Positions 1-64,000 of a stretch of DNA of 64,000 nucleotides are shown here, piece after piece. Under the pieces are notes generated by a model. That model saw nothing but the letters and a program-made list of their open reading frames with translations. It was not told where the DNA came from and searched no databases. The stretch spans positions 1-64,000 of the forward strand of contig JAXLNO010001854.1 of the NCBI GenBank assembly GCA_038087875.1, given 5' to 3'. A program made the position numbers and the translations under genes. Within the stretch, counting starts at the first letter, position 1. Each line of letters opens with the position of its first letter. The stretch comes from Malacoraja senta (Eukaryota).

Positions 1-1023
1 TTCTCCAACCTTAAAGTGATGTTCTCTGGTCTTCAACATTTCCACCCTGGGAAAAAGGTTCTGGCTGTCCACTCTGTCTGTGCCTCTCACCATGTTGTGC
101 ACTTTCATCAGGTCTCCCTTCAACCTCCAGTATACAAGAGAAAACAATCCATGTTTGTCCAATCTGTCCTTGCACTAATGCCTCAGACAGAATTCAGGTG
201 ATGTGCACTTTCAATAAAGAAGTGACTTCTGCATTAGTAGGTGTTCCACCTCTCCAAGATTTCCTCAGCTGGTGTTAGACACCCACATGATGGTAAAATT
301 CAGCCTGCATTAAATGACCAATCAATGTTGTGTTAATGTTGTTGCCATCTTGTTGTTTGTTGCATGCTTCCTGTCCTGCAGACCCTATCCATTACCCCAT
401 CACCACTTCCCCAGAAGACGATAATGAGATTTAAGAAGCTTGAGGATAGGCACGTAGATATGCAGGGAATTGAGGGATATAAATCATCTACAAGCATGAA
501 GAGTTTAGTTGAACTTGACATCATGTTCGGCACAGACATTGTGGCCGAACTCCAGCCCATTACACCCTTAATGAACAAAAATCTATCAATCTCAATCTGG
601 AAATTTTCAAGTGGGCAACATATTCAACAGATTACAGAATCGAGAACCAGAGGACATAGGTTTAAATTGAGGGGGGAAAGATTTAATGGGAATCTGATGA
701 GCAATTTCTTCCCACACAATGGTACCTTTCTAACTATTCTGACATTCGTCAAGGCTTGGAGATTACAAACCTACTCGTCCTGAAAGTTTAATCCCATTGT
801 TATCAAATGAAAGTAAATATAATGGTGTTAAAGAAGGAACTGCAGATGCTGGAAAATCGAAGGTACACAAAAATGCTGGAGAAACTCAGCGGGTGCAGCA
901 GCATCTATGGAGCGAAGGAAATAGGCAACGTTTCGGGCCGAAACCATATAATGGTGATGGCCATGTTGAAATAATAACATATAAAACAAAAATCCTCGGC
1001 TGTGGAGTGTTTTGGGAAGCCAC

Positions 1024-1075
1024 ATGGATTTTATCGTTACTGTATTCCACTCTTAGCCATCTTATGTTTCTCCTG
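1024..1075 (+). other. Candidate leader (signal peptide) exon of the class I gene, containing an in-frame TAG
   Basis: Unique-sequence island; ATG at 1024, 52 nt to a phase-1 donor CCTG|GTAAC compatible with the alpha1 acceptor; reads MDFIVTVFHS*PSYVSP. Only weakly hydrophobic. Confidence 0.25.
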
Positions 1076-1664
1076 GTAACACTGAAACAGACACTTCTAA
1101 CTCTGCCCTCGGGGCCCCTTCTCACTTCACTTAAACACATGAACTTTGACACTGTCTGGTGTGCTGCATGTAATCTTTATCACAGAACAAATACTGCTTA
1201 TGCATGTGGAAACAAGAAACTGCACATGCTGGTTAATACACATAAAATACTGGAGTAATTCAGCAGGTCAGGCAGTATGTCTGGAGAACATGGTTAGGTG
1301 ATGTTTCAGTTGACACAAGTGTAGGAAGGAAGTGCAGATGTGTAAGAAGGAACTGCAGAAGCTGATTTAAACCGAAGATAGACAATAAAGCTGGAGTAAC
1401 TCAGCGGCACAGGCAGCATCCCTAGAGAGAAGGTATGGGTGACGTTTCGGGTCGAGACCCTTCTTCTGACTGCTGATGCAGATGCTGGTTTACACCGAAG
1501 ATAGATACAAAAGGCTGGAGTAACTCAGCAAGTCAGGCAGCATCGCTGGAGAAAAGGAATAGGTGGAGTTTCAGGTCAAGACACTGCATCAGACAGAGTC
1601 GGGGGTGCATATATTTCATTGTACTTTGTCATATCTCTCGGTTCTCTGTCCCCTGACTCTCATT

Positions 1665-1692
1665 CTGAAGAAGGGTCTCGACACGAAACGTC
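1665..1692 (+). ncRNA. Hammerhead-like core with stem II mismatch
   Basis: CTGAAGAAGGGTCTCGACACGAAACGTC; an opposite-strand copy with a core mutation lies at 1441-1468. Confidence 0.45.
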
Positions 1693-2822
1693 ACCTTTTC
1701 CTTTTCTCCGGAGATGCTGCCTGACCCACTGAGTTACTCCAGTATTTTGTGTCGAGTTTCAATTTAGGCCCTGTTTATCTCAGTCTCCACCACCCCCCCC
1801 CCCCCCCCCATCTCTATGAGCTGTGTTGCAGCTGCCTATGAGGACCTGGACTCAATCCTGATCTCTTACAACCTGGCTTTTTTTCCCCCCTGCAAACGTG
1901 TGTTTGCTATGGTTATTCCAGTTTCCCCGCACGTCCCCAAAATGCCGGGCTGAAAGGTAAATTGGCCAGTGTGAATTGGTCATGCATATGTATTAGAATT
2001 GGTGGAGGGGATGAGGGAGGTGTTAATGGGAGATTGGCAAATATTAAAAGGGTTAGCGTACCACAGGTATAAATAGGTGTTTGATGGTCACCACGAACTT
2101 GGTGGGCTAAAGGGCCTTTTATGTGCTGTACCCAGTGGACATAAGTTTAAGATGAGGGGGGAATGATTTAATAGGAACCTGAGGCATAGCATTGTTACAC
2201 AAAGGGTGGTGGGTGTACTGAATGAACTGCCGGAGAAGGTAGTTCAGGCGCGTACTATCACGACATTTAAGAATCATTTAATCAGGTACATGGATAGGAT
2301 AGGCTTATAAGGATATGGGCCTCAGTCAGCTGTAGAGCCCACATCAATGGATATTTCTCAGGTGGAGATTAACAGATTCTTGATCAGTATGGGTTTCAAG
2401 GGTTATGGGGTGCAGGCAGGAGAATGAGGTTGATAGGGAGAGATAGCTCAGCCATGATTGAATGGCCGATGGGCTGAATGGCCTAATTATTCTCCTAGAA
2501 CTTATGTACTGATGAAATACAGGCAGTGTAGATGAGGCATGTTGGTTGGTGTGGCAAGTTGAGCCATAGGCCCTGATTCCCTGCTGTATGACTCTTTGAC
2601 TTTACCTCTCTATGATTCTATAAAGTCTCCTTGACATTGTCCAGTTTCTTAATATAATAAAATATTCTTCAAATTTTGGAATATTGTAACTAGTAGAACC
2701 TATCGACATGATAGACAATAATAGATCTTTGAAGATGGGAAACAATCCAGTAGGATCATTCAATACCTCGACCATAATTGGTGGAGTAGGTATCAGAGCC
2801 CATCATGCCAACTCTTGAAGAA

Positions 2823-3131
2823 GGCTCAGTGGTGCAGCGGTAGACTTACTCGATTACAGCACCATAGACCCAGGTTGGATCCTGATTACGGATGCTGTCT
2901 GTACGGAGTTTGTCCATTCTCCCCATTACCGTGTGGGTTTTTCCCGAGATGTTCGGATTCTTCCCACATTCCAAAGACGTATAGGTTTGTAGGTTAATTG
3001 GCTTGGTCTAGAATGTAAATTGTCCCTAGTGTGTGTAGGATAGTGTTATTGTGTGGGGGTTGCTGGTCAGTGTGGACTCGCACGAAGGGCCTGTTTCCAT
3101 GCTGTATCTCTAAGCTAAAAACTAAACTAAA
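2823..3131 (+). mobile_element. HE1-like elasmobranch tRNA-derived SINE (representative copy)
   Basis: GTGGTGCAGCGGTAG..GATCCTGATTACGG..GTTTGTAGGTTAATTGG..GCTGTATCTCTAAG(CTAAA)n tail. Further copies near 5703-5995(-), 7181-7470(-), 7525-7812(-), 18920-19240(-), 35386-35690(-), 38215-38468(+) and elsewhere. Confidence 0.8.
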
Positions 3132-3321
3132 GGCTCCTGACCCAAATTGTCACCTGATTATTGATGCTGCCTGCCCCACTGAGTTCATCCAGCACTTGCA
3201 TCTGCAGGTCCTTGTGACTCCCTTATTCAAAGTTATTGTATTGTTATCAGTTTTAGCATTAATAACTTAGTTATTTTCAGTGAATGATACAATCATACTT
3301 ATTTTTGTTTATGCATTGCAG

Positions 3322-3582
3322 ATTTACACCATCTTGCATTTTACTACCTGTTGAACCATGGATTGAATGAGCTGCCTGAGTACAGTATGGTAGCAATGCT
3401 GGATGACGTCCAGATAGCATATTTTGACAGCACACTAGAGCGGGCTGTTCCCAGACAGCGATGGATGGCCCAGTCTTTCCCGCAGGATCACTGGGATTCA
3501 ATGGCCATCACAGTTGCAGGTTTTCATGGGATTGTCAGAGGAAATGCTGAGATAGTCTACCAACAGCAACATGGTATCTCAA
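3322..3582 (+). CDS. MHC class I alpha1 exon
   Basis: ttgcag|AT...TCA A|gtaagt, 261 nt, phase 1-1; (D)LHHLAFYYLLNHGLNELPEYSMVAMLDDVQIAYFDSTLERAVPRQRWMAQSFPQDHWDSMAITVAGFHGIVRGNAEIVYQQQHGIS. The LDDxQxxYFDS..PRxxWM..xW pattern is typical of class I alpha1. Confidence 0.93.
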
Positions 3583-5327
3583 GTAAGTGTCGTGAGCGGA
3601 CCTGGGGTAGACACTCAGTGATGACACAGATGGATTTTGTTTTACTTTTATTGTTGACACATGATTCTCTGATACACTTTTTTTGCATTAGTCAATCACA
3701 TCAAAGAAAACTATTCATAAATACAATCAAACCAAACTCGTACAATAGGTAGAGCAAAGAGTGCAGAATGTAGTTCTCAGCATTGTAATGTACCAGTGCC
3801 AGAGACAAAGTCCAGTGTCTACAATGGGGTTGAGGTGAACCCTAGCATAAGGGAGGACTGTTCAGAAACCTGATAACATAGGGGAGGAAACAGTTACTGA
3901 GTCTGGTGGTGCACGCTTTAATGCTTACGTACCTTCTGCAGGAAGAAGGAGTGACCAGAACGGGACAAATCTTTGATTATGTTGTCTGCTTTCCTGAACC
4001 AGTTGAAATACAGATGGATTCACTGGTGGGGAATCATGTTTGTGTGATCGATTGTGCTACATCTCCACCTCTCTGCAATTTCCAGCGGTCTTGGGCAGAA
4101 CTCTTTCCAAACTAAGTTGTGATGCAACCTGTCAGTATGCTTTCTATGGCACATTTATAGAAGTTTGTAAGAGTCATTGGAGATGCCGCATTTCCTTAGT
4201 CTCCTGAGGCAGTAGGGGAACCAGAAACTCTCAACCTTTTTCACTTCAGCACCATTGATGCTGTTTCAGACATTTACTCCATAACATTTTGATAGAGACA
4301 CGGCCCATCGTCTATATTTAATGTGTCCTAACTGCTGAACACACAGTCATAACAGTTGGCTGGTGATAGTCTCTTTATGGGTTAAGCATTTGATATTCAA
4401 CACCAGTAATAAGTGGATGGATTGGATCATCTGTTTTGTTGGGCTGGAATGAGGGAGAAACCATTAGTTTATTTATAGCCTGATCATCTAGAGATGGGAT
4501 CTTGATTTAAGCTGGTTGATGGTGACTATGAGGTATTCCCTCAGTAATAATATTGTGTTAATCCAGCATCCCCTCAATATTGGCAACAATCCTCAGAGGG
4601 TGTAGCAATCCCACACAGTGCAACAGCCTTGATGTACTTCCCATCTGCATTGCCTTAACCTTCAGACTGACCTGTTGGCTCTGTAGCATTGCCCATCTGA
4701 CAATGCACTTCTTCCTCTGTTCTTTATGTACGACAGTGCAGAATCTGAGTTCCACCCTTCTGACACAGCAGAACTCCTTTAGTGTTACATCCGCAACAGT
4801 AAAGCTCCCCCCCCATAACACTTGAGGTTAGTCCATGCCCTCAGTATATAGACCATGGGTCATTGAGTCACACATCATGGAAACCGGCCCTTCTGCTCAC
4901 TGAATCCACATTGATCATCCATTGTGCTAAGATGGAGTCACAGCAAACTGCAGATGCTGCCAATCTGAATTTAAAACAAACAGGAGGAACTCAACGAGTC
5001 AGGCAGCATGCTGTGGAAAAATGGACAGAAAACATATGAGACCAGGACCATTTAGAGTGATGGGGTAGAGTGGAGAAAGCTGGAAAAGAAAAGTAGTCTG
5101 TGTAGGATAGTGTTAATATGCGGGGACCACTGGTCGGTGCGGACTCGGTGGGCCGAAGGGCCTGTTTCCGCGCTGTATCTCTGAGCTAAACCTGCTCCTG
5201 TGCTGTACAGCTCCATGTTGTGTTCTGTTATGCCTGTTTGTACCATGCTGAGAACTGATTTGTAAATTGCCTCTCCCTTCCATCCACTCTCCCCAACACA
5301 AATCCTCCACCCCTACCTCAGCCCCAG

Positions 5328-5603
5328 CTGTTTGCTTTGTGCAGGGTTTCTGCGGCTGTGAAGTGGACAGTGACAATTCCACTGATGGGTTTGTCAGACT
5401 GGGTTATGATGGGGAGGATGCCTGTGCTTTTGACAAGGACAGAATGCACTGGATTGCACTACGTCCAGATTTCCAGATGCTAGCAGATCGGTGGAACGTC
5501 AACACCTTCATGAACAAGTATTTTAAAGATCTCCTGGAGAAGGACTGTGTGAAGTGGCTGCGGATATATCTGGAGTGTGGACAAGAAGCACTACAGAGGA
5601 GAG
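5328..5603 (+). CDS. MHC class I alpha2 exon
   Basis: cccag|CT...AGA G|gtacac, canonical 276 nt, phase 1-1; (T)VCFVQGFCGCEVDSDNSTDGFVRLGYDGEDACAFDKDRMHWIALRPDFQMLADRWNVNTFMNKYFKDLLEKDCVKWLRIYLECGQEALQRR. C101/C164, YDGED, W133, W147 and W167 equivalents present. Confidence 0.95.
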
Positions 5604-6807
5604 GTACACGACGTAGGCACTCTGACTGATGGGCCAGAGGATATCCTCTGGATAGATCAGGTGGGAAATATCATGCACTTCAGGCTGTCACTTGAGTAAT
5701 TATTTAGTTTAGTTTAGAGATACAGCGCGGAAACCCACCGAGACCGCACCGAGCAGCCATGCCCGCACACTAACACTATCCTACACACACTAGGGACAAT
5801 TTGCATTTATACCAATCCAATTAACCTACAAATTTGTACGTCTTTCGAGTGTGAGGGGAAACCGAAGATCTCGGATAAAACCCATGCAGGTCACAGGGAG
5901 AACGTACAAACTCTGTAAAGACAAGCACCCGTAGTTAGTAACAAACCCAGGTCTCTGGCGCTGTAAGGCAGTAGCTCGACCGCTTCGCCACCCTGTTCTA
6001 CAACGTGGGTATCAGTAAATTGTCTGGCAACGTGCCTCTTAGATGGAACCAGTGGGTAGGAAGTGCAAGTGAAAGATAAATATTGTACCAGTGTCCTTTA
6101 TCCACAGTCATATAGATATTCAGGAAATGGAGGAATATGTATCTTGGTCTTATGTTTAGCACCGACCTTGTGGCCTGAAGGGTCTGTTGCTGAACTGATC
6201 AGAAACCCAATCAGATTCTCTATTTGCCTCTATTACTCCTTGGGATGGTGACATTCAATTTCCAACAGTTCTCTATTTGAAGAACTTCTTCCTCCCATTC
6301 CCTCTTGGAATATTTAGTGTTATTATTCAGCAGAGATTCATGAACAGGTAGAAGCAATCATGTCTACAGTATCAATCCCAATGGTGAGTTATACTCCTCC
6401 ATTGGGCCTGCATTCCCCTTTCATCTGTGCTGTCAGTTAAAGTCTGGAGCTAAGATAAGGAGCATGTCAGTGATATTAAAGCTAAATGTTTTGTTGTTTT
6501 GCCAGAAATGCAAAATGAAAAGAGAAAAGGCTGTAAACTTTGTGCAAGATAGAACTGCAGATGATGGTTTACACTGAAGATAGAAGATGTTGGTGTAACT
6601 CAGTGGGTCAGATAGCATCTCTGGGCATTCCTTCTCTCCAGAATGCTGCCTGACCTGCTGAGTTATTCCAGCATTTTGGGTCTAGGCTGAAAACTTAGTT
6701 CAGCCAGAGAAAAAACTCTGATTGGGAAAGTGGTGAGTTGCAGTGATCTTACAATTGAAGGCTTTTGTTCATGTCTTCACTGATTCTGACTCTTCTTACA
6801 CTTGCAG

Positions 6808-7080
6808 AAACCCCTGAGGTGTTTATTGGGATTAAACGTGATGGGTCGCAATCACTGAGACTCTCCTGCCTTGTCACAGGCTTCTAGCCACGGGCCATCG
6901 ATGTAACGTGGCTGAGAGATGGTGAGGGGGTCCATGAGTCTGAATCCAGTGATCTGTTGCCCAATTGGGATGGGACTTACCAGCTGAAGAATACAATTCA
7001 ACTGAATAGAGAAGATGTGGCAAAATTCTCCTGTTACATCGAACATGCAACTCTGCTGCAGGGAGTCAATGTTCCACAGG
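6808..7080 (+). CDS. MHC class I alpha3 (C1-set Ig) exon with premature stop
   Basis: ttgcag|AA...CAG G|gtaagt, 273 nt; (E)TPEVFIGIKRDGSQSLRLSCLVTGF*PRAIDVTWLRDGEGVHESESSDLLPNWDGTYQLKNTIQLNREDVAKFSCYIEHATLLQGVNVPQ; TAG at 6885-6887 replaces the Y of GFYP. Confidence 0.95.
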
Positions 7081-8274
7081 GTAAGTGGCAAGTCAATGAG
7101 GCTGATCACTTGAGACCATAAACCTCCTGGACTGAGATAACAGTCTCAACTCACACTCTTAACTAAGCTGTGGATTTAGACTTTAGGCTTTAGAGATATG
7201 CTGCAGATACAGGCCCCTCAGCTCACTGAGTCCTCGCTGAATAGTGATCAACCCATACATTTACACTAACCTACACAGTACGGACAATTTACAATTTTAC
7301 CTAAGCCAAGTAACCTACAAACCTGTATGTCTTTGTAGTGTGGGAGGAAACCCACGCAGTCACAGGGAGAACATACAATGTCCTTGCAGACAGCACCTGT
7401 AGTCAGGATCAAACCCAGGTCTCTGGTGCAGTAAGGCAGCAGCTCTACCGCTACGCCACTGTGCCACCCATTATTAATTTGTGGTTATCTAATTGCTCAT
7501 AATTATTGATAGTCAATGGAATGTGGTTTTAGTTTAAGAGATACAGCGCAGAAACCGGCCCTTCAGCCCACCGAGTCTGCGTCAACCAGCGATCCCTGCA
7601 CACTTACATTATCTTACTTATTAGGGGACAATTTACAATTATACCAAGCCAATTAACCTACAAACCTGTATGTCTTTGGACTGAGTGAGGAAACCGGAGA
7701 TCCAGGCAAAACCCACGCAAGTCCCGGGGAGAAGGTACAAAACTCTGTACAGACGGGACCCGTAGTCAGAATTGAACCGGGTCTCTGGCGCTATAAGGCA
7801 GCAGTTCCACCGAGTGGGCAAAGCAGAGCCAAATGGAATACAGTGTAGCAAGTGTCTGGTTTTACATTTTGGCAGTCGGAATAAAGACATAGACTATTTT
7901 CTAAATGGGGAGAGAATTGAGAAACCTGAGCTACAAAGTGGGAGTACTAGTGCAGGATTCCCAAATAGTTCATTTGCAGATTGAGTCAGTGGTAAGTAAG
8001 GCAAATGCAATGCCAGCATTCATTTCGGGGGGCGTAGAATATAAAAACAATAATATAATGCTGAGGATTTATCGGGCACTGGTGAAGACACATTTGGAAT
8101 ATTGTGAGCAGTTTTGGGCTCCATATTAGAAAGGATGTGCTGGCTTTGGAGAGGGTCGAGAGGATGTATGTCCTGGGGATGATTGATTTAACGTATGAGG
8201 AGTGTTTGAAGTCTCTGTGCCTGTGCTCATGGGATTTAGAAGGATGAGGTGGGAATCTCATTGAAACCTACCAG

Positions 8275-11200
8275 CAGGGCCGGATTTAGATGAAGAGAGG
8301 CCCTAAGCTGTTCCACTTGTGAGGCCCCCCCCCAATCCCCCACCCCCACAGGAAGATGGTCCACCAGATTGACACCGATTTGCAGCCGAGCGTGGCCAAT
8401 GAGATAAGGGGCTGGAAAGCTGGGCTTTATTTATTTATTTATTGCCACTGCTAGTGTCGAGTTATTGGCTTAAAACACTATTATTCTGAAATGGAGGGCA
8501 AGGAAAATTACTGAAGTGTTGTTTAGAGACTACAGTGCGTTGTGACAGCATATGTAAGAAAGGCCTATGAACAGTGTCAAAAATATTATACACCTTGCAG
8601 GGCTCTCACTTAATTTTTTTTCTCTGTTGTCAGCCGGGCAACCTTGGTAGCTTTTTAAGTTGCCAAATGACAGTTTAGGTGGTTATTTAAGATGGCTTGC
8701 ATGACACGTGCGATAATGTGCTCGGACGACCAGTCAGAATTATGCTCAATGAAGCATTCACATATTATTTCTGCTTCAAATAAAGCCACAAACTAAACAT
8801 ATTCACCAATCAGGACATGATATATACCACAATGACATGCAGCACAATTATAATACTGTATCTTAACTCTTTTTACACGTTGCAATGAATGCAATTTCTA
8901 TTATTTCTTTCCACTTCCAAAAAAAAATGTGGTTGGATTATTCAGCGTATGATCAACCTCGGTGAGAACAAGTGCAGGCTTGGCGATTGCTTCGCACAAC
9001 ACCTCCACTCAGTTCGCAATAACCAACCTGATCTCCCGGTGGCTCAGCACTTCAACTCCCCCTCCCATTCCGAATCTGACCTTTCTGTCCTGGGCCTCCT
9101 CCATGGCCAGAGTGAGGCCCACCGCATATTGGAGGGGCAGCACCTCATATTTGCTTGGGTAGTTTACACCCCAGCGCTATGCACATAGGCTTCTCTAATT
9201 TCAGGTAGTCCTTGCTTTCTCCCTCCTTCCCCTCCCATTCCCAGCTCTCCCACAGCCTACTGTCTCCGTCTCTTCCTTTATTTTTCATGTCATTCCCCCC
9301 CCCCCGACATCAATCTGAAGAAGGGTCTCGACCCGAAACATCGTCTATTCCTTCGCTCCACAGGTGCTGCCTCACCCGCTGATTTTCTACAGCTTTTTTG
9401 TCTACCAATGGGATCCCACAACTGGCCACATCTTCCCATCTCCTCCCCTGTTGGCTTTCCATAGAGACCGCTCCCTCCGTAACTCCCTGGTCAATTCGTC
9501 CCTTCCCACCCAAACCACCCCCTCTCCTGGCACTTTCCATTGCAACTGCAGGAAATGCTACACTTGGCGTTTTAATTAAGTTCAAGACAATGGGGCTGTA
9601 CATTGGCCATAAGGTTGCTGCCTAAAAGTGCCAGAGACCTGGAATTGATCCTGAATATGGGTGTTGTCTGTTTGGAGTTTGCTCCTTTTCACTTTGATCG
9701 CATGGGTTTTCTTCGGGTGCTCTTGTTTCCTTCCACATTCCAAAGGTGTGCAGGAACCTATTTCAGAACCAACCCTAAACGTAATATTTCCCTTTTGTCC
9801 AGAGATTCTGTCTGACCTGTTGAGTTACTCCAGCTTTGTGTGTCTATCTTCAGTTTAAACCAGCATCTGCAGTTCCTTCCTACACACACGATACTATACG
9901 ATAGAACTTTATTAATCCCAGGAGGGAAATTGTGTGTGTGTGCGTGTGGGTATATATACTATGCACACACACACACACACATATATATATATACAATACA
10001 ATTACAATACAATTTTATTTGTCTTTTGGACAAATTTGTCATTTGGACCCCGTTGAGGTCCAAACTAAATGTCGTTTCTGCAGCCATACATTACAAAACG
10101 AAGAAGACCCGAGACACAACACAATTTACACATACATCCATCACAGCGCTGTGATGGAAGGCAAAAAAACGTATCTCTCCACTGCACTCCCCCCCCCCCC
10201 CACCCCCCCGATGTCAGAGTCAAAGTCAAAGCCCCCGGCGGGCGATGGTGATTATCCCGCGGCCATTAAAGCCACGCCGGTTAATGCAGGGTCGCGCACC
10301 GCGTCTTGGTGTTAGAGCCCCGGCGCGCGCTCGCAAAGTCCGGCGGCCATTCCAAGCCGCGCGGGGCGGTGATGTAAAGCCCCCCTCCAGGTGCTCTTCA
10401 ACCCCGCAACTCGGGCGGGAGAAGTCGCCGCTGCGGATGCCCCGAAAAGCGGTGTCCCACCAGGGGACCCACGGGCTTCCGGTGTTGCCGTCCGCCAGAC
10501 CCGCGGTTGTAGCCTCCGAATCTCCGGGGGTCGGGTAGCAGCAGCGATTGTCTCCACCACAGCTATAAATATACACCGTTTTGTTTTCTCGTTTATAACA
10601 TTGTTTACAGAGTACTATGTTTACATATTCTGTTGTGCTGCTGCAAGTAAGGATTTCATTGTTCTAACTGGGACGTGAGAGAATAAACTCTTGACTCTTG
10701 ACTTACTTCGCTAATGTGTGGGAAAGAACTAGTGTACGGGTGATCAATAGTTGGCGTGGACTCGGAGGGCTGAAGGGCCTGTTTCCACGCTGTATCTTCA
10801 AATTAAGCTAAAGACACTAAAACCAGAGGGAGTCTAAAGAAGTGTTTCTACCCGAAACGTCACCCAATTTCTTCTATCCTGAGTTGCTGGCTGCTCCATG
10901 GAGTTCCCCCGCACAATTAAAGCATGGAATAGTCTTCACCCTACCATAGTTACCCAACCAGACGCAACTAAATTTAAGGTACCTCTTTTTTCCCCAAGAA
11001 CCCTTTTTTGCTTAAGTCCAAGTCAAGAGTCAAGAGAGTTTTATTGTCATGTGTCCCAGATAGGACAATGAAATTCTTGCTTGCTGCAGCACAACATAAT
11101 ATGTGAACATAATACAGAACAGGAGATAAAAGTTCAGTGTGTTTATATACCATAGACCATATATATACACAATAAATAAACAAATAAAATGCAATAGGCT

Positions 11201-11788
11201 GTTATTGTTCAGCCCTCTACCACCTCCAGTTTAAATTCCTTTTAGAATATTTATGGAGGATCAGGAAACCAGAAGCGAGAGTTACTCCAGGGAGATACTC
11301 CTGATCCAGGGTCAGGGAGTGATTCTGTGTTAGTTTTCAGCGGTTGCGGCGAGGCAGCAATGGCGGCCAAATCTCCCACAATTCAAAGCGAGGGAGAAAG
11401 TGCCCAGCGCCGACCAGTTGCCGTGGCAGTGCGCATGCGCAGGGCGGCCGATGACGTGCGGGCTGTGGTTGTGCGCATGTGCAGGGGAGGACGTGCTGGC
11501 CGTAGCAGTGTGCATGTGCAAGGCGGCCGGCCGTGCCAGCGGATGAGGAGCGAGCGGAGAACGGAGACCCGGACACGGAGAGTGACAGACGGAGATAGAG
11601 ATAGAGAGGGGGGCCGCCCCGCCCAGAGTTGAACGGCTGGTGTCCTGCCTTGGCCGGAGGCCCCCTATATTTCAGGGCCCCAGGCTTCAGCCTATGAAGC
11701 CTAGTGGTAAATCCGGCTCTGCGAGCCCCTCCTAGATCTCCAGGCCCTAAACTGAAGCTTGTCCATCTTATATGTAAATCCGGCCCTG
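8275..11788. mobile_element. Non-autonomous hAT-type element with nested insertions, in the alpha3-TM intron
   Basis: 14-bp TIRs CAGGGCCGGATTTA / TAAATCCGGCCCTG; perfect 8-bp TSD CCTACCAG (8267-74, 11789-96); splits a CR1 fragment whose sequence resumes across the TSD. Confidence 0.9.
8950..9570 (+). mobile_element. Penelope-like element fragments (GIY-YIG C-terminus, terminal repeat, Zn-linker)
   Basis: GENKCRLGDCFAQHLHSVRNNQPDLPVAQHFNSPSHSESDLSVLGL; degenerate hammerhead core at about 9315-9342; FPSPPLLAFHRDRSLRNSLV..PGTFHCNCRKC. Confidence 0.85.
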
Positions 11789-13151
11789 CCTACCAGATAA
11801 TGAAATGCCTGGTTAGTTGATGGGAAAGGAAGTTTTCAGTAATGGGAGAGTCTAGCACAGCCTCACAATAAAAATACCTACCTTCAATATGGAGATGAGG
11901 AGGAATCTCTTTAGTCACAGGGTGGTGAATCTGTGGAATTCATTGATACAAACAGCTGTGTGGGTCAAGTCATTGCATATTTTTCAAGCAGAGATTGATA
12001 GGTTCTTGATGAGTACGGGTGACAAAGGTTACAGGGAGAAGGCTAGAGAATGGGATTTAGCGGTAAAAAATAGATCTGCTATGACTGAATGGTGGAGTAG
12101 ACTCAATGGACTTGAAAGGCATAATTCCGCTCCAATATCTTATGGTCAAAATTATTCTTATGTCACCCTTAACTCACCCATCCAAATGTAGGAACAGTGG
12201 AAGCAAGATAGGCTGATCCTGGACAAGGTCTCTTATCTTCTTCCTTGGGCATCTAGCTAATTTTCTGATAGTAGCTAGCTACACAAAAGACCAATAGTGG
12301 TGCCATATTATCAGGCTGAAGTAGCAGCACCTGTTCTGTAGCTGACTTATTTGTTCCAGACAAGACCTCTGCAAAGATCTTCACACCAGGGCCAAGCTGA
12401 CATGGTTAAGATTGCTGGTCAGTACAAATAGACAGTAGTGTTAATGTCTGTGTGTGCCTATGTGTGTGTGTGTGGGCTCATGTGTGTGAGACAGTGAGGG
12501 GGAGAGAGAGAGAAAGAGAGAGCATGTGTATGTGAGAAAATTAAACTCAGATATCATTGAAATATCAGCAAAGATTAAAACCTTTGAAGTTTTATCAACT
12601 ATAAATGGGTTCACTTTTATTTGCTATAATAACAATCATCAACATAAGAAAATGGCCTTGTTGACCTCTACACTGTAAATAGTCATCTATTTCTGACGTA
12701 CTTGATTCTTTAAATTCTTAATTAAATGCTGCAGATAAAATCTCAATACCTCAATGCTAATATGAACTTAATGATTTTTCATTGATCATTTTAAGCACAT
12801 CCATCCTCTGTATAAATACTTAAATCTAAAACGTTATTACTTTTTAATTAGATATGAACAGTGCTACTTTAATTTAGATAATAAAATCATTACAATGTTG
12901 TTATTGATCACTAAATGTTTAAAATGCACTATACAGTGGCTTGCAAAAGTTTTCATACCCCTTGAACTTTTCCACATTTTGTCACGTTACAACCACAAAC
13001 GTAAATGTATTTTATTGGGATTTTATGTGATAGACCAACACAAAGTGGTGCATAATTGTGAAGTGGAAGGAAAATGATACATGGTTTTCAAATTTTGTTA
13101 CAAATAAAAAACTGAAAAGTGTCGCGTGCAAAAGTATTCAGCCCCCCTGAG

Positions 13152-14172
13152 TCAATACTTTGTAGAACCACCTTTCGCTGCAATTACAGCTGCAAGTCTT
13201 TTGGGGTATATCTCTACCAGCTTTGCACATCTAGAGACTGACATTTTGCCCATTCTTCTTTGCAAAATAGGTCAAGCTCAGTCAGATTGGATGGAGAGCA
13301 TCTGTGAACAGCAATTTTCAAGTCTTGCCAGAGATTCTCAATTGGATTTAGGTCTGGACTTTGACTGGGCCATTCTAACACATGAATACGCTTTGATCTA
13401 AACCATTCCATTGTAGCTCTGGCTGTATGTTTAGGGTCGTTGTCCTGCTGGAAGGTGAACTTCCGCCCCGGTCTCAAGTCTTTTGCAGACTCTAACAGGT
13501 TTTCTTCCAAAATTGCCCTGTATTTGGCTCCATCCATCTTCCCCCATCAACTCTGACCAGCTTCCCTGTCCCTGCTGAAGAAAAGCATCCCCACAGCATA
13601 ATGCTGCCACCACCATGTTTCACAGTGGGGATGGTGTGTTCAGGGTGATGTGCAGTGTTAGGTTTCCGCCACACATAGCGTTTTGCATTTAGGCCAAAAA
13701 CTTCAATTTTGGTCTCATCTGACCAGAGCACCTTCCTCCACATGTTTGCTGTGTCCCCCACATGGCTTGTGGCAAACTGCAAATGGGACTTCTTATGGGC
13801 TTTTTTCAACAATGGCTTTCTTCTTGCCACTCTTCCATAAAGGCCCGATTTGTGGAGTGCACGACTAATAGTTTTCCTGTGGACAGATTCTCCCACCTGA
13901 GCTGTGGATCTCTGCAGCTCCTGCAGAGTTACCATGGGCCTCTTGGCTGCTTCTCTGATCAATGCTCTCCTTGCCCGGCCTGTCAGTTTAGGTGGACGGC
14001 CATGTCTTGGTAGGTTTGCAGTTGTGCCATACTCTTTCCATTTTCGGATGATGGATTGAACAGTGCTCCGTGAGATGTTCAAAGCTTGGGATATTTATTT
14101 ATAACCTAACCCTGTTTTAAACTTCTCCACAACTTTATCCCTGACCTGTCTGGTGTGTTCCTTTGGCTTCAT
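13152..14172 (-). pseudogene. Tc1 transposase (DD34E), one stop and two frameshifts
   Basis: [65 protein letters not shown] (34 aa) [11 protein letters not shown], ends KGGSTKY*. Confidence 0.96.
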
Positions 14173-14253
14173 GATGTTGTTTGTTCACTAATGTTCTCTA
14201 ACAAACCTCTGAGGCCTTCACAGAACAGCTGTATTTATACTGAGATTAGATTA

Positions 14254-14606
14254 ATAATAATAATAATAATAATGGATGGGATTTATATAGCGCCTTTCTA
14301 ATACTCGGCGCTTTACATCGCATTATTCATTCACTCCTCAGTCACACTCGGTGGTGGTGAGCTACTTCTGTAGCCACAGCTGCCCTGGGGCAGACTGACG
14401 GAAGCATGGCTGCTAATCTGCGCCTACGGCCCCTCCGACCACCACCAATCACTCACACACATTCACACACATTCACACGCAGGCAAAGGTGGGTGAAGTG
14501 TCTTGCCCAAGGACACAACGACAGTATGCACTCCAAGCGGGATTCGAACCGGCTACCTTCCGGTTGCCAGCCGAACACTTAGCCCATTGCGCCATCTGTC
14601 GTCCCG
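14254..14606 (-). mobile_element. tRNA-derived SINE nested in the Tc1 5' region
   Basis: Minus strand starts GGGACGACAGATGGCGCAATGG (A box) ... GGTTCGAATCCC (B box); LINE-like tail ending (ATT)n; AGATTA target duplication (14248-53, 14607-12). Confidence 0.88.
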
Positions 14607-14923
14607 AGATTACACACAAGTGGACTCTATTTACTAATAAGGTGACTTCTGAAGGCAATTGGTTGCACTGGATTTTATTTAGGGGTATCAGAGTAAAGGG
14701 GGCTGAATATTTTCGCACGCGACACTTTTCAGTTTTTTTATTGTAAAAAAATTTGAAAACCATGTATAATTTTCCTTCCACTTCACAATTATGTGCCACT
14801 TTATGTTGGTCTATCACATAAAATCCCAATAAAATACATTTACGCTTGTGGTTGTAACGTGACAAAATGTGGAAAAGTTCAAGGGGTATGAATACTTTTG
14901 CAAGCCACTGTATATGCCAACAG

Positions 14924-15057
14924 AGAGGGCAGTGAAAGAAGATATGAAGATTAGGATCGTGACTGGAGCTGTAATTGTTCCTCTCATTCTCCTGGGGATC
15001 ATCCTTGGAATTGGTTGCTGGAAGAAGAGGAAAAAGAGAAAACCTTTCAATGAACAG
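14924..15057 (+). CDS. Connecting peptide/transmembrane/basic stop-transfer exon of the class I gene
   Basis: caacag|AG phase 1; (E)RAVKEDMKIRIVTGAVIVPLILLGIILGIGCWKKRKKRKPFNEQ; hydrophobic helix then polybasic stretch; likely phase-0 donor CAG|GTACCA. Confidence 0.85.
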
Positions 15058-16037
15058 GTACCAGCTGACAACAGCAGAGACCAGGAGAGGACCATGAAGC
15101 ACAATCAGCTTCCTTTGGGATGCAGAGGAGGTCTACCGGAATGATGCCTGGATTAGTGGGGTATTAGCCACAGGGAGAAGTTGGACAGACTGGACAGTTG
15201 GATTGTTTTCTCTGGAATGTCGGGGATTGAGGGGAGACCTGACAGTAATATATCAAACTGGGAGGAGTAGAGATAGGGTAGACCATCAGACTTTTTACCC
15301 AGGAAGGAAATATCAAATAAGAGCAGGTATTGCTTTACAATGAGTGGCAAAGTTAAAAAAAGATGTGCAGGACAAGTGTTTTACGCCAAGGGTGGTGAGT
15401 GACTGGAATATGCTGCTGGAGGTGGTGGTGGAAGCAGATATGATAGTGGCATTTAAGAGACTTTTAGATAGGCACATGTATATGCAGGGAATGGATGGAT
15501 ATGGATTATGTGCAAGCAGATAACAATTGGTCTTGGCATCATGTTCGGCACAAACATTGTGGGTCAAAGGGCCTGTTCTTGTGCTGTACTGTTCTATGCT
15601 CTTTATTGTATCAATGCTGACTGATGACTTTACATTCAGCCATTAATTTTTCAAATGCTGTCTTCACTGCAGTTACCCTGTGATTCCAAAGTCATACATT
15701 GCGCCACATTTTGGAATAAAAGGTCGCCTATTTGATTGATTGATACTTTATTATCACATGTGACATGTCACAGTGAAATTCTTTGCTTTGCATAACATAC
15801 ACAAGGTATACATACACAAGTCACCATGTATAGGGTGTCGACACAGTTACAAAGTAATCATTACAGTCCCCAATGGTCCCTCTTTGTTCTCGGCAGCCCC
15901 TCCATGTTGGGTTCACCTGTGTTATCCGCGCCCCCTCCCCCCCCAACCCCGGGACCCTCTTTGTTATCTTTGTTCTCGGCAGTCCTCCCATGTTGGGTCC
16001 CTCTTTAAAATAGTTACGAAGAAGATTTATTTTCCAG

Positions 16038-16084
16038 GAGGTGTATGATTTGCCTGAACTTTCTATTCCAGCTGTGAAGACAAG
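16038..16084 (+). CDS. Probable cytoplasmic-tail exon of the class I gene
   Basis: Strong acceptor ttattttccag| and donor AAG|GTGAAT; fully open in phase 0, matching the TM donor: EVYDLPELSIPAVKT(S/R). Confidence 0.4.
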
Positions 16085-18633
16085 GTGAATGAATATTTTC
16101 TAGGTTGAGATATAGAGAATTTTAGATCAGAAATGAATCAAAAATTGCAGGAATTATGCAGTAAACTGATCAAAATCAGATTGGACATAATGTTATTGAA
16201 TGATGCAGTCTGTTCAAGGGGACTTACAGCTGATTACTAATCTTATTTTATATAAAACATAAAAATGTTCATCTCAGGAAGAGGCCCTTTGGCCCACAAT
16301 GTCTGTGGTGAACATGATGAGATGCTAAACTGATCCCATCCAACTGCAACATGATCCATATCCCTCTATTTCCTGCAGATCAGTTTGTCGATCTAAAAGC
16401 CTCTCAAACATCATATACATATCTTGCCAGAGATAGACACAAAAAGTTGGAGAAACTCACCGGGTCAGTCAGCATCTCTGGATACAAGGCATAGGTGACA
16501 TTTCGGGATGAGACCCTTGTTCAGACTCCAGAAATGCTGTTTGACCCGCTGAGTCACTCCAGCTTTTTGAGCCTATCTTCGGGTTAAACCTGCATCTGCA
16601 GTTCGTTCCTAGTTATTTTGCCACTTCTCTTTGTCACATACTGTAACCTGCATTCCTTGTTCACATACCTGATGGTCTAGTGGAGAAGTAATTGCCTTTG
16701 CATTTAATGCTTCACTCAGTGCTTCAAGTATTTGATGGGCCAGTCAACAAGGATCTTTGTTTTCAATACGAACCACGCTCTACACCACAGCTTAGATAAT
16801 ATTGCTTAGTTTAGTTGAGTGATACAGCATGGATGCAGAGCCTTCAGCTCATCGAGTTGATACCAACCATCCAACACACCAGTTCTGTTATCCCTCTTTC
16901 ACATCCTCTTTCCATACACTAGGGCAATTTTACAAAGGCCAACTCACCTACAAACCTGTACATCACTGAGATGTGCGAGGAAACCGGAGCACCGGGAGAA
17001 ATCCCACGTGGTCACAGGGAGAACATGCAAACTCCACATAGACAACATCCCAGTACCATGTCATGTGAATATTTATGGAACATGGTAACGTATGGGGGCT
17101 GTGTTTTGTTGACCTGACAGATCACAGGTAACAATACTCATTATCAAAGCTGTGGTGTAATAGCTGTGGAAGTGTTTTATGTGCAACAGACTGAGAATTT
17201 CATTGTATATCCACCAGTGTCATTTCTGAATTATGAGCATTTAATAAAATACTTTTGAATGAGTTTTACCAAGACGTTAGCATGCTACACTGACCTATAT
17301 ACTTGTTTTGTCATTGTTAATACTACAGACAGCTATTTACTCAATCATAAGATCATAAGATCATAAGTGATAGGAACAGAATTAGGCCATTCGTCCCATC
17401 AATCATGGCTGATCTATCCTATCCTCCAAACCACATTTTCCTACCTTCTCCCCATAACCCCCGACACCCGTTCTATTCAAGAATCTATCTAGCTCTGCCA
17501 TAAAAAAATATCCATTGACGGCCTCCACAGCCTTCTGTGGCAGAATTCCACAGATTCACCACCCTCTGAATAAAGAAATTCCTCCTCATCTCCTTCCTAA
17601 AGGAGTGTACTTTAATTGTGAGGCTTTGCCCTCTGGTGAGATGCTGACACTAGTGGAAACATCCTCTCAACATCCACTCTATCCAGGCCTTTCACTATCA
17701 GGTAAGTTTCAATGAGGTTTCCCTCATCCTTCTAAACTCCAGCGAGTAGAGGCCTAGTGCCGTCAAATGCTCATTTGAACAGAATAACAACAACTTTACT
17801 CTTCATATAACCAATTGTCAAAACTCACACCTCCACATTCAGGGACAGTCTCTTCCCAATTGTTATCAGGTAACTGAAACCATCCTACCAACAACCAGGG
17901 TGCAGTCTTGAACTACTGTCTCCTGCATTGGAGATCCTTGGACAATCTTTGATCGGACTTTACTGCCTTTATCTTGCACCAAACGTTATTGACGTTATTC
18001 CCTTTATCATATATCTGTACACTATGGATGGCTCGATTGTAATCATGTATTGTCTTTCCACTGACTGGTTAGCACATTTAGTTTAGTTTAGTTTAGAGAT
18101 ACAGGGCAGAAACAGGGTCCGCACCAATTCCCGCACACTAACACTATCCTACACACACTTGGAACAGGTTTACATTTATACCAACCCAATTAACCTACAT
18201 ACCCATAGTCAAGATCAAACCCGGCTGTGTGGCACATAAGGCAGCAACTCCAGTGTTGCATCACCATGTTGCCCTTATTGTTGTAGGATGTGCAGGGAAT
18301 GGAGGTATATTATGTGCCGGCAGATAGGAGTTGGTCTTGGCATCATGTTCAACACAGACATTGTGGGCCAAAGGGCCTGTTCCTGTGTTGTACTGATCTA
18401 TTGTGGTGATTGTGAAAACACATAATAATTACTTGATTGCTGATATCTTAAGTGTATTTACTAGGTACATTAAATATTCAGACAAAACTAAATTCCATTC
18501 CCGAGTCATCTAATTCCCACACCCTAGTCAGCATGAAACATCAACTTTCTTGATGTACTGATATTTATTTTCTGTTAATATTTAACTGTGAGTTTAATGT
18601 TACACCAAATGATAATTGGCTTGTTTCCATCAG

Positions 18634-18670
18634 TGTTTGCAATCTGGACGACCCTGAATTTATTGCTTAG
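18634..18670 (+). CDS. Possible terminal coding exon of the class I gene
   Basis: Acceptor ttgtttccatcag|; in phase 2 it reads (S)VCNLDDPEFIA*, in unique sequence; other frames are not excluded. Confidence 0.22.
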
Positions 18671-19959
18671 GTGTGAGATTCATCGCAAGGACTGAGATGA
18701 GGCAGAAACCTGACTGTTACAGACTTTTTGGAGGGGTTTGCAAGATTTTGACCCAACACCTCTGAAGGCAAGACAATATATTTACAAGCAGCCTCAACCG
18801 CACCTCAGACAGTGCCATCCAGGCACTCGTCACTGTCTGTGAAAAAACATGCCCTGCACATTTCCTTTAAACATTCATCTTAAAACTATGCCCTCTTGTA
18901 TTTAATGTTTCCATCCATGTTGAGTTTAGTTTATTTTAGTTTAGAGATACAGCGTGGAAACAGGCCCTTCGGCCCACCGAGTCCGCACCGACTAGTGATC
19001 CCTGGGCATTAGCACTATCCTACACACACTCGGGACGATTTACACATACACCAAGCCAATTAATCTACATACCTGTACATCTTTGGAGTGTGGGAGGAAA
19101 CCGAAGATCTCTGAGAAAACCCATGCTGTCATGGAGAGAACGTACAAACTCCACACGTACAGCACCCATGGTCGGGATCGAACCTGGGTCTCCCACGCTG
19201 CAAGCGCTGTAAAGCAGCAACTCTACCACTGCGCCACAGTGACTGCCCCTGTTCTGACTATCTATCCTATCTATACCTCTCATAGTTTTATGTACTTCTA
19301 TCCGGTGTCCCATCAAACTCCGGCATTGTAGCGGAAGCAATCCATGTCTGTCCATATGTTTCATGTAGCCAACACACCCTAGTTGAGGCATCATTCTTGT
19401 AAACCTCTGCACCCTTTCCAATGCCTCTACATCCTTTATGTAATGGGTCAACAAAAACTACACATAATACTCCAAATGTGGACTATCCAGCCCTATAAAA
19501 CTGTATTATGACTTCCTGTCTCTAGAAACCCAAGATTCAACCCCAAGATCTCTCTGTAGATTAATGCTGTTAAGGGTCTTGCCAATAACTGTATACTTTT
19601 CCTTTACATTCGACCACTCAAAGTGTAACATACTTGCTCAAAATGAACTCCATTTGCAATTTTCTGCCCATTTCTGTATCTGATGTATTTCCCATTGTAC
19701 ACTTGGGCAGCCTTCTTCACTGTTCGCAACTCCATCAATGTTGGTGGCGCCTGCAAACTAACTAACCAACCCAACCACTGGGTGGCGCCAGCAATGGCTG
19801 TCTCGCCAACAGTCTGTCTGTCCCTTCCTTCTTTGTGTTTTAACAGTTTGTGTTAAATCAGGGGTTGGCAACCTACGGCCCAGATCCGGTCTGTAACTCG
19901 AAATCATCCGGCACGCAGGCGTAACACAAAACACACACAACACTTATCCGAGAGTAGTT

Positions 19960-19994
<35 letters not shown>

Positions 19995-20024
19995 CCAATT
20001 CCATATCACAATACCTGTCGACTC

Positions 20025-20342
20025 AAGGGCCTGTCCCACTGTACGAGCTAATTCAAGAGTTCTCCCGAGTTTCCCATGATTCGAACTCGGAGAATTACAG
20101 TAATAGCCGCTCGTAGGTACTCGGGGCTCTCGTGGACATTTTTCAACACGTTTAAAAATCTTCACGAGTCTTCACGAGCTTACCGCGTTTCCTGAGTACA
20201 TGCCGTTAGCATTACGAGCCACTAAGAGACGTCCCGAGCTCCGACGTACCCGCTACGTACATTCTACGTACTTACCACGAGTTTGATTTTTTTTAAACTC
20301 GGGAGAGCTCTTGAATTACCTCGTACAGTGGGACAGGCCCTT
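20025..20342. mobile_element. MITE with long TIRs (possibly PIF/Harbinger)
   Basis: AAGGGCCTGTCCCACTGTACGAG(C/G)TAATTCAAGAG(T/C)TCTCCCGAG TIRs of about 45 bp, no ORF; TSD ambiguous (TAA-like). Confidence 0.85.
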
Positions 20343-20399
20343 AAATCTTTCTCCCCGTCCCTACCCTTCCACCCCCTCTTCCATCCTCCCGACCACCCG

Positions 20400-20555
20400 A
20401 AGTGAAAGCGCCCCCCCCCCACCTCGGTGCTGCGGCTTGTGTGAAACTGCAGCGGGATGAGAGCGACTTCGACAACGCTGTGCTGGAGCGGTTTCTTCGG
20501 GAGCCCAGCGGTGGACGGGCTGGAGGAAAACAAAGCATCAGCGAGGTCGGTGAGC
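20400..20555 (+). promoter_or_regulatory. Small CpG-rich island ending in a strong donor; candidate first exon
   Basis: CpG-rich unique sequence, ATG at 20457, G|GTGAGC donor at 20549/50, IRF-like half sites AAGTGAAAG (~20400) and GTGAAACT (~20441). Confidence 0.35.
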
Positions 20556-23500
20556 AATTCCGCTCCGGCCACAGTGTTGCACTTTAGTCGTATTTGTCCC
20601 GGGGGTAATTGTCTTTTTGTTACGATTTTTTAAAACTATAATTAATTAATTATTAACTATGGTGACAGATGTGGCCCTCCATCCACTCACAGACATGGGT
20701 CCTGGCTCCTATGCAGAACAAGGATGCTGACCCATGTGTTAAATGTATGTTTTTAGTGTTCTTTAGCTTGTTTTACGTGGGGTGGGGTGTGGGGTTGGGG
20801 GAAACCTTTTCTAATATCTTACCTCGATGGAGATGCGATTTTTTTCTGTATCGTATCTCGGTCCGCACTGCAGCCTAACATCCAGGAGTAGCCGTCCTTT
20901 GGTGGAGGCCGACTTTTGACAGCTCCACCACGGGAGCCTGCGGAGTTACCATCACGCAGCTCACAATCTCTTTGCCAGGGATCGACCTCGGAGCTCCAAC
21001 TGTGGGTGCTTGCGGACTTAACATCACGGAGCTCGCGGTCTCTGGTCAGAGACCGACCTCGGGAGCTCCAAGCCGCAGGTGCTTTGACCACCCCAACACA
21101 GGAGCTTCTATCGCCCTGACACAGGTGCTTCAACTGCCCCGACCGCGGGAGAATAAAAAGAAAGAAGATTGGACTTTTTTGCCTTCCATCACAGTGAGTA
21201 ATGTGGGAATCTGCCGTGGTGGATGTTTATGTTAACTTTTATGTCATTGTGTCTTGTTGCTTGTCTTGGGCCAGGGGTGGGATCCAGTACAGGCAACGCC
21301 AACAACTTTAATGACAATCAAAATAAGAATGCAAGGAAACAACAAGAGATCCAATCAGAACATAGACACAACATGCTGGAGTAACTCGTCGGGAAGAGAA
21401 GGAATGGGTGACATTTTGGGTCGAGACCCTTCTTCAGGCTGATGTCAGGGGAATGGGAGGTCGATAGATAAGGAAGTGTATAGATAAGGACGTGTAAGAT
21501 GTGAAAACAGGACAAAGGGAATGGAGATCAAGGAAAATGTAGCAGCAAAGGAAAGAGATAAAGAAGGGAGACTCTCGGAAAAGATTGACAAGGGGGGAGA
21601 TCTGCTACATAGTGAGAAGCTGTGGTAAATATATCACCTTTATTTAACAGCAAGCTGCTTCGATAAACAAATAAGTAACAAGCCAACAGATGGTTACACT
21701 GATAAAGTTATACCAACAAGGGTGTTTGCAGGTTCAAGTGCAACATAAACTCTGGCCTTGAAGTATGATACTGTTTGGTTGGTTTCTGTGTGCGTACACA
21801 ATGAGATTCTTTACAATGTAAATCAGAATATGAAAAACGGAGAAAAAAGTAAAATATATAGATTCATTCTTGTAAAACCTTTCACAACATTTTAAAAACA
21901 TTTAGAACCACTGAGTATTTCTTGAAATGTAAACACTATTGAATGAATAAACAGAGAACATTGAGCAGGATCACACAGGGATAAGCCCTAGCATCACAAC
22001 GTCTGTGCTGGCTATGTTGCCTTTACAAACTAATCCCATCTTCCTGCACATTGTCTATCCAGACTGAAGAAGGGCATCGATCCAAAACATCACCCAGTCC
22101 TTCTCTCCTGAGATGCTGCCTTTCCCGCTGAGTTACTCAAGATTTTTGTGTCTACCTTTGGTTTAAACCGGCATCTGCTGTTCCTTTCCACACACCCCTT
22201 CATTTCCTCTCTGTTCACATGTCACGACCCAAGAGAGACAAGAGAAAGCTTCTTTAATGAAATGTCTAATTAAATGTTCCAACAACAGAACAATTACATT
22301 ATTACATGCAGCAGCCTAACAGGCCCATAAACAGAGTATAAATAGATAAACAAGATAATAATAAAAATAAAAAATAAAAGAGCCACTGTGTGGCGCGACA
22401 GTCAAAATCAATTTATTAGTTAACATAAAACATAGAGCAGTACCACATACATGCCTGTTTAAATGCCTTTAAACATTGCTATCATATCTGTTTCCACTAC
22501 TTCCTCTGACAGCAGGCTCCAAGCACCCACCACTCTCTGTGTAAAAAATCATTTAAGATTTTCTCCTCTCTACTCTGTGTCTCTCATAATTATATATACT
22601 TCCATCAGGTGTCCCCCACCCCCCTCATATTCCAACTCCACAAGAGCAAATGATCTAAGTTTGTCCAACCTGTCCTCACAGCTGACACTCTCAAACACTG
22701 CTTTCAATTTTCATTCAAAGGGAAATGTGATGAGCGACAGATGATCTGTGTTCTTCGGTGGCATCAACTGCAAGATAAATATCAATGAGGATTCTGGGAT
22801 TAACCTGTATTCCTTAAATAACGTTTTGGGATTATTTTTTAGAGGGCTGAAATATATATCAGTCCATTCAGCCCAGCGAATCCACACCAGTCATTGACCA
22901 TCCGTTCACACCAGTTCAGAGTTATCACATTTATGCATCACATTTTGACTTCACGGAGGCCAATTAAGCAACAAGCCAGCATGTGGTGTACGAGGAAGCT
23001 GGACCACCTGGAGGTAGCCAGCGCAGTCACAGGGGGAAGGTGCAAACTCCACACGGACAGTACTTGAGGGCAGGATCAAGGCCAGGTCATAAGGAATGGG
23101 TGTAGAATTAGGCCATTCGGCCCATCTAGTTCACTCCACCATTCAATCATTACTGATCTATCTCTCCCTCCTCACCCCAATTCTCCTGCCTTCTCCCCAT
23201 AACCTCGGACACTTGTACCAATCAAGAATCTATCTATCTTCGACTTAAAAATATCCAGACGGCCTCCACAGCCTTCTGTGGCAACAAATTCCATGGATTT
23301 GCCACCCTCTGCCTTAAGAAATTTCTCATCATCTTCCTAAAAGAACGTCCTTTAAATCTGAGGCTATGGCCTCCAGTCCTAGACTCTCTCACTAGTGGAT
23401 ACATCCTCTCCACATCCACTCTATCCAAACCATTCACTATTCTGTAGGTTTTAATGAGGTCCCCCCTCATTCTTCTAAACTCCAGAGAGTACAGACCCAG

Positions 23501-26109
23501 TGCTAACAAATGTTCATGATAGGTTAATCTACTCATTTCTGGGATCATTGTTGTAAACCTCCTCTGGACCCTCTCCAGAGCCAGGACATCCTTTCTCAGA
23601 TATAGTGCCCAAAATTGCTCACAATATTCTCTAGCACTGAGGGAGCAGCTCTGCCAGTTGTGCCATTGTGCCGGCCTGGTAGTATTTTGTTTTAACATGT
23701 GGTTGTAAAATTGCATCACAAACTCTGCAGAACGTCCCGTATAGCACTAGATTCCACTGGTGTTTCTTTGGTGGGATATTGACCCGTGGCTCTCTGACTG
23801 AGAATGGAGATATGCTGTGGCTGACACCGCATGAAAAAAATGTTTTGCACACAACTCACAGTTACTTCTTGCCTGGGTGGATGGAGCCCGCAGCGGGGGC
23901 TTGGGTCAGTGCCACAAAGGTGTCCGGAGAGGACCCGGCAGCGTTAATGAAAAGGCCAGTGTGGCGGTCGATGATGGCGCCGACCAATGGACGAGAACGG
24001 ACTCGTGGAATTGAGGACGCCGCTGCTGAGGGAAGGAGCAAAGGAGGACCCGGCGTGGGGGACGGAGATTTGTAACTTTGTAAACGCCCTTTATGAGCAA
24101 ATATTTCCATACCTTGTGTGTGCAAGCAAAGAATGTCACTGAGACTTGTCACATGTGAGAATAAAGTATTCAATTCAATTCAATCAACAGCCACCTCTCA
24201 TAATCTATTGATAACAGGCCTTTTGTTACAAGATGGCATTCTCTGGAAAGGCGTAGGTTATTTAAAAATGTTTTAATCAATTTCTCTGATACAAGTGCAC
24301 TGACCTCTTGTTCTGCTTTAGCTGTAAGTAGACACACTCTCTACAATACCTTTCTCACACGACCGAACTTTGAGGATCAGTTTGCACATGGTATGTTTGA
24401 GAGCTATTTCCATTTACCGGGAGACATCACAGCCTAGCCTGAACTAGACTGCATGCTACTCTATAGTTAATGGTGAGATCAAGGCTTTTTGTCTGTCAGT
24501 CTGATATTGATTAGAGTTGAATTCAGGAAACCCAATACCAAACAGCCTTTCACAAGGAAAAGCAAACAAATTGTGGCATTTACTTCAAGAAATACTCACA
24601 CTCCCTATTGGACAATGTTAATGAATTCTGCTTTCAAACAATGAGTTCAAACCATGCTAAACAAGTCCAAGGAATTCTTAATGTAAACAAAGGAACTGCA
24701 GATGCTGGTTTAAGCTGAAGATAGACACAAAATGTTGTAGTAACTCACAGGCACAGGTAGCATCTCTGGATAGAAGGAATGGGTGATGTTTTGGGTTGAG
24801 ATCCTTTGGGGAAAAAATCATCATGGCCTATGTGTAAATCGCATGTCAATGAGAATGGAGATGTTGATTGAAATGTGAGTCAGTGGGATTTGGATGGAAA
24901 TGTGAATGAACAGAATTTAAAAGTAGTCTATTGGATCTGAACACATCTTGGTCTGAAGTGGGGTCTCGACCCACAATTTCACCCATTCCTTCTCTCCAGA
25001 GATGCTGCCTGTGAGTTACTCCAGCATTTTGTGTCTGTCTTCCGTGTAAACTGGCATCGGCAGTTCCTTCCTACACATTTGGTATGTGAATCAGTATTGT
25101 CTGAATGGATAATTTTTTGAATGGGTATAAGCTTCAGAATGGTGTTGGTGGGTGCATTTTTGAATGGGGTATGTGATTCAGAATGGTGTGAATGGAGGAA
25201 TTTTTGAACGGGGCATGTGATTCAAAATGGTGTGATCAAGTTTATCAATGACAGATACATTTATGCAATTAATCTATATTTATCATATTTAATTTTATAA
25301 CATAAATATGAACTTCAAATTGAATTAATTACGTTCCACCCTGTTACTTTATCTTTTAGATAGTTGAGAAGGTATTGAAAGAGTGCCTTGTTCACTCAAG
25401 AACCCAGGCAATAGTGGACAGTTTATCAGCAAACACTTGGCCCAGTGCCTGAGGTGCTCCAGTCACTAAGTGATGGAAATGTATTTGTCATTCCACAAGT
25501 CTCACATTGTGTAAGAGGTTGGGGCTGGAGCTTCAGCCCAACAGATCAGACAGAAGAGGTACAGGAACAGAGGCAGGGTGAATGTGTGCTTTGTAGACTA
25601 TCAGATACAGAATATTACAGGTCAGGAACTCACCCTTTGGCCCACAATGTATATGCCAAATGTAATGCCAAGATAAACTGACCTAGTCGAATGCAAACAG
25701 AAATTTTACATTCGATGAACACTTTCACATCATACAACCCATCTCCAATGAAAATTATCTCCTTCCTTCCATGACTTTTAAACATAGAAACATAGAAACA
25801 TAGAAAATAGGTGCAGGAGGAGGCCATTCGGCCCTTCGAGCCAGCACCGCCATTCATTATGATCATGGCTGATCGTCCCCTATCAATAACCCATGCCTGC
25901 CTTCTCCCCATATCCCTTGAATCCACTTGCCCCTGGAGCTCTATCTAACTCTCTGTTAAATCCATCCAGTGATTTGGCCTCCACTGCCCTCTGTGGCAGG
26001 GAATTCCATAAATTCACAACTCTCTGGGTGAAAAAGATTTTTCTCACCCGAGTCTTAAATGACCTCCCCTTTATTCTAAGACTGTGGCCCCTGGTTTAGT
26101 TATGGAGTC

Positions 26110-27480
26110 ATAGAGTGATACAGTTTGGGAACAGACCCTTCGGCCCAACTTGTCCACACCGGCCAACGTCCCAGCTACACTAGTCCCACCTGCCTGCCTT
26201 TTGTCCATATCCCTCCAAACCTGTCATATTAATGTACATGTCTAACTGTTTCTTAAACGAGGGGATAGTCCCAGCCTCAATTACCTCCTCTGGGAGCTTG
26301 TTCCATACACCCACCACACTTTGTGTGAAAAAGTTACCCTTCGGATTCCTATTAAATCTTTTCCCATTGACCTTGAAACTATGTCATCTGGTCCTCGATT
26401 CCCCTACTCTGGGCAAAAGACTCTGTGCATCTACCCGAACTATTCCTCTCATGGTTTTGTATACTTCTTACAAGATCACCCCTCATCCTCCTGCGCTCCA
26501 AGGAATAGAGACCCAGCCTACTCAACCTCTCCCTATAACTCACACCCTCTAGTCCTGGCAACATCCTTGTAAATATTTTCTGACCAGTTTCAAGCTTGAC
26601 AACATATTTCCTATAACATGGTGCCCAGAACTGAACACAATATTCTAAATGCGGTCTCACCAATGTCTTATACGACTGCAACATGACCTCCCAACTTCTG
26701 TACTCATTATTCTGACTGATGAAGGACAATGTGCCAAAAGCCTTTTTGACCACCTTATCTACCTGTGACTCGACATTTAAGGAACCATATAACCATATAA
26801 CCATAACAGCACGGAAACAGGCCATCTCGGCCCTTCAAGTCCGTGCCGAACATTAAAAAAAATATATATATTTTTTAAATTTTTATTTATTTATATTTAA
26901 GTACAACCTTGCACTTGTACTCCTAGATCCCTCTCCTCTCAGCACTCCCCAGAGACAGACCATTTACTGTGTTAGACGTCCCAAAGAGCAACACCTCACA
27001 CTTCTCTGTATTAAATTCCATCAACCATTCCTCGGCCCACTGGCCAATCGATCCAGATCCTGCTGCAATCGTTCACAACCATCGTCTACCTGCAATTGTT
27101 CACAACCATCTTCACTATCTGCAAAACCACTCACTTGTGTATCATCAGCAAACTCGCTAATCTTGGATAATTATATCATCCAAATCAATTATGTAGATGA
27201 CAAACAGTAACGGGCCCAGCACCGAACCCTGAGTCACACCACTAGTCACATGCCTCCAATCAGTGAAGCAACCTTCCACCATCATCCTCTGCTTCCTTCC
27301 ATGGAGCCATTTGCTATCCATTCAGCTATCTCTCCTTGGATCTCATGTGATCAAATCTTCCAGAGCAGCCTACCATGCTACCTTTTCAAATACCTTTCTG
27401 AAATCCATGTACACAACATCTACAGCTCTGTAGAGCTTCCACAGCTCCAGTTGTGCAAAGTCATGGAGAACACATCTCCG
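26110..27480 (-). mobile_element. CR1 LINE 3' fragments (compound)
   Basis: VKKAFGTLSFISQNNEYRSWEVMLQSYKTLVRPHLEYCVQFWAPCYRK. Similar fragments near 23090-23630(-), 25790-26100(-), 28570-28890(+), 29880-30730(-), 61775-62160(-). Confidence 0.85.
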
Positions 27481-27629
27481 GTCAGTCAGCTAATTTCCAT
27501 TGTGTTCAGTGTGTTGGACTGAGGGGAAAAAATGGGATTAAAGGATGAGATTCGTTCTCCAGTTGCTGTGATACATTGTAAATGGATCGATTGTAATGTG
27601 TACGAAGGAACTGCAGATACTGGTTTAAA

Positions 27630-27792
27630 CTGAAGGTAGACATAAAAAAGCTGGAGTAACTCAGCGGGGCAGGCAGCATCTCTGGAGAGAAGAATTGAAG
27701 AAGGGTCTCAACCCGAAACGTCACCCATTCCTTCTCTCCAGAGATGCTGCCTGTCCTGCTGAGTTACTCCAGCTTTTTGTGTCTATCTTCAG
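27630..27792. repeat. Palindromic PLE-derived short element (about 63-bp arms flanking a degenerate hammerhead core)
   Basis: CTGAAGGTAGACATAAAAAAGCTGGAGTAACTCAGC..CAGCATCTCTGGAGAGAAG mirrored by CTTCTCTCCAGAGATGCTG..GCTGAGTTACTCCAGCTTTTTGTGTCTATCTTCAG. Confidence 0.85.
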
Positions 27793-30700
27793 ATCGATTA
27801 CAATCATGTATTGACTTTCTGCTGACTGGTTAGCACACAACAAAAGCTTTTCACTGTAAACAGCTTTCACTGTTTCACAATAAACTAAACTGAACTGAGA
27901 CTATTAATACGTCATACCTGTGCATAAACCTGGGAAAATGAATTTTAAAATCATTCTTGACTATAACCTGCTTATGTATTCAAGTGACAGTGGGTGCATT
28001 GATTCAATGGTTCAATGATACTTTATTGTCGCATATACCTGGGTTCAGTGAAATTCCTTTTTGCATACAGTTCTGTCAAACATTTACAATACACAAGGAC
28101 AATCATACTTTAGTACAAGACCACAGGAAATATAGATTACATTGAGACAATACAAGAGTTACCACATTTCCACTAACATTTTGCATAAATCAAAACTCCA
28201 AAGTTGTAAACAATGTAGGGATTTAACTTGACCTTATAACCTATTGCTTTGGTGCCAGCACTGGTTTGGAGCTGCAGGGTTTAGCCCACATTATTTGGTA
28301 TTAGTGTAAAGTTCACAATATCAGGATTAATCTTGCATGGAACAGACACTGGTCCACGGCCCTAACTTGAATCTGACTTTATGAAATAATTGAGCATTGT
28401 ACACTTGGCCAGACATTCCTTATCAAGATTACTAGAAGCGACAACCTGCCCAGCCAATGTTACCTCAAAGTGACTATGAGTGTGGTGAACATGGATTGAC
28501 TTGCAACGTTTCCTGAAAGATCAGCACACATTGAAATGATAACGCAATCAACTGTTATTCAATGCATAGATTACTTTGCCCAGAGTAGGGGAATCGAGGA
28601 CCAGAGGACATAGGTTCACGGTGAAGGCGAAAAGATTTAATAGGTATCCGAGGGGTAACTTTTTCACACAAAGGGTGGTGGGTTTATGGAACAAGCTGCC
28701 AGAGGAGGGAGTTGAGGCTGGGACTATGCTATTGTTTAAGAAACAGTTGGACAGGTACATGGATAGGACAGGTTTGGGTGGATATGGACCAATCGCAGGC
28801 AAGTGGGACCAGTGTAGCTGGGACATTGTTGGCCGGTGTGGGCGAGTTGGGCCGAAGGACCTGTTTCCAAACTGTATCACTCTATGACTCTATGATATTA
28901 TTAATAAAATTAATTAACGACAATCAAGTAGATTGTTTGAAGCTGTTCCCATTCCTTATGCAGATACCAAGTAACCCAATCAAGGTAAATCAATGTTAGG
29001 TGCCTGGAAAATGTAGAGTACTCACTAATCAAGATCTGGGACTTTAGTGACCTTCCTTCCATTATAAAGTCAAAAGTGATTGTCTGTTGTTGATTGCACA
29101 ATGCTCAATTTCATTTCCTCATTTATTCACTGCACCACAAGCTTCAACCAGCGACAAAACACACTGCAGATACGTGTCGTCTAGCCCATCAGAACATTCC
29201 AAACTCAACATCTCAAGCACAAGAACAACAAGGTCAGCAGATGTGTGAGAACCTGACCTGGGATCCATCCTGACTTAGAATTGAATCACCATTTGTTCAT
29301 AATTGAGTTTGGTTTAGAGATATGTCATGCCGGCAGTTCGAAATAAACAGGTCAGGAGAGGGTAGAAGGCCGGCACAGGGGGTCAAAGAGGAGGGGGAAT
29401 GTTGGATACGGAGGACGGTATTTTCACTGGGACGTGAGGACTCCTTCCCGTAGAAAAAGGCTCGGAAGCGGAGGCAACTGAAGAAGAGCTCTACATCATG
29501 GTAAGCCCTGAACTTGTTGAAGTGGGGGGTGTAGGGGTACAAAGGTAAGGCCTCTGTTCAAGACTGACTGGTCTGTATCAGAAGGAAGTCGCGCGGGGGG
29601 GGGGGGGGGGGGGGAGAAGGATCGCAGAGAGCTCTACCATACATTGTAGGGGCCAACAGTCAATGGCCGAAAACTGGGACTGCAAACCATGTGAGTTGAT
29701 GTATTTGGCCGGCTGGTGGCCGGTGACGAGGCGAGGAGCGGCGGAGTCAATGGGCCCACGAGTGGCTAGAGTACAGGTGAAGGTTGGAGGCAAACATGGC
29801 CTGGAAGCTTTGTGGGCCGATGGTGGCATCGGCAACAGTGTCAGTAGGTCAGGCCTGGAAGCTCCATTAACCATTCTTCAGCCCACTTGTCTCACTGATC
29901 ACGATCCAGCTGTAATTTTTGATAACTATGTTCACTGTTTATGATACCAACTATGGCAATGTCATCTGCAAAGTTTCTAATCATGCCGCACATTTTCATC
30001 TAAGTTGCTCATATAAACCACAATCAGCAATGGGCCGAGCACTGATCCCTGAGGGACACCTCTAGTCACAGGCCTCCTGTGTGAAAAGCAAACTTCCACT
30101 ATCACCCTATGCTTCCTTCCATGAACCTAATTCATTGGTTAGGCAGCTAGTTCTCCCTGAATGCCATGAGCTCTAATCATCAAGGACAGCCTACCATGCA
30201 GAAACTTATCAAAGGCCTTGCTGAAGACCATATGTACAATGTCTATGACCTTATCATCATCAACCTTCTTGGTTACTTTTTCCAAAAAGTACCAGATTGG
30301 TGAGGCATGATCTCCCACGTCCAAAACCACGCTGACCAGCCCCTGTCTCTTCAAATGCATATTTATCTTCTCTCTCTGAATCCTGTCCAGTAACTTACCT
30401 ACCGCAGATTGTAGGCCCACTGATTTATAGTTTCTAGGTTTTGCCCTGTAGTCCTTCTTAAATAGATGCACAACATTTGCCACCCTCCAGTTATCCGGCA
30501 CCTCACCCATGTCTAACAATGATTCATATCTCTCAGTCAGGGCGCTTGCAATTTCTTCTCTAGCTCCCCACAATGTCCTCAGATATATGTGATCAGGTCT
30601 GGGTGAATTATCTACTTTCATATTTCTTAGGATGTCCAGCACATCATCGGCCATAACACGGACTGTCCTCCAGACATCTCCATTTCCTGTTGCAAGCTCC

Positions 30701-33190
30701 CTCATCTTCAAATCTTTCTCCACAGTAAAAACAGGGGAGAAATACTCATTGAAGATCTTGCTTATCTCATGCAGAGATGACAGCTTTTATTTTCTGAGTG
30801 GATTTATTCTTTATCAAGTTACCCTCATCATTTAATATAGGAGTGAAGAAGACTGTAAAAACTTGTGAACACTGCCCAGTCCATCACGGGTTCTACCTTC
30901 CTACCATCGAAGGAAGCTCAAAAAGGCAGCAAGCATCACCAGAGACCCACACCACCCTGGCCAACACTTATTTCACCCCTGCCATAGGGTAGAAGGTACA
31001 GGAGCGTTAAAACTGTAACATCAGGTTCAGCAATAACTTCTACCCTACAGCCTTTAGGCTATTAAACACTACAGCCTTAAACAAGCTCTTAACTACATAG
31101 ACTATTATTGTTATTGTTGCACCATTATTGTTTGTTTTTTGTGTGTACATATGAGTGTGTGTGTGTGTATATATATATACGAATATGATCTGTATATATG
31201 TGTATTTGTGAGTATGTGTATATATACACACAGATATTTTTATTTCTTGTTTCTTATATTGTTTACAGTGTACTATGTTTACATATTCTGTTGTGCTGCT
31301 GCAAGTAAGAATGTCATTGTTCTATCTAGGACATCTCTATATAACTAAAAGTCTTTGGCTTGTTTGTGCCCACGATGTGTCTCTGTGTGTGTCAATCTGG
31401 TTAATTGCTATCTTCTTCCTAATGCTAGGCCACAGCTTTCTCATTTTCACACGTCGTACTCACATTTTTCCCGTGGTGGCGATAAACATCTTCCCGTCAC
31501 ATTTCCACCTATATTTCCGAAGTTATTAATCGTAAAAAAAATGTAAACAGTCTGATTTCTTCAAACTCTTCCATTTTGGAAACAAAATCCGAGTGACTTC
31601 ACAATGCACTCGCAAGGCAGGACAGGGCCACTCCAGGAGGGATGGGCACTCCAGTGCTCCAACCCTCCCTCCCCCCTCCCCACCCCCCTCCAGTGCACCA
31701 ATCACGATGGGCTCTCAAGCTGCCGAGTGCCACACCCCCTGCCCCCTGCCCCCTCCCCCCACCGGGTTATTCATGATTAAAGTGTTTTTTTAAGCCAAAC
31801 GGGTTGCGTTGGGGGAACGGGTGAGTGCTGGAATATTTCGTTGGGGGAGCAGACCCGATCTGCACTTGGTCTAGTATGACAATAAAACAATATTGACTCT
31901 TGAATGTACATAAAGTATCTTTGGATTCTTCTTTGCCAGAGTTGACAACAAAATTGATAAGTATATTAGGTAATGATAATTGTTGTCTAAGATTACAAAA
32001 TAATGTTGATCAACCGGAAAGGTATGGAGGTGAGGGGATGGGAGGTGAGGGAGGGAAGGAATGCCAGTTGAAATCTAACTCAAACAAGTGTGATTTGATG
32101 CATTTTGGGAAGTCAAATCATGACTGGCCAAATCTATTGCAGGATTGTAAATGGAGCTGTACCTTGGTGTACAATTACATAGTTCCCTGAAAATGGCATC
32201 ATAGTTTGATAGGGAAGTGAAGGGAATATATGTCTGAAGAATCGCCTCGACCCAAAACGTCACCCATTCCTTCTCTCCAGAAATATTGCCGCTGAGTCTC
32301 TCTAGCTTTTTGTGTCTATCTTCGGTTTAAATTAGCATCTGCTGTTCATTCCTACGCAGAGTATATGTTATGCCTTGTTTCCTCAGCCATGGTACTGAGG
32401 ACTAGGGTTGGGGTGTCATGTTACAGTTGTACAGAATGTTGAACAGGCAACCATTAATCTGTCCAGGGGCTCAGCTGATTTGTTGCACAATAGACTCTAA
32501 TCCAAGGTCTGAACTCTGAAAAGAAAATCAAGAAATTCAAGTTGCCACTCATCCATGGACTGAATAACAAAACACATCTTTGTTTTGCTTATCTGGCTTG
32601 AGAACTCTTAACATTGATCTATTTTCCTTCATAGTGTAGTCCATTTATAAACTGGCCATCCCCAGACATCCTGTGTCCACACTGTTTCCCAAGGGCACCT
32701 CACCTATTTTCAGCTCTGCTCTCAACAAGTATCAATCACATTATCCCTCTCTCTATCTATCATCTCTCTCCATCTCACTATATATATCTCTCTCTATCTC
32801 CCTACCTCTCTCCATCTATTTATCTCTCCATCTCTCATCCCTCAGCTCTATCTCTCTTTCCTTCATCTCTTTCATTTCTGCAAATTGAAATCATTAATCA
32901 GTCTGAGAGCACTGTGTGTGACTGAATGACATCAGAGCATCAGTCCCTGAGGCATACCACTGGTCACAGGCTTCCTATGTAAAAAAACAACCCTGCACTA
33001 CCATTCTCTGACTCCTACCACCAAGCCAACTTTGTGTCCAATTGACTAGCTCACCCTGGATCCCATGTTTTCCAACCTAATGGACCAGCCACCCATGTGG
33101 GACCTTGCAGAAGGATGGCATGGTGGCATAGTCGTAAGGCTACTGCTTTACAGTGCCAGAGATCTGGGTTCAATCCTGACTACAAGTGCT

Positions 33191-34549
33191 TTTCTGGCAT
33201 CCTCCTGGCAAACGACTCAGGTAATTATGTGGTTCTTGTCTTGCTGGACCTATCTGCCGCCTTCGATACAGTGGACCATGGAATATTCATTTCCAGACTA
33301 CAGCACCAAGTGGGCATTTGTGGCAGTGCCCTGGAATGGTTCAGGTCCTATCTGGCAGATAGAACCATGCGTGTAAGCCTTGCTGGCTTTGAATCCTCCT
33401 CCACTCCCTTGGTATATGGGGTTCCACAGGGCTCAATTTTAGGGCCCCTGCTCTTCTCCTTATACCTACTTCCTCTGGGCTCAATTTTAAGAAGGCATGG
33501 CATCTCCTTTCACTTTTATGCAGATGATAGCCAGTTATATATGCCACTCAGGAAAGAAGAAGACTATTCTCTAAAATCACTTCTGTCTTGTCTTGAGGAC
33601 ATTAAGTCCTGGATGGCCTTAAACTTTCTGGGACTTAATGAAGAGAAGACAGAGGTGATTTTGTTTGGCCCCAATGGCTGCCGTGAACCTCCCTTTGTTG
33701 ATTTGGGTCCACTGGCATTGTCTGTAAAGCCAACCGTCTTGAACCTGGGTTTTAGGATGGACGGTGATTTTAAACTAGACAAACAAATAGGCGCGGTGGT
33801 TAAGTCCAGCTTCTTTCACCTAAGGAAGCTGGCAAAGGTGAAGCCCATTCTCGAGCGGGAGCATTTTGAAACAGTAATCCATGCCTTTATTACATCTAGG
33901 CTGGATTACTGTAACGCATTGGAGTCGCACGAGCTTCATTGGCTCGCCTCCAGCTTGTTCAAAATGCTGCCGCTCGCCTTTTGACTGGAACTCGAAAGAG
34001 GGAGCACATTACGCCAATTTTGGCCTCCCTACACTGGCTCCCAGTGCACTTTCGAGTTCATTTCAAAATTATTTTATTTGTTTTTAAATCCTTGAATGGG
34101 CTCGCCCCGCCTTACCTCTCTGAGCTGCTCCACCTATATGCTCCTGCCCGGTGCCTCAGGTCAGCTGATCAGCTGCTCCTTGAGGTACCAAGGTCTAAGC
34201 GGAAGCTCAGAGGGGATAGAGCCTTTTCTGTTGCTGCTCCGGCACTCTGGAACACCTTGCCGCTGCACATCAGACAGGCCCCCTCACTGTCCATCTTCAA
34301 ATCCTCCCTAAAAACATATTTTTATTCTTTGGCTTTCGACACTGGCTGAGGCATTGCCCCTGTTTTTAGTGCTTTTAATGTCTTTTAATTTTTAGTGTGT
34401 TTTTTATAGTCCTTCGTTTTACGGTTTGTAATGGTTTTTAATTGTTTGTAATAGCTTTTTGTTCGTGATTTCTCATGTACAGCACTTTGTGGCAACTGTG
34501 GTTGTTTAAAGTGCTTTATAAATAAAGTTATTATAAAGTTATTATTATT
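33191..34549 (+). mobile_element. 5'-truncated L2-clade LINE inserted in an HE1-like SINE
   Basis: 295-aa RT ORF (VLVLLDLSAAFDTVDH, GVPQGSILGPLLF, FYADDSQLY), frameshift near 33920, ARLQLVQNAAARLL, 3' tail AATAAAGTT(ATT)n; the SINE resumes at 34550. Confidence 0.93.
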
Positions 34550-35024
34550 CTATATGGAGTTTGTACGTTCTCCCCTTGACCTGCGTAGGTTTTTTCCAAG
34601 ATCTTCGGTTTCCTCCCACACTCCAAAGACGTACAGGTTTGTACGTTAATTGGCTTGGTATAAAAGGTAAAATTACCCCTAATGTGTGTAGGGTAGCGTT
34701 AAAATGCGGGGATCGCTGGTCGGTGCAGACACGGTGAACTATAGGGTCTGTTTCCTCACTGTATCTCTAAACTAAACTAAACATAGACAACATCTGTCAT
34801 CCAATCACACACTGGGCAATTTACAAAATGCAATTAACCAACCAACTCGCATGCCTTTGAGATATAGGAGGAACGGAGCATTTGGTGGAGATCCACTTGT
34901 CATCGGGAGAACAAGAAAATGATACACGTTATACCCGAGATCAGGATTGAATCCAAGTTGCTGTAGCAGAGGGGCACCAAATCTGCCAGTTGCCTCAATG
35001 TACTGCCTTTTAAAAAGAAAATTC

Positions 35025-35340
35025 AAAGCCTGTCCCACTGTACGAGGTAATTCAAGAGCTCTCCCGAGTTAAAAAAATTAAACTCATGGTAAGCACGTAG
35101 AATGTACGTAGCGGGTACGTCGGAGCTCGGGAAGTCTCCTAGCGGCTCGTAACGCTAACGGCAGGTACTCGGGGAAACGCGGTAAGCTCGTGAAGACTCG
35201 TGAAGATTTTTCAACATGTTGAAAAAAGTCCACGAGACCCCAAGTACCTACGAGCAGCTATTACCGTAATTCTACGAGTTCGAATCAGGGGAAACTCGGG
35301 AGAACTCTTGAATTAGCTCGTACAGTGCGACAGGGCCTTT
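35025..35340. mobile_element. Second copy of the same MITE, opposite orientation
   Basis: Internal sequence is the reverse complement of 20025-20342. Confidence 0.85.
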
Positions 35341-36313
35341 AAGCTGTGTCTGCGTTGTCCATGCACACACTCTCAGGGCAGAATTAGTTTAGTTTAGTTT
35401 AGAGATACAGCTTGGAAACAGGCCTTTCGGCCTACCAAGTTTGCGAAGACCAATGATCCCTTTACATTGGCACTATCCTACACACACTAGGTACAAATTA
35501 CAATTTACAAACCAATTAACCTACAAACCTGTACGTCTTTGGAGTGTGGGAGGAAACTGGAGCACCCAGAGAAAACCCATGCGTTCACCCAACATACAAA
35601 CTCCGTGCAGACCGCACCCATAGTCAGGATCGAACCCTGGTGTCTGGTGCTATAAGGCAGCAACTCTACCGCTGCGCCACCCTGCCGCCCCTAAGTATAG
35701 ATATAGGGAAAGATACAGCAGCCTGAAAACCGTGAGAACCAGATTCAAGAATAGCCTCTTCTCAGCAAACATCAGGCTCTTCAACACCACACAAAACTAA
35801 CTTCAGCATCTATGATCATCTACGGACTGTCTTTGAATGTAATATGAATTTAGTTTTTTGCACTATTATGATAGTCCAGTATTACAGTTATTAATTTATT
35901 GTTTTATTGGTTGTTTTATATTATCTCTGTGTTATTGCATTTACATGCAGGTGAAGCTGCAGCAAGTCAGAATTTTGTTGTTCTATTGTTGATACATATG
36001 ACAATTAAACGACTCTTACCTCACATTTGATTTTGGGTAAAGCTCACTCCATATTACCCCCACCATACACTCAGGAAAAGTACAAGGAACAAGTACATGT
36101 TTAAGAAAGAACTGCAGATGCTGGAAAAATCCAAGGTAGACAACTTGATGTTTGAATTATGTTCTTCAACCAGTTTAGACCAGTTTAGTTTAGAGATACA
36201 GCACGGAAACAGGCCCTTCGGCCCCACCGAGTCTGTGCTGACCAGCGATCCCCGCACACTAACACTATCCTACACACACACAGGGGGACAATTTACAATC
36301 TTTACCAGAAACC

Positions 36314-36478
36314 NNNNNNNNNNNNNNNNNNNNNNNNNNNNNNNNNNNNNNNNNNNNNNNNNNNNNNNNNNNNNNNNNNNNNNNNNNNNNNNNNNNNNNN
36401 NNNNNNNNNNNNNNNNNNNNNNNNNNNNNNNNNNNNNNNNNNNNNNNNNNNNNNNNNNNNNNNNNNNNNNNNNNNNNN
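36314..36478. other. Assembly gap (N run)
   Basis: Run of N. Confidence 1.
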
Positions 36479-36738
36479 TCTCCATCCCACCCTCAAAACA
36501 CCAAAAAACAACAAAAACCCACTCCTAAACCGTCCCGTCCCCCCTCCCCTGCCGCCGGAAGCGCCTTTGTGGACAACAAAGATACTCGAGGACAAAGTGT
36601 TGAAGAAGGAACTGCAGATCAAAGATTATATAGCGGATCCTCTAGTATCTTTGCTGCAGATGCTGGAAAATGGAAGGTAACCAAATGCTGGAGAAACTCA
36701 GCGGGTGCAGCAGCATCTATGGAGCGAAGGAAATAGGC

Positions 36739-36766
36739 AACGTTTCGGGCCTAAACCCTTCTTCAG
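36739..36766 (-). ncRNA. Minimal hammerhead ribozyme core (PLE-type)
   Basis: Reverse complement CTGAAGAAGGGTTTAGGCCCGAAACGTT, embedded in an inverted-repeat cassette. Confidence 0.55.
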
Positions 36767-38021
36767 ACTGAAACGTTGCCTATTTCCTCCGCTCCATAGA
36801 TGCTGCATTTTTGTTTACCTACTAGAGGAGCGGCTTGGTTGTTATCATAGAAACATAGTCAATAGGGGCAGGAGGAGGCCATTCGGCCCTTTGAGCCTGC
36901 ACCGCCATTCATTGTGATCATTGCTGATCGTCCCCAATCAATAACCCGTGCCTGCCTTCTCCTCATATCCCTTGACTCCACTGGCCCACAGAGCTCTATC
37001 TAACTCTCTCTTGAATCCATCCAGTGATTTGGCCTCCACTGCCCTCTGTGGCAGGGAATTCCACAAATTCACAACTCTCTGGGTGAAAACGTTTGTTCTC
37101 ACCTCAGTCTTAAATGGCTTCCCCTTTATTCTAAGATGTATGTATTCTAGGATTCATGTATAGCCTTTCCACTGACTGGATAGCCCACACCAAAAAACCT
37201 CTTCACTGTTGGTCCGGCAAAACAGATAATCCAGAAAGGCACTGGAACCAAGGATGCTGGAAAATCAGTAGTGGAGATAACAGATATTGAAGGTAAATAT
37301 CCTGTATGCCTTCTTTACCACCTTAAATGTTGCCAATTTCAAGGATCCTCGTACTCCAAAGTCCCCATTCCTCAATACTCCTTAGGAATCCACCATTCCC
37401 TACGCATTCCCACCGTGAATAGCCCTCACCAAGTACTTCACCTCACACTGGTGAGGAATATATTCTATCTTCCATTGTTCTACCTACGGCATGTGTGTGC
37501 CTTTAAGAAATGTGTTCCGGGCCTCCTCCTTTGCCAGATTGAGGCTGTACATAACATGGAGGAACAACTCACTACCCAGTGATGTAAACATTGGATTCTC
37601 TGAGTTAAGGTAACTTCTACATATGCTCCCCTTCCTCCTCTCCTCCCCTCCCCCCTCCACTCTCCCACCCCCTTCTTGCACTAAAAGTCAGTTAACTAGT
37701 TCCACAGTTCACAATATATTCCTCAGATTCACACCATCCCTAGCAGATAATCAGCCTTTCAGTTAGATATAGCTCTAAGAGCTAACAGAATGAAGGGATA
37801 TGGGGAGAAAGCAGGAACGGGGTACTGATTCTGGATGATCAGCCATGATCATATTGAATGGCGGTGCTGGCTCAAAGGGCCGTATGGCCTACTCCTGCAC
37901 CTATTTTCTATGTTTCTGTACTGTCCTTGCCTGAGGTAATCTGTTGCTGGTCCTGATTTGTCCTGGTCCTTTCTTGCTTCCAATCCACCCCCTCCCACCC
38001 ACAATCAGTCCGAAGAAGGGT

Positions 38022-38210
38022 CCATGTTCTCCAGAGATGCTGCCTGACCCGCTGAGTTACTCGAGCACTCTGTGAAATGTCACCTATCCATGTTCTCCAC
38101 AGATGCTGCCTGAGCCGCTGAGTTACTCCAGCACTCTGTGAAACGTCACCTATCCATTTTCTCCAGAGATGCTGGCTCACCTGCTGAGTTACTCCAGCAC
38201 TTTGTGTCTA
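38022..38210 (+). repeat. Three tandem copies (about 65-70 bp) of the PLE-derived terminal repeat
   Basis: Repeated CCAT(G/T)TTCTCCA(G/C)AGATGCTG..GCTGAGTTACTC(G/C)AGCACT..GTGAAA(T/C)GTCACCTAT. Confidence 0.85.
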
Positions 38211-39124
38211 TCATTAAGAACCTTTGGTGCGACAGACCCTGGTTCGATCCTGACTACGGGTGCTGTCTTTACGGAGTTCGTATGTTCTCCCCGTGACCGC
38301 GTGGGTTTTCTCCGGGTGCTCCGGTTTCCTCCCACATCCCAAAGACATGGAGGTTTGTAGGTTAATTGGCTTCTGTACATTGTCCCTAGTGTGTAGGATG
38401 ATCATTGGCTGGAGCGGACTCGGTGGGCCGAAGGACCTGTTTCCACGCTGTATCACTCAACTAAACTAATTATTTGGTTTTGCAAAGCTTGAAGATGTAA
38501 GAGAAAATAAGGTGGAGTAATCTCCAAAGTTTAAAAGTTTTAATGTATCTGAGAACCAAGTGAAAATAGAATGTGAACACAGGGAATGTTGATGTTGGAA
38601 TCTGTAGCAAAACACAAAGTGCTGGAGTAACTCAGCAGGTCAGGCAGCATCTGTGGAAGGAATGGGCAGGCAAAGTCATTAGAATGGGCATCCAAAGATG
38701 TACAGATTATTGGCTTCTGTAAATTGGCCCTAGTGTGTAGGATACTACTAGTGTACAGGTGATCGCTGGTCGGCATGGACTCGGTGGGCCGAAGGGCCCG
38801 TTTCCACGCTGTATCTCTAAAAGCAAAACTAAAAGGTATGTAGCATGACTTTTGCGACATTTTGCATCAGCATCTTTTGATCATTTCAGTGTTCATCAGG
38901 ATTAAACACTGTTTGACTAGCAGTTTAGAAGCATAATTAGATCACAATATAGGAAGAGTTTACAGACCATACATGAGAAAACCATACATGAGAAGTTGCA
39001 CATTCCACGACTAATCATGTTTAAAAGAACGTATTAATCAAAATGCTAAACTGATTTCTGGACTTGTTGTGAATCTCACTTCTCCAATTCATTTGGATCA
39101 TTAGACTATTTATGGGAAACATCT

Positions 39125-39400
39125 GTCTAACCAGAACCAGCGACGGCTGGTAGGGTGGAAGGTGAGGACAAGGGGGATTCTGTCCTTGTTACGAGTAGGG
39201 GGATGGGGAGTGAGAGCAGAGCTGCGGGATATAGAGGAGACCCTGGTGAGAGCCTCATCTATAATCGAAGAGGGGAACCCCCGCTCCCTAAAGAATGAGG
39301 ACTTCTCCGATGCCCTGGTCTGGAACACCTCATCCTGGGTGCAGATGCGGTGTAGACGGAGGAATTGGGAGTGGGGGAGGAATGGGTTGAAGGGAGAATA
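39125..39400 (-). mobile_element. Penelope-like element RT C-terminal fragment
   Basis: PHSQFLRLHRICTQDEVFQTRASEKSSFFRERGFPSSIIDEAL..NKDRIPLVLTFHPT, a typical PLE thumb/linker. Confidence 0.85.
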
Positions 39401-39486
39401 CGAAAACAAAGAACTGCTGATTCTGGACATAAAATGCTGGAGTAACTCAGCAGGTCAGACAGCATCTCTGGATAGAAGGAATGGGT

Positions 39487-39514
39487 GACGTTTCGGGTCG
39501 AGACCCTTCTTCAG
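39487..39514 (-). ncRNA. Minimal hammerhead ribozyme core (PLE-type), intact
   Basis: Reverse complement CTGAAGA-A-GGGT-CTCG-ACCC-GAAA-CGTC: CUGANGA core, stem II, GAAA, palindromic ACGU stem III, GUC cleavage triplet, GU/AC short stem I. Confidence 0.65.
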
Positions 39515-40180
39515 ACTGCTCCACTGCAGATGCTGGTCTACACAAAATATCTGAGTGGGACAGTATCTCTGGAGAACATGGATAGGCAATGTTTTGGGTC
39601 GGTAATAATGTTAATTGTATCCCTTCGTTATAATCTCTTCCCCAGCCAACAATGGGCCATTATGGGCTCCACCCTTCCTTGGTCATCTGTTGCTGGCCCT
39701 GATTTGTTCTATATTGGTCCGTGTGTTTAAGAGAGTTAGATTTAGCTCCTAGGGCTAATGGAATCAAGGGATATGGGGAGAAATCAGGAACAGGGTACTG
39801 ATTCTGGATGATCAGCCATGATCATATTAAATGGCGGTGCTGGCTCAAAGGGTCGAATGGCCTACTCCTGCACATATTTTCTATGTTTCTATTCTATTCT
39901 TACCTCCAATTCCCTCCCCTCTATTTTCAGTCTGAAGGAGAGTCCCGACCCGAAACGTCACCCACGTTAGAGCTGCTGCCTTACAGCGCCAGAGACCCAG
40001 GTTCGATCCACATTATGAGTGCTGTCTGTATGGAGTTTTACGTTCTCCCCGTGACCTTTGTGGGATTTCTCCAGGTGCTCCGGTTTCCTCCCACATGCCA
40101 AAGACGCTAGGGTTTTAATTGGCTTCGGTAAAAATTATAAATTACCCCGAATTGGTAAAGCTGCATCAATCTTCAGATAA

Positions 40181-40692
40181 ATGCAGCCAATATGGTCTAG
40201 TGGTGGGATATCCAAGATGCTAAAAGTCAAACTCTTCCAGTCCGCAGTCCTCCCTACAGCTCTCTGTGCCACTGACATATGGAAAATCAATGTGAAGATG
40301 AAAAAGAAATTGGATGCATCCCAACAACGCTGCTTGAGGAGGATCCTGAAGACTAGCTACAGAGACCACATCACAAACGAGGAGATCTACCGGGAAACTG
40401 CAACAACGCCTCTCAGCCAGGACATGGAGGGATGCAGGATGAAATCTGCAGGACATGTACTCAGAATGTCAGCAGAACGTGCACCTAAGATAGCAATGAC
40501 ATGACAAGCTGACGGAAGAAGGAAAAGAGGCCGACCAAAACTCACATGAGGTGAACATTGTGGTAGGATTTGGAAGCCCGGGACGCTAACCTATCGAGGG
40601 TGGAAGACGTCGCACATAACCGAACAGAATGGCGAAAGCTTGCTGCCCAATGCACTCAACAGTGTGGGAGGAACTAAGTCTAAGTAAGTAAG
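40181..40692 (+). mobile_element. RTE-clade LINE 3' fragment inserted in an HE1-like SINE
   Basis: KVKLFQSAVLPTAL..QQRCLRRILKTSYRDHITNEEIY..AGHVLRM..GRRKRGRPK; (TAAG)n tail. Confidence 0.85.
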
Positions 40693-41504
40693 TGTGTGTA
40701 GGATAGCGTTAGTGTGCGGGGATCGCTGATCGGCATGGACTCGGTGGGCTGAAGGGGCCGGTTTCCGTGCTGTATCTCTAAACAAAATAAAAAAATTACC
40801 CATCGTTTTTCTCCAGATATGTTGCCCGGCCCATTAAGTAACTCCAGCACTTTGTGTCTATCTCGATAATGTTATTGATGGGAGTTACCATAAATAGTGC
40901 GTGAACAGCTTATTGGGAAATCAGACTTGTGCTTGGATCTGTGATGTTTAAGAGATGGCTGTACTCCCAATACCTAATCCATACCATGGAACCAAACTCA
41001 GAACAACAAATAAACAACATGCAGAGAGCAGCGGTTAAGGTCAGAGCAGACAAATAACAGCCGCCAAAGCCTAGTGCGTTAAATGTCTCAAAACTTTATT
41101 TCAAAAAACAAATTGATGCACTGAAATTCATTAATAATAGCTATTTTCTTAAAAACTAATTAAAAACAGGGAATATTCAAAACTATTTACAAAAGTATAT
41201 ATACAGAAGGTTTCACTGATACCGCAGGCAATTTGTGTTTAACATCTGTGTCCAATACCGTAGATCCATTTTCTTTTCACATTAGTGCACTCAATGCTGA
41301 GAGAAAGGGCCGAGATTTTGAAACTTTCATGTAGGTGGTGGTTCGGGGCAGTCCGTGTCTGATGAACATATTAGTTACTGGTGTTTCAGCTAAGGTGGAC
41401 CGGATGAAGGAAGAGAGGGGAAAAAAAGAGTAGGAACTCCAGATCTTTGTTTGTGAGCTTCTTCGAACACCTGCTCACTGGAGATCATAGGCACATGGTT
41501 ACCG

Positions 41505-41735
41505 AGAGGGAGAGAGAGAGAAAGAGATAGAGAGAGAGAAAGAGACAGAGAAAGAGAGACAGAGAGAGAGAGAGAGTGTGACAGTGAGTGAGTGAGTGTG
41601 ACAGTGAGAGAGTGAGTGTGAGTGAGTGTGTTAGTGAATGTGAGTGAGTGTGAGTGAGTGAGAGTGAGTGAGCGAGTGTGAGTGAGTGAGTGAGTGTGAG
41701 TAGATGTGAGAGTGTGAGTGAGAGAGTGAGTGTAG
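41505..41735. repeat. Compound (GA)n/(GAGT)n microsatellite
   Basis: Direct inspection; other microsatellites at 19962-19992 (CA)n, 32750-32880 and 44330-44500 (CT-rich). Confidence 0.95.
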
Positions 41736-43301
41736 TGGTCGTTTGGCTTAATTTTTTGTGTCATAAATTATGGAATTTGCCTTTAAATGTTGTCTGCCAG
41801 TAATTATGTGGGTGGGATATATTATGTAGTCGGAGGCGTGTTTGCTGCTGGGATTCTTGGAAGAAGCTTATAGGTTTTTATTTAGTTCGGAGTAAGCATG
41901 GTGGGACAGTATAGCTTTCGACCAATGGTCAGAGCTTTCCAACACCAAAGACGTTTTCTAATGTTTCGGAGCCACATGCTGGAGTTTGACGAAGATTAAA
42001 ATGTACTTATCAAGAAGAGGTTTAGATGAATATCTGACTGTTTTACTTTGACAATAAAGAAACTATTAATCAAGAGAGTTTGTTTTGATGATTTATCTTT
42101 CTACGGCTTTGAATGTCTCGTGGAGAGTTCCCATTCGTAAAACGACGCTATCTCCTCACCCCGTGTCTTTTCCTAGTGGCTAGAGGGAGCAAATCCTTGA
42201 ACAATATAATAATCTGCCATTATATCGAGTCGAAAGCTACCTTACAGTCAGGAGGTGGTAGAAGAGGGACAGATTGGCCTGGATCTCTGGAGAGAGATTA
42301 CGCCCGAAAATTAGTACCAGAAGAGGAACTGAAGACTGGTTCCTTGGAAGAGGAACTGAAGAAAATAGATCTCGGCCAGCCAGGTTTACTCCTGGAGCCT
42401 TTTCCATGACTGGATATAGCCACAAGGCAGTGGAGGTTTTAAATCAGAGTTTTCCCTCTCCTAGATGGACTGCCTTCCCAGGCTGACGAGCCCCATCTGC
42501 CCGAGACTCGTGGGGACGGGAGCGTCTACCTTCCCGTGCAGGTCTATAGCACCTGCCCACTGCCCAGAATCTTGTGTAGAACAACTATTCTACTATGTTG
42601 AATTCAGAAGCTGGAATGTTTACTTCAGCTTCTGAAGAGTCTGGAGAAATTTAGTTCTGCTAAAGTTTGGAAAGAAGCCAAGAAGCTTGTTCGCTTGCCA
42701 GCCTGGAAAACAGGAAACAAGCCACGCAACAAGGTGCTGGAATGGAAGAGGTGATTACACCACAAGATAATATTTCAAATGTATCTACACAAAGATCAGG
42801 ACATAAATCTGGTTCTATAGCCAGTAAAGCATCAAGGGCCTCTGCTCGAATGGAAGTTGAAGTTGATCTAGCTGCACTCTCAATAGAATCAAATACCTTG
42901 GAGAAGAAACATGAGATTGAGCGACAAGAAAAACAGCTGAGAGAAGAGATGAGGCGACAAGAAGAAGAGTAAAGGTAACGAAAAGCACACCTGGAACTAG
43001 CCACAAAGTTGGCGGTTGCCAAATCGATGATGGAGATAATGAAAAGTGAGGGTTTGTAGATTAACCCTTATTGATCCATGCCATTTATAATCTCCACTAC
43101 ACATATGTCCATGCCACCGTTTACATGGTATTACGGTACTACACAGCTTTACATTAGCAAGGTCAGCTTGCTCTCGCTCGCTCTCTCACACAAACCACGC
43201 TGAGCTGAATGAGAATGGCTGGCAGTTTAAATGTTCCTGTATACTTATGGAATAAAGACTGATCTTTTACCATATGTATTAGTGTGGATTAATCATAAAC
43301 A

Positions 43302-43320
43302 TGGTGTCAGAAGTGGGATT
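43302..43320 (+). promoter_or_regulatory. Primer-binding site complementary to the 3' end of tRNA-Leu(CAA)
   Basis: TGGTGTCAGAAGTGGGATT directly after the 5' LTR; polypurine tract AAGAGGAAGGA at 50531-50541 precedes the 3' LTR. Confidence 0.85.
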
Positions 43321-43636
43321 GAGCCATGCAACAATTTTAGTTGTTTTTTTACAAGAACCATCGCTCGCTTATTATGGCAGAGTCTTTTCGTAAACCAGAT
43401 CCTTTAATGTTCGACAGCGAATTTGCCGAACGTAGGCACATCGTCGAAGTGGAATTTGTAATTTTCATAGATGCTGCCCACCCAGGGACTGCTCCATAAC
43501 TGTCGTAACTGCTGTGGCTCACACCCGAAATTCTGTGAGCAATGCCCCACTTATGACAAAACTTGCCACTACTGTAAAAAGAAAGGCCACTTTATCCGGT
43601 GCTGCCACGCTCGTGGCAACAGGGCCCAGTCACAAC

Positions 43637-46456
43637 CAAAGATTATAGAGCAAGATGCGCCACTCAGCGAAAAACGCGTAGTATGATGTGAGTGATTGTC
43701 GACGCCATTTTATAGGGCATTTTATAGGGCTGCCCGCATACTGTCATGGCGTCCACATCTACAGCTCGGCGTAAATTGCTCTAATCACCGATGTTGACAA
43801 CTCAACCTGTCTTTCTTCAGGTTCCCCAACAACAAAGAAAGGTGAGGAAATATTATTGTTTTCTGTCGACATCATTTTGTCCTGAAAATGTTATTTTTTG
43901 TTCCCCTATCGACACTCATTGGGAAACTAGGGTTGTTGGTACATTAGAAAGATACTAGATTTTTTTTAATAGATCTCAACTTACCACAATAATAAAGTCA
44001 GCAATTTTTGTTCTTCTGTACATTTTTCTTTTGTTTCTGTACGGCAGGAGTCTCCAAAATATGGTCCGTAGGGAGAGGGAGAGAGAGAGAGAAGGGGCAG
44101 AGAGAGATGGGGAGAGAGACACATCAGGCCCATCACAAGATTTTAACCTCAGATTCGAGTCGGGGAGCGCAGCGACCCGGGGCTGCTCTTAGTGTAGTTA
44201 CCGATTAGATCCCTCGAATTGTCAGAGCCGAGACATCGCTGGGCCGCCGTGAAGAAGGGTGCAATGGTGCGGTGCGGGGTTCGGCGGCGGTCAAAATGGG
44301 ACGGCTGTGCGTTATAACGTTCCATCGTTCCTCTCTCTCCCCTTCTCTCTCTGCCCCCTCCATCTCTCTCCCTCTCTCCCTGTCTCTCTCTGCCCCTTCT
44401 CTCTCTCTCTCCTCTCCCTGTCTCTCTCTATCTCGGTCTTTGCCCCATCTGCCTTTCTCTCTCTCCCTCCCCTCTCTCTCTGTCTGTCTCTGCCTGAGAG
44501 TTGGTAGTCCTGCTAGTGTCTTAGGTCCAAAAGAAGATAGAAAGAAAATACTTTAAATGGTCTACATTAGAAGTTTTAAATAATCTCTTCTACATTAGTG
44601 GCAAAATGCATCTTCAATATACAGGTCTCTCCCCACAACTGAACAATTGCACTTAAATGATATATCATCCGTTCTGCAGATATGTAGTTATAACTACATT
44701 TTTTCCTTCTTAGTTAATCCAATATGAGATTTTCTGTAATTTCAGATGTCGACAGCGGGTCCAGAATACTCGTCGACAAGATCTCCACCACCAAACTCTG
44801 GTGTACTTGTCAACCACCTGCCGTTTTTGTTCTGAACACTGAACTTGACTAGTTTTCCAACAGGCAGACCAATGACAGGCTAAATTGCAATGCAGTTCCA
44901 ACGCTATTTGAAATCCCGAACACGCCGAAACGTCTGTTTTCCCAACTCAAGAGGAAGAATGAGAACCTCCCGTTACCCACACAAAATTGTGCAAATGACG
45001 ATTTATTTATTATTGTATATAAGTTGGAAATTTTGTTCTTTGGGGTAAGCAAGGGGTGGGGCTATCATTGTCTGAAATATGTTGAATTTTACATCACTTT
45101 CAAAACACTGCAACCCCCTGTATATGTCGTGAACAAAATGATGTGAATTATGTAAATATTACCATAAATGACGGAAATAAAAAGTGTTTTCATTGTTTAT
45201 AAAGTTCAAGTTAGAGTTATTTGAAATTGTGGAGGTTAGTGCAATATAGGGCTGACCCACAAATGTGTCGTTATGAGACATTCATATTTTAAAAATCCAT
45301 GTCTCAAAAAAAAGCAAGAAGTTCCCCATATTATTTGACCTTATCGACTGAATTTAAATATGTAGGTATGTATGCACTACATTGTATGCTAATATAGAAT
45401 GAAAGAATGGAAAAATATTTTGACATTGTGTTCATGGATGTAATATNNNNNNNNNNNNNNNNNNNNNNNNNNNNNNNNNNNNNNNNNNNNNNNNNNNNNN
45501 NNNNNNNNNNNNNNNNNNNNNNNNNNNNNNNNNNNNNNNNNNNNNNNNNNNNNNNNNNNNNNNNNNNNNNNNNNNNNNNNNNNNNNNNNNNNNNNNNNNN
45601 NNNNNNNNNNNNNNNNNNNNNNNNNNNNNNNNNNNNNNNNNNNNNNNNNNNNNNNNNNNNNNNNNNNNNNNNNNNNNNNNNNNNNNNNNNNNNNNNNNNN
45701 NNNNNNNNNNNNNNNNNNNNNNNNNNNNNNNNNNNGGTTGCTAAAGAAATTAGAGGAAATCTGAAGAAAAACTAGAGAAATATGTCAAGTCAAGTCAAGT
45801 CACTTTTATTTATATAGCACATTTAAAAAACAACTCTCACACAACGCCACGCGTTAGGCATACGCCGTCAAGATGCCGCGTACGATACCAAGACGCTGCG
45901 TACGCCCGTCGAGACGCTGGGTACGCCCTCAATGTGCCTGCAGGCCGACAGGCCGTTGTCGCGCGGGATGTTTGGACAGTGCAAGAATTTTCAAGCGACC
46001 ACATTTGGTCGCGCTAGACACATGCAATCGCATGCTGGTGGGGACAGGCCCTTAACTTGCCTCTCACACACAGGCACACACAAACACACATTCATATAAA
46101 TATATATATAAGTTAAAGTTAATTTTGTGCACAGTGTGTGTTAAAACAATACAATGCAAGGGAAACTACGCAAAGGTGGCGGCTGGGGAGGAAAGATGGG
46201 AGGGAAATGGGGGAACAGGGGGAAAACATTTACAATAAAATGAACTAAAATATGTGAGGTGATAGATGCGCTATATCAAACACTGTTCCCTACAACACTG
46301 ATTACACCAAGGATGATAGAGCGAGTGCACAGCGGGAGGCATACCGGAAGTCGCGTTTGGCTTAAACAAATGGCGGCCGTGACGTTACGTTACGTACGAC
46401 ACGTCAGCCCATTGGATTTCGGAGGAGTGGTCTATCTTGCCCCTCTATAATCTTTG
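43637..46456 (+). mobile_element. THAP-domain DNA transposon remnant, P-element superfamily-like
   Basis: TIRs CAAAGATTATAGAG(GG)CAAGAT..CCACTC; 8-bp TSD GTCACAAC (43629-36, 46457-64); acceptor-led THAP C-terminal half at 44746-44935 (RCRQRVQNTRRQDL..CRFCSEH..RLNCNAVPTLFEIP, with a frameshift and a stop). Confidence 0.85.
45447..45735. other. Assembly gap (N run), inside the P-like element
   Basis: Run of N. Confidence 1.
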
Positions 46457-46821
46457 GTCACAACAATCTCTCTATGCGCTCCAGCTCACAATTTGCCATG
46501 AGGCACTGACTGAAACAGCAGTTCCAGCAGAACCACGACCTGAGCACCTGCAGGAAGACAGGCAAATCATACATTCCTGTGTACCGGACTCATCATCCAC
46601 AAAGTGAATCCATGACAATGCTCAGTGTCAACAATACCAAAGTTGCTGCAAAGATGTAATGTCATGGCTTTATCAGACTTCCAAAGAATTCACAACAACG
46701 AAACAGTCATGAAAACAAACTCCAAGTTACATCCATTTATGGGGGGGAATTGCAACCGGTTGGTAAGGTCACATTACAATGCCATCTGCAATCTCAGGTT
46801 TACAATGTGGATTTCTTCATT

Positions 46822-47390
46822 GTTGGCTTGGTACGGCAACCTGAGCTTCAAGGAGCTGAAGAGGCTGCAAAAAGTAGTAAACACTGCCCAGTCCATCATC
46901 GGCTCTGACCTCCCCACCATCGAGGGCATCTATCGCAGTCGCTGCCTCAAAAAGGCTGCCAGCATCATCAAGGACCCCACACCATCCTGGCCACTCACTC
47001 ATCTCTCCGCTGCCATCAGGTAGAAGGTACAGGAGCCTGAAATCTGCAACATCCAGCTTCAGGAACAGCTACTTCCCCACAGCCATCAGACTATTAAACA
47101 CAACTTCAAACAGGCTCTGAACTATAACAGCCTATTGCACTTTATATGTTTATTTATGTGTGAATATTCTATGGTATCTGGACACACTGATCTGATCTGA
47201 TCTGCATTTATGCCAACAATATTCTGTTGCGCTGCAACAAGCAAGAATTTCATTGTCCTATCTGGGTCAGCCCATGATCATATTGAATAGCGTTGCAGGC
47301 TCGAAGGGCCGAATGGCCTACTCCTGCACCTATTTTCTATGTTTCTATGACAATAAACTCTCTTCTTGACTTCTTGTTAGTGGGGAAGTG
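46822..47390 (+). mobile_element. Rex1/Babar LINE 3' fragment (others near 30840-31330(+) and 60730-60910(-))
   Basis: AWYGNLSFKELKRLQKVVNTAQSIIGSDLPTIEGIYRSRCLKKAASIIKDP..LPSGRRYRS..FRNSYFPTAIRLLN. Confidence 0.85.
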
Positions 47391-49057
47391 CCGCTCCTTC
47401 TGGGCATTGATGCATGCCGCGATATGAACTTAGTCTCCCTCGGCAAAACTGTGTACCAGCTGTCTACCTCTCAAAGTCCCACCCAACAACTACTCGAATA
47501 ATACAAAGACATTTGTGATAACCAGCTGGCCAAGTTTCCCACAGAATACAGCATTGTAACCGACAAGGAAGTCATACCTGTTGTTCGTTCTCCTCACTGA
47601 ATCCCGCACGCAATGAAGGACCGCGTCAAAGCTGAACTTGACAGAATGGTAACACTGGGTGTGATAGCCCCTGTCAATGACCCCTCCTCCTGGGTCTCCA
47701 CCATGGTCGCAGCAGTCAAGAAGAACAAAAACGAAATAAGGATTTGTATTAACCCTAAAGACCTACACACTGCCATCAAATGACCACACCACCCGATGCG
47801 GACGGTGGAAGAGGTCGCAGCCAGCTACAGTTTTCTCTGTCCTAGATGCAAAGAACTCATTTTGGCAAATACCGCTCGACCATGCATCCTCCATGTTAAC
47901 CACATTTGCAATGCCCTACGGACGCTGCCGATTCTTACAAATGCCATTTGGCATCAATTTAGCCAGTGAAGTTTTCCAATGTACTATGGAACAACTCTTT
48001 ACTGGCTACCCGTGCACCATAATCATGGATGACATCCTGATCGCCGGGCGCAACAGGTCCTGGATTGTGCCAGATAAGTCAATCTCAAACTCAACCCCCT
48101 CAAGTGCAGGTTTCGGGTCAAGGAAGTGACTTATGTGGGACACGTGTTTACCAACAACGGACTCAGGCCAGACCCATCTAAAACCATTGCCATCAACGAA
48201 ATGGCAGCACCTATGGGTGGGATGTGACAGCTCTACAACGATTTCTAGGCACGGTAAACTACCTGGGAAAATTAATCCCAAACTTCAGCGAGCTGTCTGC
48301 CCCACTGTGACAACTGACCACCAATCATACACACTGGTCCTGGCACCAGCACCAGCACCAGCATTTGAAACCTGCAAACAACTAATGTCTTGCGCTCCAA
48401 CCCTCACATACTTTGATGCCGAGTTACCCGTTACCCTCACCAGTGATGCTTCCCAGTATGGACTGGGCAGCACTTGCCTACAAGACGACGGGAAGGGTCA
48501 CAGACCAGTTGCCTATGTCTCCCGCACCATGACCGACACTGAACAGCGCTACGTTCAAACTGGGAAGGAGCTACTCGCATTAACTTTTGCCTGCAAGAAA
48601 TTCAAGGAGTTTATCTTTGGCAACCCGATCACAGTTGAAACCGATCACCAGCCCCTGGTCAGTATCCTCAGTAAACGGCTCACGGCACCAGCGAGTTTAC
48701 AACGCATAATGATGGAACTACAGAGATATGGCCTCAGACTAACCTACAAATGCGGTAAGGACATGCACTTAGCTGACACCTTCTCATGGGCACCTCACCC
48801 AACCTGCGAAAACCACCTGTCTGATGATGAGCAAGAGGGGTACATGGTTATGATGGTCTCTTGCCTTCCATCTGTGGACTTAGACATCCTAGTGGCACAA
48901 ACAGCTGCAGACGAAACGCTACAATCGCTGGTCACTACGGCTGGCCAGACAATCAGCACCACCGGCCGCAGGCTGTCCACCTATTCTACCCTGTCCGCAA
49001 TGAACTGGTCATTCAAGATGGCATTATAATGAAAGGACATAAGGCAGTTATCCTTAA

Positions 49058-50130
49058 ACTGTGACCCCTTGTTCTGGACTTCCCCAACATCGGGAACAAT
49101 CTTCCTGCATCTAGCCTGTCCAGCCCCTTAAGAATTTTGTAAGTTTCTATAAGATCCCCCCTCAATCTTCTAAATTCTAGCGAGTACAAGCCGAGTCTAT
49201 CCAGTCTTTCTTCATATGAAAGTCCTGACATCCCAGGAATCAGTCTGGTGAACCTTCTCTGTACTCCCTCTATGGCAAGAATGTCTTTCCACAGATTAGG
49301 AGACCAAAACTGTACGCAATACTCCAGGTGTGGTCTCATCAAGACCCTGTACAACTGCAGTAGAACCTCCGTGCTCCTATACTCAAATCCTTTTGCTATG
49401 AATGCTAACATACCATTCGCTCTCTTCACTGCCTGCTGCACCTGCATGCCTAATTTTAATGGTACACAAAAATACTGGAGAAACTCAGCGGGTGTAGCAG
49501 CATTTATGGAGCGAAGGAAATAGGCAACGTTGAGTTTCTACAGCATTTTTGTGTACCAGCGATTTTCCAGCATCTGCAGTTCCTTCTTAAACACTTTGCC
49601 TACTTTCAATGACTGGTGTACCATGACACCCAGGTCTCGTTGCATCTCCCCTTTTCCTAATCGGCCACCATTCAGATAATAGTCTACTTTCCTGTTTTTG
49701 CCACCAAAGTGGATAACCTCACATTTATCCACATTATACTGCATATGCCATGCATTTGCCCACTCACCCAACCTATCCAAGTCACCTTGCAGCCTCCTAG
49801 CATCCTCCTCACAGCTAACACTGCCCCCCAGCTTCATGTCATCTGCAAACTTGGAGATGTTGCATTCAATTCCCTCATCCAAATCATTAATATATATTGT
49901 AAATAGCTGGGGTCCCAGCACCGAGCCTTGTGGTACCCCACTAGTCATTGCCTGCCATTCTGAGAAGGACCCGTTTACTCCTCTTTGCTTCCTGTCTGCC
50001 AGCCAGTTCTCTATCCACATCAATACTGAACCCCCAATACCGTGTGCTTTAAGTTTGCATACTAATCTCTTATGTGGGAGCTTGTCGAAAGCCTTCTGAA
50101 AGTCCCGATATAACACATCCACTGGTTCTC
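49058..50130 (-). mobile_element. CR1 LINE RT fragment within the Gypsy element
   Basis: FQKAFDKLPHKRL..GVPQGSVLGPQLFTIYINDL..SKFADDMKL..HLEYCVQFWSP. Confidence 0.92.
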
Positions 50131-50593
50131 CCGGCACGTCCCTACCTGGGACCAGCCTACCGGTCTTTCCTCACGCTCCGCCAACGCCACTCCAGCGATT
50201 CCTCTGCCGGTCCCATCACCATCCCTGCCTTCCCCACTGCCCCCATCTCCACCTGTGTCTTCTGCTCTGCTTTCACCCCATAAGGGACTTGCTCCTTCAG
50301 AGAAGGATGAGGTGCACGAGGGGTACTACCGTACACGTGCAGGTTGTGTCTGCAAGCCAAACACGCTGATTGGAACATTCACCGGGTATACTTGAATTGT
50401 GCATGGCCCGTCTCATATTATGTGCTCACATATACACAAGCATGTACACGTAAGATGATAAATGCTCACACCTTATACTGGTGTTTTACAATATGCTCAA
50501 CCAAGCACTCTATATATGCTTTGCTTCTTTAAGAGGAAGGATGGAGATTAACCCTTATTAATCCATTGCCATTTATAATCTCCACTACACATA

Positions 50594-51377
50594 TAGAAAC
50601 ATAGAAAATAGGTGCAGGAGTAGGCCATTCGGCCCTTCGAGCCTGCACCGCCATTCAATATGATCATGGCTGATCATCCAACTCAGTATCCTGTACCTCC
50701 CTTCTCTCCATACCACCTGATCCTTTTAGCCACAAGGGGCCACATCTAACTCCCTCTTAAATATAGCCAATGAACGGGCCTCAACTACCTTCTGTGGCAG
50801 AGAATTCCAGAGATTCACCACTCTCTGTGTGAAAAATGTTTTACACATCTCGGTCCTAAAAGATTTCCCCCTTATCCTTAAACTGTGACCCCTTGTTCTG
50901 GACTCCCCCCAACATCGGGAACAATCTTCCTGCATCTAGCCTGTCCAACCCCTTAAGAATTTTCTATAAGATCTATAAGTTTACTATAAGTTTCTATAAG
51001 ATCCCCCTCAATCTTCTAAATTCTAGCGAGTACAAGCCGGGTCTATCCAGTCCTTCTTCATACGAAAGTCCTGACAGCCCAGGAATCAGTCTGGTGAACC
51101 TTCTCTGTACTCCCTCTGTGGCAAGAATGTCTTTCCTCAGATTAGGAGACCAAAACTGTACGCAATACTCCAGGTGTGATCTCACCAAGGCCCTGTACAA
51201 CTGCAGTAGAACTCCCTGCTCCTATACTCAAATCCTTTTGATATGAATGCTAACATACCATTCGCTTTCTTCACTGCCTGCTGCACCTGCTTGCCTACTT
51301 TCAATGACTGGTGTACCATGCCACCCAGGTCTCATTGCATCTCCCCTTTTCCTAATCGGCCACCATTCAGATAAAAA
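50594..51377 (-). mobile_element. CR1 LINE 3' fragment splitting the 3' LTR
   Basis: YRALVRSHLEYCVQFWSPNLRKD; (CTATGTTT)n tail; LTR sequence continues on both sides. Confidence 0.92.
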
Positions 51378-52224
51378 TATGTGCATGCCACCCATTACAT
51401 GGTATTACGGTACTACACAGCTTTACACTAGCAAGGTCAGTTTACGCTCGCTCTCTCTCTCACAAGCTACGCTGAGCTGAATGAGAATGGCTGGCAGTTT
51501 AAATGTTCCTGCTTACTTATGGAATAAAGACTGATCTTTTACTATGTGTGTTAGTGTGGATTAATCATAAACAGGGTTCAAGATGCAACTCGAAAGCATC
51601 TGATGCGATGAACTCTTATTTGAGAAAAGGAACAGCTCAAAAGGAAACAACAGCTAAATCAAATCTGCAGCCAGAGTATATCCGGCCTCATGACTCAGAA
51701 CTAGCACATGGCCAAACTTCATCTCAGCAACTAGACCGAAGGAAACTACTTATGGGGCATCTGTAGGGGCTTGGGACAAACTAACAGCTCGGTACGCTCG
51801 CTATTCCGAGGCCTGATACACAGGCTCGTGCAAGCCAGTATTATTATCAGAGACCTGTCTATCATTCATTTGCGACAAGCCAAGAATCTCAAGATGGATT
51901 ACATGAATTGGCGGAGGAGCAAGTTGAATTCAACAAGCTCATAGCTAAACAAAATCTCTCTTTCACCCTATCACCAATAGAAATTCCTACATATAATGTT
52001 GATTCTTTGCAGTATGAAGCTTTCATAATGGCATTTGAAGAAGTAGTAGAAATGAAAATTACTGATGAAAAAGAGCGCTTATGATTTCTGGCATATTACA
52101 CAAGCGGAAGTGCTAAGGTACTTGTACCATGTTGTCAAGATAAGCCTAACAGCCAAGGCTATCAAGAGGCAAAAAGGTTACTTGAAGAGCGTTATGGTGA
52201 TAGACAATAGACAATTGGTGGAGG

Positions 52225-53125
52225 AATTGACCATTTGGCCCCGTGCCAGCACCGCCATTCAATATGATCATTGCTGATCATCCTCAATCCGTACCCCGTT
52301 CCTGCCTTCTCCCCATTTTTCCTGACTACGCTATCTTTAAGAGACCTATCTAGCTCTATCTTGAAAGTATCCAGAGAACCGGCCTCCACTGCCCTTTGAG
52401 GCAGAGAATTCCACACTCACAACTTTCTGTGAGAAAAAATGTTTACTCATCTCCGTTCTAAATGGTTTACCCCTTATTCTTAAACTGTGGCCCCTGGTTC
52501 TGGACTCCCCCAACATCGGGAACATGTTTCCTGCCTCTAGCATGTCCAAACCGTTAACAATCTTATATGTTTCAATAAGATCCGTCTCATCCTTCTAAAC
52601 TCCAGAGTATACAAGCCCAGCCGCTCCATTCTCTCAGCATATGACAGTCCCGCCATCCTTGTAAACCTACGTTGCATTCCCTCGATAGCAAGAATGTCCT
52701 TCCACAAATTAGGGGACCAAAACTGTACACAATACTCCAGATGTTGTCTGACTAGGACTCTGTACAACTGCAGAAGGACCTCTTTGCTCCTATATTTGAC
52801 TCCTCTTGTTATAAAGGACAACATGCCATTCGCCTTCTTCACTGCCTGCTGTACCTGCATGCTTACTTTCATAGACTGATGAACAAGGACCCCTAGATCC
52901 CATTGTACTTCCCCTTTTCCCAACTTGACACCATTTATATAGTTATCTGCCTTCCTGTTTTTGATACCAAGGTGGATAACCTCACATTTATCCACATTAA
53001 ACTTCATCTGCCATGCATCTGCCCACTCCCCCAACCTGTCCAAATCATCCTGCATTCTCATAGCATCCTCCTTACAGTTCACACTGCCATCCAGCTTTGT
53101 GTCATCTGCGAATTTGCTAATGTTA
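52225..53125 (-). mobile_element. CR1 LINE 3' fragment within BEL gag
   Basis: DLDRLGEWADAWQMKFNVDKCEVIHLG..HLEYCVQFWSP. Confidence 0.9.
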
Positions 53126-55459
53126 CTTTGAACAGAGGATTCCTAACGTATACATGGAGAAGGCCTACGCTTGGAAAGATATCAAGCCAGAAGATGTGGA
53201 GGCATTGATTTTTGCAAAATTTCTTAGAGGTTGGTGTAGACCGATGAAAAATCTCAACCACATGGGGGAGATGAATCTTGTTAGTAATACTAGAGCCATC
53301 ATTCTAAAACTGCCCAGACGGCTGAGAGAAAAGTGGTGAGATAAAGCAGGCCGAAGCAAATAGAACAGGAGAAGCCAGCTACTAGTGATGCTGTCACCTC
53401 ACCTCAAGTAACTGCTCATATTGGGGCTGGGGTAGAAGCCTGTATCTTCTCTGTCTTACCAGTACAGGTAAGGAATAGCAAGACGAATACAGTGTTGCAA
53501 ACATATGCATTTGTAGATCACGGAAGTTCGGCTACCTTCTGCATAGAAGGCTTGATGAGAAGGCTGGACATCACAGGAGAGGAGATTAAGATTTGATTGC
53601 ATACCATGAATGAAGAGAAGGAGTCCGTTAATCATTACATTACAAGTAGGGAAATATCTAGTCTGGATGAAGATAATTTTATACCAATATCTGAAGTGTT
53701 TACACATGAAACCATGCCTATTGGTCATCAAAATATACCCAGACATGAGGACTTGAGACAATGGCCTTACTTGAAGGATGTCAAAATATCTAAAATAGAT
53801 TCTGATATTGACCTACTTATCGGAACGAATGCATTGAAACCAATACAGATTGTGAGGAGCCAAGGTGATGGACCGTTTGCTGTGAAAACCCTACTAGGAT
53901 GGGTTATCTATGGCTCCTTGAGAAGGAACAATGAAAGCGGAAACCAGAAGAACTATCCTGCCGCTGCTGTTAATCAAATATCTACTGGTAAATTAGAAAA
54001 GCTATTGATCAAGCAATACAATCATGACCAATGAAAGAACTAGTAAGGAATCTGAAGAAATGTCCAGGGAAGAGTTAAAGTTCTTGGATATTATGAACTA
54101 CTCAGTAAAGATAATGGACGGACACTATTGTTTGGACTTTCCTTCAAACAAGAAAGTGTTAGTCTGCCAAATAATCGTCATATGGCAGAGCAACGCATCC
54201 TAAATTTGAAACGTAAGTTTGGCAAGAATACGAAATTTCATGAGGAATATACATCTTTCCAAAAGGATATGATTGACAAAGATTATGCCGAACTGGTACC
54301 AACAAACCAACTGAATCGAAGTGATGGAGAGCTATGATACATTCCGCACCATGGGGTGTATCACTCGAAGAAAGGGACTGAGGATGGTCTTTGACTGGGC
54401 TGCAGTCTTCAAAGGAACATCACTTAACTGTCAACTACTGTAAGGTCCAGACCTTACCAACTCACTCATTGGAGTTCTCATTAAATTCAGATAAAAAACA
54501 ATTGCTTTGATGGCTGATATCAGAGCGATGTTTCATCGTCAAAGTATCAGATAAACACATTGACTACCTGCGATTCGTATGGTGGCCTGAAGGGGATGTA
54601 CAGCAAGTTCTTGTTGAATACCAGATGAAGGTACATCTCTTTGGAGCAGTGTCATCACCAAGTTGTGTGAACTTTGCATCAAAGAAGACCGCAGAGGACC
54701 ACAAAGTTCATTTTACAGTGGAATGATAACCACTTTGAAGAATCATTTCTATGTGGGTGATTGTTTAAAATCCATGTCTACTGAGCAGGAAGCAATTCAA
54801 ATGGTAAAACATCTGACTTCCCTCTGCAATAAGGGAGGATTCATGCTTTCCAAGTGGATCAGCATCAGTCGCGTTGTATTGGAAGCATTCTACCAGATGA
54901 TAGAGCCAAAGAGACCAGAGAGTTAGATTTGGACAAAGACAATTTGGCAATGGAAAGAGCATTGGGAGCAACTGATGTATCATTAATGGAAATATTTTAA
55001 CACAAAAGAAAATCCTGCGGATGAAGCTTCCAGAGGACTGACAGCAGACCGCTTCTTAAGCAATAAGAGATGGATCAATGGACAAGAGTTTCTCTGTAAG
55101 CCAGACAGGGAATGGCCAAAACATGAGCTGGAATTTGAAACCTCTGCTAATGATCCAGAAATTAAACAAAACATCACAGTGAACGTTATTGCTAAAAATC
55201 CTATTATTCTCTCGAATGATTTTCACACTTCAACATCATTGTTACAACATATCCATGAGTTGATTGGACATGGAGGAAAAAGTTTCATGCTGTCAAACTT
55301 TGGGCTTTGTGTTTTGGACAATATACGGTATTATGCCTGATGTTATGGGTTTGGTGCACACGGTACGACTTCAAACTAAAAACAATGTTTTAATAAGACC
55401 AATAACCAAATGATGCTTACTTCTAGAAGATGGAAGAATCTCTGAAGAAGTCTGAATGC

Positions 55460-58010
55460 GGATATATCATGGACGGATATACCAATGGCTTTTGAACAAC
55501 ACTGCTAACCCTTGAGGAACGAGACCATCGACAGGTATTGATTCTTTACAAGGTGCCAAGAAGAGGGGAAACATTTGTTCTAAACAGAACTGAAGCTCTT
55601 GGCAGTTCATTGCAATTTCAGAGAGTTGAAGGATTCACTGATAAGTGATAGCATAATATGAGGCATAAGAGATGAAAAGTGTGTGAAGGCATGCCAGGCT
55701 TTCCAAGGCCAGAGTTGATGTCCTGTTAGGTGACCAACGACAAGATGTCTGTGCAGTAAGACAAGAGGGGACAAGATACCAGCCAACCATACAGTGTAAA
55801 TACAGCGGACACAAACATGAGAGGAAGAAGGAGAAATGTCCAACATCTGGCCAGGAGTGTTTCAAATGCCATAAGATAAATCATTTTGCATCACAATGGA
55901 TGGAAAAGCAGGTGCAACAGAAGAACCAGAAGAAAGAAAAGAAAGGCAACAAATCTGTGCATGCAGTGGGGGGAGTGGAGAGCTCCAGTGATGAGTATAA
56001 TGACATTCAAGAGTATGATGAAATTCACACATAGGCTGTGGGCCGAGCTTCAGAAATGTGTCTAGAATTTAACATTCATGACCCATGTCTCGGAACTACA
56101 TGAAATTTTGCACAGATTTAAATAAAATATAATTAAGGAAGTCATAACTCATCAATGCCAAAAGTTGCACATTAATTAATTAAACTAATTAGAAAATTAG
56201 ATTGTAAAAGTAAGCCCCATTTAGTGTCCTATGCCCATATTACACCATGGGGAGCCTAATTCCGTGCTGTGGTCTATTTAAACCATATATTATTATACTA
56301 TATATGTGTATATATATGTATATATGTATGTATATGACGTGAACATGACTGTAATCATACATAATATGTATAACTATCTATACTATTACTAAAACTCTCA
56401 TCTTGACAACTTCCGGTTTGCCCGTTTTTAAATTTGAACAAAAACTGTACCGTTTATTGCTAGGATTTTTGTGCCACCTTACTCACTGGTCTCCGCTCCT
56501 CCACGTGCACCAAGTTTTGTTCCAATCGGTGGAGGGTTACAAAAGTTATGAAGGTTTTAAAAATCGCTATATCAGCAGATTGGTCTTCTTTCTTGCCTGT
56601 CAGTCACCACTCTCACCACCCACCAGCAGCCCGCCCCAACGTTCACCACCCACCGGCAGCCCGACAGCCCGACCGATCCTCCACATCATCCATCGGCCTA
56701 CCGACAAGCCCGACCGACAGACTGACCGATTGATCGACCGACCGTCTGACTGACTGAATATCCGACTGACTCACTGATTGACCCTAACTTTATACAGATA
56801 ATTCAATTGAAAAACAAAATTATCAGCAAGGTTAGCATAACCTTCATTCCTTGGAAACCTTGTTATTGTTTTGATGTAATGAGGAGGCAGCCATGATCCC
56901 AGGGTCATCGCTGCCTAGCGACTATAAAACAAAGCGCGGGATTGGTCAATTTGCGTCCGACGTCAATGTCAAACGTGCATTGATTGGACAATTACAACTC
57001 GGAGCTTTTTCTCATATTTGTAAAAAATGTGCAGGTTTTGGTCTTGACGAGTTTCAGGTATGATTTATATAATATTTTTACACAATATGTTAAAAATTCA
57101 GGTAGTATCGTGAGTTGGGTCACGAACTTGAACGAAAAAGCTCCTTGGCCCACAGACTAACAGTGGAACTGCAACCAGAAGCATCAAAAGCAGAGTGTTC
57201 ACGGTGTTGAGGAGACTCAATTCCCAAAGAAAATCTTTGCGAACATGATGCTGGAAGAGAAGGAAGTAGAATTCCAGGTAGACAGTGGAGCCACATGTAA
57301 CATCATTCCCAAGCTGCATGCAAAGGATGTGGATGAAACCAAGTATTGTCGATGTACAACAATACGACAGTGGTGCCTCTTGGAATAAAGCCAGGTGAAA
57401 CTAGTAAATCTAAAGTATGGAAGGAGATACAAAGTAGAGTTTGTAGTCCTGGAGGAAGACTGCATTCCAATCCTGGGAAGCAGGGCAGCCCAGCAGGTGG
57501 GACTCATCTCAGTCTGTACAGAGAACTGAATGGCAGTGAAATCTCTCTGAGCAAGGAAAGAATGATGGCTGAGTATGCTGATGTGTTTGAAGGGACAGGT
57601 AAATTCGAGGGCAAGTACCGTCTGCAGGTAGATGACAGCGTAACGCTGGTGATCCATCCTCCACGAAGAGTCCCTGTAGCCTTACGGAATAAGCTGAAAC
57701 AGGATATACAGACTAACAGAAGCTGAAATAATTGCCCCAGTAGAGACCCACACTCCAAGGGTATCCAGCCTTGTGTGTGTAGAAAAGCCCAATGGAAAGT
57801 TGAGAATGTGTTTCGACCCGAGGGATCTGAACAAGGGGCTGAAAAGAAGTCATTACCCAATGACAACGATTGAAGATGTCCTCACAAACCTGAATGAAAC
57901 CAATGTCTTCAGCACGTTTGACGTCAAGAATGGGTTTTGGCATGTGGAACTGGATGATGAGAGTTCTCAGCTTACGACATTTAACACACCGTATGGCAGA
58001 TATAGATGGA
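55460..58010 (+). mobile_element. Second Gypsy (Mag-like) gag-pol remnant, interrupted by an unclassified insertion at about 56040-57080
   Basis: Knuckle CKYSGHKH..CFKCHKINHFASQ; protease FQVDSGATCNII (~57275); RT KPNGKLRMCFDPRDLNK..FDVKNGFWHV..TTFNTPYGRYRW. Confidence 0.85.
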
Positions 58011-58059
58011 AAGAAGAAGCTCCATTTACGAAAAAAGACTCCCGACAGACACTGAACAG

Positions 58060-59289
58060 TTTTGGATTGGTGTACTTCAGCATCAGGCATTTAAAGAGCT
58101 TGCCACCTTTGCCCTTACTTGCCTAATAACCCCTGTCAGCAATGCTGTCGTTGAGAGGATATTTCTCTTGTATCCTCTGTAAAAACGAAGGCAAGAAACA
58201 GAATGCAGCTGAATCTTCTTGATGCTGTTGTGAAAGTCTATTGCTTTCAAGCCAATGTTGTAGGTATGTTACAAAACTTACCTTCAGCGACGCTGCAGAT
58301 CTGTCGCTGTCCGTGTGCGCGACTTTGGCGCCTTTGAGAGATGGGCGGATTTAAAATGCCTTGTTTCTCCAGCCTGATCAAATCGATTTCTGTCAGGCTG
58401 TTTAGCTGCTAAAGAATAATCGCTTTGATTGCCGTTTTATTAAGTTTCTTTTAAACTGCACTGAATATTTTACGAACAGGAGTAAAGTAAAAATAATCTT
58501 CTAAAGCCGTCAACGGGGACGGATTTCATGTACGGGACAGGTAAAGGAAAGCCGTTTATTTTATATATAAACTTGCTTCTAAGGATGCCTTTAATCAAAA
58601 TTTCACATTGCGAAAATGTCATTATGTAAATATACGAACTGGCAGTATTTTTCCTGCCGATATGAGGTTTAAATTCACCGCAAATGCAACGTTCCAAACC
58701 AGTGCGTTCCATAAAAACCCACTCGCAAGATTATTAAAATGGCCATTAATTTACGGGAATTAAACACTAAATTCCTTCCATTTGGCCTATAAATTCATGA
58801 CCATGAGATTTAAAAATCATGTTATATTGTGAATTATTGTGTGAATGTTATTTGAACATTTAGGCTATTTAAAAATGTTAACTTTTTCTTAAGAAATGGA
58901 TAGATTAGATCTAGTAATTGAATTTTGTAATTAGCTACAATTGGGTAACTAACTAATTATATACTTTAATTTCAGGTCATCCGAGTAAGATTGTTTCATA
59001 TTTGTTTCAGAATGCTTCAATCTATAATAACTGAACATTTCATTCAGTTCTCTTAATTTTTAAGAAAGTTATGGACTTTTGACTGTCCTTGATCACAGCT
59101 TTTGAGTTAAGTCAATGGAAAAGCAATAGGGAACAAGATGCTAATTTCAGAGTATGAAAATGGCCATAACCTTTTTAATACTGAAGATATGAAAGTGAAT
59201 TAGGTGTCAAATTAAACTTCTTTTTATGCTTTATCTGATGGGATAAATTACAGACTTGATTTTTAAAATCTCAAAATTTTGTAACATTG
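58060..59289 (+). mobile_element. hAT transposase C-terminal (dimerisation) remnant and 3' end
   Basis: AFKELATFALTCLITPVSNAVVERIF..KTKARNRMQLNLLDAV; ends near TTTTGTAACATTG. Confidence 0.7.
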
Positions 59290-59624
59290 CTAAATGTTTC
59301 TAAGACTTCACTGCATATCAATAAATGCTGAAAAACGTCACATCAGACAAGATTTATGCCGTATGTTCCACTCATTCCAGTGGGGAGGATAGTAATGATC
59401 TGATTCTGGAGCTTTTCATGAGATATCTGTAGAAAAATATATTAAAGATTGTTTGTTTGATGCTGGAAAATCCAAGGTAGGCAAAAATGCTGGAGAAACG
59501 CAGCGGGTGAGACAGCATCTATGGAGCAAAGGAAACAGGCGACATTTCGGGTCAAGACCCTTCTTCAGGCTGATGTGGTGGTGGAAGGGGGGATGGGAAG
59601 AAAAAAGGAAGAGTCCAGTGAGGT

Positions 59625-60300
59625 GGAGAGGTTCAGCAGTCACGTTGAGGCGGTGAGGTTCGGTGGTCACCTTGAGGCAGCGAGGCCCAGTGAGGCAGAG
59701 AGATTCGTCAGTCCCAGTGCGATGGCGAGGCCCGGTGAGGTGGAGAGGTTCAGCGGTCCCGGTGATTTTATGAGTCCTGGTGAGGCAGAGAGCTTTGGCA
59801 GTCCCGGTGAGGCGACGAGGTCTGGAAAGGCGGCGAGGTACGGCGGTCCCGGTGAGGCGGAGAGGTTCGCCGGTCACGGTGAGGTGGCGAGCCCCGGTGA
59901 GACGGAGAGATTCGGCTGTCCCTGTGAGATGGCGAGGACCAGTGAGGTGGAGAGGTACGGCGGTCCCGGTGAGGCGGCGAGGTACGGTGGGCCCGGTGAG
60001 GCAGCGAGGCCCAGTGAGGTGGAGAGCTTTGGCAGTCCTGGTGAGGGGGAGCGTTTCGACAGTCCCGGTGAGGCGGCGAGGTACAGTGTGGCGGAGCGGT
60101 ACAGCGGTCACGGTGAGGTGACGATGTCCAGTGAGGCGGCGAGGGTCGGCGGTCCCGGTGAGGCGAAAATGTTCGGCAATTAGAAAGACAGGTTCGGCTG
60201 TCCCGGTGAGGCCCGGTGAGGCGGAGAGTTTCAGTGGTCCTGGTGAGGCGGCGTGGCCCGGTGAGGCAACGAAGTTTGGCTGTGAGGCAGAGAGATTAGG
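59625..60300. repeat. GC-rich minisatellite built from 18- and 27-nt variants of CCCGGTGAGGCGG(A/C)GAGGT(T/A)CGGCGGT
   Basis: Dozens of GGTGAGG(C/T)G cores; open frames on both strands. Confidence 0.9.
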
Positions 60301-61171
60301 TGGTCCCATTGATTCCCATGTGTGATCAAAAGTTCAAGAAAGAACTGCAGATGCTGGAAAAATCGAAGGTAGACAAAAATGCTGGAGAAACTCAGCGGGT
60401 GAGGCATCTATGGAGCGAAGGAATAGGTGACGTTTCGGGTCGAGAAGGGTCCATTCCTTCACTCCATAGATGCTGCCTCCCCCGCTGAGTTTCACCAGCA
60501 TTTTTGCCTCTATGTGATCAAAAGGTCACATCAAGAGTTCGAGAGTTTATTGTCATGTGTCCCTGATAGGACTATGAAATTCTTGCTTTGCTTTAGCACA
60601 CCAGAACATGGTAGGCATGACTACAGAACAGATCAGTGTGTCCATATACCATTGTATAAATATATACACACATGAATAAATAAACTGCTAAAGTGCAAAT
60701 AAACAGATTATGGGCTATTAATGTTCAGAGTTTTGTCCGAGCCGAGTTTAATAGCCTGATGGCTGTGGGGAAGTAGCTATTCCTGAACTTGGTCGTTGCA
60801 ATCTTCAGGCTCGTGTACCTTCTACCTGAAGGTAGTGGGGAGATGAGTGTAAGGCCCGGATGGTGTGGGCCCTTGATCATGCTGCCAGCCTTTTTGAGGC
60901 AGCGACTGTAAAGTAAAGTATCCTTTATTGTCATTCAGACCTTTCGGTCTGAATGAAATTTCGTGCCTGCAGTCATACATATAATAAAAATAACAAAAAC
61001 ACACAATAAACACAAATTTAACATTCACCACAGTGAGCTGACCAGGCACCTCCTCACTATGATAGATCAAATTGAATGGTGGTGCTGGCTCGAAGGGCCG
61101 AATGGCCTTCTCCTGCACCTATTGTCTATTGTTTTCTATTTGTTTCAAGCAAATTACAATAGATACAGTAC

Positions 61172-63622
61172 CTTAATACAGTTTGTCCAAAATACATGAA
61201 AAGTTCCTTTCCTAATGTCTTCACACCTGTATACTTTGCCTTCCAGCAGCTGGATTGCATTCTGACCGGCACCAGACTGCCCATTTGGCCGAGTAATCTG
61301 AAGGAAAGGATAAAGACAGTGCAACTTGTGATGGAAGGGTCTTGATATGAAACCATTTCTCCTGCTGAAAATGCTGCCCACTGAAGAATTACTTCAGAAT
61401 CAGAATGCCTTTTATTGTCATTTAAACATACGGTTCAAACGAAATACTTGTTGTAAAATGAAGACATTCTTGTGTTTTAAATATTAAGTGGTGATATAGA
61501 GTGGCGTTTTCGTGGCGCTGTAAAGTGTGGATATCAAGTGGCGTTTTAAGTGGTGCTTTTTCCCACGAGTAGTAGCTCTACTCAATAACCAAAAATCTGT
61601 AGCCTCCTTTTGCCCTGGTATTTTATTTAATTCACATGTTTAATCAATAATGTTTTATTATTAATGTTCAATGTTTTATGTATCATTCTTAACTGTCACT
61701 GTATGTCATGTTGTCACTGGCGGGCAGAGCACCAAGGCAAATTCCTTGTATGTGAATACTTGGCCAATAAACATAGAAACATAGAAACATAGAAAATAGG
61801 TGCAGGAGTAGGCCATTCGGCCCTTCGAGCCTGCACCGCCATTCAATATGATCATGGCTGATCATCCAACTCAGTATCCTGTACCTGCCTTCTCTCCATA
61901 CCCCCTGATCCCTTTAGCCACAAGGGCCACATCTAACTCCCTCTTAAATATAGCCAATGAACTGGCCTCAACTACCTTCTGTGGCAGAGTGTTCCAGAGA
62001 TTCACCACTCTGTGTGAAAAATGTTTTTCTCATCTCGGTCCTAAAGGATTTCCCCTTAATCCTTAAACTGTGACCCCTTGTCCTGGACTTCCCCAACATT
62101 GGGAACAATCTTCCTGCATCTAGCCTGTCCAAACCCTTAAGAATTGTGTACGTTTCTACATTCTAAACATTCATTCATTCATAAAGTCAAAAAGAAATCC
62201 AATAAAGCCAACCTCCCGTCTCATTTCAACCACAAATAATTTTGCTAATTAATTAATTATTAATAATTGCTAACCATTTTAACTCCCCTTCGCATACCAA
62301 CCTTACTGCCCTGGGCGGCCTCCTCCTCACTTACAGGGGGAAGGGCAAGGTTGTCTCTGTCCACATACATCACCCTGCAGGCCAACTTTTTCACTCAGGG
62401 GGGCGACATGGTGGCGCAGCAGTAGAGTTGCTGCCTTGCAGGACAGACAGCGTTACGGGACCCTCCTGAATCAATGTTCTGAAGAAGGGTCCTGCGCCGA
62501 AGCTTCATCTGTCCATTTTCCTCCCCTCATGCCCCACTTAATGGTCACCCAACACACTCCATCACAACTCCTGCCCTCCCTGGTCACTCAATCCCCTCTC
62601 AGACCTGTGACCATTGTCCCACACCATCCACCTCTCCATCTCACCTCACCCCCACACCACCCCTCACCATCAACACCCTCTCCACTTCTCACCATTTGCC
62701 CCTAACCATACAGCTCTCACTCCCACCCCCACCTCGCCCCTCACCCGTTTCATCTGCCCCTCACCATCCACCCATCCTTACCTCACCCCTTCTCTTCACC
62801 TCACTCACTACCCCCACCCAACCCCTACACCTCACCCCCACCAGACGCTCCGCCCCTCACCTCACCCCGCTCCTCCCCTATACTTCCCCCACTGCCCCTC
62901 AACAGCCGCCGCTCATGCCCCCCCTACCCCCCGCAATCCACTCCTCACCATCTCACCTCACGCCGCCCCTTGCCCAGATTTCCATCCCTCACACCTTCAT
63001 CACGCCCCACCCCATACTCCTCCTCTCAACCTAACCCCAACTCACACCCACTGTCCCTCACCATCCTACCCCTCACCTCACCCCCCCCTTCGCCCCCTCC
63101 CCACTCGCCATCCACCCCGCATGCACCTCACCCTTCACCAACCTCACCCCCCTTCACCCCCTCCCCACTCGCCATCCACCCCGCATGCACCTCACCCTTC
63201 ACCAACCTCACCCCCCCTTCAACCCCTCCCCACTCGCCATCCACCCCGCATGCACCTCACCCTTCACCACCAACCCCATATTCCACCCCTCACCCCCACC
63301 ATTCACTACTCACCTTCCATCCCTCGCCCCCTCCTCAACCCCTCCGCACACTCCTCCCCTCAACCTCACCCACTCCCCTCACACCAACTCACAACCACCC
63401 CCTCACCCTCTCCCCATCACCCACCCCTTTCCCCTCACCCCCCTCCCCCCCAGCCACCCCTCACCTGCTCCTCCTCCTCTCACCCCACCCATTCCCTTCA
63501 CCTCACACTCACACTCCCAGTCCCGCCCGCGGTGCCTCACCGCTCGCACCCGCTGCCCGGTCCTCACGCGGCCACGGAGCCGCTCCCCGTTCAGCGCGCG
63601 TTCAGCCCGGTCCCTCCACCAT
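61172..63622 (-). pseudogene. NEIL3: NEIL3 (endonuclease VIII-like 3) exons 1-2, disabled
   Basis: GCCGCCATGG start at 63622: MVEGPG*T(+4 nt)LNGERLRGRVRTGQRVRAVR versus human MVEGPGCTLNGEKIRARV. Exon 2 (61297-61172, ttccttcag|..AG|gtactg): QNAIQLLEGKVY/TGVKTLGKELFMYFGQTVLR versus QNVLSLFNGYVYSGVETLGKELFMYFGPKALR, with a 2-nt deletion. Confidence 0.9.
62520..63520. repeat. C-rich low-complexity tract with three tandem units of about 63 bp (63090-63270)
   Basis: CCCCTCCCCACTCGCCATCCACCCCGCATGCACCTCACCCTTCACCAACCTCACCCC repeated three times. Confidence 0.9.
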
Positions 63623-64000
63623 GGCGGCGCGACCCCGCTGCCCGCAACCAACGGACAACACACAGGCAGCCGCGCGCGCGCAAAGATTATCTTTCGCCGC
63701 GCGCGCCCAGAGGGAGGGAGGGACCAGCGTGGGGGCGGGGCCAGAGTGGGGGCGGGACTAGTGTAGGGCGGGGCCCTAGCGGGGCGGGGCCAGCGTGGGA
63801 TGGCAGGTAGAGGGTGGGGCCAGCGTGGGGGCGGGGCCAGAGACTAGTGTGGGAGCGTGGTGACGGGTCTAGTTTCGGGCGGGGCCAGCGTGGGATGGCA
63901 GGGAGAGCGTGGGGTGGGAGGGGCCAGCGTGTGGGGAGGGGCCAGTGGGAGGTGCCATCGTGGGGAGGGAGGGGCCAGCGAGGGTGGGATGGGCCAGTGG
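63540..64000 (-). promoter_or_regulatory. CpG island and GC-box (Sp1-type) array upstream of NEIL3 exon 1
   Basis: Dense CpG at 63530-63710; repeated GGGGCGGGG(C/A)C units at 63730-63890. Confidence 0.7.

Follow-up and report, generated by a model that had tools for sequence, protein, structure and literature searches.

The stretch of Malacoraja senta DNA analysed here (contig JAXLNO010001854.1, positions 1 to 64,000; all 64,000 nucleotides are called the window below) contains one MHC class I heavy-chain gene. In our assessment this gene is likely to be one copy of a conserved non-classical class I lineage of elasmobranchs that is the sister of UGA and predates the split of sharks and rays. 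The lineage is apparently unnamed, and gene models for it already exist in many species. Intact members would be expected to pair with beta2m at the cell surface and, by analogy with what is reported for UGA and UFA, may display one conserved hydrophobic, lipid-like ligand and not peptides. The copy in the window would have lost this role through a single C-to-G change that turned the tyrosine codon of the alpha3 GFYP motif into TAG, and may thus be a recently inactivated pseudogene or a null allele in which few other damaging changes have accumulated.

Structure of the class I gene

The exons for alpha1, alpha2, alpha3 and the transmembrane segment (Table 1) all have canonical AG/GT borders and lie on the plus strand. 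Domain exons in phase 1 are usual for class I genes, and the gene in the window conforms to this rule. Its architecture is that of an MHC class I heavy chain, with an MHC_I alpha1-alpha2 region followed by a C1-set alpha3 domain and a transmembrane segment, each domain being encoded by one phase-1 exon. In Pfam searches the MHC_I model scored 60.7 bits on alpha2 and 25 bits, which is under the cut-off, on alpha1; C1-set was recognised on the portion of alpha3 that lies 3' of the stop codon. Among PDB sequences the best match of alpha1 was 9ch4_A (UGA; E 2.4e-22), that of alpha2 were MR1 chains (E 8e-17) and that of alpha3 was again 9ch4_A (E 6.9e-15), with CD1 found among the PDB matches for the alpha3 domain only. 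At E-values of 2e-22 and 8e-17 the class I match of alpha1 and alpha2 is not due to chance.

Table 1. Features of the class I gene, given as positions in the window.
Feature	Position	Strand	Details
alpha1 exon	3322..3582	+	261 nt, phase 1; acceptor ...ttgcag, donor gtaagt
Apolar alpha1 helix segment MAITVAGFHGIVRGNAEIV	3501-3557	+	encoded in the alpha1 exon
alpha2 exon	5322..5603	+	282 nt, phase 1; acceptor AG 5320-21
alpha2 exon, alternative start	5328-5603	+	276 nt; in-frame acceptor AG 5326-27
alpha3 (Ig C1-set) exon	6808..7080	+	273 nt, phase 1 at both ends; normal-looking splice sites
Premature stop codon TAG	6885..6887	+	replaces the invariant GFYP tyrosine codon of alpha3
Connecting-peptide/transmembrane exon	14924..15057	+	found by tblastn with P0001 and P0169; 3' exon structure provisional

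The start of alpha2 at 5322 is favoured by batoid RefSeq models, which have T-P-A-(V/I)-F-F at the junction, whereas shark gene models are two residues shorter at this point and fit a start at 5328. An acceptor that stands out by eye (cag at 5342-44, AG at 5343-44) was rejected, being out of phase with alpha1. The frame of the transmembrane exon is open through to a TGA at 15142-15144, and the exon itself has neither stops nor frameshifts. A leader exon was not found in a scan for an ATG followed by a hydrophobic stretch and a phase-1 donor; a candidate at 1064 (MFLLVTL...) was discarded, as it had no fitting donor and was conserved no better than its flanks. Since the leader exon was not located, additional defects may lie upstream. 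Searching the 64-kb window by tblastn with the exons and with UGA, UFA and classical-type proteins gave no further class I, UGA or UFA exons, and no RNA runs holding the locus were found.

A lineage present in sharks and rays

A full HMMER scan with alpha1 retrieved one close protein, XP_055486430 of the little skate, Leucoraja erinacea (P0001 in our numbering), and 15 more below an E-value of 1e-10. With P0001 as the query, a sharply bounded group of proteins with 54-72% identity was obtained, the next matches having at most 36%. This group comprises sequences from Pristis, Mobula, Hypanus, Pristiophorus, Heptranchias, Scyliorhinus, Stegostoma, Hemiscyllium, Mustelus, Cetorhinus and Chiloscyllium. 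Further members, from Hemitrygon, Carcharodon, a second Mobula and S. canicula, were found in cluster look-ups. With RefSeq gene models from at least 10 species of sharks and 5 of batoids, the lineage is not confined to batoids, where the preliminary description had considered it possibly unassigned. Most species have one gene model, or one to two; Heptranchias has more. In several sharks the gene shares its large scaffold with numerous further class I genes. RefSeq has automatically named members of the lineage "MR1-like", and cluster look-ups yielded such automatic names only and no curated name for the lineage.

In a careful maximum likelihood (ML) tree of elasmobranch and fish class I proteins the lineage is monophyletic (support 100/100), with a batoid subclade (97/95) and a terminal pair formed by the window and little-skate sequences (100/100). 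Its sister (95/87) is a clade of the three proteins P0007, P0011 and P0154. Outside these two groups fall the Cetorhinus protein P0021, three Callorhinchus genes, a classical-type pair and a multicopy clade specific to sharks (100/100). P0007 matches the PDB chain 9ch4_A with an E-value of 1e-138 and P0021 matches 8gm8_A with 4e-90; the respective PDB titles are 'shark nonclassical MHC class I, UGA' (9CH4) and 'shark nonclassical MHC class I, UFA' (8GM8). With P0007 identified as UGA and P0021 as UFA, the lineage of the window is the sister of UGA and is itself neither UGA nor UFA. As sharks and batoids are present in both the lineage and UGA, the duplication that separated the two is older than the shark-ray split. 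The preliminary description had named a phylogeny of alpha1-alpha3 as one way to find out if the gene nests within an already described group, and in our tree it nests in none of UGA, UFA, the classical-type pair and the multicopy shark clade.

The multicopy clade has 41 members, all from sharks, and is well apart from the lineage in the tree. It is probably UEA. UEA was reportedly described in 2021 as a large multigene family of sharks only that was not detected in rays, and both UEA and UCA are said to be non-classical lineages with a hydrophobic groove. In contrast to UEA, the lineage is single- or low-copy and occurs in 5 batoids; UEA and UCA are compared here by description only.

UGA as the nearest described relative

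UGA is the nearest described relative of the lineage and its structure is solved, which makes it the closest comparator, and not UCA/UEA as had been assumed before (95/87 in the tree; 9CH4). It ranks first among the matches in both structure and sequence (Z 26.4, 38-39% identity; E 2e-22 for alpha1), occurs in sharks and batoids alike, and has in common with the lineage the helix motifs AGFHG and MN(K/R)YFK-LLEKDC as well as about half of the groove residues (16-17 of 35, counted from the residue strings). In the little skate, a distance of about 42 kb separates the lineage gene from UGA on contig JAMYXN010000384.1, where the two share one strand; judged by the collinearity with this genome, UGA would start a few kb past the end of the window. 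On the other hand, UGA and the lineage each form a clade of their own with 100/100 support, the window sequence being placed outside the 9CH4 clade. UGA has Y7, Y59, K146 and an N86-type glycan site, whereas the lineage has F7, H59, R146 and a glycan site in alpha2. The groove of UGA is also less hydrophobic (see below), and UGA differs from the window copy in that the latter has a stop codon.

UFA (8GM8; P0021) resembles the lineage in being an elasmobranch, MHC-linked and low-copy gene without peptide anchors, and it belongs to the same broad clade. It is nevertheless farther away than UGA, as seen with P0169 of the lineage (E 2e-37 against 8gm8_A, 5e-64 against 9CH4). UFA has a very long branch and different groove residues, and the lineage does not fall with 8GM8.

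According to a 2025 review (PMC12562908), which cites a personal communication, UFA and UGA are CD1-like molecules that bind lipids of the CD1d type; the same review calls them 'single- or low-copy' and refers to unpublished work. A 2023 MBE paper mentions UFA as unpublished, and in its supplements genes are labelled 'MHC-Ib' only. A third such lineage beside UFA and UGA appears in neither of these two publications, and our literature searches found no primary paper for 9CH4, 8GM8, UFA or UGA. This raises the question if the lineage has already been described under a published or forthcoming name, for instance as a second UGA gene or under a later letter. We think this rather unlikely but give it some weight: the wording of the review and its unpublished sources would leave room for it, the gene lies only about 42 kb from UGA in L. 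erinacea, and RefSeq models have been available for at least 15 species. Against it, the literature searches gave no describing paper, identity to the UGA structure is only about 39%, and the lineage forms its own 100/100 clade of sharks and rays, just as UGA does.

Anchor residues and character of the groove

Class I proteins of elasmobranchs and teleosts, 70 in all, were aligned by MAFFT with the spliced product of the window, in which the stop was written as X. At the HLA positions 7, 59, 84, 123, 143, 146, 147, 159 and 171 this product has F, H, Q, A, L, R, W, L and Y, and the classical-type sequences of fish and sharks included in the alignment have Y, Y, R, F, T, K, W, Y and Y. Seven of the nine residues that anchor peptide termini are thus replaced, with W147 and Y171 as the only ones kept. 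The residues listed in the preliminary description (Y7F, Y59H, Y84Q, Y123A, T143L, K146R and Y159L, with W147 and Y171 kept) were matched exactly, and the loss of the anchors that it had noted is borne out by the alignment. Likewise, the apolar alpha1 helix and the small or hydrophobic residues G97, C99, V114 and L116 could all be located, and the beta2m-contact residues Q96, D119, G120 and D122 are retained, as noted there, together with the cysteines C101 and C164. The pattern FHQALRWLY is fixed throughout the lineage except for W147L in the carpet sharks (Stegostoma, Hemiscyllium and Chiloscyllium). The usual N86 glycan site is absent from the lineage, which instead has a conserved N-glycosylation site, NST, in alpha2. 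Classical class I of the UAA type is marked by Y7, Y59, Y/R84, T143, K146, W147, Y159 and Y171; with F, H, Q, L, R, W, L and Y at these eight positions, the gene in the window is not of this type. It does not resemble UDA either, which was said in 2020 to have one of nine invariant anchors replaced and eight kept; two are kept in the window.

For the character of the groove we used the Kyte-Doolittle mean over 35 HLA-A2 pocket positions, which were mapped by alignment and do not represent a computed cavity. The mean for the window is 1.43, with 25 of the 35 positions apolar and two charged, and values of 1.25-1.62 across the lineage (about 25 apolar and two charged positions) are the highest of all groups compared. 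UGA has 0.31-0.85, the UFA type 0.70 and the classical type -0.05 to 0.41, while the multicopy shark clade averages 0.22 with a maximum of 0.9. Among 11 species with full-length sequences, 21 of the 35 groove positions are invariant, compared with 66 of 143 in the rest of alpha1-alpha2. In an AF2 model of the little-skate protein, an orthologue with 91% identity, a normal class I fold was obtained with a pLDDT of 85. The best fold matches of this model have Z-scores of 24-26, with UGA first (Z 26.4), followed by chicken BF2 and chicken YF1, shark UAA and MR1.

The groove positions mapped in this way are strongly hydrophobic, in agreement with the preliminary description. Of the non-peptide-binding lineage that it had put forward, the lost anchors and the hydrophobic groove positions therefore stand, whereas lipid or small-ligand binding would remain a prediction from the sequence. 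The groove of intact members is probably best read as one that holds a conserved hydrophobic, lipid-like ligand rather than peptides.

It is improbable, though worth considering, that the ligand presented by intact members is a small metabolite, polar or aromatic, as in MR1, instead of a lipid, a reading to which the RefSeq name would point. Of the tetrapod families, MR1 comes closest in phmmer as well as in Foldseek searches: P0169 matches MR1 with an E-value of about 1e-54, better than shark classical class I (3e-42), MR1 entries take ranks 1-7 in the Swiss-Prot fold search, and both families have a conserved groove of the monomorphic style. However, in the alignment with the Pristis orthologue the MR1 ligand residues K43, R9, S24, R94, Y62 and W156 correspond to A, Y, M, G, M and L, and the window has the same residues as Pristis. 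The lineage lacks the Schiff-base-forming Lys43 and the polar, ribityl-binding set R9/S24/R94, and charge is confined to two of its 35 groove positions. Its likeness to MR1 is therefore one of general sequence and not of ligand chemistry.

CD1 has in common with the lineage a hydrophobic groove without peptide anchors, which for the lineage refers to positions only, and its ligand class is likely to be similar. Yet there is no specific affinity to CD1 in sequence or fold (CD1c ranks 28th in the Swiss-Prot search, with 22% identity), and the gene models of the lineage show no YxxPhi motif, the tyrosine-based endosomal sorting signal that most CD1 isoforms have in their tail. The lineage is not MR1, and it is probably neither UEA nor CD1, with UEA being set apart by description and CD1 by affinity only.

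A peptide-binding non-classical class I molecule with unusual anchors, for which W147, Y171 and the overall class I fold could be quoted, seems very improbable to us. The replacements at the other seven of nine anchor positions are mostly apolar, the N86 glycan site is missing, and the groove has stayed hydrophobic and invariant over roughly the whole history of the elasmobranchs.

A premature stop codon in alpha3

The GFYP tyrosine is conserved in 17 of 17 other members of the lineage, and the codon in both loci of the little skate (L001 and L002) is TAC; TAG in the window is therefore explained by a single C-to-G transversion. With this stop the frame is interrupted within the domain exons, and no normal class I chain can arise from the window copy. 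The preliminary description had called the gene a candidate presenter and had not mentioned the stop, which disables this copy and is confirmed by reads.

These reads come from the public runs X1 and X2 (samples S1 and S2), whose individuals are possibly not independent of the assembly. Logan contigs of both (6736-7116 in X1 and 6744-6934 in X2) are identical to the window across the TAG. At three other sites, 4052, 4283 and 5448, the runs differ from the window, the change at 5448 converting His to Arg. The TAG accordingly also occurs on a haplotype that differs from the assembled one and is not a slip of the assembly.

We also considered that the copy is still used because the symmetric alpha3 exon of 273 nt is skipped, resulting in a beta2m-independent protein of alpha1, alpha2 and the transmembrane segment of the EPCR or ULBP type. 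Such a product would be feasible in so far as alpha3 is in phase 1 at both ends, the join of alpha2 to the transmembrane exon gives an open frame, and the alpha1, alpha2 and transmembrane exons are intact. But the splice sites of alpha3 look normal, all 17 relatives retain alpha3 with the tyrosine, and transcripts that skip it have not been seen, as the locus was found in no RNA run; we regard this explanation as highly improbable. That the gene is intact and the TAG, a single-base change, is an assembly or sequencing error is hardly credible and largely refuted by the two runs, which have the same bases here and differ from the window elsewhere.

Age of the damage and loss of skate copies

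The little-skate locus L001 and the window are collinear, with an identity of about 88-90% in introns and flanks and of 94.5-97% in exons (97% at the nucleotide level for alpha1). The dN/dS ratio relative to this copy is 0.50 overall, about 0.38 for alpha1 and alpha2, and 0.78 for alpha3; the relaxation of constraint may go back further than 'recent' suggests. Besides the stop, F2L and F93C are specific to the window, and both affect conserved positions that the other members of the lineage, the little skate among them, have kept. H132 is a different case, as the skate copies are already unlike other species at this position, which is polymorphic and reads R in the X1 and X2 runs. These observations fit a window copy that lost its function recently, or that is a null allele, with some earlier relaxation of constraint.

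The second copy of the little skate, L002, is decayed: it has no alpha1, a stop in alpha2 and a frameshift in alpha3. In run X1 a minor contig was found that is 93% identical to the window over 4502-4813 and matches neither of the little-skate copies; the genome of the window may thus hold further copies. Together, the decayed L002 and the additional X1 contig indicate that the gene was duplicated in skates and that copies are being lost.

Implications for class I evolution in cartilaginous fish

As a tentative and less than even proposal, the lineage could be a third, unnamed 'CD1-like' member of the elasmobranch class I genes beside UFA and UGA, older than the split of sharks and rays, with one gene in most species and with the most hydrophobic and invariant groove of those compared. 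It may show one conserved lipid-like ligand to a population of innate-like T cells, and skates would have duplicated the gene and be losing copies. The copy in the window is of importance only in illustrating how a gene that was duplicated in skates has recently been lost, the interest lying in the lineage as a whole. Intact orthologues such as Pristis XP_051899694 and little-skate XP_055486430 are ready targets for co-expression with beta2m and for ligand identification. If the lineage is truly unnamed, cartilaginous fish would have three old and conserved class I lineages of the non-peptide type instead of two, which would lend weight to the idea that the presentation of lipid-type antigens goes back as far as the MHC itself.

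Copies in the little skate

The little skate carries a second copy of the UGA-sister lineage (L002), which is decayed, with a stop within alpha2 (KD*VKW) and a frameshift in alpha3; its alpha1 was not found. It lies on L. erinacea JAMYXN010000412.1. At the DNA level L002 is only 82–87% identical to L001, the little-skate locus collinear with the window, and the duplication in skates is therefore old.

The RefSeq model of the L001 protein, XP_055486430, contains 12 additional residues, GTRPRHSDWWNG, at the alpha2-alpha3 junction. This insert, for which AF2 gives a pLDDT below 50, looks like a read-through beyond the normal alpha2 donor; the equivalent read-through in the window runs into a TGA at 5627–5629.

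Positions of the additional little-skate features and of the SINE-like copies
Feature	Sequence	Positions	Source
12-residue insert of XP_055486430	L. erinacea JAMYXN010000384.1 (L001)	12983-13021	RefSeq model
Second little-skate copy, L002	L. erinacea JAMYXN010000412.1	about 11717-14217	
SINE-like copies	window	5094-5191, 5700-5999	
Further SINE-like copies	window	2829-3126, 7257-7459, 7528-7812, plus others	

Repeats and read depth

A SINE-like element of ~300 bp is present in 16 copies within the 64-kb window. Both the huge peaks in depth and the numerous "joints" of the read layout stem from this element. The alpha2 exon of the window is flanked on both sides by an inverted pair of these elements.

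For X1 and X2, the two public sequencing runs whose contigs match the window locus, depth over 3200–7200 was very high and even, with introns covered like exons (word depth in unique parts about 170 in X1 and 1400–2400 in X2). Such a profile is odd for ordinary whole-genome data from a skate-sized genome, and both may be targeted or clone-based runs. X1 also yielded a minor contig, 93% identical to the window over 4502–4813, whose source is another copy.

Lineage members in sharks and possible counterparts in chimaeras

In the sevengill shark Heptranchias perlo we found 11 near-identical proteins of the lineage (P0173 and P0248–P0257), encoded on several small contigs; either they are haplotigs, or a gene that is otherwise single-copy has expanded locally in this shark. 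W147 is replaced by L in the carpet sharks Stegostoma, Hemiscyllium and Chiloscyllium (P0175, P0176 and P0261), giving the motif DRLN instead of the DRWN seen elsewhere, but is otherwise fixed in the lineage.

Three class I proteins of the elephant shark Callorhinchus milii (P0200, P0209 and P0215) lack the usual anchors and form a loose group with UGA, the UGA-sister lineage and UFA (support 94/86). They may represent the chimaera counterpart of these lineages.

Follow-up and report, generated by a model that had tools for sequence, protein, structure and literature searches.

The window analysed here, which is the whole stretch of 64,000 nucleotides from the skate Malacoraja senta, carries an MHC class I heavy chain gene whose alpha3 exon is interrupted by a single in-frame TAG codon. 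This stop codon is found in three sources from the species and is absent from its relatives, and the other exons that we could delineate are nearly pristine. The gene is probably (with a rough probability of 0.8) a pseudogene of recent origin, or else a high-frequency null allele, in M. senta, which would make it an ordinary case of recent gene death within a known gene type. A recent pseudogene or null allele was among the readings put forward by the initial annotation, and it is the one that these three observations support.

The lesion can be read directly in the sequence. Translated in phase 1, the alpha3 exon gives TPEVFIGIKRDGSQSLRLSCLVTGF, then the TAG codon, then PRAIDVTWLRDGEGVHESESSDLLPNWDGTYQLKNTIQLNREDVAKFSCYIEHATLLQGVNVPQ. 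The exon is intact apart from this codon: it keeps both cysteines, the TW motif and PNWDGTYQ, and the portion located past the TAG matches the Pfam C1-set domain (E 6.9e-9) as well as class I alpha3 domains in PDB. The C1-set domain, with its cysteine pair and its tryptophan, is thus recognisable in the DNA, but the reading frame is broken at the tyrosine of the GFYP motif, 193 nt upstream of the last exon junction. This DNA belongs to MHC class I heavy chains, and the full-length protein is not made as written. The earlier description of a TAG within an otherwise intact alpha3 is therefore correct to the base. The borders of the exon (acttgcag/AAACCC at 6808 and CCACAGG/gtaagt at 7080) combine a pyrimidine-rich acceptor (ctcttcttacacttgcag/AA) with a perfect donor (CAG/GTAAGT). 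The donor and the immediate part of the acceptor match those of the intact locus of Leucoraja erinacea. The features of the gene and the retroelement open reading frames of the window are listed in Table 1.

Table 1. Coordinates of the gene features and retroelement ORFs in the 64,000-nt window
Feature	Position	Strand	Description
alpha1 exon	3322..3582	+	261 nt, phase 1-1, open; Pfam MHC_I E 1.4e-5
alpha2 exon	5322..5603	+	282 nt, phase 1-1, open; Pfam MHC_I E 1.7e-16
alpha3 (C1-set Ig) exon	6808..7080	+	273 nt, phase 1-1, consensus-strength AG/GT splice sites
In-frame TAG in place of the invariant Tyr codon (TAC) of GFYP	6885..6887	+	direct reading of the sequence
Last coding exon	14924..15144	+	connecting peptide, TM helix IVTGAVIVPLILLGIILGIGCW, KKRKKRK stop-transfer, tail
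Retroelement ORFs	33097-33984 (+), 48133-49029 (+), 49538-50137 (-)		reverse transcriptase, RT-RNase H; Pfam E 1e-20 to 1e-29

As the TAG differs from a Tyr codon by one base only, a single assembly could owe it to a sequencing or assembly error, the true codon being TAC or TAT; a base-calling error had indeed been mentioned initially, along with the suggestion to look at position 6887 in other individuals. We compared contigs of sequencing runs with the window over 5250-7250, including two runs (X2 and X3) obtained from two samples of the window's species (word shares of 0.85 and 0.76, respectively). Both read TAG. Their contigs across the codon (6736-7116 in X2 and 6744-6934 in X3) show 0 differences from the window, and the alternative letter at 6885-6887 amounts to 0/171.7 in X2 and 0/1837.9 in X3, bearing in mind that Logan contigs drop rare variants, so that a low-frequency intact allele is possible. 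Moreover, X2 and X3 are not copies of the assembly haplotype since both differ from the window at 5448, where they have G (Arg, as in L. erinacea) instead of A (His). Hence, two further samples, independent of the assembly haplotype, carry the stop, and an error is scarcely credible. The broken gene segregates several coding haplotypes: in addition to position 5448, a minority T at 5497 (silent) is found in X2 and X3, and a minority T at 5562, which encodes the conserved residue (Leu) where the window has Arg, is found in X2 only.

The 5' half of the alpha3 exon is represented by a single version, at a likeness of at least 86%, in the contigs of X2 and X3. Therefore, any intact copy would have to fall below this likeness or be missing from those contig sets. 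If such an intact copy existed, the copy found in the window would be a dead duplicate or a null haplotype. The X3 contigs that cover exons have about twice the depth of those that cover unique intron (1838-2430 versus 973-1352), and depth is flat in X2. This excess in X3 may correspond to extra copies sharing words with the exon, to a library bias or to some RNA in the library.

All the relatives for which the codon could be read have TAC. In a related skate (organism A), a DNA contig (6717-7250, 43 differences from the window) has C instead of G at 6887, and an RNA contig (312 nt, depth of 4.4) also reads TAC. This RNA contig sits exactly on 6807-7080, and its 38 extra letters do not match the intron, which indicates that the transcript of organism A is spliced at the 3' end of the exon and includes alpha3. 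A full HMMER search with alpha2 retrieved XP_055486430.1 of L. erinacea, whose alpha2 is 94% identical. Its locus (L001) is collinear with positions 1-20000 of the window, with non-coding DNA 86-92% identical and exons 96.2% (alpha1), 96.5% (alpha2), 94.5% (alpha3) and 93.3% (last exon) identical. The two genes share the same exon plan, TM segment and tail over these 20 kb. However, L001 reads TAC (Tyr) at the GFYP codon, and a further difference, private to the window, is an F to C replacement in the first strand of alpha2. Their alpha3-TM introns differ in length as well (7.8 kb in the window versus 2.7 kb in L. erinacea).

A second locus of L. erinacea (L002, JAMYXN010000412.1) also has a C at the position equivalent to 6887 (TAC), and its protein (P0019) reads GFYP. 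This locus is a partial duplicate that includes alpha2 and alpha3 only, matches the window over 3750-7800 only and has exons 92-93% identical to those of the window gene. It is probably a gene fragment, annotated by NCBI as an 'MR1-like' protein of 263 aa whose N-terminus is implausible.

Beyond skates, orthologues of XP_055486430.1 are found in Pristis, Mobula, Hypanus and many sharks. A search with this protein delineates one lineage across batoids and sharks, with identities of 72% for Pristis, 67% for Hypanus, 66% for Mobula and 53-60% for ten sharks; outside this lineage, identity falls to 33-36% (other class I genes). The window gene is orthologous to this lineage: its locus is collinear with that of L. 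erinacea, and identity is far above that of other class I lineages. In an alignment of 14 shark and ray proteins (13 orthologues and P0019), F218, Y219 and P220 are invariant (14/14); FYP, W, C and EH are invariant within alpha3. The domain is kept in 14/14 proteins, and the TM segment is kept in every complete model. The only trimming of alpha3 affects P0161, a predicted isoform (X2) of Chiloscyllium plagiosum that lacks the first 24 codons, including the first cysteine. This model uses an in-frame internal acceptor located just before GFYP, and the same site (gtcacag/G) is present in the window at 6879/6880. Since TAC is found in both loci of L. erinacea and in DNA and RNA of organism A, and since F-Y-P is kept in all orthologues aligned, the TAG is a derived C-to-G change (TAC to TAG) private to the window's species. 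The disabling lesion is thus seen in independent samples and absent from orthologues.

On sequence grounds, the gene appears to belong to a conserved lineage of non-classical MHC class I genes of elasmobranchs, of which it is a skate copy. This lineage is automatically named 'MR1-like' by NCBI, XP_055486430.1 being a 'MHC class I-related gene protein-like, partial'. Orthology to mammalian MR1 was rejected, and this name is an annotation artefact: the match of alpha1 to MR1 is weak (E 4e-6, versus 2.4e-22 for PDB entry 9ch4), and MR1 is confined to marsupials and eutherians (PMC12562908). The best solved relative is 9ch4, an 'Ig-like domain-containing protein', with E values of 2.4e-22 for alpha1, 6.9e-15 for alpha3 and 2.9e-60 for the whole orthologue. 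The score of the latter match (207 bits) is far below those of shark orthologues (368-475 bits at 54-60% identity); therefore, the lineage is a neighbour of the 9ch4 protein and not the same gene. A literature search naming PDB entry 9ch4 found no relevant paper. UFA and UGA are described as single- or low-copy, MHC-linked and lipid-binding lineages of sharks and rays (PMC12562908, PMC10751288), both being cited solely as unpublished data or personal communication (PMC10751288, PMC12562908). The lineage is nearest to 9ch4 and to the CD1-like UFA/UGA group; UFA and UGA were compared by description, and we assign no U-name to the gene.

The other exons follow the class I plan, with one domain per exon (261, 282 and 273 nt), phase 1 introns and the TM segment in the last exon. 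For alpha1, the Pfam MHC_I score is 25.2 bits, under the whole-protein cut-off, the query being a single-exon piece. Alpha2 carries the GCE...KDCVKWL cysteine pair, and its true start is at cctcag/CC, 23 nt upstream of a misleading 'gtgcag' at 5344. All PDB matches of these two platform domains are class I molecules. The last coding exon, which contains both the TM segment and the tail and ends with a TGA at 15142-15144, is collinear with L001. It reads on past 15058 since the 'gt' found at this position is 'gg' in L001. The initial statement that alpha1, alpha2 and TM have no lesion thus holds for these two domains and for the TM segment and tail. It does not extend to the start of the gene, as no leader exon was found in 1-3321, where a search with shark leaders returned only chance-level or repeat-derived matches. 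The gene model of L. erinacea is likewise 5'-partial. None of the aligned batoid gene models of the lineage has a credible signal peptide; one was seen in two squalomorph sharks only (MLLVTLLNVYCVP.VSS), and the 'leader' of another shark model (P0156) matches a dispersed repeat that has several copies in the window. Annotation of the leader exon is poor in this lineage.

Searches of the 64,000-nt window with the class I domains (tblastn) found no second class I-like gene, and an Rfam search of the window gave no match. Most of the window downstream of the gene derives from transposons. Repeats are also found within the gene. For instance, the intron between alpha2 and alpha3 (intron 3) contains very high-copy repeats in opposite orientation (5652-5986 and 6523-6723), with depths of 10^4 to 10^6 and opposite-strand contig joints at 5703/6643; these SINE-like elements are common in the related species too. 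The alpha3-TM intron (7081-14923) includes extra DNA without match in L001 (about 8274-12629) and, at 13492-14082 on the minus strand, an ORF that is a remnant of a Tc1/mariner transposase (Pfam HTH_Tnp_Tc3_2, E 5.6e-24). The other end of the window (62001-64000) is GC-rich (61% GC, GC skew of -0.42) and has long overlapping ORFs, the longest of which (62614-63810, plus strand, 398 aa) has no Pfam match. This end may represent a CpG island or else a simple repeat rich in G and C.

The lesion seems to be recent. An alignment of 11 non-skate orthologues gives 153 columns with a conservation of 90% or more. The window gene differs from the conserved residue at 14 of them and the L. erinacea gene at 12, and 12 of these departures are common to both skates. 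The two departures private to the window are the change from F to C in the first alpha2 strand (nt 5334) and that from Tyr to stop. Within alpha3, the changes private to the window relative to organism A and to both loci of L. erinacea are the one at 6887, a silent one at 6935 and possibly one at 6892. Substitutions were also polarised with L002, a paralogue present in L. erinacea, itself one of the species compared, as outgroup. On the window branch, this gave 12/549 changes in exons (2.2%) versus 42/1576 in introns (2.7%), i.e. an odds ratio of 0.82 (p 0.64), with 3 of the 12 exon changes shared with organism A. On the L. erinacea branch, the same paralogue outgroup gave 11/549 versus 65/1576, i.e. 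an odds ratio of 0.48 (p 0.023). Between the two branches, the difference in exon/intron rates is not significant (p 0.35), in a comparison that is underpowered. A relaxed constraint on the window branch is therefore only suggested. By its overall look, the gene looks freshly broken; a near-intact gene is equally what a gene still in use would look like.

How a single change may have silenced the gene can be proposed as follows. A recent C-to-G change would have turned the Tyr codon of GFYP from TAC into TAG. The alpha3 exon, which appears strongly defined, would be included in the mRNA, inclusion being the default expectation since the splice sites are of consensus strength, like those of the intact orthologue. 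A stop codon located farther than 50-55 nt upstream of the last exon junction marks an mRNA for nonsense-mediated decay. As the TAG is well beyond this distance (193 nt), the message is predicted to undergo such decay. If a protein were made, its chain would stop after 25 residues of alpha3 and would lack most of this domain and the membrane anchor, and the function of the gene would be lost. A secreted role for this truncated chain, which would consist of the leader, alpha1, alpha2 and the first 25 residues of alpha3, is highly improbable. The frame is open up to the stop, but the predicted decay would remove the mRNA, the chain would end inside the Ig fold after the first cysteine, hence with an alpha3 unable to form, and such a form is found in no orthologue aligned.

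Alternatively, the gene might work by exon skipping, the 273-nt alpha3 exon being omitted to give a membrane alpha1-alpha2-TM molecule. The arithmetic behind this proposal is right: the exon is symmetric (phase 1-1), and its omission joins 5603 to 14924 in frame because 5603 and 7080 are both 'g', giving GAG with the 'ag' at 14924 (junction QEALQRR-E-RAVKEDMKIRIVTG). Furthermore, alpha1, alpha2 and the TM segment with its tail have open reading frames with hardly any change at conserved sites, although intact flanking exons are expected of a young lesion anyway. There is also a precedent in HLA-G4, as the null allele HLA-G*01:05N still yields isoforms that skip the damaged exon (PMC3021195). 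In that gene as in the skate one, a lesion of a class I gene results in a stop codon within the alpha3 exon, and symmetric exons can be skipped in frame; the resulting HLA-G4 lacks alpha3, and healthy individuals homozygous for HLA-G*01:05N are known (PMC3021195). However, the alternative isoforms of HLA-G are observed transcripts, whereas the window gene is known from DNA and the transcript of its relative includes alpha3. Skipping is unlikely for other reasons too: the donor of the exon is perfect and its acceptor good, both being identical to those of the intact orthologue, and the platform presumably needs both alpha3 and beta2-microglobulin. Tolerance of alpha3 loss is not seen in the lineage, no aligned protein lacking this domain. 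The more ambitious version, in which the stop is fixed and the gene survives through skipping as a beta2-microglobulin-independent alpha1-alpha2-TM molecule, is quite improbable. If true, it would be a caught-in-the-act origin of two-domain class I-like molecules such as ULBP/RAET1 and EPCR, which lack alpha3 by architecture, from three-domain ancestors.

Finally, the stop could be bypassed so that a full-length protein is made, either by UAG readthrough or by A-to-I editing of UAG to UIG (Trp). UAG readthrough can insert Tyr, Gln or Lys. UAG is also the triplet preferred by ADAR, and at this aromatic site either Trp or Tyr would be a conservative replacement. Around the codon, 6886-6893 can pair with 6906-6913 to form a small local hairpin. 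However, this stem of about 8 bp is the sole one, the TAG site having no long complementary partner in 6300-7700, and the fold z-score of the alpha3 exon is only -2.0. The downstream context CCA CGG is not a known readthrough motif, and basal readthrough is far below the needs of a working gene. We consider a functional bypass to be most improbable. Two splicing events that might have rescued the frame were also rejected. The AG created by the mutation (ttcTAG/cc), used as a cryptic acceptor, would remove 80 nt and cause a frameshift with a TGA within 12 codons. The internal acceptor at 6879/6880 would preserve the frame but retain the TAG.

As regards the loss of the gene as a young pseudogene or null allele, which is the reading that we favour, the closest parallel would be MR1, which some mammalian lineages, namely carnivores, armadillo and lagomorphs, have lost (PMC12562908). 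In both cases, one lineage has a disabled copy of an otherwise highly conserved, low-copy MHC-Ib gene that its relatives keep (PMC12562908). However, the MR1 losses are old and tied to the loss of TRAV1, whereas the skate lesion is young and known from three sources. Furthermore, this gene is useful for calibration: when a symmetric exon carries one clean lesion, the result resembles a designed isoform switch, yet this is how any young pseudogene looks. The finding would matter much more only given RNA evidence of a stable alpha3-less product. As it stands, it adds to the conserved non-classical MHC class I genes that single lineages have lost, and its interest for comparative immunology in skates is modest. 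Should the lineage present lipid-like ligands, as reported for its UFA/UGA neighbours, M. senta may lack this function or use another copy.
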